A stretch of DNA of 64,000 bases from Dudresnaya verticillata (GCA_977862235.1 OZ374560.1:2356001-2420000); one strand, 5' to 3'; shown: positions 1 through 64,000, counted from the first letter of the stretch. Notes: generated from the letters alone by a model not told the origin. Numbers and translations: made by a program.

Positions 1-1389
1 AGAAAGCGTACATCCCTTTCTCCGTGTTCGTGAATTCCTTCCTTCGCAAGCTCGAGATTTCAGTTCCTCATTGCATCGAAAACATACATACTAATGGGGT
101 CAATGAAGGGGGTGGGAAAGGGAATGGCCCGTTTCTTTCTGGACGAAACTCTGGTCAAACATGGCTATACTGTATTGTCAAAGCGAGGAACGCGAGGGAT
201 GGCGTGAATGGAAGTTAAGGAAGCGGGTACCTGGCTCAGGTCATATGGGCTGAGATCCTTCTGGGACGGAGTATTGAATTTTATGGTTTAACTTGGAACC
301 CTAGGGTGGGGTACTAAAGAACAGATCTGTGTTTTCAACGAATGAAGTGAATAAAGCAACGCTCTCTGCAAAGTTGCAGACCCAATTGAATGAACTACAG
401 AATATAGTGTGTATTGCGTGCGCCATAGTGCCCTCTCAGTTTCGATCTCCGTGTGCTGAGTCACTGCACTATTTCCACAGCATTGGATTGTCAGCAGATT
501 GGAACGAGTTGCTACTGTTCTAATTTAATGAAATTTTTTGTTGCGGCAACGCAAAGTCACGAGTCTCCGAGATCGATTTCGCCGTGTTGCGCTTTCTGCA
601 GCCCATCACTCTATCCGCGCTAAGGTTACTGCTTGGCCCCTCATCGCAGCTCGACATATCTAGGTGCGAAAGCCGGTCTCGAACACCCTACTTTGCATCT
701 TCGTGCAGACGGTATGCAATGCTGTAGATATGTGGCCACCGAGAGCTACGCTCAGGAATATCTCCCAACTGTATCGCAAGGGTCAAGTGTAGCAGCCATC
801 GTGCTTCTTTGTATGGTTGTAAGCAGTGGTTCAAACAGTTTATATCGGAGCCCACAACACGACACCACACATATCGTAACGAGTTGGAACCACTTCTATT
901 CTGTGGTTGAACACCCGTGAATAATATTCTGGAGTTTATACTTTATGAGGACGGTGTAAGGTGGGTCTGCGTAGGTATCAAAGGCCCATGAGCAGAAGCA
1001 CTGGCGGAGTAGTGCCAGACATAAACAAGGACCTTGAAAATTAACAGGAAGGGAAACCTACTGACGCACGCAAAGGTATAGCGCAATGCGTTCTAGGCAG
1101 GCACAAACAGAGAGAGATGGGCGCTTATATAGCAAAACAGGGACTAGCAACCGAAAGGGCTAGAACAAAACAAGAAAAGGAGCGCGGCGGAGCAGAAATG
1201 ACAAGGACACATTGGAATTGGGTACGGAGGGCACACGGGAAGCTTAAATATTAGAACCAAGGAACTCGGTCAACTACCATTCCCTGTGCAATTGCTACAG
1301 GACGGGCTGAGGTTATACTCTAATAATAGTAAATGATGATGCGGACCTTTTCGTGATATCAAACAGAAGCCGCATTAAGGGACTAGAAC

Positions 1390-1730
1390 TATGAATTATC
1401 ATTGATCGACTTCCTTCGTGTTGCATACTCTCTCTGTTCCGTGTAGGATATACTAATTCGATAGTAGCGATACCAACTCCACTTCTTATTATTAAGCATA
1501 CCATACGCTATTCGATAAGAAGAGAAAGGCATCTTTTTGTAGGAAGCATTTACCCAAAGTACCCAACACTGATATTTAAGGAGAGTTTTCCATCTACTTC
1601 AAAGCATGAGATAACAAAGTCCCAAGAAGCCCTTGATCCAAGATACCCAGTTTGACCCTAGTAAAATCTGTTCTACAAGTTACCGCTACTGCTGCTAATC
1701 CGCTAATCCCTTAATCCATTTCTTTAATAA
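1390..1730 (+). repeat. Dispersed repeat, copy 1 (probable decayed TE fragment); direct copy at ~9890-10235
   Basis: Alignable over ~340 bp with 9890-10235. Exact shared blocks include ATCTTTTTGTAGGAAGC (1531/10021), CCTAGTAAAATCTGTTCT (1657/10147) and GTTACCGCTAC. No ORF spans the repeat. Confidence 0.85.
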
Positions 1731-2355
1731 GAACAGGACTAGTCATGAGGGGACAGGGAGGCGGAAGAATTCGACGGTTAACATCAAGTCCCACGCATTG
1801 AAGAACTAAAGATGTAAGGTGGGTGCAAATAATTAATAGATATGAATAAGCTCGAGTAAGTGAACCATTGCGGCCGGCGTTCGGTCTCTTCAGAATTAAG
1901 CAGGTGCGACCGGGTTCAGTCAATTTCACCTGTAGAGCGCTCTAGCAATTCCCCAGCCCTGAAAACATTTACTTCTAATCGGGTGCGATGTCAATCTCTG
2001 GTCATTAATCGCTATCTCAAAGTCTCTCTTCGAGGAACCCGTCACCTTTATCCTTCTTCTGAACAAATTTATTCTCTTGCAGAAATGTAGAATTTTCTAC
2101 AGAATATGTCGCTGGCCCCCGAGTTTATGGTTTCGGCTACAAATGGATAACTCCTCGCGAATCTGTTCTGTTTCTGGTTTCGTGATGTTTGCCAAGCCCT
2201 CCTTCCTATAAACGAGCCCTTGTCACAACGATAGACCGATAGGGTGCCATCGACGAGGTACATAAAATATCTACACAATAATGAAGGTCATTTAGCATTT
2301 AGTACAATGTTCAATTCTTGTCTTCAGCTCGACCAGCCATTCCACCCTCGATTTC

Positions 2356-4242
2356 TTAAATAGGGCGGCATCGATCCATAGTTCTTCCGAAAATGTCCTT
2401 CTCTACTACTTCTCCCTTCGGACAACGTTTGCATTCAGTTCCATTCACGGCGATCATGTTCTCCAGGCATTTTATGCACGAGGCACTTTTCCCCGTCGAG
2501 AACTCTCGCGGAGGGCATTTCGCGCAAATTTCCACAGTTTCGTCATCCGAGAGTATCTCCCGGAAGCTGGTTGTAGCAACACTCTTTGCCCCCGTGCCCG
2601 CCGGGCAAACTTCTACGCACCTTCCATTCAGTCCGATCACTTTCCTACCCGGACACAGGCAGCTTCCGAAACTTCCTTCCGTCCCTTTTGGACACCTCTC
2701 ACATTTGGAAGACGCCCCACCAACCCCGCTTTCTCTCCTCTTGCACCGCACGCAGCCCCTCGTTGAACTGGCCTTTTCTCCCGGAGAACATTGCACGCAT
2801 CTTTTTCTGAAAAGGAAGGAATTCTTCGATGGGCACTCCACAGCCGTACATTCCCCATTCTTGTTCCTTACTTGCCCGACCTCACATCCAGTCTCATCGA
2901 CAACACATTTGCCGCGGTTTGTGTCAGTCTCTGAATCGAACAGCCTGGGGCTGCGCGACCCAGGACGGCATTTCATACATGACGTAGCTCCAGCCCTATC
3001 TGAAAATGTGTTCAACGGGCAGGCTTTGCAGAACAGCAACCCAGGTCTGTCACTGAAAGTTCCAACTGGGCAAGCGGTACAAACTCCTTCAACTGCCGTA
3101 TCGAATACATCCAGCCCGGTCCTCTTGAATCCATCAGTTGTTAAGAAAAAGTCATTGTTGTTCTCCCAGAAAGTCCCTTTCGGGCAAGGACTGCATGACT
3201 TACCATTATTGACAAAGCCAAAAGAACACTCGCATTCAAACTTTTCCAAGAAACTGAGATTGCCTTTTGGAGACATGTTATTCGAACATCGTTTGCATAA
3301 CGTACTAGCACCGCCTTCTGACACTTCTTTATCTCCACACGAGACGCACTCTTTCCTAGAATTTTCAAGCCGCTGCCCAGGCAAGCACGCCTGACAAACT
3401 CCACTCTTATTCTCGAACGTCCCAAATGGACATCCTTTCTTCATATCTTTGCACCCAGCAGCTCCAGGGCCCGCAGTAGAAGTCCCTGGGGGACACCGTT
3501 GGCATCGTCTTGATGGGAGCGTTCTACTGAAAGTGTCCTTCGGGCAAGCAGTACAGGAAGCAGCTTCGGCCTTAGAGAAAGTTCCAGGAGGGCAAATCTT
3601 GCATGCCACAGCGCCCTCGTCACTGAACGTTCCGGGTTGACATTTTTCACACTTATTGCTAAGAAAGACGCTAATAGGATTGAAGTCGAACATCGAGTTG
3701 CGCCTGAACCTTCCTTTTGGGCACTTTGTGCAGCTTGTCGCCCCGAATCCTCGCGATGGAAACGGATCACTCCCCCCACCCGTGACTGTACCATCGGGAC
3801 ATCTTTCACAGAATCTACTGCCCGGTTTATCCGTGAAGAAGGCCCTTAGACAAGTAGAGCAACCTGTTTCAGAGAATGGGTTTAAAGCGGAACCGGGGTC
3901 ACAGAAGCCGCAGGATATCGAGCCGGGGAACGAATCCTTTCCTGAAGGGCACTTCTTGCATGCTCTAGAGCCCTCTTTTCTTGCAAAAGTTCCAGACGGA
4001 CAGGGTATGCACTGCTCTTCAGATTGAGCGCCTTGAGTTTCTCGGAACGTTCCCGGCTGACAAGGAATGCATTCAAGAAGATTAAAGTCGTCCGAGTACG
4101 TTCCCGCTGGACACATACTACACTCCTTGCCGACACGAATTGTACCCGGGAAGCACGATCTTTGGGCTTGAACGAGGTGTATTCCCGCGAAGACTAGGAA
4201 TATCGATAGGGAACATATTGGAATACTAGCAGAACAGACCAT
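2356..4242 (-). CDS. Secreted cysteine-rich repeat protein (GCC2/GCC3, ephrin-receptor-like Cys repeats), 628 aa
   Basis: Intronless ORF with an N-terminal hydrophobic signal peptide (ICSLSIFLVFAGIHLVQA) and many CxxCPxGTF/Y...C repeats. No C-terminal TM segment. Confidence 0.92.
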   Translation of the reverse strand: MVCSASIPICSLSIFLVFAGIHLVQAQRSCFPGTIRVGKECSMCPAGTYSDDFNLLECIPCQPGTFRETQGAQSEEQCIPCPSGTFARKEGSRACKKCPSGKDSFPGSISCGFCDPGSALNPFSETGCSTCLRAFFTDKPGSRFCERCPDGTVTGGGSDPFPSRGFGATSCTKCPKGRFRRNSMFDFNPISVFLSNKCEKCQPGTFSDEGAVACKICPPGTFSKAEAASCTACPKDTFSRTLPSRRCQRCPPGTSTAGPGAAGCKDMKKGCPFGTFENKSGVCQACLPGQRLENSRKECVSCGDKEVSEGGASTLCKRCSNNMSPKGNLSFLEKFECECSFGFVNNGKSCSPCPKGTFWENNNDFFLTTDGFKRTGLDVFDTAVEGVCTACPVGTFSDRPGLLFCKACPLNTFSDRAGATSCMKCRPGSRSPRLFDSETDTNRGKCVVDETGCEVGQVRNKNGECTAVECPSKNSFLFRKRCVQCSPGEKASSTRGCVRCKRRESGVGGASSKCERCPKGTEGSFGSCLCPGRKVIGLNGRCVEVCPAGTGAKSVATTSFREILSDDETVEICAKCPPREFSTGKSASCIKCLENMIAVNGTECKRCPKGEVVEKDIFGRTMDRCRPI

Positions 4243-6518
4243 CCTGCTACAGTCTTAGCGCTGGTGATGATACACAGAATAGCCTGCGTAACTGAAGGAC
4301 GGCTGATTAATACAAACCCCGAGCTTTAACGTTATTATCGGAAGACCCGTCACACTTCTCGCAAAATGCCCAGGTCTCAGGAAAGCAGTCTCTAAATAGT
4401 TCTGAAGAAGGAAAATGAAGTTTCCTGGAGCACTCCTTACTATATCTTCTGAAACCCTATTTCTTTTCCTTTCTTCCGTTCGCAACGAACGAATCGCCTG
4501 GCCTGATGTTCACGGTAATCCGTGCCATTGTGAAAACCAAGTGTCATTAAAGTATTGTCCCTATCGTCTTCGACCACGTCTGCCGGTGTACTCCACGACA
4601 CGGAAAATCACGTCCACGAGCGAGATTAACTTTCCGTCCACGCTTTCATTCAAGAGCCGCTCACGGGCTGCGGTTTGTGGGTTAGCTGGTGAAAAAAGTA
4701 ACCCATCCCCCAGTCGGGACGCTGGCTTGAAATGGAGTCAAGCTAGCTAGGCATTGCTCGGTTGTTTTATCTGTTTAGGTGCTACGTAGATTTGCTTTGC
4801 TGTCTACACGCTGGTTCTCAAGGTAGAATATTCTGACCCCTTGGGGAATATCCTAGATATTTGCCCTTACAAGTACTACACAAGCTTGGCTTCGGTCGAA
4901 GCAAGTGGCTTCATTTGTGAGTGAGGCTGTTTGTGTCGACAGTTTGAGTTGCGAAGGAGATTGCGGGCTTATCCAGGAAAAAAGGCAAAGTCCAAGATTG
5001 CAAACAGAAGGTCGCAGCATCGAATCTCTTCGTTAGATACGTTTCGGGAGAATCGGAAGCGCACCCTCCGTATGACAGTATGCAACAAAGAAGGACTCTT
5101 TGGTTGGTAAGAGCTCCCTCCCGGACCACGTTTTGCGATCAATTCCATTGCCACCCTAGGTGATGCTTGAAGAAATGCTTTCTGAAGATGCACCATCCAT
5201 GCGCGGCTGGTCTCATTGGCTCATGTGCACATCTTCAATCTCGATGTCAGGTGCATGGCACGGCCTCAAAAGTCCGGCTGTCATTTGTCGCCAAATGTGA
5301 TCTAATATCTTTTCGCTCTCCCTCCGGCGACAGGCGATTGAAAGCTGATAGCTTTCCGCCACAAACGCATCCAATCACCCACATGCACAACAAGACATCA
5401 TTCTTCGCTTACTGACAAGACCCTAATCCTGAAACGAGAGGAAGAGCTTGACAGAAACATTCTGCGCAATAAGCTCTCTTTTCATTGATGTCGAGAAAGG
5501 AAAAGACACGAGTAACTATGTCAAAGCATTTTCAAGGACAGACCCAGCTACACGTATAAAAGTATACGACAAATATGGGTTACGGGGGAAGATGAAGTCG
5601 GTCAGCAGGCTACAGGGAGATATCCGGTTCTATCCCTGGCCAGCCTAGCCACAAAAGCACTGGCACGGTAACTTGACACATCGCCAGCATCAACACTGCC
5701 GTCTGGAGCTGATGCCAGCCATCATAGCCAGTATTGTAATGTATAGGCTTGCAGGCTGCAACGTAACTGTCATGACTGCAAAGCTGTTAACAACAAAATT
5801 ACTTGTACGAGGAACTATGCCCATACAGTGCAAAAAATCAGAGTATCGACGGCAAGCTCAGATTTCTCAGATTGCTCCCAGATCAGTGGGGAGTGGAGAA
5901 CTACTTTCAAGGTTTTCAAAACATCCTTTCTCGTGCTGTGCGATGTAGTATAGTGTCGGTATTATGCTCTGCGAGCAATATCAGTGTTGCAATGAGCGGT
6001 GGAGAGTGCCCTACGTACCCAGCCGAAAGGAGCTTCCCGCGGTGGAAAGACTGAATCCGTGTATTTCGTTGGACAACGTATCAAAATGTAAACGAGCATC
6101 AATCGCGTCCTGAAATGAGGCTAACGGGGCGTGATAGGGTGAGGCTATACAAGACAATACCGTAAATCCACAAGTGCGCTCTTGGAACACCTGGTGTTGT
6201 TCCAACGCCAATACATTCTTATGAAAGAGTTAACCCTATTACCCTTTCCCTTTGGACGTTATTGCGGGATAGAATGATATCTGTATATACGAAACAAATA
6301 TGAAGTTCTTACGCATGCGCGAGAAGCTCCTTCCTGGTCGAGCTGCATGCGTTTCAAATTGAAGCACATTGTTAGAGCTCTGTTACGCAGTTGAAAGGCA
6401 CAAAGTATCTTGCTATTGCACCCTCAGCACTGTGACGCACAGCACGAACTCTGCGTTAATGGGAAGTACAAGGACAGAGTCTAAGAAAGTCTCACGTTGG
6501 TAATCGCACGAGTCGGCG

Positions 6519-7952
6519 ATGGTACGGCTTGATAACTCCAAGTGCATCACGGCACTTGTTCTGGTACTGAGTGTTTTTCAAGCCCTGAGTCAAACATGTC
6601 AACCGGGTACGATCAGATCTCGAAACGGTTGCAAGAATTGCCCAAGGAACACCTTCTCTAGTATTGCAAATGCCACTGAATGCATACCGTGTCCTTCTCG
6701 CACATTCACCCGGGCAGGAGCACGAGCTCTTGAGAAGTGCAAGCCTTGTGGTCCGGGAAAGTTATTCAATGAGACAACTGGAAGTTGTAACAAGTGCCCT
6801 ATTGACACATATAGCAATGCTATGGATACTACAGAATGCAATGCTTGCCCGTTTGGAAAAGTTTCTAAAGTTGGTGCACGGACTCGAAAAGACTGTCGAA
6901 CGTGTCCAGTCGGTACAGTTGTGTCTAGACCGGGCAGGCCAGTTTTTGAGCCGAAGTGCAGAAGCTGTCCCAGAGGGCAATCGACTTTTGAGGAGAACTC
7001 TGGGGAATGCTCGCTCTGTCCAGTCGGAACGTTTAAGAATGTCAAGAAGGGCGAATGTCGCCCATGCCCTGTTGGAACATTTACAGACGAAACAGGGACT
7101 TTGTTATGCACAAAATGTCCGATGGGTTTCTTCCAAGACAAGACTGGTGCTACTATCTGCAAGAAGTGTCCAGAGAACTCCACGACACGATCGGAAGGGG
7201 CGAGCGTCTGTCGCCCAAAATGCAAACCGTCTTCGAAGGGCTGTAACATTGTTGCATGTCTTCCAGGATTCGGAATCGATCCCGAGACGAAGGAATGCAA
7301 GGAATGTCCTCCAGGAACTGTGAGCCCCGCATTGTCAACAACTTCATGTGTTCCTTGTCCTGTAGGGGACGGGACTGTAAATCTGGCAAGGACAAGATGT
7401 GTTTGCGAACCTGGCTTCCGGATAGCCAAGAATGGAGAATGTGTGAAGTGTGAGTCGGGATTCTCAAACGACGATGGAAGAAAGTGTATGTGTGTGTTGA
7501 ACAAAAGAATTTCGGATGATTGCGAGTGTCCTCCTCTCACGAGACAGATAGACAATATGTGCGTGAAATGTAATCCCAGGTTTGATCTCGAAAGCGAATC
7601 ATGCATCGTGTGCAACAATGGGGAGTTCTTCAACAAGCCGTTGAGGCGATGTGAGATGTGTCCAGCTAACACATTTAGCTCTAAGAATGGGGTGAACTGC
7701 AATCCATGTCCGGGAGGGAGCACTGCAATGCCAGGATCAGGACGATGCAAGTGTCCTAAAGGGGCGGGTCTAATTCGGGGATCTTGCGAGCCATGTCCAC
7801 CGGGTTCAGCGCAAGACAGGTTCGATTCTCTGAAATGCAAACCGTGTCAGAGGGGATTCTTCTCGGAACAGTCAGGGGCCAGAAGGTGCATGAGGTGCCC
7901 ACGACGTTTACAACGGCCTAACCGTGGGGCCACTTCCTGTCTCCCTGAGTAA
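6519..7952 (+). CDS. Secreted cysteine-rich repeat protein (GCC2/GCC3, ephrin-receptor-like), 477 aa; paralog of 2356-4242
   Basis: Signal peptide (ITALVLVLSVFQALS). Mature N-terminus QTCQPGTIR parallels RSCFPGTIR in the paralog. Tandem CxxCPxGTF repeats; no TM segment. Confidence 0.92.
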   Translation: MVRLDNSKCITALVLVLSVFQALSQTCQPGTIRSRNGCKNCPRNTFSSIANATECIPCPSRTFTRAGARALEKCKPCGPGKLFNETTGSCNKCPIDTYSNAMDTTECNACPFGKVSKVGARTRKDCRTCPVGTVVSRPGRPVFEPKCRSCPRGQSTFEENSGECSLCPVGTFKNVKKGECRPCPVGTFTDETGTLLCTKCPMGFFQDKTGATICKKCPENSTTRSEGASVCRPKCKPSSKGCNIVACLPGFGIDPETKECKECPPGTVSPALSTTSCVPCPVGDGTVNLARTRCVCEPGFRIAKNGECVKCESGFSNDDGRKCMCVLNKRISDDCECPPLTRQIDNMCVKCNPRFDLESESCIVCNNGEFFNKPLRRCEMCPANTFSSKNGVNCNPCPGGSTAMPGSGRCKCPKGAGLIRGSCEPCPPGSAQDRFDSLKCKPCQRGFFSEQSGARRCMRCPRRLQRPNRGATSCLPE

Positions 7953-9889
7953 CCAACAAACTCTTCTCGGACTCGGTTTCCAGGAGCAATAGATGCTTTT
8001 TCGATTCTGGTTTCATCGATACAGGCCCTGAGGGCGGAATAGAAAGTTCAATGACATCGCAGGGAAGTTATGGAATTCAAGTATGCAGGTGCTCGGGAAA
8101 CGCAAGACAGCTCTAAATTCTGTTGCTCTTTTGGACTGATAGTCTCCAGATTAGTAGGTAGACTGATTCTGTAGTATCTTTTAGGGGCGGCGCACTTCTG
8201 AGATGCCATCTCTCTCCCGCTCTCTGCGTTCATCTTTTTGGGCTGCGATTGTTGCGATCTGGATGCCATTTTTCTCCCTGTTAATATTGCAGAGAAGTTG
8301 GCATGGATGTATGACGCGGCCCACGTACCTTATATTCTACTGTTGTCAAAAGCAGAACGCTATGGAAATCTTGTTGCAGGTTTTGCGGATTGGAGTAAAA
8401 CTGATGAGCCAGTGCTCCACCGAGAAAACAGATGCACGGTGACGAAATAAAAACATTCTTCTCGATATAACTCACATATTGTGGTCTGCACAGAAAAAGT
8501 AACTATTAAGGTGTACATTAGTCTTGAATAAACCCCTAAACCTGCATCCCCTGTACAAGAAGAAACTTTCTTGCTCGTGCTCTTAACACCACCTTCATCG
8601 GGTTGTTTGTACGTCCAATGACTCTCGTTAAACTTACATTGATACCCGGCGATTAATGACCTGATGCACGCAAATTCCATTGCACAATTTGGCTGACCTC
8701 TTCAACAACAGATAAATTTGTTTTTGCAACAAACACCCAGTTCTGTTTTGCGACAACTCCTCCATTATTATGAGGCATCTCAGTTGTGATTTCAGATTGC
8801 GTCTGAAATTCCTCGCTCCTCCCGTCAAGTGCTCTTCAGTCCCTTGTAGTGGCAATTCTTACACATGCCCGCTTCCAAAGCTGTTTCAATGTCAAGTCTT
8901 TCAAATCATCGCACGAGTTAACCCACATTCCAACTGCCATTCAATACATGTAGCACACCTTGTACTCTTATTCTTCGCAAAAATATATGCTTGGTCTGCG
9001 ATCGCAGGTGAACGCTCGGTCCCATACGCGGCACCGGGAGCGTCAACGTTGAATCTGATTGTTTCTCAGTTTTCGCCATCATAAACGTGCTCTAATCGAG
9101 ACTATGGAATTTACTCGGAGAGTAAATCCAGTTTGAAGGGCTTGCGTTATATTCAGTTGTGAGAGAGCACCCCCGAGACATTGCTTGTATGATACATGTG
9201 CACAAAAGTAAATGCAAACGGACAAACGCGAGTTGTCCAGCCTTAAATGCGAACAAAGCCTCGCAGAAAAGAAAGAAGTATAGAAGATAAATGCTTATTG
9301 CATTTAAGAGCAAATCACGCAAGGAAGCAGAACCGACTTAAGAATTTATAAAAGAGCAGAATGCAAAGTTGTCGAGAGCACAAATGAAAATAGCAAAAGC
9401 AAGCTATCGGGAGCGAAAGCGAAGGCAACCGAGGGAGCGATTAGAGAGGAGCGACGGCAGCCAGAAGCATTTAAGGCAAGGGCAGGCAACTCACAGATGG
9501 GGAGAGAAGGAGGGGGCGGCAGCGAGGACCGAGCACTCCACCGGGCCTTGTGCCCAATACTGTTGCCCTGCCCATCGTTTCCTTGTGCCCTACAGATCAT
9601 TCCTACGGGCCCAAATTCCCAGCAATCGATATCAGTACAACGAAACTAAAATTCAATATTTAATTGTCTATTTAACTGCTGCTTGTGACGATTCAAGCAT
9701 TTTTATTTCGCTTTGCTTGGGACGTATCGTCGGCCGGATTAAAACATCCCTGGTCATGATGATCTATAGAATGAATACTTTCGTCTCACTCTTCGAAATC
9801 TTGTCCATTATCGTGCACACTGCGGTATAGAACTAACCTTTGCCGTCTTCCGCCACAGCTTTCTAGTAGCTTATTCCTTGAGTTTATTT

Positions 9890-10235
9890 ATGAATTATTG
9901 TTATCGACTTCCTTATTGTTGTGTACTTTCTCTGTTCCATGTAGTATCTATTAATTCGATATTGACGATACTAACTCCACAACGTACATATGATATGCTG
10001 TTCGATAGGAAGAGAATAATATCTTTTTGTAGGAAGCGTTCACCCAAACTACCCAACAGTGATACATAAGGAGAGGTTTTCATCTATTTCAAAGCATGGG
10101 GTACGAGAAAGCGAAAACCCCTTGATCCAAGATTCCCAGATTCGATCCTAGTAAAATCTGTTCTTCGAGTTACCGCTACAGCTGTACCACTGCTAATCTG
10201 CTAATCCTTTATTCCACTTGTTTCATATTATTAAA
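9890..10235 (+). repeat. Dispersed repeat, copy 2 (probable decayed TE fragment)
   Basis: Same-strand homology to 1390-1730 at an offset of ~8490 bp. Confidence 0.85.
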
Positions 10236-12017
10236 CCAGCTGAGTGGCACGCAAGCAAGCCTTACAGTTCAGTGGGGCTTCGGCGCCACCGGCTGACAGC
10301 GTGCGCACAGCAGTGCACACGTGGCGCAGCTGGTCCTACAGCTGCGCATTCAAGTACAAGATTTGTTAATTTTGGCAGTGTTCCAACTGAGTCAAAGCGT
10401 CCTTTGAACTTTGGAAAACGATTCACGGCTGCACTCCGCCAGAACAGTCCTTCTCAACAATCTCGCACTTGTGTAATAAAGTCACCAAAGGCACTTCTAT
10501 CACCTACCGCAAGAGAGAGGTAGTATACTAAGTTCTACTCGCAATTCTCCCAGACAGTTCGTCGGTAGAACAGGGATTTCTTGTTTAAGGTACATTTCTT
10601 TCTGGCGCCCTTGACTGCCTCTAGTGTAGTTGATTACAATAAAGGTTGTCCTTGCTAATGTAGCTCACACGAAATATCGGCAAAAGTTCCTGGACTATGT
10701 TCAGGTTCAAAATTCTCTTATCCCCCGTCCCGTCAACATTTTTACTCCTGATTGATATAACGTTTCACTTTCTTCACTTTGCAGAAGCTGCTCCCCTTCA
10801 CTGTTGCAATGGGACTCTATTTCATCTCCGGAGCATAATAGGTCGGTTTGGTAACTGGTTCCGCTCCATCTGTCAGTTGCATTGTCTCCTTGACGGTGCC
10901 GTTTATGTACACTTTTTGCTCCTTGTGTAATATGGGCCGCAGTACGGCCAAAAATCGCAATCTACTCTTGCTCTTCAATAGAAACGCTCAACAATGTGCA
11001 CGCAATGTACGTATTCCGGTACGTTATTTTTCTGCCGCTTCATCCAGCATGCATGGCGTAAAAAGTTTCCGGTCTAGAAAGTGTACTTGCTGTGCATGTT
11101 CCCGTTAAAGAAGACATGTTCGATACGACTAGCATCAATATATGGAAGCTCAACTCATTGGGACAATGTCGTAGACCTTGAAAATGACTTTCAAGTAACA
11201 GGATAAGTTGCAAGCGACTGTCAATGGGAGTTGGTCAATGAAAGTCGTAAATTATTCAATAATAATGGCACCTTTGATGTTGAAGGAAATAGCTTGGGAT
11301 AGAAACACCATCAAGCAAGGCCTTCTGTAAAACAAAATCCGCAAACATTACACTGATGTTACGCATTAGAGAACTAGACACTAAGAGAATTCCTTTCAAC
11401 TAGAAACAAGTACAGAATGCGTAACTTGTAAAGGAGATAGCTACGGTTTTACTTCCTTTCAAAAAAAACGTTCTATATATAATCGTATTCTATTTGCAAA
11501 AACGGTAGCAAACCCTTAGTGGATTATAGAAGGCCTGAGGAAACAAGAGGAGCTTTTGAGGTTTCTCAATTAGCTGTAGCTAAGTTCTTCAAAATTACAA
11601 GGGACGGGTACGAATATTAGTCAAACTTAAGAATATGAGTTTCTTCAACACTGGAAAGTTTAACACGCTTGTTCACGTCCGCTTGTGGAAGCAAATTCAG
11701 GGAGCGGTTGTCACCTCTTTTCCATCACTGTTCATCAACGTCATTTTCTCTTCTCATCCGCACGTTGCCGCACTTGTCGTAAGCTGAATGCCCCTGAACT
11801 TTCCGCTGGTATTCACCTTTTCAGCAGCAGTTCCCGTTTGGTACCAAGTCCAGTATTTTCAGTGAGGCGCGTGTTGTTCGCTCTGGTAGAGGGTTCTATT
11901 CAGACTGCAACCCAACCAAAGCTGGCACGAAGCTATCAACTTGCTCCGCATATGACTGCACATCTTTGCTTCAGGCAGAACGCGTGAGCTTTTCTACGAG
12001 CTCGACAATATTACACT

Positions 12018-14408
12018 ATGAGTGGGTTCAGGCTTTTCACAGCGCTTGTTGCGTGTATGGCATTTATGCTAGCGCCAGTTGTTTCTGTTGAAGAAAAGTT
12101 TGTGCGACTTCCCTTTAGCAAGAAGGAGATCCCCGTAGAAGCCATCACCAAGCGTTTAGGTATTTCTTCGAAGCCCTCGAAAGAATTTCTGGCCACCTTG
12201 GTATATGAAGTCACCAGCGATGGACTTCTGGTTGGCCCTGGGCTATTCTTCAATATTATGGAATCTACTCGTCCTGTTTCCCATGATAGTACCGACTTGT
12301 CTACAGTTGTTAATGGTAAGGTCGTTCCAAGTGCAGACGCCATTTCTAAGATCAGAGAGGGGGGAGGGTACACAATCACGTATGATAAGGACAGCGGTTC
12401 TATTGTAGCCATTTGGGGCAACGGTGTATTCTTAGAGGCACTGGGAGCAGAGTATCACAATGTTTTTGTTGATTTCGAGAAGAGCACTTCAAACCCGGAT
12501 GCTGACGATGATGATGTCATCGTTCCACCAGGCACCAGACAACCTGGAACCACACAAGACATGGCTATGTCTTTTACAGACACATTTGGCAATACCGTAT
12601 GTCCAACTGTTGAAATAGCTGTTGCATTCGATAACACATATTGTGCTATGTTTGGTAACTCAGCCGTCAGAGCATCAGCGGCAGTCCAGTCTGTCATCAG
12701 CTACTCGAGCTCTATTTTTCAAAGGGATCTTTGTATTAAGATGGCTCTCGTTCATCTAGAAGCACATTGCGAAGACCCTTCAGATCCGTACGCCACACTA
12801 TCTACAGCTGGGTCCGGCTCTGGTATTCTCGTCGGGTTCAGGTCAATTTGGGAATCTAGAACAAATGCTGCGGTTCATCGCGATCTAGCTTACCTCTTTA
12901 CAGGATTTGATGACGGCACTACTACGATTGGGACAGCATACCTCGGCGCAGCTTGCACTTCCTATGCCTATGGATGGGTAGAGAGAGGCGGAGGACCAAC
13001 ATTTGTTCATGAAGTTGGCCACAACCTTGATGCTGAGCATACCGATGCTGGTATCATGCAGCCAAGCCTAGTTGCAGGCAATTCAGTGTTCTTTTCGTCA
13101 TTCTCAATAACACAGATAGAAAACTATCTGCGATCCGCGAGAAACGTACAGTTCTGTATCAATGAGGAACCCATATCTTGTGACAATACTTGCCCAGGAG
13201 GTTGCGTCAATGGAAAGTGTGTCGCTCAGTACGATTCTTCGGCCTCCGAGGGACTTGTTCCCTGCGTTCTTTCTTCTGGTACGTACGTTTGTGTGGGGAC
13301 GTACGATTATTACTCAACCCCGCTCAGCTATGGAGTGGAATGTCCTTCTGGTTTCGATTTCATGTCTCCTCTTCCTAGTGATATACAAGCGGCGCACAGT
13401 GTCTTTTGTTGTCTTCCCCCAAGTGATACTATGACAGAAGATGTATATCCCGTTGAATATGGATTGCTGAGGGCCATACTTCGGTATCCTGACAGAGAAG
13501 AAACATTGGAAAACTATATCCGCGATACTCAGTACATTACAAGTGGAGAACTCCTGAAGACTAGCCTCGTGCCGTCGTGCAGGACGGGAGTAGACCATAG
13601 TATTTCTCCTTCTGCAATTCCAAGTACGTCTTCTGTCCCTTCACCAGCTGTTTCCACATTCCCGTCCGCATCAGCTTCCAAACCACCAAGCCGATCCCCG
13701 ATTCCGTCTTCTTCTCCGAAACCGTCCTCAAGCAAGTCCGCAATTCCGTCAGCCTCACCGAGCACATCCAAGGCGCCTGAAGAATCGCCTGCGCCATCGC
13801 CTATGGCATCGACGAAACCTTCTATTGCTCCTTCTCCTTCCGCAAGACCCTCTGCAAATCCTTCATCATCGCCAGTTGTCACGTCGAACCCGTCCTACTC
13901 TCCGCGTAGCGAGACGAAATGTGGAGACATACTACCTACCTCTGTGACATTCTCTTGCAGTATGGCGACTGGTATTCTACGAGCTCCAAAGGGATTTGGC
14001 CTAGTGAACTTGAGATTCTCGCAGCGAAATGGCGAGTTTCGAGTGCGGCTCGCCACGATGCCAGGATTGGAAATGACGGACGTGCTTGTACATATTTCAA
14101 CCAATCCGGACCTAGGACATGGAGACCTAGATGCCCCGCGAAAGTTGGAAGGGACTGAGAAGACTATGTTTATCTACGGCGTCGATGCATTTGAAATGCC
14201 AGTGTCGCCAGGTAGCGTCTGCTGCGATGAGAGGATCTATATTTACGTCACGGTCAGGCTGTGTAAGAGAAAAATATACATGTGGACTAGGCTTGCCCGG
14301 CTCAGCACTTTGATGAAGTGTGAGGAACCGTGCGGTGATAGTGGCGACAATGGTGCTCTTATCCCGTTCTCGGCTACACAGACATGCCCGTCGTGTATGA
14401 ATGAGTAA
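12018..14408 (+). CDS. Secreted metzincin zinc metalloprotease (M12B/reprolysin-like) with Ser/Pro-rich stalk and Cys-containing C-terminal domain, 796 aa
   Basis: Signal peptide; reprolysin-like VEIAVAFD, RDLAYLFTG and TIGTAYLG segments; zinc motif HEVGHNLDAEH followed by Met-turn GIM; S/P-rich linker at ~13600-13910. Confidence 0.9.
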   Translation: MSGFRLFTALVACMAFMLAPVVSVEEKFVRLPFSKKEIPVEAITKRLGISSKPSKEFLATLVYEVTSDGLLVGPGLFFNIMESTRPVSHDSTDLSTVVNGKVVPSADAISKIREGGGYTITYDKDSGSIVAIWGNGVFLEALGAEYHNVFVDFEKSTSNPDADDDDVIVPPGTRQPGTTQDMAMSFTDTFGNTVCPTVEIAVAFDNTYCAMFGNSAVRASAAVQSVISYSSSIFQRDLCIKMALVHLEAHCEDPSDPYATLSTAGSGSGILVGFRSIWESRTNAAVHRDLAYLFTGFDDGTTTIGTAYLGAACTSYAYGWVERGGGPTFVHEVGHNLDAEHTDAGIMQPSLVAGNSVFFSSFSITQIENYLRSARNVQFCINEEPISCDNTCPGGCVNGKCVAQYDSSASEGLVPCVLSSGTYVCVGTYDYYSTPLSYGVECPSGFDFMSPLPSDIQAAHSVFCCLPPSDTMTEDVYPVEYGLLRAILRYPDREETLENYIRDTQYITSGELLKTSLVPSCRTGVDHSISPSAIPSTSSVPSPAVSTFPSASASKPPSRSPIPSSSPKPSSSKSAIPSASPSTSKAPEESPAPSPMASTKPSIAPSPSARPSANPSSSPVVTSNPSYSPRSETKCGDILPTSVTFSCSMATGILRAPKGFGLVNLRFSQRNGEFRVRLATMPGLEMTDVLVHISTNPDLGHGDLDAPRKLEGTEKTMFIYGVDAFEMPVSPGSVCCDERIYIYVTVRLCKRKIYMWTRLARLSTLMKCEEPCGDSGDNGALIPFSATQTCPSCMNE

Positions 14409-16296
14409 TGTAGGAAACCGGGGTCTACTAGAAGCGGTAAAGGAGACGTTAAGACGCGCAGGGGCATTGCTTCCAGTTCTAGAATTTAACAATGTCAACT
14501 GAATAGATGGACCTGTCGATTTATCATCAGCTTTGAGCTCTGTAGGATGAAGCTTTTCTAAAGTGCCCATTGCACTTGAGAAAGAAAAAAAGATATTTGC
14601 AGATGGACTACATCCGGTTAAACTCTCTGAACCATACCGATTTTTATTCTATTTGCTTCGTACGCTTAAAACATGTGCCACTCCATTTAACGGAAACGGT
14701 TTTTGTCAGTGTTAACTTAGACTTGTTCAATTTAGTTAATATGATCAAGACACCAATTCACCTACTTCAGCGGTCCCGGAGTGGTTCATCCTTTCAGTCG
14801 ACATCCTGCCCTCTCACAAATTCCCTAGGATGTTCAAGCCTGTTGAAGCATGTTCATGAACTTCTTTCCTGGCACTGGTTTATCTCATCTTACTTGTCCG
14901 GAAGAGTATGTTTTGAAAAAAAAAAAACTCCTGCGACTTGGTGATGGGAATATCGCGCGAGCAAATTAAATAAACCAGAATATACAAATTTCAAATATGC
15001 TTCTGTCCTGTTCTATCGAGAGGCTGCGCAGATGGCGTTCGTTAGCGAATTGAAGGAGTGCATCACATACAAAACAGTAACCAGTTTCCCCTAAGGCAAA
15101 GTTGTAATACTTACAAGCGATTTCGAATGGCTTTGTATAAAAGCATCGTGATGAATGCCCGGTTCTGACAACTTCCTTCACCCTACAGCATTCACACCTG
15201 CCTTATATATTATGTAACTCAAGACTGTCCGAAAGGCGTTGCTCGCATGGCGGCTACACTTTGACAAAATTTTCCGCTGCGTATTCTGAGACTGTTGTAC
15301 ACTTCTTATGAGTAGAGGCTGTGCTTCGCTTTCATAATTGCTGTTTAAGGTGGTCGTTTGCGGCTGACCAGCGAGCACTAGTGCATACTTCATTCAATCA
15401 TATAAGAGAACACTCTTGATCTCGCGCCGGGCGCATCAACTCCAGCACCAAGCGCAAAGCTTCACAACTGGCGAATGGTATCTTCACTCGGGCAATTCTC
15501 TGTATTAAACCCAGTGCCTTGTGTCACATGTCTTACCTTCACTGATCAATGAACGGTTAACTTTGCTGAGATATGACAGACATTGCCAGGCACGAACTAT
15601 CCACAGACATCACTCGTCCTAATCCTTAATACGTAAAATGATCCATTCCCCGCCGTGCTCTACAATGCAGCTGTCAAGATGCGCTTCTTCGCCGGCACGT
15701 TTCCATCGGGGGTGAGTTACTAAATCTATCGACTGCTTTAATCACAAGAGGGCCCTGGAACTGTGTGTTTCCCATTACTTTAATATCATTCAACAGTCAG
15801 GGAGATAGGCAAGCAGTCAATGCCGAAAAATCTCATTATTATCTAACGCCCGAAATGCTTACCCTCGTGACCAACTTGATTCTATTTGCACTTTTGATTT
15901 GTGCTGTTTCAGTCTGTTGGCGTCCCTGCTGAGCACGCTGTACTCCGTATGCTAGCTTTGGAAAATCTCTGCCTTCCTTGGATAAAGTTTCCGTCTCCAG
16001 CCTGGGGGTTTCCTGCTTCGGAGTGGCCCTTTGGCACCGAACAAAACGGATCGGCGCAAACATATGCCATAAGCGTCTAAAAAGCCGTTCTTTCCTTTTA
16101 CGCAGTTTACAGTTTGTATCCTGCCCCAATACTGGGTGGTTGCGTTGATAGAAGGCCAGCGTCTCCTTCAGGTGAAGCTGTCCACGCAATACCATTTCCG
16201 CATTTGGCCAGTGTCCGAAGCTGCGCTGATATCAAGCAAGCAAGCAAGCATCTCTATAATGGCAAGATTCACAGAAAGCCCCTTAAGGGGATTTTT

Positions 16297-16367
16297 ATAC
16301 GCACTGTTGCTAATGCGGCGGTCTTGTTGACGGTCTTGTTGACCGCCGCGTTAGCAACAATGCGTAT
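16297..16367. repeat. Hairpin: 27-bp arms (25/27 match) with a 12-bp tandem duplication at the loop
   Basis: ATACGCACTGTTGCTAATGCGGCGGTC pairs with GACCGCCGCGTTAGCAACAATGCGTAT. CGGTCTTGTTGA occurs twice at 16319-16342. Confidence 0.9.
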
Positions 16368-16717
16368 CAATCATTAATGATACCAAGAGCCCTTTTTCAT
16401 CATCAACTGCCACGTTGCAATCGATCGTCAGCCTTCCGCTTTGTCCCTCAAATCAGGAGAGACGCATGCCTCACGCAACAATATTTTCATCCCATTCCTC
16501 GTGGCTGCATCAGTGCTTCATCATCATCATCACAAATTTATCAGTGCTTGCCGGAAGCTTTGCTAAGCTCAGCTGCTGTGTAATCTGAGTGATAGCGCTT
16601 CTTGCCAAGACGCAGCCATCCCGCAATCACAAAACAAGACTTCACTTCATCTGATGATCAAGCAGACCTTTAGACCCTTATGCATAGGAAAGACTACAGC
16701 CTCGTAAGTGGGCCTAT

Positions 16718-17400
16718 CTAAAACCCATTTGAAAGGCGACAGTCGAAGAGTGAACGGCGGTTAACAGCCACCGCGACAGATTGAAATACCAGAGAGGTGA
16801 AGTGGGTTAGTTAGAAGAGAGAGTTTCTGAGCTATCGAGGAAGTACCCTTCATAGTAGCTAGGAATTCGCCACGCGCTAAGCGCCTCGATCGAATCCAGA
16901 ACCTATGGCACCATAGATATCCAGATGGATGGAGGTCTATCCGCTTTGTAGAACATAAGCGACAATAATGACTGGCTTTCGCTTGCTCGCGGCGGTGAAT
17001 AGCTTGATGTTGAAAGCGAGTCGTACTAAATTGTAGTTGGTGATGCGGGCTCACCACAAGGACATCAAAAGCTTTGGGGGGAGGGGGGCAAACGCAGGGC
17101 CATCAACATCGACATCCATACGAAGATGGTCACGTCGGTCTTCTTCCAAACGGTCCACAGCATGTTGCAATTGACGGGCATCGCGACGCCTTTCTGACGC
17201 AGTGAGTGCAGAAGACGCCACAACTCGGGAATCCCCAGTCTCCTCTACGTAAGAAAAGTTACGTTCAAGCTGAGCAGAAACTGTGGAAATCTGGGTACTG
17301 CGAGCTCGCTGGAGATATGCAGTCAAAATGGGGCATGCACTTACAGAGGATTTTCTGTAAGTGAAGCCCTCCTGCGCTGCATATCAGCGCCGCTGCTACC
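16718..17400 (-). mobile_element. Decayed 3' part of a CRE-clade non-LTR retrotransposon (restriction-like endonuclease domain)
   Basis: Across frameshifts on the minus strand: NPL*VHAPF* (zinc-knuckle relic), RMDVDVDG...FDVLVVSP, REQAKASHY, LDIYGAIG, VAVAVNRR. These are colinear with DPLGKHAITC, RMDVV...FDVTVAAP, AERPKRAHY, IDSYGAIG and ALAINRR of the element at 53624-54480. Confidence 0.75.
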
Positions 17401-17414
17401 CAGGATCACCCCCC

Positions 17415-17533
17415 GCGGCGGCCGCCGCTTGATATTCTATTAGAATAGATTCGCCGCGATAGAGACGAGCATTAGCATAGATAGAATGTCCCGATGGGTC
17501 CCGATGGGACATTATATCTATGCTAATGCTCGT
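17415..17533. repeat. Cluster of palindromes, including a 28-bp-arm hairpin with a tandemly duplicated loop
   Basis: GCGGCGGCCGCCGC (17415-17428); TATTCTA-T-TAGAATA (17433-17447); arms 17465-17492 and 17506-17533 match 27/28; TCCCGATGGG x2 at 17489-17508. Confidence 0.9.
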
Positions 17534-18066
17534 GTATATTTACTGAATAGAAAACCGGTAGAGATGCTTTAAGGTAGACGTATGAAAACCCTTTTTGCCT
17601 TGCGTTTTCTTAGGTATTCACGCTTGCCCCCATAGTTCGTAAAGTTTCAGCTCGCATGTGATAGGGTATGCACTTTTGGTCACTAGTACCTTCATCAACA
17701 TGGTGTTCTGATACTGACGGATGGCTCATGTTTCAACCTCTCCATCCCCCCCTCCTGCAATGTGTCCTGGTAGCTAGACCCTTTCCCAGGGTTGCTTTTT
17801 AGATTAAAATAAAGGTTGTGCTCTTCATGCTCCTATGCAGCAGTTTCCTATCTCTCGAAAGATACTCCAGAGCCACAGAATTTGGCATTCTCTTGCGCAA
17901 CAACTTCAACGTGAGTAATGTTGGAGCACAAATTATCGTCTTTTATCGTCCACTCTATGTGTCCCGTGTCCGGACATGTTCAGATTAAAATGCATAGTTT
18001 TTGCCTCGCGACACGCGATTCAAGAAATCCGACAATTGGCGTACGTGTCAAAATTGCTCCATGAAG

Positions 18067-18117
18067 CTTGTTGACCGCCGTGTTAGAAACAGTGCATATT
18101 AAGTCCCCATAAGGGGA
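18067..18117. repeat. Diverged inverted copy of 16279-16323 (loop plus right arm of the 16.3-kb hairpin family)
   Basis: CTTGTTGACCGCCGTGTTAGAAACAGTGCATATTAAGTCCCCATAAGGGG aligns with the reverse complement of CCCCTTAAGGGGATTTTTATACGCACTGTTGCTAATGCGGCGGTC. Confidence 0.8.
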
Positions 18118-18559
18118 TTACTCTCAAATTTGAGAATAAAGAGGTGCTTGCTTGCTATGAAGGACGTTCACAGCCTCACAATCGTCATACATTCAACTTC
18201 ACCATTCGGTACAACTCAGTTGCCAGGACCCCATCACTCGGCACCTGGATCCCCGTGTCGCCCCAGTCGCTTGGAAGGAGGAACTACTCTGTAAACAGGA
18301 ATAAACAAGAGCGGGGGAGCATGTCAAGCCCTTTTGGCAGATGATGCAATACTGGCAAGTTTCGAGAACGGTTAATCAGAATGGATGGGAAAGGCCCACT
18401 TCCAAAGTGCTGATGCCAACATGCAAAGAAAGTGAGGTCCGACGCTTCTCGTTTTCTGACACATCCAAAATAGCAATTTTACATAGAAAGAGAAGCTCGG
18501 TGTAAGGTCCAAAGTTTCCTGTTTGCCTTACTGCCTAGATTGTTATTAATGGTCTTTCT

Positions 18560-19500
18560 TGAACATTCCCCCCTCGTATGCTTCCAGAACTTGCCCCTCC
18601 TCCAAATTGTGGCGTCATTGTCATAACTCACAGATTGTGTTGCCGGTCAAACGACTTCTTTTCTGGTCAGGCTACTGGTGAATCCAAGGAGAAACTTGTT
18701 GACAGATCCTTTGCAACAACGATCTGAATCTGCTTTGCCATACCCTTGCCAACCATCGCTGTGAAACTTGAGGGGATATGAAAATCCAATAAGTCGACCT
18801 AGATCTGATGCTTGTATGGTAATAGCTTAGCCATTGCGTACACATATGTAGAATACGATATCGCGCTATCCATTAATCATAGAAATTTGACGTAAGGTTC
18901 CGTAAGCAGCTCACCATCTTTGAATCACATTGCTCATAGTATACCTCAGTACAATTAATGTTTACGAGCACATTGTTGTAAACAGGGCCTTCCTTGGCCA
19001 GCCGACGGTAGAGAATTTCTTCGAGTATTGATTGTTGCACCTGTTTCTGAAACACTATCCTTAACACGGAGGAGGGGAATGATGATAACGTTTACTCAAA
19101 TTATTTGTGAGAGTGTGCCTCAGGGCCCGCTGCCTATAGTGTTGTAACATGAAGGCCATTTTGGCAAGGGATGTGCCAGAGCAATAGAAACAGAAAAATG
19201 GTGTCAATTGTTCCCTAGCTCCCGCTCTCAGCAGTTTCAAACCAGTCAAACATTTTTCTTACAGACCTACCTTGTTTTATTTATGATAGCTATGCAAAGC
19301 ATTGTGATGTTTGATTTTAATGTTTGTTTAACGTGGCATTGTAACATGGAGTCTTTGTTGTATTGTAACGTAGCATATTCTGCAAATCTTTCTGGTGCCG
19401 AGTTGATAGTCTCATATTGCCTCTCTTTTTCATAACATTATAGCAGTCTGTAATCTACTCCTCCATGGCTACGGATAATTGCATCCGTTCTTGCCGCAAC
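18560..19500 (-). mobile_element. Possible decayed Ty1/copia integrase fragment
   Basis: Frameshifted GPEAHS...KRYH...VLRIVFQK at ~19040-19130 resembles the EAHxxxGxxERYHxxLRRxF stretch of copia integrases. Boundaries are approximate. Confidence 0.35.
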
Positions 19501-20140
19501 CAAAGACCACGTATGATTTTTAGGAAGGAAAATATCTGACTTGTGAAGAAAAAGATGGGCTGCAACGGAAGCTCTTGGTGGTTCTGACATTGTGCGACCC
19601 TACGAGGCGGAAACCTCTATTTACGTATTGACAGTATGATTCAGAAGGCAAATTTTCAATAACGCATTCATTCAGGTATCGTCAAGTATTAGTCAGTAAA
19701 ACGTACCTAAAGGATCCAGGAACTAGCTTTAAGAAAACTTTTAACCATTTGAGAGTCCCAAGCTGGGACCTTCTGTTCGGTTTTCTCCGAGAATTAGGAT
19801 AAGAGATATCTATTGCGGGAAAAAAGAGAAGCAATGTTGTGTAGGTACACCATCGAAGAATCCTTTTGTTCTTGTTGTAGCAAGGAATGCCTCCAAAAGT
19901 TCCCCCGCATTGACTGCTTTCAACGCTTGAAAACAGTATCGGATACGGTAGTTCCATACAAACCGTCAAATCAGACAAAAGTCAAGATAAATATTAAGGA
20001 AGAGAACCAAAGCAGGGAATTCTGAGCATTGGATCGGTGTAGTGCACCCTTGATAGATTATCTGCTTTCCTCGGCAATACATTCATTCTATCCTTAAACA
20101 GTGAGGCTCGATGACCAAATTGTTGATACCGTTTGATGCC

Positions 20141-20147
20141 TATAAAA
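20141..20147 (+). promoter_or_regulatory. Putative TATA box of the 20308 gene
   Basis: TATAAAA ~165 bp upstream of the ATG. Confidence 0.45.
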
Positions 20148-20307
20148 GGCATCCTCGATAGCCACCATCCCTCTGCAGTCACCACGAACACAACAAGACA
20201 AGTCTACCAAAACAAATCTACCAAAACAAGTCTCGTTTCTTCAACGTGCGCCCGAGTTCGTTTCCCACTACCTTCCTTGAAAGTTTTCACATTGAAACAG
20301 AGCCGTG

Positions 20308-21762
20308 ATGTCGACTCGTGGCATTTATCAACCTGCTATCCTCATCCTCACCCTGTTTCTATTTGGTATCTTCTCATGCACGCAAGCTATCCATTGCCTT
20401 CGACGTGGCCCCAATGCTCACCACGCAAAAGTCACGCTGCAAGGAGACTGCGTTGTGAAGTCGTTATCTGGGATCAACGGAGGTTCCATGAAGCGTTTGA
20501 AATGGTCCGCTAAGCAGTTAATGGATCTCGTCACTTGGTACGACATGAAGAAATTCAACATCCGCATGAAGTCATGCACGGAGGAAAAAATTAATCTCAA
20601 AGGAGCTCAATTAGACCCGACCGATTATGAGGTTGGTGCTGTATTCGTTATTGATGTCTCCGACTGGGAGGAAAAGTGCGGGCCGGTCAAGTCCGTGAAA
20701 GGTATTCCAGAGGAAGATGATGTTCTGTTTTTCCAAATCAAGAAATCCAAGAGCCCTGCGGATGGTCGTGTGATCTTGTTTGTGGAGAGGATCAATGGAA
20801 AGGACGTTGTTCCAGAGGTTGAACTTCTGGTATCCCAAGAACAAGACGATACAGACCCCGATGCTCATCCAGGAGATTCCAACATTTTCAACGAAACCGA
20901 GGCCAATTCTGCGAGGCAGCTTATGCTTCGCAAGCCGTCACTCAGAATGGAAGACGTTGACGCCGAAACGACCATCGAAACGGGGTTCACGATTCGCATA
21001 ATTGGTGGATTGACGCCCACCATCTCAAACTTTAAGCTCGAGCGCAGCATCAGGCCAGTTTTCACTTGGGAACAAAGCCTTGTTGCTCAAGCTACAGCCA
21101 TTCTCACTGCCACTGGATCTATTTCGACTTCGAGAAGTGGAAGACTTTACCAGGCTCCTGTTCCTGGGTGGGGCTACGAATCACCTAGCATCCCTTTTGT
21201 GGGCAAGGCCTCAGCTGGAGCCTACTTCCGCGTGGACTGGACTGCGGAGCTAAGCGCATCGGTATCTCTCTTCGGCCTGGCACAATATCAACAAGAGATT
21301 CGTCGCAGAGTCCGTGCCGAGGCAGGATTTCCGCCAAGCGTTTCAAGCACACGAGTTGCACCAACGAGTGCAACAACCGCTAAGGGGTGGCTCCGCTTTA
21401 ACCCGGAGGCTAACGTCAACGGCTTTGCTGGCGTCCGTCCTGCACTAGGTGTTGAAATTGCCCTTGGTGGGAGGAATATTGGCAGCAACGTCGGCGCCAA
21501 GGTCGGAGTTGAGATTGACGCCACGATCAAGAGCCCGCCTTTTGAGCCTGAAGAACAGGAACCTTTGCAATACCATATTGGTAATTGCAGCACTTGTCAT
21601 GCATTGCAGGGTAATCTGAATGTGCTTATCAAGGATTTAACTTTGGAGGTGGAACAGAACAAGGAGGTTATAAAAGACTTCACGCTGGCCGAGGAATTGT
21701 ACAGTCGTACCTTCGGAAAGATCTGTGCTATTAGCCGCACGTGCAGTTCGGTTGTATCTTGA
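20308..21762 (+). CDS. Secreted protein of unknown function, beta-strand-rich C-terminal half, 484 aa
   Basis: Long intronless ORF (first ATG 20308). Signal peptide AILILTLFLFGIFSCTQA, acidic linker, alternating hydrophobic/Gly pattern and terminal Cys residues. Confidence 0.88.
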   Translation: MSTRGIYQPAILILTLFLFGIFSCTQAIHCLRRGPNAHHAKVTLQGDCVVKSLSGINGGSMKRLKWSAKQLMDLVTWYDMKKFNIRMKSCTEEKINLKGAQLDPTDYEVGAVFVIDVSDWEEKCGPVKSVKGIPEEDDVLFFQIKKSKSPADGRVILFVERINGKDVVPEVELLVSQEQDDTDPDAHPGDSNIFNETEANSARQLMLRKPSLRMEDVDAETTIETGFTIRIIGGLTPTISNFKLERSIRPVFTWEQSLVAQATAILTATGSISTSRSGRLYQAPVPGWGYESPSIPFVGKASAGAYFRVDWTAELSASVSLFGLAQYQQEIRRRVRAEAGFPPSVSSTRVAPTSATTAKGWLRFNPEANVNGFAGVRPALGVEIALGGRNIGSNVGAKVGVEIDATIKSPPFEPEEQEPLQYHIGNCSTCHALQGNLNVLIKDLTLEVEQNKEVIKDFTLAEELYSRTFGKICAISRTCSSVVS

Positions 21763-24005
21763 TTCATTTGCGAGATGATACCATCGGGAAAGCTTACGAG
21801 GTTATTTCTTCTTTACCAGCAGATGCCTGAAATATTCCAGCACCGTCACAGCCAGAAGAGGCCGGCGCTGATGTTGCTGTAATTTTTGGCTGATGCCGAG
21901 CTGAGGTTTATTCGTAGGAAGATCCCTATGTAAGATGGGCCTAGTCTTGACTACGTATAGTTTGTTTTCTTCGTTGAACATGGCAGCAATCGCTCTAACG
22001 CAAAACGTAGGGTACTTTTAAACCATTCGTCCATATAAGGGTTTGCAATAAATGCGTTTTAGTCCATTAATTCCGCTGTCCTAGCCGTCCATATCCGTGT
22101 TCAAACAAACACCCTTCCGGCTGCTCTGGAAGCAATTTAGTCGTTGACGCTTTACTCCTCGGGGATTTACCAGCAATAGTCCCATTTCAGAAAAAAGGGC
22201 TTCTTCCTATGAAGAGAAATGAAGAGAGCGATGCACTTTATTCAGCGAGATGCTACAAGCCCCTAAAATAAGATAAATGAAAGACTCTTTGGCAGCACAA
22301 CGTTTGACAAGACGGCTCTGCGACAAATGTATTTGTAAATGTGGGGATGCCAGTTGGGATTAAAAAGCATTAAAAGAGACGGACTCATGTGATCTTCATG
22401 CATGCCGTATCACAGCGTGCACCCATTACAACTAAGCTTTAATGTAGGCGCGACACGCCACTTTGCAAAACTATTTAAGGTGTTTGCAGAATGGCGTTGT
22501 CGGGATGGGACTGAATATACTGTACAAGACCCTTTTGGCATATTGATACTCCAGAACAAAGCCTTTAGATAATGGTTTCTCAATGAATGTGCTGGAGGAA
22601 AAATAATCTACCTGACCTGCTCGAAACGATACAAACTGAACAATATATCAAAAGCAGTAACAATTGCTGTGTGTCCACAATCGGGATACACACGAATTTG
22701 GCCTCAGTAAAATTCGCGAGCAAACAAACTAAGGAGTTCCCGTTTGTAGTCTTAACACTTGAGGAAAGTTAGGGGCCTAGAACAGAATAAATTGCTTCAC
22801 GCATTATAGTGCTGAGAGAGATAGACAAGTAAACTACAGAACCAACTTTTATCATAATCACCACAACTACGATGTATTGCCAGCCTGTTGTGAGGTCATG
22901 TTTGGTGGTTTAGCTCGTCTTGGTCTGCCCTTTTTTGCCAGTCTTAGTCCTCGCGCACTGCCATTGCATTATTCAGTATGTTGAACAATCTGTCCGTTGT
23001 ATCCTGGCCGTTTGGCTGACTACGGTGCACTTTCCAAGGCCCCGCTGGTCCTTCTGGGCAAGTCAAGGCCCACTGAATACATCTTTCTCAGTCCTTCGCG
23101 ATTTAAGCTCTCTTTGCTATGAATGAGACGAGACGGTACTCGTTTTCCGCGAGAACGGAACTGGAACGGGAGAAGCCTTAACGAGAAGCAAATCCTAATT
23201 TTCTGAGCGTTACATAAAACGACTGCATGTCTGTGGCCCCGCAGCTTACTCAGTCGTTTTATATGGACGCAACGTTTCTTATCTCGCTGGCATCGGTTCC
23301 GGGAGCGATGAGGTGAGAATACTCTTCCAGAGGGAGGCTTTGAGAGTCAAGCAATATTCCATGAAAACGTTTTAGCTGCTTGCTGACATTAAGGCATTTT
23401 TATTGTACGACGGGTCAGCGCTTCCGCTATTTGAAACCAAAGCTTTGAGCTTTATTTCTTGCTACGGAAAACAACGGGGCTTTCCAGTCGGAGAGAATCA
23501 TCCGATGAAAGGTTTGCACAGCTTCTAACGGTTCAAACCCTTTTCAACTTCGAGACGGACTAGTTGCGCAGTGCGAATGAGAATTCAAGAACCATTGGTG
23601 ATGGTTCACACGAGAAGCGCATTTCTTACTCTCTCAGTATTGGTTCATAACAAGTACCTGCACTCAACAAATTCTAATTGCAGACTCGAGAAGACTCCAT
23701 CAAGCTATGTGCTTCAGGGGCATCTCCACGTCGACTTCAAGCGGTTTCCGTTAACACAAAAACAATGCGGTGTTGCTTCGTTCGTTTTCTGCTGCGCTTC
23801 AAGCTACATGTGGACAAATTACAATCTTGAACGAGTTTCATTCCGTACCGTTCCTGCAACGATTAAACCGAGATCCCCATCTACTGCCCGTCGTCCAGAT
23901 GCGTTTCATCCTCTTCTATCAACAATAGTTTTCGGAGCATGGCCCTGTCCAACTACCTTTCCCGAAAATCGTACCACAAGCTTTCTTGCTCCCCTTCACC
24001 ACACA

Positions 24006-24746
24006 ATGGATGACTTTCCAGTGGCTTCTGCCCTGAACGACCAAACATCTTCGTCTGCAGAGGACGATTTTAATGCTGCTCAAGGTTCCCGTGCTGGCGC
24101 GAGTTCTCCCCAGCATGGGGCAGAAGATGAAGCTCTAAACAATGAGCTTCGCGATTCCCATGACAGCGAAGAAAACACATTTTCCGGTGTTGGGACTGCT
24201 CAGGGCGGGCCTGGCTCAGCGGAATTAGAGGGCTCGCCAACTGGATATGGACGAGGAAAGAACGACGAAACAAATAGATTGGCGACGAAAGTGAAGAAGC
24301 AATCACCCTCTTCAGGTCTTGCACGCGCTCATGATTCAGACCGGAGGAGAAGAATGTTGCGAGCTCACCGATTTCGTGAGGCGCTTGCCAAAATCACGGG
24401 TCAGAGCACTCCGGAAAAGCCGTCTAATACCCAAAGTGGTTCAAGTTCACGCATCGCGACTGGGGTTCGGCTAGGTCTCTCACGATGGCTAGACCGTCCG
24501 CTTAGCGAACGCATTCAGGAGAGGAAGAAACGGTCGCTGAAATCTTCAGCTTCCGCGACATGCTCTGTTGATGATGATCGATCTGAGAGACAGTCCATCG
24601 CTTCTGCTGGTGACATTGGAGGACTTCATAAGAGAGGCAGAAAGCGCATAAAGTACTTTGATCTTGATGCGGAAAAGAACAACTATGTCGTGATTCACCT
24701 TCAGAAACTGCGAAGAGATCGAGAAGGTATGGAGAAGGATGAGTGA
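24006..24746 (+). CDS. Hypothetical protein, acidic N-terminus and Ser/Arg/Lys-rich, likely disordered, 246 aa
   Basis: Protein-like composition from MDDFPV onward, with basic clusters (RKKR, KRGRKRIK). The upstream extension in the ORF track looks like 5' UTR. Confidence 0.7.
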   Translation: MDDFPVASALNDQTSSSAEDDFNAAQGSRAGASSPQHGAEDEALNNELRDSHDSEENTFSGVGTAQGGPGSAELEGSPTGYGRGKNDETNRLATKVKKQSPSSGLARAHDSDRRRRMLRAHRFREALAKITGQSTPEKPSNTQSGSSSRIATGVRLGLSRWLDRPLSERIQERKKRSLKSSASATCSVDDDRSERQSIASAGDIGGLHKRGRKRIKYFDLDAEKNNYVVIHLQKLRRDREGMEKDE

Positions 24747-27700
24747 GCAGATTTCTAGTGGATGGCTTTGGTTGGCTCTTGTCGTTCTAGCTTGAGAAAT
24801 GATGGCGGTGTTTCTGCAACTGGTCTCAGTTGAAAATGAGTCTACCCAAAGTCTGGATAGTCCTGACGCAACAGTTTGTATGACAATATGAGTGCAGTTA
24901 CAACTGTCTGGTTTCCCTAGGCTCCTTGATGATATCTCCTCTTGCGGCATTGTAGTGCTGCACAATTGTGGAAAGCTTGCGACATCTACTCCGTAGTTTG
25001 TCTCAGTCTCAAGGACTCAACATTTACTTTCGTGCTATAGTCTACTGCTACCCCTTCCAACATGTACAAACTTCTGAAGAATCAGCCTGCTCGAATAAAC
25101 AAACAAGATAGCGGAATGGGCAGGCTGCACTTGGGCGGCGATGAGCTTGTTCTGCTGCTCGAGAAGCCATTCAATGTGCAGCAAAAAGAAGCAACCTCCG
25201 TCGCACGTTTAGAGCTATTTCATCCGTAGGAGCTTGTTGCCCAATGTTTGCCCTTTCTCGAGAAAAGCACCTCAAGAACGGGAGCTTTCGAGTGGAGTTC
25301 CACACCGACATCTTAATGCAGCGATAAGGTCATACAAAAATAAAATTATGGCTGCCGGCAATGAGGGTCTGAGTCATCTGAGTTGTGCACTAGTATGTTT
25401 GCCCATGCAGTATCGACATGGGTTATGGTAGTAGGGAACTTGCGCGCCGAAGGCTATGGTGAAAAGAAATTGAGCACGTATCACCAATCGACATAACAAC
25501 ATATGCAATTAGCTGCAGTTGCCATGACCGTCGAAGCCCGAGTTATTTCGATGTGACACGGAAGACAATAGCGCCCAGTCTACTCTCGATTGATACCAAA
25601 ACGGGAAGCTTTAGAAAAGCAGGTGGGAGGGGCTCTACGAATACGAGGCCACAGGAATTCCATCGCCAATCGGGACGGATGGCGAGTCCACCATAGGGAT
25701 TATGGAAATGCAGTGTCGTTCTCGAAGAGGAACGACGATTGGGCTCGACAGAGTGGGAATTGGAAACCAGCAGGGTCTACTCCCCTCTACGCCCGACCAT
25801 CAATTTCCGGCAGGAAGTCCTTTTTTTGGGCGTAGGTGAGTGTGCGAGAATAGTTTGAGGGCTTTGGATTTGTTCAGGGTAAGCGGCTCTACATTGGTTC
25901 TCCACGTTGAGACCCATCTCGGTAACAAGAGAGATCCAGGAAAGACTGGGATTCCTTTCTTTGTCCTGAAGGGCAGTCTAGCCAGGGCCTAGACTCTACT
26001 AACAAACTCGTTCTCCATCCGTCACTACTGTTCCGAACAAGCTTGCATTTCCGAAACCAAAGCATTTTCTCTGCGCTTTCTGTCACTTTCTTCATGCAAC
26101 CCCAATTGAAGAATGGGCTTCACCTCCGAGGGGTTTTGTTCCATAAAGGCGAGACTGGCTCACCGGGCGTAACAGGCGGAGTAGACCTGGAATAAATCAC
26201 GTCTTAATCGTGTCTTCCTGCCCACCCTAAAACGAGTCTTATTCTCGCCTATCGTTGCTCGCTAAAGATTGCAGCGAAGGAGACTCTTTCAACAAAGGGT
26301 GGGCAAGGTAGAAAATGTTCTCGCTGAAACGTATAGCTGACCGGGCTTTGACCGCCGGTAGTCGGAAGGAAGCGTTGCGCCCGCTGGACCTGGATATGGT
26401 GCAAGGCCGTAGTTGGATGGTGAAAACTGCAGTCGAAGCAGGGGCCGCAATACGCGTATCTCAGTAACTTGAGCTTTTCTTTTTGTTATGGTTTCGCAAT
26501 AGCAGCTCCAGCTTCGGCCCTAGACATTTTTTGAGGCAGTTGTCGCCATTGACCGTCACTTGCGAATGGTGAGCTCGCAGCAAAAAGTTTTGCAGACGCC
26601 GGAGTGCAGAATCACACAAAAAGAAAAAGAAGCACCGCCCATTCTTCATCAGCATCCTCAAAATAGAGAGAGGCGACGCTTAAACCACAGCGACGTCGCA
26701 TGAACATAACTTTGACTGCCGACGCCGCGCTACCCACGACGAGTTGATCTCGAAAAAGATCTTTCGCTTTTCCGCAGGAACGGCCACTCGGATGTCCTGG
26801 AAGCGTTGCGAGTTCTGTCACCACCTCTTTTTCTGAGAGTTGCTCAGAGAGCGCGGTGCGGTGCATGCGGTTTGCAATCTCAACAGCCACTGGATAAGAG
26901 CGCAGCCGGTTTCAATAATAGCGCCACTCAGCCACTCACTCATTCACGCGCCTCTCGCAACAGATGTGCAGGCGCTGTCCAGACAAGCAAAGCAACTTTG
27001 CCGAACGCTTCATGCTTGCTGCCGTGACAAGTCTGTGGAGAGCGACGAGCCCGCACAACATTAACTTCAGTTTTATGGGTCGTGTCAGCAGCTGAGTGCT
27101 GACAAGAGCTGAGAGACTGTGCCGCCAGTGCACAAGTCGACCGCGACAGCTATTGAGGAAAGATTCCGTAAGCTTCAACTGCTACAGAATCTTTCCTCAG
27201 CGCGGCGCTTTTCGTGCTCCGTCTGCGCCAGGAACGAATGTGTGGTAACGTGTGGCCTATAAACGTAGATCGATATGAGATGTTGTGGCTGTAGCTCGCA
27301 CGGATGCGACACTCGCCATATTCCTGCTCCATCGCGACAATCTGCGTCGCCGTACCACTACAGCATAGCCACACAGACTCACACGTAGACAATTCGGCGA
27401 TGAATAGACACGTTTGGTCCCGTCGCTGCTTTTCAAGCCTTGGAGGATCCAGTGCAAGTTTAATGTAGAGAGGGAAAGACGGCTCGGTACACAGTCGCGG
27501 AGTGTGCTGGCTACTGCATTGTCGGGGTGCTAGGCTTTCTTTCTTCCAAAGCCCAGCTGCAAGACGTGGCCCTTGTCTTATGGTAAGCGATACATATCTT
27601 CATGTCGCCTCCCACGGTTATTCCATATGTACAAAAGTGGTACGAGAATACACATGTTCGTTGTAGCTAAGCAAGAGACTTTGGAAGAAGGAGCGGATCC

Positions 27701-28298
27701 TTGTATGTACCTGTTTGTGTAAATGGCGCAACATTGTGTTGTTCAATGCGGTGCAATTCCGTGATACGTTGCAGCGTCTCCTGCGGGCCAGTGCACGTAC
27801 GCGGTACATACGTCAGAACAGCAAGGTGGAAGAGTGGGAGCGGCAGCACTGCCTTTACGGAAAAATGGTAGTGGAGAGGGGCGTTTGGTGGAAAGTGTGT
27901 AAGAGAAAGAGACGCGTGTAGCAGAGATATTAATAGCTTCACTGCTGTGCGTTTGTTCTCGGTCGATGCTGCCCACCACGCGAGGGATGATACTGTATCG
28001 GAAACAACCAAAGTTGATTGCGGGCGAATGTGTCTACTGAGAGCGGCGTTACAAGTGCTATAAAACGTAAGGTGTGTAGTAAGGACGGAGATCTATTCAG
28101 TTGGGGAACGCGCAAATGATGTCCTTGTATGAGCTTCATTTGCGTGGCGCTTTTTGGACATTGAACGTTTGCGGCGCGTGTGGGGCTGCAGAAACTCCCA
28201 CGCGGGTGACTGAGCGGTTACTCGGACGGGCGACGAGGAGTTGGGAGTCCGGGTCATGTGGCCACGCGGACAGGAGAGGGATGGCATGTCCATGTGGG

Positions 28299-28412
28299 AT
28301 TCCTCAAAGATGTTCTCTCGTTTACGTTGCAATGGTTCAATCCTCAAAGAGGTTCAGTCTTCAAAGAGGTTCAGGTTGCTATCTCAAAGGGGGTCAATCC
28401 TCAAAAAGGTTT
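28299..28412 (+). repeat. Degenerate short tandem repeat (TCAATCCTCAAAGAGGT-like, ~5 copies)
   Basis: Recurrent TCCTCAAAGA / TCTTCAAAGAGGT / TCTCAAAGGGGG / TCCTCAAAAAGGT. Confidence 0.6.
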
Positions 28413-30776
28413 ACTCAGAAGACACGTAGGTATCTGTGTCATACTCCGCCATGCATGAGAAGCCGTCTAACACTGTTCGATTTGACGTCAAACGTGATGA
28501 CTATGCAAAGATTTTGTGTTGCATTGTGGAAGTGCATCGACACCCATCAACGTCCTGGGGCTGTTTTCATCAACAAGAAAAGATCAGCAAGGTGTGGAAC
28601 AACGTAGAACAACAGGGTAGAAATGCGGTCCGGGTCCGTAGAGGCATATCGGTTGCACAGGCAGGTTGTATCTCCTGCAAGAATAAGCACCGGATCTTCT
28701 GTTTCCTCAATAGCTGTGGTAAATGTGGCCTACCTGGAGCTACACAGGCACCTTGTGCTGGCTTGCTTCTCATGCAACACGCAGCCTCCGCTCTCCATAG
28801 CACAATTTCTACAGCCTTCAAGCAATGGTGTGACGAGTGGCTGCTGCTGCTGACACAAGCCATAAACCCAGAGTTAATGGAGCGGGCACCATTGTCACAC
28901 ACACTGCAGCAATCATGATGCATGAAGCACACGTCATTGGGAGATAAAGAGCTTACCGACGGTCTCATGTGAGATAGTTTGGTTTTCGATGGGGGAGGGG
29001 TAATGTTACATGCAAAGCCGGAAGCATGACACTCTGCTTGCTCTCCGACGATCGCGGTCGTTCCTTCGATCTTTCGAGTGCGTCGTGTGATTGTGCTCGA
29101 TCAGAGTCAAGCGTTTCTGGAGATAGATTGGTCTCTATGGCAAAACTCGAGAGCTCGCGTGCTCATCCAATGCAGTTGTGTTTTAAATGGGCTCTTCTCT
29201 CTATATTGCGGTGACTGTAACGATATGTACCGCGCCGAGTTGAAGCTGCACTCGGCCGTTATGTGCCGTCTGCAGAAAAGAGCTCACCATTTTGGCTGCT
29301 GCCACTGTGTCTGCTGTGTACTAGTTGCGGACGCAGCTTACTTGCAACGGGCGAGGTACACGGGGTATGGTTGCAGGAGACTCTGCGTGGTGGTGAGTGA
29401 TACTTTTTCCCACTCCCTCTAGATACAGTGCTGTTTCACCTTTCCGCCAAGTGGATCCTATCGGGCTTGAGAAAGAAAGGGTGCGACTGAGAGAAAATAC
29501 TCGTGTGTGTGTGTGTCTGTGTGGTGCTCTCTGCTCATCGTCGCGAAAGGGTCTCGCGATAGTTTTTCTTCGTTTTCTAGTGTGAGTGTGTAGTTTTTGG
29601 GACACGGTGGTTTTTGTCGGTGGAGTTCGGTATGTGGGAAAGCGGTGGTTCGAGAATGGTATCGTTGAGGTGCGCAAAAGGAATGAGGTGGTACGTCAAC
29701 GGGGGAAGAAGTGTTGTTGTTGCTGTTGTTTGTACGGGTGCCCCCTGCGGCGGTAGGGCGCACACGGAGGTACGGCATGCACATGGATACATGTACGCAG
29801 GTACGAAGGTTGGCCGCAGACGGAGAAAGTGCGCGAAGACGTCAGTACAGCAAGACAACATGAGAGGTTCTATAGATACTGTACATGTATATCACAAGGA
29901 GGAAGGAAGGTGAGGGTGAGACGGTGTGCTACAGACGGTTGTGGGATGTCATTTGACGGGTTGCTTTGTTTGTTGAATGAAGACGCAGTGCTCGCAGAAA
30001 GTTTTATACGACCGGCATGGCGGCGCAGATGGCCGAGATTGACGCCGAAAGAGGCACGAACACGGCGCGGCAAGCAACGTTGCTGCGGGCGCGATGCGGA
30101 GTAAAGGCGCGGCTCTCAGCCGTGGAGCAGCGTGAAAGTTGGTGCGCGGGCAGTGCGCTTGGGCTGCTCGCGTCTTGCAAGTTTGCTGTGCAACCGGCGA
30201 AGGCGAGCGGCGAGGGCGCGCAGCGCGGCGCTTCCGTGCGTGTTTCCGCGGACGGAGGCGCGCGTGGACCGCCACAACGGCCGTCGCGTCGCGTGCCACG
30301 CCGCACGGCGCGCAAATGCTAAAAGCGCGACGGCAGGCGCCGCTGATTTCGACCGCGGCGCTGACGTCGGCCCCCGCGCCGCGCCGCGCGCACTCGCTGC
30401 GCCGCCGGACGGGACACTGCGCGCTGCGACGCGACCAGAGGAGAGAGCGGCGGAGAGCGAGACCGACGGCGCCGGCGACGGCGACGGCGACCTCTGCCAC
30501 TTCCGCGGCGCGGCGCAGAGACGCAGAGAGAGAGAGAGAGAGAGCACAAGCGCGTGCCCGCCCCGCGTCGCGAATGGCGCTCCGCCGCTGGTGATTGCTT
30601 GCGGCCTCCTCCGCGCGCGCGTCCGCGCGCGCGCGCGCCTCGCGCGCCGTGCGCGTGCCAGCCGCGCGACCGAACGACGGCGCCTCCGACGCGCCGCGCG
30701 GCCGCTGCGCGGTGCGCGCGCAGGCCATCCGTCGAGCGCAGTTGCGCTGGCGCGGGTGCACTCGGGCTCCGCGCTT

Positions 30777-30783
30777 TATATAG
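30777..30783 (+). promoter_or_regulatory. Putative TATA box of the bZIP gene
   Basis: Isolated TATATAG inside very GC-rich DNA, ~125 bp upstream of ATG 30906. Confidence 0.6.
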
Positions 30784-30905
30784 AACAACGGCGACCGTTT
30801 CACCGCCGTTGCAAGTCGGCGCGAACAGACGAACAAACAACGCGCCGCGCATCCATCCGCCCAGCCGTCCACCCGTCCACCCGTCCACCGCTCCAAAACG
30901 CTGCA

Positions 30906-31448
30906 ATGCCGCCCCACGCACCCTCGCAGCCGCGCAAGCGCGCGCCAGCCGCGCCGCGCGCGCAGCGCGCGACGGCGTCGTCGGGGTCGTCGTCGGGGTC
31001 GTCCACGTCGTCGCTACAGTTGTCGTCGCCGTCGCCGTCGCTGCCGCGCAGCGTGCGCAACATGCCGCCCGAGCTGCGCCGCGCCATCCGCCGCAAGCAG
31101 AACAACGACTCGTCGCGCCGCGGCCGCGAGCGCCAGAAGCGCGAGGGCCACCGCCTCAGGCTGCAGAGCGGCGAGAACGAGAAGACCATCGCCGAGCTGG
31201 AGAAGCAGGTCGCGCAGCTCGAGCTCACGCTGTCGGAGAAGAAGAGGCAACGCCAGAGAGGTGCGTCCGCGTCCGCGCCGTCCGCGCCGTCCGCGCCGCC
31301 GCCGCCTCGGCAGAAGAAGGCCGCTGCAAATGCACAGGCACTTGCACAGGCAAAGGCAAAGGCACACGCACAGGGCAGTAGTAGTGCCGCGCCGTCGCAC
31401 AAGGGCGAGTACTTTGAAAAGGCAGACTTTTTCGGAGACCCGTTCTAG
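30906..31448 (+). CDS. bZIP transcription factor, 180 aa
   Basis: Basic region RRAIRRKQNNDSSRRGRERQK fits N-x7-R-x9-L, followed by heptads ...ENEKTIAELEKQVAQLELTL. The ATG at 30906 lies downstream of a TATA box. Confidence 0.88.
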   Translation: MPPHAPSQPRKRAPAAPRAQRATASSGSSSGSSTSSLQLSSPSPSLPRSVRNMPPELRRAIRRKQNNDSSRRGRERQKREGHRLRLQSGENEKTIAELEKQVAQLELTLSEKKRQRQRGASASAPSAPSAPPPPRQKKAAANAQALAQAKAKAHAQGSSSAAPSHKGEYFEKADFFGDPF

Positions 31449-34400
31449 CTTGGCCACCTCGCCCTATACCTTGGCACAACGACTTTTTGTCCAGCCTGCT
31501 TCAACCGTACAACACTACTATACAGCAACAGCAATAACAACAACAACAACAACAACAATAACATCATCATCAACAACGACAACAAGCAACGCCTTTTTGT
31601 AAATCTTATATCGTCGTTATAGAGTTGCTTCTTCTCCAACGGCTGCTATACCTAACAATAATATCACCACATCTCTAATGCTCCACTCCTTCATCTGTCC
31701 GTTGTACCAGTATCAGTATCCAGCTTGTACAAACCAACCCGCGCAAAAACAACAACAACTGTTGCAGCTCCATCGTGGCCAAGCCCTGGTGGTGGTGGTG
31801 GTGGTGGTGGTGGCCACTGACTCTGCCCTATCTCGTCATACCTGTTTACAACGCCGCGTGCGACGGCATGCGCTTCATTGCTGACGCGCTCTCGACGACT
31901 TGCGAGGAGCACATTTGCACACACACATACACACACAAACGCGCGCACACAAGTTGCACCCGCAACCCCGCATACGTCGCACCGGCAACAACAACGACAA
32001 CAACAGAAAGTCGTGGCTTGCACAGCAGCACTGTGAATCAATCTCTGACACATGCACATGCACGTCCCATCAAAGTCGGAAGTGTGCTCATCTCAAGTCG
32101 TGTGTATGTCCGCCGCGGAAAACGCAGCACCATTGCATGGCAGCGGAGCAACTTGACGAGACTACGCAGCAAATCGAACAACGGTTCTCTCACTGACCGA
32201 ACAACCACGCCTCAACGGCGCGCAGGTGAACGACATCTGAACAAACGACGCCTCAACAAACCGCACCCCCGCGCATCTTGTGGACATACTGCCGGTGCCG
32301 TGTCCAGTGCTGCGCGGTCAGGTTGGAACGCGCTGCCATTGACAGGCGGCTCCGGCACTGGCGCGGCCGAGCCGGCCGCGGACGTCAGCCCGGCACGCGC
32401 TCGAGCGCCGCCGCTCTGTGCCGTCCAACGCGTTGCGCCACCTCTCTCGCTCTTGAAGCGCGCATCTCGCTGGGCTTCACGGTCGTCGACGCTGTGGCCA
32501 CATCAGAGCTGCGCGCGGGTCGCCGAAGCTGCGCGCACGGGATGCGGACCAATCGGCACGCGCGTCGTCGTCTCGCTGCCGCATGCGCGTCGTTGTTTGC
32601 TCACGTCAGTCGACGTTGAAACAACGCACGCATGCGCAGTCAGTCAGTCTGGTGCCGCGAGTGTGATCACGCTCAACGCCCAGTGCCTGTCTGACCCGCT
32701 CATATCTTTCCCGTCAGGAACAACACCACATCACCACATCGGCGCCGTGCGGGCCAACCGGCCGACGCCGTTTTGAGTCAGTCTGCCTCCCCGCCAAAGG
32801 CCAGCGGCGAGCGTCTAACAACCGTCTCTTGTCTTGTCGAAGGGCAAGGCTTGGAGAGCAACCCCATTCCACAGGCATCGATCGCTGCAATAGGAGCGCA
32901 GACTGCACCCCTTGTATTCTACACCGTGCTGAAGATTCCTTCCTTGCCCGGCGGGAATACCGCACTGTTGAAGAAAAAAAGACTTCTCACTCTCTCTCGC
33001 TCCCGACGCTCCCGACGCTCGAAATGGCACATGTCGTGCAGCCCCAGCAACACCGCTGCCGTACCGTCGCGCATTTCTTCTTCGTCGAGCTCGCGTGCAA
33101 GTATGCTCGTTGACATGCGCACCGTGTGCAACTTGACGCATGGCACGGCATGGCAGCTTGTCCCAGCGCTGCACACAGAGAAGACCAGCGGTCGTTGCGG
33201 CTGTCGTCAGCAGCGCGCCTTTCATGCCAAGCTCTTTCTCCGCTCTTCTCTCTTGCTCTTCCATCTCTCGACACGGCAGCAACACTCGCATGCGTCACGA
33301 CGCTTCACCCCGCAATCACTTTGGTCGCGCGCCCTTCACCTTTTTATTTCAGCACCCAATCGCCTTTGCTCGTTTGCCGCGAGGACGCTGCAACGGCCGT
33401 GTGCGGCCCGACGCGCCTCTTTATGGCGACTTCATTGTTGCGACGAAGGTGTCAACCGCAGCATTCGCACCGCTTCGCGTGCAAGCCGGCGCCTGCGACG
33501 AAGACCCTCCAACCCCGCTTCAATACAATCATTCACCACGCGCGTTGTCCTCAAACGCGCGCTTCTTTTCGCACGCAGGCTGGGCACGACGCCGTGCGGA
33601 TTGTCAAGCGCGGGCACGGTCGCGGATGCAATGCCACCGACTTGTTCTGCTTTTCTTCCCCGTATCCTCCGCGAATGACATGGGATTTGTACCATTACAC
33701 TGCTCTGCTTGTTTGCCAATGGATGACGCTTCCTGATGTGTGCGCAATGTGTGCGCAGGTTTCATGGCGTGTGACGGTAACATCTAATGGAGGAGTCCTC
33801 AACAAGCCCGGTTCGTTCAAGCTGGTTCATTGTGTCTTCTTGTCTTCAGAGCGAAAATCCTTGAGGTGTATACCCTTAGGTGGCTTTGATTGTTTCAACG
33901 TCGAGTACAAAAAGAGAACCTTTCTCTGTCCATTAGTACCACAACTACTCAACTATGCCATTCCGGCAATCTGCCGTCTCACCAATGTTTCTAAAGTGTA
34001 CAAAAGCTGTTGTCAGCGGCTCTGCCAACAGCAAAAAAAACTTGTTCCAATGAAAAAGTGCCTTCCCCCTACCTGCTCGGCCTTGAGCACTGGTGTAACA
34101 GTGTCCAACGCTAGGACTACCCCTCCAACTTCGTTTCAAAACGGTGATGTTGCTCGACATTGCCACCTTTATAGTTGACTGAAGGACTTGCAAGGCTCCA
34201 TCTAAAGCCCCCTTACGACATAAACAGTCGCTATTACCCACGGAATGATACCGGAAAGGGCTCATTTACACTGTGCCGAGTCAGTTTTACTGCCCATCGC
34301 ACGAGCACTTGTCTGGAATCTATTGTTCACGGTTAGAGATTTATCCTCGCTTTCACTATTCTGTCGTCCTGCCATTCCGCAACCCATGCACGTCTTTGAA

Positions 34401-35576
34401 ACTATGAGGCGACCTTCAGTCCTTCCTGCGTTACTTGTCGAAAAACTGAGTCCAAGCTCACATACAATACGCATTGTTGCTTGCTGGGGCTACGTCTCTA
34501 ATGCCAACAAAACTGGTTCCTAACATCAAGTCATAGGCAAGACTGACCACATGGACAAGCCATAATTTTGCGAGTCCAACGAAAGGGATCTCCCGTATCT
34601 ACCGAAGAGGCTCGTCAGTTGCGAGCATGTCAAACGTTCTGCTACAAGATAAGAATCAAAAGCTCGCGTTGGCCCGCCTTCAAGGCCCGTTCCACTCGGC
34701 CTCCTGCACCATGTTTCCAGTCACATGCGTACCACGGGCCCGTGGTGTCATTTTCCGGCCCAATATTACACAACGTCAACAGATGCTGCTCTTGTCTGTA
34801 AAGTGTTTGCGGAGGATCCCCGTTGAGGGGCTGCTACAAGCTGCTTCATCTTCCAGCACATTACATAGTGTCTTTGGGCTTTGTTCCCGCTCCGACACAC
34901 ATGTCGTTGGCAAGACGCATCGTCTGTCGACCGTCTCTCGTTCCTGTCTCTCGTCTCTCTGCCTATCGCCATCACTCAAGACTTTCGTTACTCCATCCGC
35001 TGGACGCCCGGTATCTGTCTCTCCTTGAAGACACTAGAGTACTGCTTTGGTGTTGCGCTCTGTCCACTCTGCGCGAGAGAAAAAGTGCTGTGGTTTCCTT
35101 CAGCCCTCTGGCGACACTGCCGTTCCCTTCTTGTTTGCAAATATTCCTGGGCTCATACTGTGGAACGGTCATCTTTAGGGGCTCGTCAAGTGTCTTTCGG
35201 ACGTACAACTGGCAAGGTTACTGTAGACTACTCGCCACAGTACAAGATCTTCGCCAGTCTTCCGAGAGTTTGGTCGACTTGCAGCTTTTTCGTCAAGCGA
35301 CGGGTCGGAGAGCAGCACCTGGGACGACACCAGGGGTGGAACCGGGTGCGGAACGGTGTGTGAGTTCGGGTGATTTTCGACCGGAGCTATTGAGTAGCAC
35401 CCCTTCTCCTTCGGTTCCTTTCAAAGTCTCTTTTGTGTCTGCTTGCATATTCGAAGCCACGCATTCCATTGAGAATCCCGAAAGTTTCTGAAGGACGCAC
35501 AAGAAAATTTCAAAAGCTAGGTTGCGGAAGAGCAAGACTTGCGTTTGTGTCGACGCATCATCGCATCTCAACAGCA

Positions 35577-36377
35577 ATGGATATGTCTACAACACCGTTT
35601 CTTTCTGGTACTGCCCATGAGAATCTTGCCGAAGCTGAGCTACGCATCAAGCGGAATCGCTCAATTCAGAAGCTCATTCCGGAGGATAGTCAAGAAGACG
35701 GTAGAGAGGATGCCGTCGGACAGCAGTTTTTCAGGGCGGGGGAATCGCGCACGCAAACCACTACACGTGAACCGGGGAAGGCAATGGGTTTGGGCAGCAG
35801 ACGAAATACATCCCTGGGTCTTCAAGGGATTCGAGGCAAACATTCCGCTATCTTCAGGCTTGCCAGGGGAAGAGACTCAGGCAGAGAGGTGTTCCGCCAG
35901 CTTTATGACTTGGAAGAGAACGTAGTGCATCAAGAGGGACTGGTCCGAAGAGTGTGGAAAAGGCGGCAGACCGAACATGAGGCTGCATCTCTCGAGAAGA
36001 TTGGGTCACGAAACTCCAGAGGCGTAGATTACCCTGCGTTTGGCTCGGATCCGCTCCCGTACAAAGGAAATCGCAGCAAGGACGTGAGCCAGGGATCTGC
36101 TCATAACAAGACGGGCTCAGCGTCGGTAACGTCACAGCCTGTTCAGTCAAGGGATGTTTTGGATGTTCCGAAAGAAATGATCGTAGAATACCTCAAGCTC
36201 TCTCACAAGAAGGGGTTCCTTGAAGAAGTTGTCGGGCCCAGGCTGGCCGGACAGGAGACCAGCAGACATGGTACCCCGACAGGGCGCCTGCACAAAAACT
36301 ACACGTCGATGTCCGCAAGACTTTTCGGCAGACAGAGGGGGAGCATGAACCTCACGATGGGAAAGGATCCGGTCTGA
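35577..36377 (+). CDS. Hypothetical protein, 266 aa
   Basis: ATG-initiated ORF (MDMSTTPF...) with charged, protein-like composition. No recognisable domain. Confidence 0.65.
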   Translation: MDMSTTPFLSGTAHENLAEAELRIKRNRSIQKLIPEDSQEDGREDAVGQQFFRAGESRTQTTTREPGKAMGLGSRRNTSLGLQGIRGKHSAIFRLARGRDSGREVFRQLYDLEENVVHQEGLVRRVWKRRQTEHEAASLEKIGSRNSRGVDYPAFGSDPLPYKGNRSKDVSQGSAHNKTGSASVTSQPVQSRDVLDVPKEMIVEYLKLSHKKGFLEEVVGPRLAGQETSRHGTPTGRLHKNYTSMSARLFGRQRGSMNLTMGKDPV

Positions 36378-37269
36378 ATTCCAGCAAAGTGTTGTCTGCT
36401 GCCAGTGAGCTCTTGCAGAACGTCAAACTTCGGCCAAGAAGATGGTAGTCCTCCTAGAACTCCTAAGGTATTATCTTGAAAAGTCCAAACCGACTCTATG
36501 TGAAGTTCACGAAACCCTGATGGTGGGGAAGTACGTAAAGAGCGCCATTTGCCATTAAAACTGTCCAAGGTCCCCCAAAGGCCACAGTTGCATTCTGTTC
36601 CGGTCGATAGAGGTAAGCAGAAGCAGGAAGAAGCGCAGCTGTCGAACACCGCAGTTGGATGCCACAATCAGATGCAATGGAGTCTCCTTTCACGAGAGGC
36701 TGCCGCAGCGCGCACGGCAATCCCCGGTCTACCGAAGCTGCACTTTCTCCATTGCGCAACTCGCAGAATAAGCTAGAAGGCCACTGCCCTGGGATGCACT
36801 CCTAGCTTGCGCTAGCCTGGGAAGACATACGCGATCGTAGACAATAATGGCTCTGGTCAGCTTACCCCGGACGGACACGCGCCAGTCGCGGCATCGATCG
36901 TACCTACCTTTACCACTTTTTATGCCAATTTTTGTGCGGGTAATATTTGATCTTAGCGCACTCCGTCTCTCAACTCAGACGGAGATTCCCCGACGGCTGC
37001 AACCAAATGCGTAACTGCCGGTCCCAGCGCAAACGTTCGCTTTCCCGCGGTTTCCAACATTTCGCAATCCGAACCCTCGTCGAGAGCCATGCAGATTACG
37101 CGTATGATGGCCCCTCTGCGCCGACATGAAGGTTCAATCTTGCGACACCTGCACCGCAGTCGACCCAAGCCCACCCACCACCAGTCGGAGACTATGACGA
37201 CGCACCCCAACGCGTCCAAGTTCTAACTGCTCAGACTCGTCAAACTGAGGTGGCCACGTCGAAAACGCC

Positions 37270-38301
37270 ATGGACAACCTCGATTCCCAACCCCGCTCCA
37301 ACCTTCCGAAACAAACGGGCGATAACGCTGAGCTTCCTTTCGACAGTGAGCCGGCTTTGCCCCAGCCTTCCATCCCGCTGCTGCCTTCTGCCCGGGCATC
37401 CGAAGAATCCGCGGGAGACAAACGTCTGTTCGACTTCTCGCTTGCGGCCCAAGAAACCGTGTCAGAAGAGGAGCTGCCAAAGGAAGTGAACTTGTCTAGT
37501 ACGACGCCGCCGTCATGCGCTGACTCGCCGATGTCCGACACACCGCTCACCCGAAACGCCGTTGGCTTAACGCCAGCTGAAGCGCCAGCTCCTCAAGCGG
37601 ACCAAGAAGGGAACGACGGGGGTTGGGAGAGTATTCCAGAGCTCCACCTCCCGCTCCACCCTCACCCGGTGCCCAAGAACCGAACACTTTACCAGAGAGA
37701 CCCTTATACTCTTCGGTACCTCCTGCAGCATCCGTACCAATATGATTCCTCTACCCCACGGATCTTGGGGAAATCGGTCCAGGAGCGTCTTACGGAGCTA
37801 TATTCCGTTGCCTTCACTGTGCCTTGCGAAAACAAGGAGTATCTCACGCGAGCGTTATTTCACTGTCTGGAGCGTTTCTTCAGCAGAAAGAGGGTCCCGA
37901 TCGGCTTCCCTGCTGGGTACGTCTCTGAAGAACTGTGTCGTGAGGTGAATCTGATTATTGAGGCGAGAATTTGTAGCCCTCACAGTTTTGGAGAAAACCC
38001 GCACATTTCCTTGTGGAACACCCAAACCAACAAGAAGAACTCAGGTAGCTCAACACCGCGTCTGTTGAGGCTTTATCACTACCTTCGAGAAGAAAAGAAC
38101 AGCCACCTTTCAATAATCCGCAGCAACGATTTCCAGCAGTTGAAGCCAATCGAGTTGGTGCAACTGCAAAGAGACGTATTTTCGACGATACTATTGTTCT
38201 TGAGGCCTATTGTCTCTCGGGCTGAGGAAGATTTCAAGCAAATACAAGGGGAGATCCCTTTGAAACAGGACGGCGGAGGTGCTCCGTCAAGAATTCAGTA
38301 A
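37270..38301 (+). CDS. Hypothetical protein, Pro/Ser/acidic N-terminus plus helical C-terminal domain, 343 aa
   Basis: Long ATG-initiated ORF in good context (GCCATGG). No recognisable family. Confidence 0.8.
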   Translation: MDNLDSQPRSNLPKQTGDNAELPFDSEPALPQPSIPLLPSARASEESAGDKRLFDFSLAAQETVSEEELPKEVNLSSTTPPSCADSPMSDTPLTRNAVGLTPAEAPAPQADQEGNDGGWESIPELHLPLHPHPVPKNRTLYQRDPYTLRYLLQHPYQYDSSTPRILGKSVQERLTELYSVAFTVPCENKEYLTRALFHCLERFFSRKRVPIGFPAGYVSEELCREVNLIIEARICSPHSFGENPHISLWNTQTNKKNSGSSTPRLLRLYHYLREEKNSHLSIIRSNDFQQLKPIELVQLQRDVFSTILLFLRPIVSRAEEDFKQIQGEIPLKQDGGGAPSRIQ

Positions 38302-41300
38302 TCTTTCTCGATCTGTTGAAGTTAATGAGAATCACGATCTCGATCTGCGCTGGCAAATGGCAACTTAGGTTCCACCTGGAACGAAACCCAGGAGTTTAAC
38401 CAAGAAGCTTAGCATTAGGTAATGCTCTGGGTTCAGTCAATGGGTCTACATATGCATGCATAACAGGGGGAACATCACTTTACAGCAGCAAGGGTGCGCT
38501 CTGTGCTAAAAGTGAATGAACATAGCGGGATAAACTCGCAGAAGAACGAATCACGGAACTAAGAACATGCGCCCTTTCAATGCTATTTGCAGCATCGATC
38601 TTGAGCTTGCAGAACTTTTCATCACAATGCTCAGAAACAGTACTTCGAACAGAATGTACAACAGCCTCATGGGATATGCCGACAGCAAGTTGGTGAGGAT
38701 GGACATAGTTCCTCACGGAGTCGTCGCAGGACGCCCGCAAGAGGCAGAGCCCGAATGCAATGTCAGTAGACTCAAGGCGCAACGATCTCAGGAGGAAAAT
38801 TTGTTCCTGTAGGCGCTTGTCGTTTGTTTAGTGTGTCCTCCTAAGACTATTGAGTATTGAGCACTTCCAACGCACAATAGATAACATATGCGCATATCTC
38901 CGCCTACCTTCGCAGTTGAGTGGTGAAAGGGAGCTGCTGAACTGAAATTTCTGACAATGCTAATGCGGATGACCAAGTGGCGCCTACTGAGGATGAGTGC
39001 TCTGCTTGAACTGCGGATGGGAAGACAGTGTAATGAGAGCGGGCAGCTTTCTTCAAAAGATCGACAGAAGGAGCTCACCGCTGGAATAAACGTTCAAGAG
39101 AGAAAGCACGGCGTCGACGTCAGGATAATTGCGAGAGATCGGTGGACAAGCTGATGAGAACTGGCGGATGAAATCAGCGCAGGGTGCGAGTGCCATCCGC
39201 CGGAGTACTCAAGTGGCATTCAGCCGCAAGGCCACGCGAGTCGACGCACGTCTCGGAGAAGGTTACGACGACGAAGTTTGTTTCGTGTCTGTGGCGGCTG
39301 GTGCGCATCCTGTAGCGGGGAACGGAAAGCCTCAAGCACCGGGAGCGGCTGTGGACGCATCCTCCACACACCTCCTGAAGAGTCGCCGCTCGCCGCGCGC
39401 TGCGCTGGCGTGCGATCGGAGCAGGCCATCAGCGACAGCGACGCGCGCGGCGCTCGTGCATGGTGGATGGCTTGCTTGTTCCCCGCGCGTTTCTTAGCCT
39501 TTGTTCCCGCCTCGGTGGGGCACGCAAATGGCTACTTTGATTGCGAACTGCTCTGAAATTGGGCATCCACGCAGGTCACGGCGCATTGGCGACGTCCCAA
39601 TCATTTCAGCCGATTTTCTCTCCGTACACGTTGCCAACTGTGCACGTGTGAGCGCTGGAAAACGTGTCCGATAGTTTGTACGATACGATGCAGGTTTCTT
39701 TGCCTTTCCACATAAATAATGAATAGCACAACGCAACAAACCATCAGATCGGTCACATAGTCATAAAAAGCAATAGAGAGTTGGGCGACAGCAGTATCGC
39801 ATTATTGTATCGAGAATTGCAGCCACTGCGAAGGAGAGACTAAAGCAGGAGTACTGTAGTAGCAGCGGAGTGGTATCCTTCTCAAGCGTAACAACTTTGG
39901 TTTTAGAATTCGGCTCTACGCTTACACCTTCTGTTCTACTATCAACGCGTAGATTCGCTCAACTCTCAGACTGGTTGCTCTTGCAGCGCAACCAGCCATG
40001 CCTGCAAGATGTTGGGATACTTGCTGCATCAAGCTGACAGCCAAGAGCTCGCCTTCCTCGTCTGCAGGGAGTGGTTCACTCATGGCTGTGAGAGATTGTC
40101 ACAGAGAGGCACACGGAACGCTTCTTGATCGGAAATCGTCCCTGGGCATGGGCTGAGAAGAAGAGTACCTTCACTTCACCAGACATATGGCGACGGATAT
40201 TGAAAACTATCGAACCTCCCGTTATTTCCAGATAACGGAATGCCTGCAATCGCAATGTGCTAATCACCCTCCCAAACGCTACGTTAACTCCTTTATATTT
40301 TCCACTGCAGTAGTGATCTGTTCCGCTCATTTCCCACACATGGCAAAGCTATTTCGAGGTCAAGTTGACCCAATGTCTGCATTTTGTCCTTTTTCATTGG
40401 GACACTTATTCACAGAAAACGGGGCAACCCTTCAACGAACTTCTTCGCCAAGCCGACCTGATTTTGTTTTTCTGATAAAAAAAGATTATTGCGCCTGCTT
40501 CTTCCTCAGAAGCTTTCCAGGCTTTCCCTCCTTTTGTTAACTCAAATGACAAAATTTCTTTCCCCAGCAATTACATCTGCTCCTTAAATAGGTAGCACCA
40601 TGGGGTTCCGGAGTACCTCATTTGTTTCTTTCTACGCTATGGTCCCAGAACACGTTCCGGGGTTGCGGGTTTGAGTCCCCCATGTTAAAATCAATTTCTT
40701 TGATTTGTCGGCATGTCAGCTTCCAGTTCAAGCGCGATATGTTCTATGCTCCGCCCCTCGTGGTTACCGTCCCCAAAAATAAAAAAAGGGGGACTGATTA
40801 AATAGAGGTCGTCACCATACTGTAACCACCATGAGTTTCCAGTGCAGCTCATCTGACCCTTTCTAAAAATGTGTATTTCACGACTCCGAATAAAGGAAAG
40901 GGGGTCCTTGGGAGAAGACTTGGGAGCTAGGAGGAGATGGAGAGAGAGCTTACGGGGATTAATGCAAACCGCAACATGCTGCAGAATTGACGGGATCAGA
41001 CGAGAGTATGAAGTGAAGACTACGAACGCTGTCTCGTATTTTCGGTATTCAACCTTGTACTTAGGAGTTTTACAAAACTCCCAAGTATAGTGACCAGCCG
41101 TTCACCCGGAAACGAAGAACGCGTTCTTCAATTTGCAACGCTTCGTAAATGGAAGACAGCTACTATTCTAGACAATGTACCCTACCACCCGCAACCACCA
41201 ACTGTGTTTGTTATTTGACAACTATACAGCACAAGGGCACTGTTCCATTAAGTCTCAACTCAACTACTGCTCGCTGCTATTCACAATACGTCATAGGGTA

Positions 41301-41748
41301 CGAGATTACTCACAGCGCAGCAGTTTCCTTCTCATGTAGGTCTCCGCCTCCAGTTTCAGAAAGGTCTCATGATGAAACAGGGGGAATTCTGATTGCAACG
41401 GACGTTTGCCCTGGGAAGTGGCAGGTATACCTATGTCATAATATCAGGTCTGTTTGCGACTCCCCCGCCATCCTTTCTACCAAAACCTCCGCATGCCACT
41501 TTCATACTTGGTGTTCTGTACGTTTGAGACCTGTTACTATGTTGGGTTTGGGTGTCTGAGGGAAAGAAACCGTTTAGAAGACGCTAACATACATTTCAAC
41601 GGCCTAAAACTAGGCATGTTCAAAACCTGGGCTATTTCGGATCGCTTCTGGTCTGTACGGCCGTGGGAAAAAGCATGAGCCAATTCATCTTATCTGCCCT
41701 ATTTTGGAGCTTCATACACAGGAGCGGTCATAGGCTATGCCTCAATAT

Positions 41749-41811
41749 GTGTGCGTTGCTCATACTCGCTATGATAATACTACGCTAATAGCGAGTATGA
41801 GCAACGCACAC
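41749..41811. repeat. Perfect 24-bp-arm hairpin, 15-nt loop
   Basis: GTGTGCGTTGCTCATACTCGCTAT (41749-41772) and ATAGCGAGTATGAGCAACGCACAC (41788-41811). Confidence 0.95.
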
Positions 41812-41866
41812 TTAGTGTGAGGCAGGATCTGCCTATACCACGTAGGTTGAGGGGTTTGGCAAACTG

Positions 41867-41874
41867 TATAAAAA
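41867..41874 (+). promoter_or_regulatory. Putative TATA box of the kinase gene
   Basis: TATAAAAA ~110 bp upstream of ATG 41982. Confidence 0.5.
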
Positions 41875-41981
41875 GGTTTCTCCATTTCGTTCTGCTAAGC
41901 GGGAAACCTCACAGGTCTGCAAACCTACGAGGGAACATTCCTGCTCTCTTCTATTCTCAAGGCTTTCTTCCGCGCTCAAGA

Positions 41982-43058
41982 ATGTCTTCATCGAGTGACC
42001 CTGCTTCCAACCAGTGGCCGGTACAAGCGACCGGCGTCGTATCTCCGAATGCCGAAACCCCCGCTGTTTTGGTGGCTGAGGATGGCAAGGTCGAGGTGGG
42101 CAGTATCTTGCTTGATCGATTTACTGTAATGCGGAAGCTGGGAAGGGGTACGTTCGGATATGTCTACGAGGTATACAACGAAGCGGATAGAACCACTTTT
42201 GCCGTCAAGATCGCAGAAAAAATGGGTGTTGCCAGAGAGGAGTATATGTACAAAATTCTGCAGTCAGAAGGTAAAATGCCCGGAATACCGTATATGTATC
42301 ATAATGACGAAACTACCTATCAGGGAATCAACAAAAGCTTGTTATTACTTGACCACCTTGGTCCATCTTTGAAGGAGCTTCAACAGGAATTTGGTGGACA
42401 GCTTTCTCTAAAGACAGTCATGATGACGGGCATTCAGCTGCTTGATAGGCTTGAGGGCATCCATGACAAGGGCATTCTTCACAGAGATCTCAAGCCTGCC
42501 AACATCCTCATCGGATCCCAGGACCTTAGCATTATCCACCTAGTGGATTTTGGGCTGGCCATAAAATACCATGATAGCGAAGGGGCCCACTCGGAGCACG
42601 CATGGGCCATGAAAAATTATGGGACTGTGTTGTTCATGTCAAAGAATTCTGGGAGCCTCCGTACGCAATCCCGTAGAGATGATCTCGAGTCTCTTGGCTA
42701 TGTTCTTGTATATCTTTTGACTGGAACCCTTCCGTGGGACATTGATGTTTCTGATGGAATGCACCACTGGTCGAATACATATACATACGTTGAAAGAGTG
42801 CAAAGTAAGAAAGAACACACGTCGACGAGAACGCTTCTCAAGGGCTTGGGCATTGAACTAGCGGACTACTTCAAACTAGTTAGTCGTACCGGCTTCGAGC
42901 AAAGGCCGGACTACAATGCCCTCAGGAGCATATTTAACAGCGTTCTCATTGCAAAGAATTTTAGCAATGATGGCGAGTTTGAGTGGAATACAACGACGCA
43001 GAGTATTTCATTAGGTGGAGGCTCCAGTTCGGATAGAAGTAGATCTCCGACTATTTAA
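41982..43058 (+). CDS. Casein kinase 1 family Ser/Thr kinase (divergent), 358 aa
   Basis: GRGTFG loop, AVKI, LGPSL, HRDLKPAN, DFG, CK1 signature SRRDDLESLGY, LPW, RPDY; no APE motif. First ATG at 41982. Confidence 0.93.
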   Translation: MSSSSDPASNQWPVQATGVVSPNAETPAVLVAEDGKVEVGSILLDRFTVMRKLGRGTFGYVYEVYNEADRTTFAVKIAEKMGVAREEYMYKILQSEGKMPGIPYMYHNDETTYQGINKSLLLLDHLGPSLKELQQEFGGQLSLKTVMMTGIQLLDRLEGIHDKGILHRDLKPANILIGSQDLSIIHLVDFGLAIKYHDSEGAHSEHAWAMKNYGTVLFMSKNSGSLRTQSRRDDLESLGYVLVYLLTGTLPWDIDVSDGMHHWSNTYTYVERVQSKKEHTSTRTLLKGLGIELADYFKLVSRTGFEQRPDYNALRSIFNSVLIAKNFSNDGEFEWNTTTQSISLGGGSSSDRSRSPTI

Positions 43059-44519
43059 GATTCTTCCGAGATCGTCAACATACAAGCGCGTGTTGTCACT
43101 GTTAAAGTAGACTGCTATGGCATGGTACGCTTTGAATCATTACTACTAGACTGCAAAGACTGTCTTTGCAATGTCGTGTAACACTTCTGTCGTATTAATA
43201 ATCTTAATAGAGCAAGTTATCGACTCAGGGTGTTGCTTTCTATAGGAGAGTCGATGGCTCAGTTGTAGAAATATACCTTACCTTGATCAACAGAAATTAC
43301 CCGGATACTTTCTGATGCCTTCCTTCTCACTAACGAACAGCACGCCAACTTAAGTACTACTCTGTTAGCTCGCTACCAGACTGCAGTGCTAACATAGCAT
43401 ATAAAACTATATATCCAGTAGTAGTACACAGTGGATGCCCATACATCCGCCCAAGAATGAATCTCTTGCTCTTTCCTTCTAGTAACTTCTATTGTAATCA
43501 TTTCTTGTCGTTGCTCGCCTACTAGCGAGCATCTGAGGATGAATTCTCCTCAGCCCGAACATTCAAAATGAACTGTGGGAAATTGCGTTTATAAGAGTAA
43601 GAAACTAACAAATCGGCTGGCTATCATTGCGGTCCGAAAGAATATTCTACAACATTCTTCCACGCCTGGACTTCTCGATATCAAAAACTCGATAACCAAT
43701 GAAATTGTTCCTGGCACCGCGTCTCTCGACGTAGAGATGCTGGAAGGGTCCGAATAGTGTGTTTTCCAGCATTCGGTTTGCTCCTTCTACGAGTTCAGCA
43801 GTGCGTGAAAGGCAGGCTAAGCTGATCTCAAAGGATCCTTGTAAGGGAAGGGTTTTTGCCGATTATAAATGCAACAAGCCCGTTGAAATTTTCGTTTGTG
43901 CTTATGGCTGTACTGTTGTAGACTTCAGCAAAAGTTATATTGAAAATCCTTGCACACAAAGCATCACAAAGCAAAAAAGCGTTCGCTCAGCAGTATGGGT
44001 TTCAAAATGACTTCAGACTGCTAACACTTCTCTGTTTAAGTCGTTGCAACTCGTTTCGTGTTTCAATGCTGTACAGCCCATAGCTAACTGCTTCAGCGCT
44101 ACTGGTTTCTGTCCCATAGAATTAGATGAATTCCTCAAGCATTTGAAAGCCGGCTAAGATTTTCCTGCGCTGGTACAGAAGAGTATCTGTCTCTTCCAAT
44201 CGCCACCGTTTGACGTTATTGGACCTGAGTCCGCAGTTTCAAGGTTGCCCTCCGAAATTCTTCCTTCGCCTGTTTGAATGTCCCGCTCCCCTGCAAGGTA
44301 ACAGACACGACTGATTTAATAAGTTCATGGACGGGCTCGATGTTTCTTTTAGAGTCTGACCCTTGGCGAAAACCGCGAAGATATTTAATTTTCATGTCCT
44401 CTCGCTTTCTTCCGCCGACCAGAACGCACTAGTGTGCGGTTTAGGATAGAGCTCGTAAACAAGTTTACGAAGGTTTGGGCCAAATGATGGCAGGGGTTGC
44501 CCCAACAAACGTGTCATCT

Positions 44520-45200
44520 GGCAACCCATCCACAGGAGCTCTCCACGCATAGGGACTGCCAATCTTCTAGCGCTAACGTTAGCAGCATGCGCGAGCATGG
44601 TAGGCTTCAAATTGAACGAGCTCTTCTCAGAAGGCTTCGTGAAGTGGCACAATATCAAGCTTTCCGCCGCATGATGGGGAGCTATTCGAGACCCTGGCGC
44701 CCCACCTAGATTCTCGAACGCGAAGGCTTCGATGACAAAGCGAATAACCTACGCTAGAAAACCGAAACAGCTCGAGGGGCAAACACAATGCCCATCTGCG
44801 ACATCGACGATGGAGCATGAACTAATTCCGGAGAACCTGGCGCTTGCGACCGTGCCGTTCGAGGATGCGCTATTCGCGCTATTCGCGCCTGTCGTTTTGT
44901 ATGGCGATGCGGGTGCAGCAGAATATGTGGAAGGGGAGAGATTAGAAGAGACGGCTGCAACGCGACCTCGTTTTTGCTATTTCGCTGACCCTGCCTCGTT
45001 TCATTAGACAAACACCCACTCTACTTCACAAATTTCACTGGCGATGCGAACCCGGACACCCAATGGGTCACCCAAAAATGGCCAGTGCGCTAGACCGGAC
45101 ACCCAATGGGTTTGTCCAGCTCGAAATTTTCCTTGAAACGATGCGGGCAGGCAAACCTTTTCCCTGAGCATGACCTTTTTACCCAAGTGGGTTTTGGCTG
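44520..45200 (-). mobile_element. Possible hAT-transposon relic (C-terminal dimerisation motif) with subterminal-like repeats
   Basis: Frameshifted W...P...A..CATS/PSEKSSFNLK...RL resembles hAT PATSxxSERxFSxLK. CCGGACACCCAATGGGT occurs at 45052 and 45095, and ACCCAAGTGGGT at 45181. Confidence 0.35.
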
Positions 45201-47634
45201 CAAAGGTTTTACTGATGGCCTTGCATCTCTAAGCAACAGGGACTACGCCTAAGTTGAGGAAAGCCCCTAAACTGCTGAACAAGGGAGTAACAGCTAGAAA
45301 CGCAAGCACACCTGGGGGCTTTGCCGTATGGCTGGGGAAAGCATCTGGACCAGAGATTGTTTGGATTCATCCAATACCGTATATGCTACGATAGTTTCTT
45401 TAGTGTATGTTAGAGGCCAGGGCAAGGGTGCACAGATAGTGGTGGTAACTTGCCGGCAGACTGGATCGGGTGTCATCTTGATGGTGGCGGATGTCGCCTG
45501 TCAATAAGTACTAGAGTCGACATGTCACTTCTCGTGTGTCAGTTCAAGTGTAGACGAGGAGAGTAATCACGTCTCGAGTGTCAGTACAATTGTAGGCATG
45601 GAGAGTATTCTGCCGTGTTTTATTTTGTGCTCTATGGATAGTACGGTTGTACAAATGGATACAAATAGAGGGAGAAGGTTCAACATAAGACAAGAGGCTC
45701 CTGTGGATAGAGAAGAAACGGGTTCGCGCGTGTCTACCGCGAGAAATCAACTAAACAGTATTGAACAGACCAGAGCTCTTTACCGGTATGTAACATGTAG
45801 GAGCTCTCGAGAACCGATCGATCAAGTCAACAGAAGCGCAAAAATGCTGGAACAATCCGCGGGTCTGCTCCCTCCCCTCCAGGCCAGACCTGAACCATCT
45901 CCAAGCCAGGCACTTGGCTCTTGGATTGTGTAAGTCGCTCTAACCGGCCTACACTCTCCCAGTTCTTGCCAACTCATTCGCGTCAGACTGTTGCGCTGTT
46001 ATTGATTCCCAGCGCGCCACCCAACAAAGGCCAGCCGGTGTAACCGACTGAGTCACTAGAACAAGTAGAACTAAAGTTATAACAGAAATTGCAGGTGTAA
46101 TTACACAGGTAATAGATGAATAGCGGTGGGCGGGCTGGGAAGTTTGCATTTAATTGAGTTATTGTTGGGATACAAAAGGCCTTTTACACTCTACGGCGCA
46201 TGATGCACAAGTAATCGAGACCCATCTTACGACCCAATCTGGGGCAGGCAAAAACCGTAGACGTCCAAGTGGTGACTCCATACGCGTTTCTTTTCTCAGC
46301 CTGGGGGTATTTCTATGATGCTCTTGACAGCTGTAAAAGTCTCTATCGCATTCGGTGCTCAGGATGCTAGGTGTTTTGGACAGCTGTATAAATGTGCGGA
46401 TATTGTGGTACAGATATCTTCGCTGCGCTAGACGAAACTATCAAGTCGATTCGCAAACGCGCTGCACCTCCTGTGTAACTTTGAGTTGCTACAAGCTTGA
46501 ACAGCTTGGAAATGCTTTCTGTATTTGAAATCGTTCATGGCTTGAAGAACTGCTTGTGATCGTTTCTGCTAGCACGAATATCTTTTGCACTCTAGCCGTT
46601 TCTATTTTACTGTTACCATTGCATTCTACTTGTTACTAGAACGACTGTACCGTTGATGGTGATACTCGTTACTTTGTCATGGCGCAAATTTTCTTTGCGG
46701 CGGACCGTAGTCTTTAAGTATTGACTCGACAAGCAATCCTTTGCTTTCTGAGGTATCCATCTACAACTGCAACCAAAACAATTTCACAGTTCAACTACTG
46801 TTCTATCAATTCCTTCTCACTACTCATTTGCATGCATCATCATCATCATAACTTTATTGAAGCAAGACAAACAGCGGAAGCCCTAATGACTTAGCCGCTG
46901 ATGACTACTGGAAGGCCTGGACTAACGGGACGTCGACGATTCACAGCGAGGGCGGTGAGCTGGAGAATGCGGGAAACCAGTGGAGAAACTAACGAATGGT
47001 ATTCAGTAGTAGGATTTGTCCCCCGGCGCGTGGCCAGGAAAGCAGCGAGCTGTTGGAGTAAGCATGCTGCAGACCCTTTCCCCTTAGTTAGTAACCTCCT
47101 GTCTCGTAGGAGAAGCTTCTACTTTGCCGCATGTAGTCTTCAGGTCCAAGACGATTGTGTCGTTATCACCGTTAGCATGTTCGGCAAGAGGGACAATCGT
47201 AGTCCGATACGGCCATTTATCTACGACACTGTAGTTCAGACTGTCCATTTGTTCAAAAACAAAAATCAATCAAGCGCAAGCTTCCAGGGAATCCTATATA
47301 TAAATGAATCTATGTTCCCTATCGTTCTTCCCCATGCAAGTCGGATGCCGGATAAATCTCGTACGCTGGTATCTGGCTTACCTTTTACGTGCTTTGCTAC
47401 CAGTGGTGAACCATTAACCGGAGTCGTCTTGTCCTCTCCCTGTGCTTCCTGTGGCGAGGTACAGCTCTTGTTAGTTGAGTTCTCAATTCTTTTTCATCCT
47501 AACCGCCTATAATGTTCCCCATTCTCTTAGTTGAATAAGGCAATCCCATTTTTCTGAGAAAAAGGCGGAAAAGAAGTCTCCTTTCTACTGCGACAACAAA
47601 AAGAACATAAATAAGAACAGAGGTAAAAGGATAA

Positions 47635-47705
47635 TACGCCGGCCGGGAATTGAACCCGGGTCTCGCCCGTGGCAGGGGCGTATGCTACCACTATACCACC
47701 GGCGT
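47635..47705 (-). tRNA. tRNA-Gly (anticodon GCC), intronless, 71 nt
   Basis: ACGCCGG TG GTAT AGTGGTAGC ATAC... anticodon arm CGCCC-CTGCCAC-GGGCG, T arm CCGGG-TTCAATT-CCCGG, acceptor ACGCCGG/CCGGCGT plus discriminator A. TTTT terminator ~7 nt downstream. Confidence 0.96.
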
Positions 47706-48525
47706 TTGTTGCGGGTTTAAACGAAGCAGGGCAGATATCTCGTTCCTGGCTCTAGAAACTCTATCAAGCCGCTAAACGCAATTGGGGCGCAAACCCCTTT
47801 TCGACAGAAAATAAACCACACCACACGCAGCAATTGGAGCCCCACTCGACGGCAACTGCTAAGCCCACAGCGGCCATGTAGTATCGGAACCGCTTTCTGA
47901 AAGAAATAAAAGCGTACAAAACTCGGTTCCTAGACTCTCTCATGAGAGCTCCATTCGAACACAGACATGTGCCACCATAACCAGCTAGAGCGTCGGTATC
48001 GTTCATTGTCAGAAGACAAAGTATTTCAGCTCTCCCCACCGTGCATGCGACGAGGTTGGCGCAATAAGCGCACTACACAATGTGTTATTGCATAGAAGAG
48101 TTCTGCTATCCCTGAGATCACCAAAGTATGCTGCAATAATGGCTAACGTGATGAAAGACCTCACGGGGTTAGAGTAGAGTGTGTCAGCTTCTGCAGCAAG
48201 GGCCTACAGCGTCTTTGACCCATAAGCAGGCGCACCTTGGAAGGAGAATGGTCTAGGGGATAGCGCTACCTGAGGGAAGTTGGTTGTCGCGCGATGTAGC
48301 CGAGTGATTCGCGGCACAGCAGCAAAGCTACCCCTTGCACTGCGCGGGTGTGCATGTGCAACTCAGCCACGTCACTGCGACATGCACCAAGTAGGGCGGA
48401 TGCGGTGGTGTTCCGAAGATGGTGACGGGAGGGAAGGACGTGGTGCACTACCGCGTCGGCTTTCTTTGCGAGTTGCTCCTTTCGGTGTCCACGTGTGAAG
48501 CCGCCCACTCTGCGCGTCACGGCTT

Positions 48526-48680
48526 GCAGCACACCTGCGGCGGCGCGTTGAGATGCGGGTTTGTGCCGTAGCAAAAGACGCGAAGCACAACCATCTGTGC
48601 GGATATCTCTCCTGTAGCACCGCGCACGGGGCGCGTTTGAAAAGTAATGAAAATTCTGCGTGCGCTTCTCGCGGTGGCAC
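48526..48680 (+). repeat. Four-box ~155-bp element, copy A
   Basis: Boxes at 48526, 48563, 48614, 48674 (spacing 37/51/60); AAAAGTAA at 48640. Confidence 0.85.
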
Positions 48681-49473
48681 GGCGGAGACTGCAAAGAAAT
48701 AACAACATTTCGGCATTTTGGACATGGAAGGCGGCGCAGTAAGAAATAGTCATAATGGAACCGGGTCGGTTCCCCATTCGTGCGACTCGTGGCTTATTGC
48801 CAGCAGCCGGTGACATCGACTGACTGGCATATCCGAAGATTGAAGAACTCTCTCACGTTGTCCACAGACAGGCACTTCGTAAAGTCCACAAACTCTCTCA
48901 CGTTCCCGTGACCAACCTGACCCCCTTTGCTCACTACAGAATAAAATAAAGATGGTTGTCGCTCGCAAATTTCTACAGTACCCTGATCCTCCCAGTCACA
49001 AACTGCAAAGCTCGCGGGCTGATTGCGCAAACAAAAACAAACCGGTCCTGATACCCGGCCCTTCGTGACACGCACGCCGCCTCGCGGGCTTCGCGGCGGG
49101 GAGCATGCAAAAGGCTGTTATCGATGCTCACATCGCGCATGCAGGTGCTTGCGCTGAGCCAGCAGCAACCCAGCCGGCGCTGTAGAACTTTGCTTCCATA
49201 CCGATCGCATCTCTCATTCCCCTCGCACGAACGCTCGACGCAACGACGTTCTGTGAGGCGCGGGAGCATCAGCCGCGGCGCCGGTGTCGCGAGCGCCCGC
49301 GCGGCGGCCGCAACCTGCCGTACAGCGCAGTGAGGCGCGGTGCGAAGCACGCGAGGAAGAAGACGATGGCTGCGTGGGGGGCCCACACCGACCTCTTCGC
49401 GGTTTCGGCGGGGTGGTCCGGACGAATGCAATTGAAACCCACTCCCAGCCTGGTGAAACTGGGTTTCCGGGCT

Positions 49474-49628
49474 TCAGCACACGCATGCCGCGATGTGGAG
49501 AAGTGCGTCCGTGCCAGTGCGGGATAGGCGATCCAAACCCATCTGCGACGGTTTCCCTCCAGTAGCACCGCGCGCGAGCGATTGGCGGAAAGTAATGTGC
49601 AGCGGGCTTGTTGCTTCTACAGTGGCAC
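49474..49628 (+). repeat. Four-box element, copy B
   Basis: Boxes at 49474, 49511, 49562, 49622 (37/51/60); GAAAGTAA at 49588. Confidence 0.88.
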
Positions 49629-49772
49629 AGCACAGACATCGAGTAAGGAGAGTTTAGGGAGGCACTTTGTGGGCTCTGCGCACGCGGTGTGCAGTCGCGA
49701 AGGGCCCTTGTCCCTTCCGTGATGGGTGCAATACCCTTTTCGACAGTAGCGCTGCGGCGAAGCGTAGGGGTT

Positions 49773-49928
49773 GCAGCACAGCAATGAGGCGAGGCTGCGA
49801 TGCGGTTTGGTGCCATTGCAAAAGATGGCAACCAGCGCCAGCTGGGAATCAGTTCTGTGCTATAGCACCGCGTGCCGGGGATGCCCCAAACTCGATTCAA
49901 ATGCGCCAGGTTTGCCTGCCAGTGGCAC
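49773..49928 (+). repeat. Four-box element, copy C
   Basis: Boxes at 49773, 49810, 49862, 49922 (37/52/60); the A-rich box is degenerate. Confidence 0.8.
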
Positions 49929-50076
49929 GGCATGCGCTTCGGGCAGTAATACGGACAGCTATTCGATTCTGGCGCGTGAGAGGTGAGCACGAAAGCTTGG
50001 CAGACGTCGGTCGCACGGTCGCATTCTCAAGTCGTGTGCGAGCATGCTCGTGTGCTATAGTTGTGCGTCGATGGCT

Positions 50077-50125
50077 GCGGCAACGCGTGCCGCGCCGCGA
50101 CCATTCCCAGTGCGTGCCACTAGAA
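50077..50125 (+). repeat. Four-box element, truncated copy D (boxes 1-2 only)
   Basis: GCGGCAA at 50077 and GTGCCACTA at 50114 (spacing 37). Confidence 0.5.
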
Positions 50126-51814
50126 CAAGTGCGCGGAGGTCGTCCCTATTAGCAGTAGACGCAACCCACCATGTTGCAAGTAGTGCTGCGTTAGTGTGGA
50201 GACCACTTGTTCCAGGAAATCAGTTCGTCGAACAAGCTTCGCTCCTCTTGGCCCCGTTGTGACATCATACCTTCTCGCGTTGTCAAGCCCCAGTACCACA
50301 ACAAGCCAACGCAACCTTTCTCCCGGTAAAATTAGGATATCTAGATGAACATGGTAACATAGAGAAACTTATTGTCTTCCAAATGATGTGATAGATCACT
50401 AATGTCTTATCACGCCTTGCTCCAAGATCAGAACAACGCTTTACTGCGTAGAAACCGCACTCCCGGCCCCCTGAGACTGCAAGACATTCCAGTCGATCCA
50501 ACTCTCCAGTGCGTTGCAGCAGAACCATACGGACGCTTGCAACAGCACAGGAAAGTATGGCTGCTCGTTCATGTAGAAAAGTATTTGCAGGGGGAGGTGG
50601 GTACCTCATGCGTTGGCGGTGTTCGCTTGGGAACGACTGTGTTACATATTTGTAAGGAGGCGTGACTGCTGCGGCAGACGGTAGATACCGGCAGTTCGGC
50701 AGCAGTGAGGCGCTGTTCTACTACACTGCGCTATGCTACGCATTCGCAAAGCACATGCGTCGGCTACTGCGCGAAGGAACCCATTGCAGTTCGACTGCAG
50801 CTTTCAACCTGTTCAGCACATAAAGTTCCCGCATGTCTCTCCCTGTTCAGACTTACCATTCCTTCACTGGCGTGCATGGCAAGTGAACTGTCGTGCTCGC
50901 AGCGCGCGCCACATTCGCGCAACCCGTGGGTCGCGGACGCGCTGCAAAGGAAGCCATCAGCCTTCGGGACGAAGCGCTTCGCGTGCGCGTGCAACTGGGG
51001 TCGCGGCGTAGCACTTTGCTTTGCAGGCACGCAGGCAACCACTGAAGGCGACGGCCGGCTGCTGAGGCGCTTCCGCGCGCCACGTGCAGGGTGCCCAAAC
51101 ACGCGCGAGTGCGCACGTGCTGAAGCGAACTGAACGGAGGCTGTGCGGAGTGGCATCGATACGCGCGAAGCGGCGCCCGTCGATGTGGTGGGAGGGAGAG
51201 GGGGGCTGCGGCGTGGTGTCCCAGGGCAGGGAAAAGGTGGCGCTCTTTGCGGCGCGGTGGAGCCAGGCAAGGGTGGCTCGGGGCTTTTGGCCAACACACT
51301 TCTGTACGCTGCGCTTCCGGAGGCATGCTGTTCTCGCGCGGTGCGGTTGTGGGGCAGATGGGAAGAGAGGTCGAAGCGCCTGCTTTTGTCTGTGCTGGGG
51401 CCGATACGGTCGAGAGTTGCGGGCTTGGGATTTGGACGTGCGAGACGGCGTGGCGTAGGGCGGCGCGCGTGAAATCTTGTGGCTCAAGCAGGGTTCGAAG
51501 GAGGGGGTTGGAAAGTTGCAAGATGCCACACGTGTTGCAAGCATGCGGTGAATGGGGCTCGGGAGGTCAAGCGCAGGAGCAAAGCGGCGATGGTAAACCT
51601 TTACCTAAAGGGCCGAAAGGTGGACATAACGCAGAAAAAGACGGGCACTGCTTCAATGCAGGCTTTGTCGCGGCGGGACTCGCGAGTGACGCGACGAGTC
51701 TCGACCATCTCTCCTCGCGAAGGGCAATGCCGAGGCTGTCCACGGCTCCTTCCGTAGCCGCTGATCTCATCACGCCCCGTGCAGAACCGCTGCGATGCAG
51801 GTTGCACTTGCGCA

Positions 51815-51971
51815 GTAGCACAGCTGCGGCACGTGCGCGAGGGGCAAGCTTGTGCATTTGGAAAAGGTTCGAATTGGGCCGATTTGGAACGGGTTCCCTA
51901 CTGTAGCAACGCGCGCGCGGACCTTCTTGAAAATAACCGTCATTATGTATTTCTGTCTGGTAGTAGAGCAC
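51815..51971 (+). repeat. Four-box element, copy E
   Basis: Boxes at 51815, 51852, 51903, 51963 (37/51/60); GAAAATAA at 51929. Confidence 0.85.
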
Positions 51972-53040
51972 GGGGGTCGTTAGGTTCGAACGATGCCCCT
52001 GTTTCAGAGGACCGGCTGCCGTTGTAAATTGGTATTTACATTACACCCGGGCGGCTCCGGGCGTGAGAGTGTTTGCCGGCGCAAGTTTTCAGGCGCATGA
52101 ACCCTTCGAAAACGCAACCCTACTTGTCTCGTGTCATCTGTTAGCCGTACCGTACAGACTCCGACGTTATACACGCACTCCCTACCGACGCACCGGGGCT
52201 CCGTAGCAACAATGTATGTGTGCGTTGTGTGTGAAACCAAGAGAAAGGAGCTCTAGCACACCGTCGTCAACTTCTATGGTCAAGTGAACCCCGGCATTAA
52301 ACTCAATGTCCGACGCGAACGGTCTCATGGACGTCGTCGTCAAGAAGCGCGCGTCCTCAGTGTCTGACAAGCTTGCCATTCGTAACAAGTTGTTATTAAC
52401 AACTCGCCCTATATTCCCAGTTTCTAAATTCGACGAGTAGAACGAAGCTTTGTAGAGCTCCACGTCCCTACTGACCAAAGTCCCCCCTTCTTTCTTAGCA
52501 TCTACAACACCAACACGGTGTCAACATGCAAAGTTGTCCTCCCTTCCTGAGAAGGTCTGTTTATGTTGAAGCTCCGTGACGGAGCTCCCGTTTAGCCGTG
52601 AATCAAGGTCCAATCGCGTGCTGGTCCAGCCCTACTGGGAAACTATTCGCGTCTATCGTTCGAGGAAGGCTAGTCAATCGGGAAGCTAACACATTGCATT
52701 CCTTGAGTGACGCTCCACCCAGGCTGAAAACGGTTCTGTCTATCCTTCAAGCGCATCATATGGATAGTGTTAAGGCACCAAGGTAGAGCTGGCGTTGTCA
52801 CGACCAGACGAGAGCTCAACATCGTTCTCAAAGCTTTTCGGATGCATGCCTTGGACATGCGTGGGAGACGCTGCCGGAAATTGAGAGAAATGACAAGGGG
52901 AGATATGGGGAAGGTGAGGCGAAGAACTCCGGGCGCGGTGCGCATTCATTACTGGGCAGTTGTGAAACGTTAGGCACCCATTCACTAACGCGCGCAAACA
53001 GCTAAAGGCAAATAAATACAAGCAGCAATACACGCATCGC

Positions 53041-53160
53041 AAGAGAGATGGGGAACTTCATGGTAGGGTTCGAAGGGCGCTAGGTCGCCCGGTCTACTCA
53101 AGGATCTACCTGAAGGGCAAGACGACGGCGATTGCTTGCCAGCGCTTGAAAACGGAGAAG
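53041..53160 (-). mobile_element. 120-bp 3'-terminal fragment of the CRE-like retrotransposon, inverted
   Basis: Reverse complement matches 54361-54480 at 110/120 positions without gaps; both end at CCCCATCTCTCTT. Confidence 0.92.
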
Positions 53161-53392
53161 GACGTAGAGCAGGGGCACCGGGCGTGTGGCCGCGGCGGCG
53201 ACGGCGGCGGCGGATGGGGGCAGTGGGGCGCACCTGGCGCCAGGTGAGCATGGTGACCAACGCTGAGGCCGAGCTCATTTCTCTGCATGGACGTGGCGCG
53301 CGGAGCAGAGCGGCTGGTGCGGGAAGGCTCGACGGCTGAAGGGCCAGCACACAGCTGTTGGTTCTTGTTTGCGATGCCGCAGGTTGCTGCGC

Positions 53393-53449
53393 CACAGCTT
53401 CAGCGCCGTGATTGCAGCACAGCTTCAGCGCCGTGATTGCAGCACAGCT
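53393..53449 (+). repeat. Perfect 25-bp tandem duplication containing box 1 of copy F
   Basis: CACAGCTTCAGCGCCGTGATTGCAG x2 plus CACAGCT. Confidence 0.9.
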
Positions 53450-53593
53450 GTGGAACCGGTGTGAGAGGTATACTTGTGCTGCTGTGAAACGTACGAATCG
53501 GGCAAAATTTAAACGCATTTCCTCGTGGTGCGCAGCGCGCGAGGGCCGTTGTGAAAGTAATCACTAAAGTTGGGTGTTTTCTGATAGTAGCAC
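53439..53593 (+). repeat. Four-box element, copy F
   Basis: Boxes at 53439, 53476, ~53527 (degenerate), 53587 (37, then 111 = 51+60); GAAAGTAA at 53553. Confidence 0.82.
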
Positions 53594-53623
53594 AGCACAG
53601 AACAGTAAGGTGTTTTCTGGCAG

Positions 53624-54480
53624 AGCTCTCCATCGCTTTCCTTGCATTCTTCAACAGTGCAGCAAAAATCGTACATGGCTCGTCTTCTGTCCTGCAGCAC
53701 GTCTGCAGCTAGTGCGCCATTTACGGCCCTCCCGAATTCCTATCGCGGTACTCGCTTCACCCCGGAGGAAAGGATTGCCGCGTGTGATATCCGCTTGGGA
53801 AACCCGGTTTTCACCGGCACTACTCGTTGTCCCCACTGTGTACTCACGCGGGCCGTGACGCAAGCTCCTCTACTTGATCCTCTCGGGAAACATGCCATCA
53901 CCTGCGCTACGCGCGAAGGTGCTATCCGGTCATAACACCTTACGCGATGTTCTAGCCAACGAATTCCGCCAGCTGGGCCTACGGGCCTATCTATGTCGAG
54001 TACTCGTTTCTCGCCGAACGTCATCTGCCCCCTACTTCTCGTCGCCGTATGGACGTGGTGATTCCTATTTCTGCCTTTGACGTTACGGTGGCAGCCCCGT
54101 TTGCTGCCAATTACCGCACTGCTGCCTCTCGCTTGGGTGGAGCAGCGCCGACGCTCGCTGAACGGCCCAAAAGAGCGCATTACCAAGATCTACGCGACAG
54201 CGAGGGAATGGATTTCTATGCTGTCGGTATTGACTCCTACGGCGCTATTGGCACTGAGGCTCGTCAGGGGTTACGTGCCATTGGCCGCTTTACGTCCGAA
54301 CAGAGAGGGAGTAACCCTTCGGACGAAACGCAAGCACTCACGATTCGCATTGTATCTCATCTTCTCCGCTTTCAGGCGCTGGCGATCAATCGCCGTCGTC
54401 TTGCCCTTCAGGTAGGTCCTTGCGTAGACGGGGCGACTTAGCGCCCTTCGAACCCTACCATAAAGGTCCCCATCTCTCTT
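53624..54480 (+). mobile_element. 5'-truncated CRE-clade non-LTR retrotransposon (zinc knuckle plus restriction-like endonuclease), frameshifted
   Basis: ARLLS...FTALP...IRLGNP...CPHC...DPLGKHAITC, (R)HNTLRDVL, RRMDVV...FDVTV, AERPKRAHY, DSYGAIG; stop at 54441. Flanked by TTTTCTGGCAG at 53613-53623 and 54479-54489. Confidence 0.88.
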
Positions 54481-55025
54481 TTCTGGCAGTGGCACAGCGC
54501 TGCTATCTAGACAAACTTGGTACAGTACAAGTGTAATCCGGGCGAAGCTGTTGATCCCGGACAAATTTGCTGCTGAACCTGGACAAACTGCTGATCTCGG
54601 ACAAACATGACGACCCGGGCAAACCTGCTATTCCGAAGCTCCCACAACCGCGTCCAGCAGTAACCTCTAGCACAAGCATGCTCCGCTGCGTCTGGGAGAC
54701 CATGCGTTCACCAGCGACCAGAGCAGCTCTCGCATCGCGTGCAAGCACGATGGTGGTGCGTCTGTAGTCGCGGCGCTGCCCCAGAGAGCATAGAAGGTGT
54801 GGGTAGCACTTGCCTGCAGGCATGTGGCCGACCGGCAGAGGGTGACGCGGCGATGAGCACGCACGCGGTGCCCGGTGTCTAAGGCTGTCTGTCTATATTT
54901 GTGGGAGAATGAGGGCAGAGCGGTGTCGAAGCGCGCAGCGCACGTTGATGTCGGTAGCAGGGCGTTCGTCTCGGTCTCGATTCAATTCCGCTCCCAAACT
55001 GCCTTGATGGTGTTATGTTGCGTTT

Positions 55026-55181
55026 GTAGCACATCTGTGTTCAAGTGGACGAGCGGCGTACTTGTGCCACTACAAAATATGCGAACCGGACCGACAGGCC
55101 CTGATTTCCACATTGTAGCAGCGCGCGCGAGGACCTCCATGAAAATAAGTGCAAATATTTGCTTCATTCCGGCAGTAGCAC
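55026..55181 (+). repeat. Four-box element, copy G
   Basis: Boxes at 55026, 55064, 55115, 55175 (38/51/60); GAAAATAA at 55141. Confidence 0.9.
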
Positions 55182-55796
55182 AGCACAGACTGTTCTCTAC
55201 ATGCGAAACTTCAAGCCAGTGTTCGTTGTTGTAGCCGAAAATAGCCGTGGGTGCTCCGGCTTCGAACGCGGTGACTGTTTGTTTGCAGCACATGCTTGAC
55301 CTGTGTTCCGTTCTCGTGCGACTGCAGCACCCTCCAAACTTTTAACCGCCTGGCTGCGGAGCCGGCCCGGCAGTACCGGGCCCAGTCCGCTCGACGTGCA
55401 GGTGCCCAGGGCGCTCCAAAGACCAGCGGTGTGCACATGCCGAACCGAACGGCACGGCAGATGACAAAAACCGACCGCACGGGAAACCGCGGGATGCGCA
55501 CGGTGGCTGGCGTCCATGTGCGCAACGCACCCGCAGCTGCGAGGTGCTGCTCTTTACGGGCGCGGCGCGGCCTGGCGCGGGTGTCAGGGGACGGGGGGGA
55601 GCGCTGCGCACGTTGTGATATTAAACTTTATAGGACGGCGCACGTTGTGCGGCTGGAAGGGAGGACGGAGGTGTCGACCGAAGGGTGGACAGGCAGACAC
55701 GGCGTGGGACCCACGTCGAGTCGGGACGCAGTGCCACCGGGCCTCGATTATGCGTCGTGCTAGGCCGGTGGAGAAGCGCTCGTTCAGAGTTTGCTT

Positions 55797-55951
55797 GTAG
55801 CACGGCCACGCCTCGCGGTTGAGGGGCGTGGGCGTGCCACTGCAAAATGTGCGAACTGGGGCGGTTTGCGACGGTTTCCCTACTGCAGCAACGCGCGCGA
55901 CGAGCTTTGCGAAAGTAACGTTAATAGTCTGCTATTATCGGGCTGTGGCAC
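55797..55951 (+). repeat. Four-box element, copy H
   Basis: Boxes at 55797, 55834, 55885, 55945 (37/51/60); GAAAGTAA at 55911. Confidence 0.9.
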
Positions 55952-56111
55952 AGTGCAAACTTCTTGTCTGCCACCACACCGGGAAACGCCATGTAAATTC
56001 GCTAGTGATTCTTCGCCCCCTCTCGCTCTGCCTGCCCGAGCGGCCAAGGAAGGCAGGCAGGCATTGTGGTGGCTTCGGGGCGGCAACATCGTCGGGCACA
56101 GTGTTTGTGCA

Positions 56112-56268
56112 GTAGCACCCCGGCCGCTTGCGCTTTCAACGGCGTTCGTGTGCCACTACAAAATATTTCATCCAGGCCCATCCAGGGCCTAATTCCCCCC
56201 TGTTGCACCGCGCGCGAGGACCATCGAGAAAGTAACCTTATTTATCCACAAGTACGTGGCAGTAGCAC
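56112..56268 (+). repeat. Four-box element, copy I
   Basis: Boxes at 56112, 56150, 56202, 56262 (38/52/60); GAAAGTAA at 56228. Confidence 0.9.
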
Positions 56269-56743
56269 AGAACACACCGCTCTTTATTAGAATCCAACTC
56301 ACCGCCCCACTCACACTTCCACCCAGCCTGTCGCCGCGCACGGCACATCTTTCGCCACTCTTCGCGTGCACCACCCCGATAGCTTCCCGCCTGCCTTCGT
56401 CGCCCATGCAACGCGTCGCACGCAAGCGCGCAACCGCCTACCCGACAGACTTCAGCCATCAACAGCCCTGCATCCGTGTGCCTGCCCACGTCGCCCTTGC
56501 CCTCGTTTGTTCGCGCGCTGGCGCGGAGAGTGCGCATCGTTCGAGGCTGCACAAGCCCCAGCCTTTGTAATCTCCGTGGTGTGTTCTTGATACTTCCTTG
56601 AAAACTGTGTTGCCCCTTCTCGACCTTCCGCCGAGATGGAGCAGTCTTTATACTAATCCTTGTTCGTGCTCCTCCCCAGAGCGGTAGAGTGAGGAGTAGA
56701 ACTGTTACTATTCATTTCTAGAACAGTAGCCCGTAGGAACCTA

Positions 56744-56905
56744 AACAGTACTCTACAAGCTGAATACTACCGCAATCTAGACAATGCTCTGCAAGCGATT
56801 GCCTGCCGTAACGTAAGTAATACTCTACAAGCGGTAGTGCACAGCAGAGCAAACAATACCCTGCAAGCAGTAACTCCCAGCAACGGATACATTACTCTAC
56901 AAATT
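56744..56905 (+). repeat. 36-bp-period tandem repeat encoding a 12-aa xN(T/A)LQA repeat; possible ankyrin-like pseudogene fragment
   Basis: TACTCTACAAGC-like core at 56749, 56785, 56821, 56857, 56893. One open frame reads NSTLQAEYYRNL DNALQAIACRNV SNTLQAVVHSRA NNTLQAVTPSNG YITLQ. Confidence 0.7.
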
Positions 56906-58269
56906 GGGTGCTCGTTTCAGAGCTTAAAGAAAACACCGTTTGTTCCACGAACACATCGTTCGTTCCACGAACGGAGTAATTCATGGCTTGAAGATCTCGC
57001 TAGTCCAATCTCTCTACACCTTGCAGCTCTGAACACGTACCGTACCATGGATCAGAGCTTTTGCTTTTGACATACTGCGTTCCTGTCCTAGGGATGTACC
57101 CGAACGTTACTGGCCCTGCAGGTAGCGGTTAAGGAGATTTATAAGTTTTCTCAAACTGGCTTGACTTGTTCAACATGACTGTAGCTACAGTTTATCTATG
57201 GTGCCGGCGTGCCTGAAAACAGGACGTTTTTCGTTGTTCGCGGTATTGTGGCTTGTGTCGACAGCCTGGCCTTACGAAATGTTCTCTAGCGCATACTACT
57301 CGAGCCTATATTGATATGCGTCGACACAGTACCCCTCAGCTACTATGCTTCCCTTTGCTGTCTGCCGCCGGTGGTGCTTGCATACGGGCCAAAGTTGCCC
57401 AAATCCAAGTAGGACCACCCTAAACAATACAAAACGGAACAGCGCTACTCAGGGCGTGAAGGAAGGAATCAGTAGCGGTCAGAACCACAGGAAGGGCATC
57501 TTATCATATGGCTATCTGTAAATATATTTGCAGAAATGTAGCAGGAGACTGTCGATAGCATCACTGGAAACAGCATTGCTAGCAATACTGACCAGCGCGT
57601 TTTGGTATTCTGTGCAAGACATCAGCCACAGGTACAGAAGCTCGTTAGCATGACAAAATGCGCAATTTCTCTGCTGTTCACATGTTATCGAAATCCGGTC
57701 TGTCGTACTGACAACAGATAAAGTGGTTGGAGTTTTCTTCCGGAAGCCTTTGTTTACATATTCCAATCGTTCTTATCGGCCAGCCAGCAGGTTCATTTTC
57801 TGGCCTTCAGTTATCGAGACCAGGTTTATCATACTGTTTTGAGCCGCATATCTTTCTCACATGTGATGAGAGCTGGTGGAAAAAGAAGTTAGCTGTTCGC
57901 AACTGCCCCGGAAGGAAATGGTTATCTGGAACAAAAAGAAACTAACTGCACCGCTCAGATTCATGGACAGTTGTCTGCTGAATTCTAGCATTCCAAATCT
58001 ATGAAGATTAGAAGCACAACCTCTATTTCTATGAAGAGACCGGATATGCTTCCATTCTTTTAAGGTATATCTTGAAGGACGAGAAACGCGCTCTATTATA
58101 CGTACCACATGTCTTCGCTCTCCTTCATCTCGCATACTCTTTGACGCAAATGTTTTCGCATTTCATGGTCTTGATGTTTATGTGTGAAATATTCCGGGGT
58201 TTCTTCTTTCAAGGGCTTCAAGAACGTTCCTTTCGGTTTTCACAGTGAAGATCTTGCAACTGAAGAGAG

Positions 58270-59018
58270 TCCTGCCTCTCTCGATTTCGTTAGTGATTTT
58301 TGTTCTGCTTGTCTCTGGAAGCTTCAATAGTCTCTAGGCAACCTGACCAAAGAAGCAATAGATTGGATAACAAATCCATAGGCCACGATGGTGGTGCCTG
58401 GTCGGCATGTACCCATATCACTCAGTACGGAATGAATTTTAACTATGGCTTGGCAAACTATCTAACAACTTACCTGGAACCAATTAGAGAGATGGGGACC
58501 TTTATGGTAGGGTTGGAAGGAACCTACTACAGCTCTTAAACTCGGGTGTGAAATTGGGCTGTTCTTAAAGTTTCTTTCTAATACACTGCCTGAAATGTCC
58601 AAGGCTGTAGGTATTGAACCTGTAGGCATGTCAATGGCGGGAAATTTTGCACCAGATCCCCAGATACCAACGCAGATACCTAGGAACATTCTAGACAGTC
58701 AACACGCTCTTGAACGCAACAACATGTCAATTTTTTTCGATCTGGTCTTCAGCATAGAAGAAGCGGAACACATTTCTGAAGAGCAGCTGCCGATTCTATT
58801 CAAGTTCCTGGCTTCGAAAACTGAAAAGTATCTTCTCTTTTTCAGCAGCTCGACCGGGTCAAGGAGGTATGGGACATTTTCCTGGTTCGATGATGCCTAA
58901 AGAAGAATGGATACGGAGACTCTCAAAAGCTGGACTGTACTATCTCCCGAACCTTTCTAGTATTGCCTCGGAATCTTGCAACGAAAAGAACATTAGCCAT
59001 GTCAGGAACATTTTGTAA
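58270..59018 (+). pseudogene. Disrupted class I SAM-dependent methyltransferase with N-terminal membrane anchor
   Basis: Across stops and frameshifts: hydrophobic LSISLVIFVLLVS, motif-I-like LKLGCEIGLF, AVGIEP, FDLVFSIEEAEHI, FSAARPGQGGMGH...EEW. Ends are approximate. Confidence 0.7.
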
Positions 59019-59345
59019 TGGGTGTATCAGAGGAACTTGGCCTGGGAAAATGTTCTTTCCAAATCCAAAAGACCCGCAAAGGAGACCAAGACTCGTGCTT
59101 CGAAAAGAAGTTGTTCCCAAGAGTAACCAGAAGGGTCGACAAGCTGCGGAGAATTTGTGGCCAGTAAGAGCCCATAACTTTTATCGCGTCTATCATGATC
59201 TGAGCTGTTGCTAGTTTGATCAAGCTCCCAATCCAAATCCCCTTCCACCACGCTCCTTAGGTACTTTACGTCACCTTTCTGCCCCTCTCACCGCGCACTA
59301 TCGAAATACTTCTTCCTGCTCTCTTGGTGCTGCTGCAATATAATA

Positions 59346-60527
59346 TTAGAATAATAATTCTAGTTCAATATCGTACGGTCTGTAAAGCGATTTGAGGCTC
59401 TTTCGAAGGCTTTTGGACAGCTTTAGGTTTGTTGAACTCAACTCCTGTCTTTTCGGTCGTGCGTTGTACGTCTCTTGAAGTTGGGTAAAATTATATTTCT
59501 TGTGATCTACACCGATGAAATCCGGCACGTTGATCATTACGTTTTCTGTACTCTTGAAATCGCCGTAAAAGATAATGTTCATGTTTCCTCTTCCAACGTA
59601 GTACAACCATCTCAGCAAATAAGCGACATATACCCCTTCGTTAACGCAGTTAACCCCAACTCGAAAAAAATGGGAGGAGTTCGTTCACCGGTCCCTCCCA
59701 TGTTGCCCCTTGTGGCTGCAACAAAAGTATGTAGGTCTTTTTCTATGAATTGAGATATGTTTGAATTTAGATTCATTCCAGGAACACCCAGGCGAACCCT
59801 CATTACCATCTGACTATGGCACCGTTCTACGGGTTCTCGAAGTAACACAATCACTTTGTTCGGCTGATGTGAGCACTTGGAAAGGAAAGGCCAAGAACTA
59901 TTTACCAGACGAAGAACAAACGAATCAACAGCTATTCTGTGGTCTTTTGTGGATCTCCCCACTAATTTGTTGTGATCCCCATGGTATCTCAGGAATCGCC
60001 TACTAAGCAGCTGTTTCCTAACAGGAAGATATAGAATTCTGAAACAGTTTTTCTTAGATTATGGAGAGTATTTCCAGTGATACCTTGTAGACGAGTAAAA
60101 CAATGGGAAATCGTGACCACCTTCTTGTTCGCTTAATTGCTTCGCTGACACGTCGACGAATTCTTCAGACGTATTTGTCTGCCCAAATACAATGGCGTAC
60201 GTATGCATTTCTTCAATGGATAATAGCTTAATGTTTGTGTTATCTGGGTAGATCATTTCAGGGCAAGAGGCCAACCTTTCTCCATTACTCCGGAGTTCGA
60301 GAGATTTTGGAATCATTCCAATTCCCTGGTTTTGAAATAGCTCGGAAATAGTCTGAGAGGTAAACCCTCGGCTCTGATCTCCATTCCGGCAGATCTCTAC
60401 TTGCAACGTAAGTCGATCTCTTCAAACAGCATTGTATTATTGGCAGAAAACAGACGAGAATAGCAACGAGAATGCTTGCTGCATGCGCGAGAGTCAGCCT
60501 AGGATTTCCAAAGGGTCCTGTTTTCAA
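59346..60527 (-). pseudogene. Disrupted Golgi-type carbohydrate sulfotransferase (heparan-sulfate sulfotransferase-like fold)
   Basis: N-terminal anchor ASILVAILVCFLPII; 3'-PB motif KVIVLLREPVERCHS; GVYVAYLLRWL...IIFYGDFK...DFIGV; C-terminal LRKSLKSLYRPY. Split into four ORFs by frameshifts and a stop. Confidence 0.8.
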
Positions 60528-61837
60528 AGAAACTGCGAGCTACACGAGAAATATCACCGAACATAAAGAGCAAGCGAGAAGGGATGGGCGACGACAAATA
60601 TTTGTTGTGCTTTTGCGTTGAGTTGTTCTTCTAACCCTAGGCATCCGAAAGATGTACGTGGCATATGTAATTATGGGGTACGAGATGTTGTTTGTTACTT
60701 GGCTTTTAGTGCATTACTACGACGTGCTGTCGGTCGACGCGTTATTGCAATGGAGAACCGTGAATGTGATAGTATGAGATAGAACAAGTGGTCTGGTTCA
60801 TGGGACACACTCTCAAGCGCAGAATAATTGAAAGTCAACAAGTAGTGACAGCTAGAACGAAAGGAATGGCGGGAATGCGTACAACAGCACCAAGGGCAGG
60901 CTATAGGATCAGTTGCCTCAATTGTTTGCAAATGTCTCAGGGCGAATGAAAATAGGTTTGGAGTGTTTGTCAATGTATTCAGGGCCTAGCTATTCCTGCA
61001 GGGGAATGCTTTTTATCAGATAAAAATCTGATCTTTTTATCAGAAACATGGCGGCAAACTGTTCTATCAAACGTGTCCACCTATGTGCAGAAGATATTTG
61101 TGTGCACAGTTCCAAGCATGCCCCGTTCGGGTCCAAGAACGTTACTGCAAACAGAACGCTTCCGCGCTGCACATATGAAGCTTTTCACGCATGTGAGAGA
61201 CCGTTTCTAGCATATCCGTAAACATGTGGGATGTGGTGGTGAAGGATGCGCAACTCGCATGTAAGTACTTTTCGCGGGGAGTGTTTGGCTCGCGCTTTTT
61301 CGTCCACTTGCTGGCACGCATCTGCAAAGATTTGGCTAGGGCATTTGAGCTGGCAATATCTAAGGAATCCGAGTCTCTGAAATGCTTCACAGCTGCAGTG
61401 TTACATGCAGCGCCACGACGAGCTCATGGAAAATCGCCGCTACCAGTTGCTCAAGATCATTTTCGTCGATGATCGCAGCATGCATCCGCTCCTGATGTAG
61501 GACCTCAAGCCCTCTCAAGCCCCTAAAGTTTCCGTCTTCAACCGTCGTTCCGTTTCTCATCAAACCTCAGCCACGTCTCTTTGTACAATATTCGCTCGTG
61601 AAGAAACCGAGGTGCGCCAGAATCAGCACAAGCTACGGGACATTGTTATCCGTTCTATATACAAGTAGCCCTGCGAAGAGTTTTTGATGGCTGTTACAGT
61701 AAGGTAATGTGTTGGAATGGAGTTATGCATTTGTTACTGTCCGCTGGCACCTCTCTGCATTACTTGCGGCCAGGCCGCTCCGTGCACTGTAATCGCACTG
61801 TAATCGCATTCGGCATGGACTATAAAGCTTATCATCA

Positions 61838-61945
61838 CCTTGACAATGCGATGATGTGCACAGCAGAGTTGTTCCCGGCCTCCTTACGGTCTCCATTACG
61901 GCCTTGACAATGCGATGATGTGCACAGCAGAGTTGTTCCCGGCCT
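61838..61945 (+). repeat. Perfect 44-bp direct repeat with a 20-bp spacer
   Basis: CCTTGACAATGCGATGATGTGCACAGCAGAGTTGTTCCCGGCCT at 61838 and 61902. Confidence 0.92.
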
Positions 61946-62007
61946 TTGCCCTATATGATGCAACGCATTGCGCACTTCCTGTCACCGTGCTGACCAAAGT
62001 TAGATTT

Positions 62008-62106
62008 CACGGTTCCGCTGAGCGGCTTTCGGCTGTATTCAAGTTGCTACTGTACAGGTGAAGAAGCGGGAAAGACGGCTGTTTTTTCAGCAGCTCGACC
62101 GAGTCA
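62008..62106 (+). pseudogene. Short diverged fragment paralogous to the 58.3-59.0 kb methyltransferase
   Basis: HGSAERLSAVFKLL versus HISEEQLPILFKFL. 62083-62106 matches 58838-58861 at 23/24 nt. Confidence 0.55.
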
Positions 62107-62994
62107 CTCGTTTAATCGAGCTGCTGATTTTAGACATGTCCACACATTTCGAACGTGCTTTAATAGAGCCCTGCGGTGTGTAGCTATTGGCGAATATAAT
62201 GTAATGTTGTAGATGTGTCACTACTACAACGCCCCAACATTCATAGAGTGTGCCGTTCTGAAATCATCATTGTTCGAAGCGCAGTGCCATGATGATAGTG
62301 AGCTTGTCTCAGCCTCACTGCTGAACTCTGCATCGATTATTCCATTATTGTAAGTATGCGTCTTCTTGCGGACAAACTATATTAGACTTGAAAGTCACGC
62401 TTGCATAGCGGCGCTTCGCACTGGGCACGATATCAGTGACGCGTCATGTGTGCAACGGTGTGGGGAAGACCGGGTCAGGAGGGCAAAGACGTGCGGACCC
62501 TCGCGTGACATCACGCCACCGATATTGTAGCCCTTTCGAAAGTGTACTTCCTATACAACAACACAATACACACAGTTGGCTTTTTGGATTTGGCTCACAC
62601 GGTCGCTGCCAAACATCTTGTCGCCCTTGCCATCAGGTGCGAGGAGCTCGACGTAGCTACCGTACTGCAGATGACTTCCAGGAAGCGAGGAACAAGCAAG
62701 GTTTTCTCGTCCCCATCACTTCAACCATACAGTCTCGCGCCAGTGGTCCCACACGCTCACAGTCAACCAAGAGTGCGAAGATATAGCTTGTAGGTTCATT
62801 TCCGACAAAAACACCCCATGAAGATTCTGAAACTGAGCGGACTACGGTTTCGGCATCGTCTTGTCGCCTGTTTTATAGTGCTTTCATTCATCGTTTTCTG
62901 TTACCCTCGAAAGACGCCCTCCATGGTATGCAAGCCAAAGTACAACTTACCGCCTATAACAAGCGAATGGCGTCAAGCTGCCAAAGAGACTGTT

Positions 62995-63660
62995 CTAAGG
63001 CATTTTCCGTGGGCAAGTACATCCGTTTTCGTTCCTCCAACCAAGGCGATGATACGCATTGACCGAAGGAACGAAGCTATTCGGCAACGCGGATACTTTG
63101 TCATTGGATACGACAACTACCACTCTAACACGCCTATTCCGAGAGGATACGACTTTTACGTGAGGTACTCTCCAGATCACATTGGTTCCCATTTTTACCT
63201 CAAGCCGAATGCCATACGCCTTGGAATTCAAGGTTGCCGGAAGAACACCAGATTCATCTACAAAGATAACGACGTTGTTCTTAAACCAGGAATAGAAGAT
63301 GGCTTCGAGAGGAACCGTATTACTTTTCAACGTGAGTTTTTTAACGATAGTGCGAATGCTGGTCTGATTATGGCCAGGAAATCTGGAAAAGTTAACGAAT
63401 TCATGTCGCTGTGGCAAGCCGGTGTTGGTCTTGCTGAAAACATAGAGCAGGATCAAACGGTTTTCCGAGCCATCCAATTTGGAAGAAAGAAAATGTTATC
63501 CTTAGCTCCGGCCGACTGGTACGGTATTCATGTCTACTCTGACACTTCCAACAGAAATATAGCTCTTCAATTCCTTCAAATCAAGTATTCCTCTACCATC
63601 TACTACATATATCTCTTCTGGGTAATTATTTTCTTGACCCTCGGAGTGCGGCATACTATT
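62995..63660 (-). pseudogene. Probable disrupted gene of unknown function
   Basis: 160-codon open frame without an ATG start, plus an upstream open stretch (MPHSEG...VPVGRS) in another frame. No recognisable domain. Confidence 0.35.
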
Positions 63661-64000
63661 TTTGTAGTGAGTTTCAATAGATTTGAGAGTCTTCAGTGTG
63701 TTTCAATGCTTGGAAGACTTGTCTTAAAGATCGGTTCTGGCAACACAATACTACTGGCAACCCTACTCACCGTTCTTGGACTGGTTTCTTCGGATCCCTT
63801 CATGTTCACTTGTTTCATGGGAAAGAAAAGCACTACTCGGTCTCTAGATTACAATGCGGGATATCACTTGGTAACGGGATTGTACACTCGCTTGTGGATT
63901 GTCGGGGCAGACGTAGCCATAGGAAATGAAGAGATAGCGTGCAAAACAAGAAACGTTCTCAACTTGCCCCCTATTGTATTAGGAGCAGTGCTGGACACAT

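Follow-up and report, generated by a model that had tools for sequence, protein, structure and literature searches.

A 64-kb stretch of Dudresnaya verticillata DNA (hereafter the window; positions are counted from its first letter) contains eight similar elements in which short boxes recur at nearly constant distances, and this raises the question of what keeps the boxes in register. By its sequence the host is likely a florideophyte red alga; in a quick kinase tree, the protein encoded in the window stayed unplaced on a long branch. An original prediction, made from the sequence, had proposed selection for a multi-site protein-DNA complex. In our analysis, the locus is likewise best read as a multi-site platform for protein on DNA that was duplicated locally and is under selection; judged from the DNA, we give this reading slightly less than an even chance, and we weigh it below against small RNA genes, transposons and decayed repeats.

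Alignment and profile searches placed all eight full copies at the starts claimed for them, on the plus strand (Table 1), and within the window they are confined to 48.5 to 56.3 kb. The element itself was thus upheld, and its size was corrected from about 155 bp to about 165 bp, running from position −2 relative to box 1 to position +14 relative to box 4. The copies have a GC content of 50 to 60% and share 47 to 65% pairwise identity. When a profile was built from seven copies, it recovered the held-out eighth in all eight tests (E values of 3.5e-12 to 1.4e-30, 41.5 to 101.3 bits), and the best match outside the copies in the 64-kb window scored 10.9 bits. A three-box pattern matched seven of the eight copies, compared with no match in 100 shuffles. 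The partial copy reported at 50077 is real as a box 1-box 2 pair 37 bp apart and is absent from the whole-element profile matches. Unlike the rigid full copies, the degenerate modules carry gaps. Units are separated by 135 to 1,900 bp of unrelated DNA. The gaps of 299, 304 and 315 bp between adjacent copies are as described, but the ancestral array of about 300 bp read into them is not borne out, since the DNA between copies lacks homology; TRF found no tandem array across the copies.

Table 1. Features of the repeat-bearing region and its surroundings (window positions)
Feature	Position	Strand	Details
Full copy 1	48524..48688	+	box 1 48526, inverted box 2 48563, box 3 48614, box 4 48674
Full copy 2	49472..49636	+	box 1 49474, box 2 49511, box 3 49562, box 4 49622; A-tract 3' of box 2 altered
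Full copy 3	49771..49936	+	box 1 49773, box 2 49810, box 3 49862, box 4 49922; lacks RAAARTAA
Full copy 4	51813..51977	+	box 1 51815, box 2 51852, box 3 51903, box 4 51963; 2-nt shift damages box 4
Full copy 5	53437..53601	+	box 1 53439, box 2 53476, box 3 53527, box 4 53587; damaged box 3; local duplications at both ends
Full copy 6	55024..55189	+	box 1 55026, box 2 55064, box 3 55115, box 4 55175
Full copy 7	55795..55959	+	box 1 55797, box 2 55834, box 3 55885, box 4 55945; sole copy with a strongly folding first spacer
Full copy 8	56110..56276	+	box 1 56112, box 2 56150, box 3 56202, box 4 56262
Partial copy	50074..50130	+	box 1-like site 50077, box 2 at +37; decayed and gapped downstream
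Degenerate box 1-box 2 module	48316..48370	+	box 1 at 48319, weak box 2 at +37; missed by the original prediction
Degenerate box 1-box 2 module, weak	55282..55335	+	spacing cut to 31 bp; also missed by the original prediction
25-bp tandem duplication	53393..53449	+	doubles box 1 of copy 5
Duplicate of copy 5 box 4	53609..54500	+	36 bp downstream; interrupted by CRE-like retrotransposon
5'-truncated CRE-like non-LTR retrotransposon	53624-54479		10-11-bp target-site duplication, 53613-53623 / 54479-54489
Second 3'-end fragment of CRE-like retrotransposon	53041..53160	-	92% identical; outside any box
GC-rich island	48200..56400	.	58% GC vs 45-49% in flanks; no recognisable host gene; free boxes enriched on +
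tRNA-Gly(GCC) gene	47635..47705	-	left edge of island

We found that the four boxes are versions of one 12-bp motif (consensus GCAGTAGCACAG), arranged in the order direct, inverted, direct, direct. When a matrix was trained on three of the positions, the remaining box ranked within the top 0.62% of the local background in 30 of 32 tests, a result inflated by the choice of box positions for their likeness. Spacing is 37 or 38 bp from box 1 to box 2, 51 or 52 bp from box 2 to box 3 and 60 bp from box 3 to box 4 in every copy, giving 148 to 150 bp from box 1 to box 4; the variation of at most 1 bp reported for the spacers was confirmed across the eight copies, as was RAAARTAA at +26 from box 3 in seven of them. 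The box consensuses first written down proved idealised: exact GYAGCAC occurs in seven of eight copies, but GTGCCACTRCAAAA in three, the box 3 form GTAGCAC in two and CAGTRGCACAG in three. Nor are the spacers free, as had been supposed; they are homologous, with a mean pairwise identity of 34 to 51% against 23 to 30% in the flanks. Between the copies, free motifs are enriched on the plus strand (12 found, 3.5 ± 2.0 expected, a count reached by 0 of 60 shuffles) and show no enrichment on the minus strand (4 found, 3.9 expected).

Conservation among the copies is blocky. In the alignment, 26 of 164 columns are invariant, where a model of uniform rates gives 13.8 ± 3.6 (a count as high in 1 of 500 simulated sets), and neither the longest invariant run of 5 nor the lag-1 autocorrelation of 0.41 was matched in any of 500 such simulations. 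The tree of the eight copies has a length of 2.6 to 3.0 substitutions per site, and we saw at most five indels of 1 to 2 nt, a count from which compensating indels within a spacer could stay hidden. At the rate of a control pair, 42 to 47 would be expected, or 15 to 17 at its lower 95% bound (P of about 0.002 or less), where the control is one other repeat pair in the window (54 mismatches, 6 gaps) that is assumed to be neutral. Similarity drops with distance between copies (Mantel rho 0.38, P = 0.037), and the tree splits the left trio from the right five with a bootstrap value of 80.

We then considered whether the constraint could be that of a protein or of a known family. As originally stated, no reading frame is conserved: codon-position identity lies between 0.48 and 0.60, and no frame is consistent across segments. 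A decayed protein-coding repeat was rejected on the same lack of a frame, on single-base length changes and on a synonymous share of 0.23 to 0.33 in the longest ungapped segment. The case for selection on the boxes and their geometry, as in a multi-site protein-DNA complex, is strengthened by the blocky conservation, the scarcity of indels, the use of a single motif and the absence of a coding signal and of significant covariation. The strict box pattern had 0 matches in metagenomes; a relaxed half pattern matched 18 metagenome stretches, and pattern scans gave 1 match in GTDB and 0 and 1 in IMG/VR. These 20 loci were dismissed as chance, as the element profile gave them no more than 7.6 bits, compared with at least 41 bits for held-out true copies. 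No homologues were thus found in the collections searched, which contain little red-algal nuclear DNA.

Each copy could instead be a lineage-specific gene for a small non-coding RNA of about 120 to 165 nt, perhaps transcribed by RNA polymerase III from internal boxes, in which box 2 would form a closing stem with box 4 or a bulged hairpin with box 1. We regard this as unlikely. Strict co-orientation, sharp boundaries, an RNA-gene size and a tRNA gene 0.8 kb from the array speak for it, and florideophyte small RNAs are poorly annotated, with 0 snRNAs and 0 snoRNAs from the Kappaphycus Rfam scan in the accessible part of that report (PMC11822179). In our eight-copy alignment, box 1 and box 2 pair in 87.5% of cells with borderline covariation (matched by 32 to 40 of 500 shuffles, and by 32 for the number of two-sided changes, with eight sequences only). 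Box 2 and box 4 pair in 80% of cells and show no covariation above that of shuffles (350 of 500 as high, eight sequences). Alignment folding against column shuffles gave plus-strand z-scores of −2.5 for the whole element, −3.2 for box 1-box 2 and −4.4 for box 2-box 4, more negative than on the other strand; the inverted box alone could produce such scores. Against the RNA explanation, single whole elements scored −1.4 to +1.4 on the plus strand, the spacers as a group gave no general folding signal, and no tight hairpin was conserved at one column in more than three of eight copies. Rfam, searched over 10 kb and with four of the eight copies in short stretches, returned no relevant match at E values up to 10, even for single copies, and the only match at the gathering score was the tRNA-Gly. 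Box 1 resembles a tRNA A box, and columns 63 to 71 loosely a B box. A type 2 polymerase III gene or tRNA-derived SINE was nevertheless rejected: the B-box-like stretch has one to four mismatches to the B-box consensus, and a T4 run lies within 150 bp downstream in only four of eight copies, scattered at 15 to 112 bp. ACA occurs 3' of box 4 in only five of eight copies and C/D boxes are absent; H/ACA, C/D, tRNA-like and 5S-like readings, which were judged by their motifs and had no Rfam support, were dropped. An RNA gene would also leave it unexplained why one motif occurs four times, in both orientations, and a single inverted box cannot pair with all three boxes of the opposite direction, which favours reading the boxes as DNA.

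Transposition could also have produced the copies, as miniature non-autonomous transposons or their ends, likeliest of Helitron2/HINE type and read on the minus strand, with box 4 as the terminal and box 2 as the subterminal member of an asymmetric inverted repeat. Rolling-circle amplification or self-insertion would then account for the local pile-up, and box and length conservation would date from the time when source lineages were active. This explanation, which we consider unlikely, if slightly less so than the RNA genes, fits several observations. Helitron2/HINE elements carry asymmetric inverted repeats of 8 to 15 bp, one by the 5' end and the other 20 to 60 bp from the 3' end, together with terminal hairpins, a 5' T, T-runs at their ends and insertion into TT. 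Like Helitron2, HINE and DINE-1 elements in the accessible text of three reports (PMC3627910, PMC4067079, PMC5148889), the copies have an asymmetric inverted repeat, no target-site duplication and possible tandem clustering or extra termini. Box 2 and box 4 form an inverted pair of 10 to 12 bp, whose members lie about 6 bp from one end and about 38 bp from the other; the portions of the literature at hand give HINE subterminal repeats of 12 to 15 bp, 2 to 4 nt from the 5' end and 38 to 60 bp from the 3' end (PMC4067079), and place the 3' repeat of FoHeli2 38 bp from its end (PMC5148889). A search for target-site duplications of 2 to 10 bp at the copy boundaries, proposed with the original prediction, found only self-matches of the boxes, and Helitrons produce none according to the available part of PMC4067079. 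Tandem Helitron insertions and multiple 5' termini are on record and may be why there is a box 3, a doubled box 4 and remnants with only box 1 and box 2. However, a conserved terminal hairpin is absent at either end on either strand, where we also saw no folding signal (combined z of −1.7 to +1.5), and no T-run, TC start or CTRR end is common to the copies, with a minus-strand start of T in six of eight. The box 2 and box 4 repeats show no covariation above that of shuffles. Unlike these transposons as far as the same sources describe them, the copies have a fixed internal length and two extra same-direction boxes, and no autonomous partner was seen in the window; its other 56 kb has no copies, and no Rep/helicase domain was found in 44 window frames scanned. 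The interior length has been kept, unlike that of neutral relics at 35 to 53% divergence. A MITE or other cut-and-paste DNA transposon was rejected, given end boxes that are direct rather than inverted and the missing target-site duplication. Solo LTRs or a decayed tandem TRIM or satellite with a period of about 300 bp, now neutral, are already largely refuted and very improbable. The gaps of about 300 bp, the TG start in five of eight copies and an AATAA-like box would suit them, and the unit is within the size range of TRIM LTRs in the accessible part of PMC4717578, which places TRIMs in Chondrus and whose TA-TRIMs and solo LTRs resemble our copies as co-oriented repeats below 250 bp with some spacing of about 300 bp. 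In contrast to those elements as presented there, our copies lack homologous internal regions and a 5-bp target-site duplication, and their TG...CA ends are weak (CA in three of eight). The inter-copy stretches, the TRF result and the scarcity of indels, far fewer than the control predicts, also stand against them, as does the lack of a common primer site or polypurine tract beside the ends.

The protein-DNA platform that we favour would have arisen by local duplication of the units of about 165 bp, which selection would then have kept in place as docking platforms of double-stranded DNA. On each copy, a single protein that recognises the motif would sit at all four boxes and help to assemble a complex of nucleosome length and fixed direction. 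A different part is damaged in each of four copies, and the copies may therefore be redundant with one another. Among candidate jobs, the likeliest is one in chromosome structure, in which several point-like modules would seed a short regional centromere, although it is in itself unlikely; a promoter, enhancer or boundary array ranks after it as a fainter prospect, and a role as origin, fork barrier or site of recombination comes out as quite improbable. Stated in full, the candidate would be a sequence-defined short regional centromere in a multicellular red alga, made of about eight co-oriented, nucleosome-length point modules with four sites each for one protein, possibly transposase-derived. 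We consider this full version doubtful, marginally more so than the centromere role in general.

Comparison with known centromeres yields both likenesses and differences. The point centromere of budding yeast (CDEI-CDEII-CDEIII) is present once per chromosome and has an AT-rich spacer of 78 to 86 bp between different end motifs. Our copies share with it short motifs, which bind protein in yeast, a constrained distance and about one nucleosome of DNA; they differ in being eight in number, in a GC content of 50 to 60% and in carrying one motif four times, so that neither the AT-rich spacer nor the different end motifs of yeast are found here. In the accessible part of a study of Meloidogyne incognita (PMC8097292), CenH3-bound monomers are 56 to 73% alike, GC-rich for the genome and linked by a conserved 19-bp box with dyad potential, and the present copies are similarly divergent, GC-rich units with a short conserved box. 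The nematode repeats, as given there, are head-to-tail tandems of 45 to 83 bp with varying length, one box and ChIP evidence, whereas ours are 165-bp units with unrelated DNA between them and four boxes at fixed spacing, known from sequence alone. Cyanidioschyzon merolae, which likely belongs to the same phylum, has short regional centromeres, the one red-algal type to have been mapped, of 2 to 3 kb with 48.4% GC (genome, 55%) and no pattern in the portions of the sources available (10.1101/096016, PMC11005252). Few-kilobase gene-free DNA is common to both, but the island here spans 8 kb, has 58% GC against 45 to 49% in its flanks and is strongly patterned. As centromere DNA would be, the island is a gene-free interval, with only a retrotransposon fragment and a flanking tRNA gene. 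We found no 10- to 11-bp dinucleotide periodicity of nucleosome type in the copies (P = 0.08 to 0.88). GC skew flips from plus to minus across them (P = 0.017 to 0.024), and a similar switch surrounds a bZIP-like gene at 30 to 31 kb, which points to promoter-like DNA. The low-GC, patternless centromeres of C. merolae, the absent periodicity and the skew switch count against a centromere role.

For a multicellular red alga, the literature searched gave no mapped centromere, origin or other chromosomal element defined by a motif, and the word "centromere" is absent from two recent chromosome-level genome papers. The rigid 165-bp module is a ready probe for a profile scan of the assembly, and if clusters occur once per chromosome, the position of a red-seaweed centromere becomes directly testable. 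Such a centromere would stand, as something new outside yeasts, between the point and regional types, and would be a candidate component of artificial chromosomes for a farmed group in which genetic tools are scarce. Should the copies instead be an RNA or transposon family, that family would still be undescribed and its length constraint unusual, although of modest interest.

The interval had also been described as without a credible gene. This is correct in that it contains no recognisable host gene, and no Pfam domain reached the cut-off in 27 frames of 44.7 to 62.8 kb, but a retrotransposon fragment with coding remains lies inside it. That this retrotransposon marks the element by inserting at a specific site is unproven, since only one of three fragments is in a box. 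The CRE-like insertion in the duplicated box 4 of copy 5 had been overlooked in the original prediction.

Profile searches in which each copy was left out in turn recovered 8 of 8 held-out copies of the four-box module (E values of 3.5e-12 to 1.4e-30), confirming the original prediction of eight copies, all on the plus strand, at the predicted starts. The best profile match outside the copies within the window reached 10.9 bits, an unfiltered model search was concordant, and a three-box pattern matched 7 of 8 copies compared with 0 of 100 shuffles. Identity among the copies was 47 to 65%, with 69 to 80% in the boxes, 34 to 51% in the spacers and 23 to 30% in the flanks. The element had been described as about 155 bp long with free spacers; it is a discrete unit with sharp ends, but its length is about 165 bp and its spacers are homologous. 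The rigid geometry was borne out, with box spacings of 37/38, 51/52 and 60 bp and a distance of 148 to 150 bp between the first and last boxes. When the whole window was searched for a direct and an inverted box spaced by 37 to 38 bp, ten modules emerged. They fall within 48319 to 56150 and comprise the eight copies used for training, a degenerate module at 48319 and the partial copy expected at 50077.

The four boxes share one consensus, GCAGTAGCACAG, once box 2 is read as its reverse complement. In 30 of 32 cases, a matrix built from three box positions scored the remaining one within the highest 0.62% of the local background, a result inflated by the boxes having been chosen for their likeness. 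With copies, remnants and duplications masked, free motifs numbered 12 on the plus strand compared with 3.5 ± 2.0 in shuffles (0 of 60), and there was no enrichment on the minus strand (4 compared with 3.9). Because this excess is confined to the plus strand, the GC-rich island that contains the copies is polar throughout, reflecting either dispersed sites or older decayed copies.

Of 164 alignment columns, 26 are invariant, whereas simulation at a uniform rate along the fitted tree predicts 13.8 ± 3.6 (the observed count was reached in 1 of 500 simulations). None of the 500 reached the longest invariant run, 5 columns, or the autocorrelation, 0.41. The copy tree is nearly star-like, with 2.6 to 3.0 substitutions per site and thus about 430 to 490 substitutions among the copies, alongside at most five indels of 1 to 2 nt each. 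An unrelated 340-bp dispersed repeat pair (78% identical; 54 mismatches, 6 gaps) served as the indel control. At its rate 42 to 47 indels would be expected, or 15 to 17 at the lower 95% bound (P of ~0.002 or less), a comparison that rests on one control pair assumed to be neutral and that may hide compensating indels. The degenerate modules carry gaps. Four full copies are each damaged in a different part, which suggests redundancy or incipient decay.

The farther apart two copies lie, the less alike they are (Mantel rho 0.38, P 0.037), and the left three copies split from the right five (bootstrap 80), a pattern that would fit local duplication. The DNA between copies cannot be aligned and speaks neither for nor against a former 300-bp array. 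Copy 5 carries a 25-bp duplication doubling box 1. A retrotransposon of 856 bp, truncated at its 5' end and flanked by a 10- to 11-bp target-site duplication, interrupts a duplicate of box 4 of this copy 36 bp downstream. The retrotransposon C-terminal frame has 56 relatives at E values up to 0.001, with RVT_1 in 4 of 8 scanned; its C-terminal cysteine knuckle and nuclease-like motif are consistent with what we take to be the CRE clade. The other two fragments, both 3' ends, are not in boxes, so box targeting is without support. Two of the three fragments face outward around copy 5, mimicking 120-bp terminal inverted repeats.

Features of yeast centromeres, tRNA boxes, snoRNAs and LTRs provided the general background for comparison. 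The absence of a conserved reading frame was upheld, and a coding repeat was rejected, since third-position or synonymous bias is consistent in no frame. A MITE or LTR was likewise rejected, as none of the boundary pairs of the copies shows a target-site duplication. We give nearly an even chance to the copies being a candidate multi-site protein-DNA platform, in which the four occurrences of one motif, three direct and one inverted, would be putative binding sites on double-stranded DNA and their relative helical positions would matter. Double-stranded DNA binding is the simplest reading because distances are fixed and no pairs covary significantly. The first-to-last box span is about that of one nucleosome; no 10- to 11-bp dinucleotide periodicity supporting wrapping was found in the copies. 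The main rival, transposon relics of the Helitron2/HINE type, is possible though unlikely: the asymmetric inverted-repeat geometry, according to the available portions of PMC3627910, PMC4067079 and PMC5148889, matches a minus-strand reading of the copies, whereas the Helitron2/HINE hairpins and T-rich ends are absent. That the copies are RNA genes appears improbable. Alignment folding exceeds column shuffles, a signal that favors an RNA but is confounded by the inverted box. Whole-copy folding on the plus strand gives z of −1.4 to +1.4, and of the eight copies only one has a first spacer that folds. Spacer 2 folds weakly (combined z −1.9 on the plus and −2.2 on the minus strand), one or two copies being responsible. 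The predicted lack of consistent compensatory pairing held for box 2:box 4, which pair no better than shuffles, and less clearly for box 1:box 2, whose pairing with a 3-nt bulge shows borderline covariation. An Rfam search found no known RNA besides a tRNA-Gly, and the intronic RNAs in the accessible text of 10.1101/2025.12.01.691491 are not similar to the four-box element. A neutral LTR or satellite is extremely improbable, and a minimal chance is left for something else.

Among jobs for such a platform, a centromere is the likeliest but still improbable. The gene-free interval, local multiplication and retrotransposon debris would favor it, as would, by analogy, the Meloidogyne monomers, which are GC-rich and divergent and share a conserved box (available part of PMC8097292). 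Arguing against it, the only mapped centromeres of red algae, by the portions available of 10.1101/096016 and PMC11005252, are low in GC and lack a pattern, and the island is similar to the DNA around a bZIP-like gene, which is also GC-rich and switches skew. A regulatory or boundary function would be quite unlikely, and an origin, barrier or recombination site very unlikely.

The four-box array is a real, undescribed, unusually rigid non-coding module array and passes none of the family membership tests run. Pattern scans of metagenome, GTDB and IMG/VR collections, which hold little red-algal nuclear DNA, gave chance matches only. In the accessible parts of the literature, searched by topic rather than motif letters and also covering PMC8997354, PMC13578239, 10.64898/2026.05.14.725108, PMC4717578 and PMC11822179, we found neither such an element nor centromeres of multicellular red algae described.

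Coordinates of features in the window
Feature	Position	Strand	Remarks
Island with copies	48200-56400		GC-rich
Copies 1-8 (box 1)	48526, 49474, 49773, 51815, 53439, 55026, 55797, 56112	+	
Weaker degenerate module	55285		31-bp box spacing
Indel control pair	1390-1729, 9889-10227		
CRE-like non-LTR retrotransposon fragments	53624-54479 (+), 53041-53160 (-), 58486-58520 (-)		three, 5'-truncated, 91-97% identical
tRNA-Gly	47635-47705		
Ephrin_rec_like protein	2356-4254	-	cysteine-rich, likely signal peptide, repeats (Pfam); divergent from next
Ephrin_rec_like protein	6504-7952	+	as above
Reprolysin (M12B) metalloprotease	11988-14408	+	secreted-looking, Ser/Pro-rich linker (Pfam)
Second GC-rich island	29500-34000		61% GC, CpG o/e 1.31
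Palindrome features	16239-16370, 17459-17539, 18073-18156, 41738-41824		include palindromes with 30-56-bp arms
TATA-like box, then C-rich sequence	55600-55640	-	~165 bp left of copy 7
Degenerate 72-bp-period repeats	56724-56902		three; immediately right of copy 8, at GC-rich island edge
Sulfotransferase-like broken frames	59346-60421	-	recognized by eye
Open frame	62818-64000	+	at least 394 aa, hydrophobic C-terminal part

The window is of eukaryotic origin; its long reading frames, which are poor in introns, include those for the two Ephrin_rec_like proteins and the reprolysin protease. The reprolysin protease has 4 homologues without names at E values below 1e-20. Another such frame encodes a kinase (Pfam), whose best-scoring short relatives include Agarophyton chilense and Eucheuma denticulatum proteins; a quick tree left it unplaced. 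These relatives point to a florideophyte red alga as the likely host. The bZIP-like frame (~30.9 to 31.4 kb) was recognized by eye and has no Pfam match. The second GC-rich island surrounds it; GC skew switches strongly there, microsatellites and a TATA-like box (near 30777) are present, and the four-box element is absent. No TATA was found at a distance matching that of copy 7 beside the other copies. Among the palindrome features is an inverted pair ~1.8 kb apart, which might represent the two termini of a DNA transposon. The sulfotransferase likeness is presumed from a motif, and none of the three frames scanned there has a Pfam match. The open frame at the right end has no Pfam domain and only 6 homologues, without names and 31 to 43% identical; it is a member of a small lineage-restricted family.
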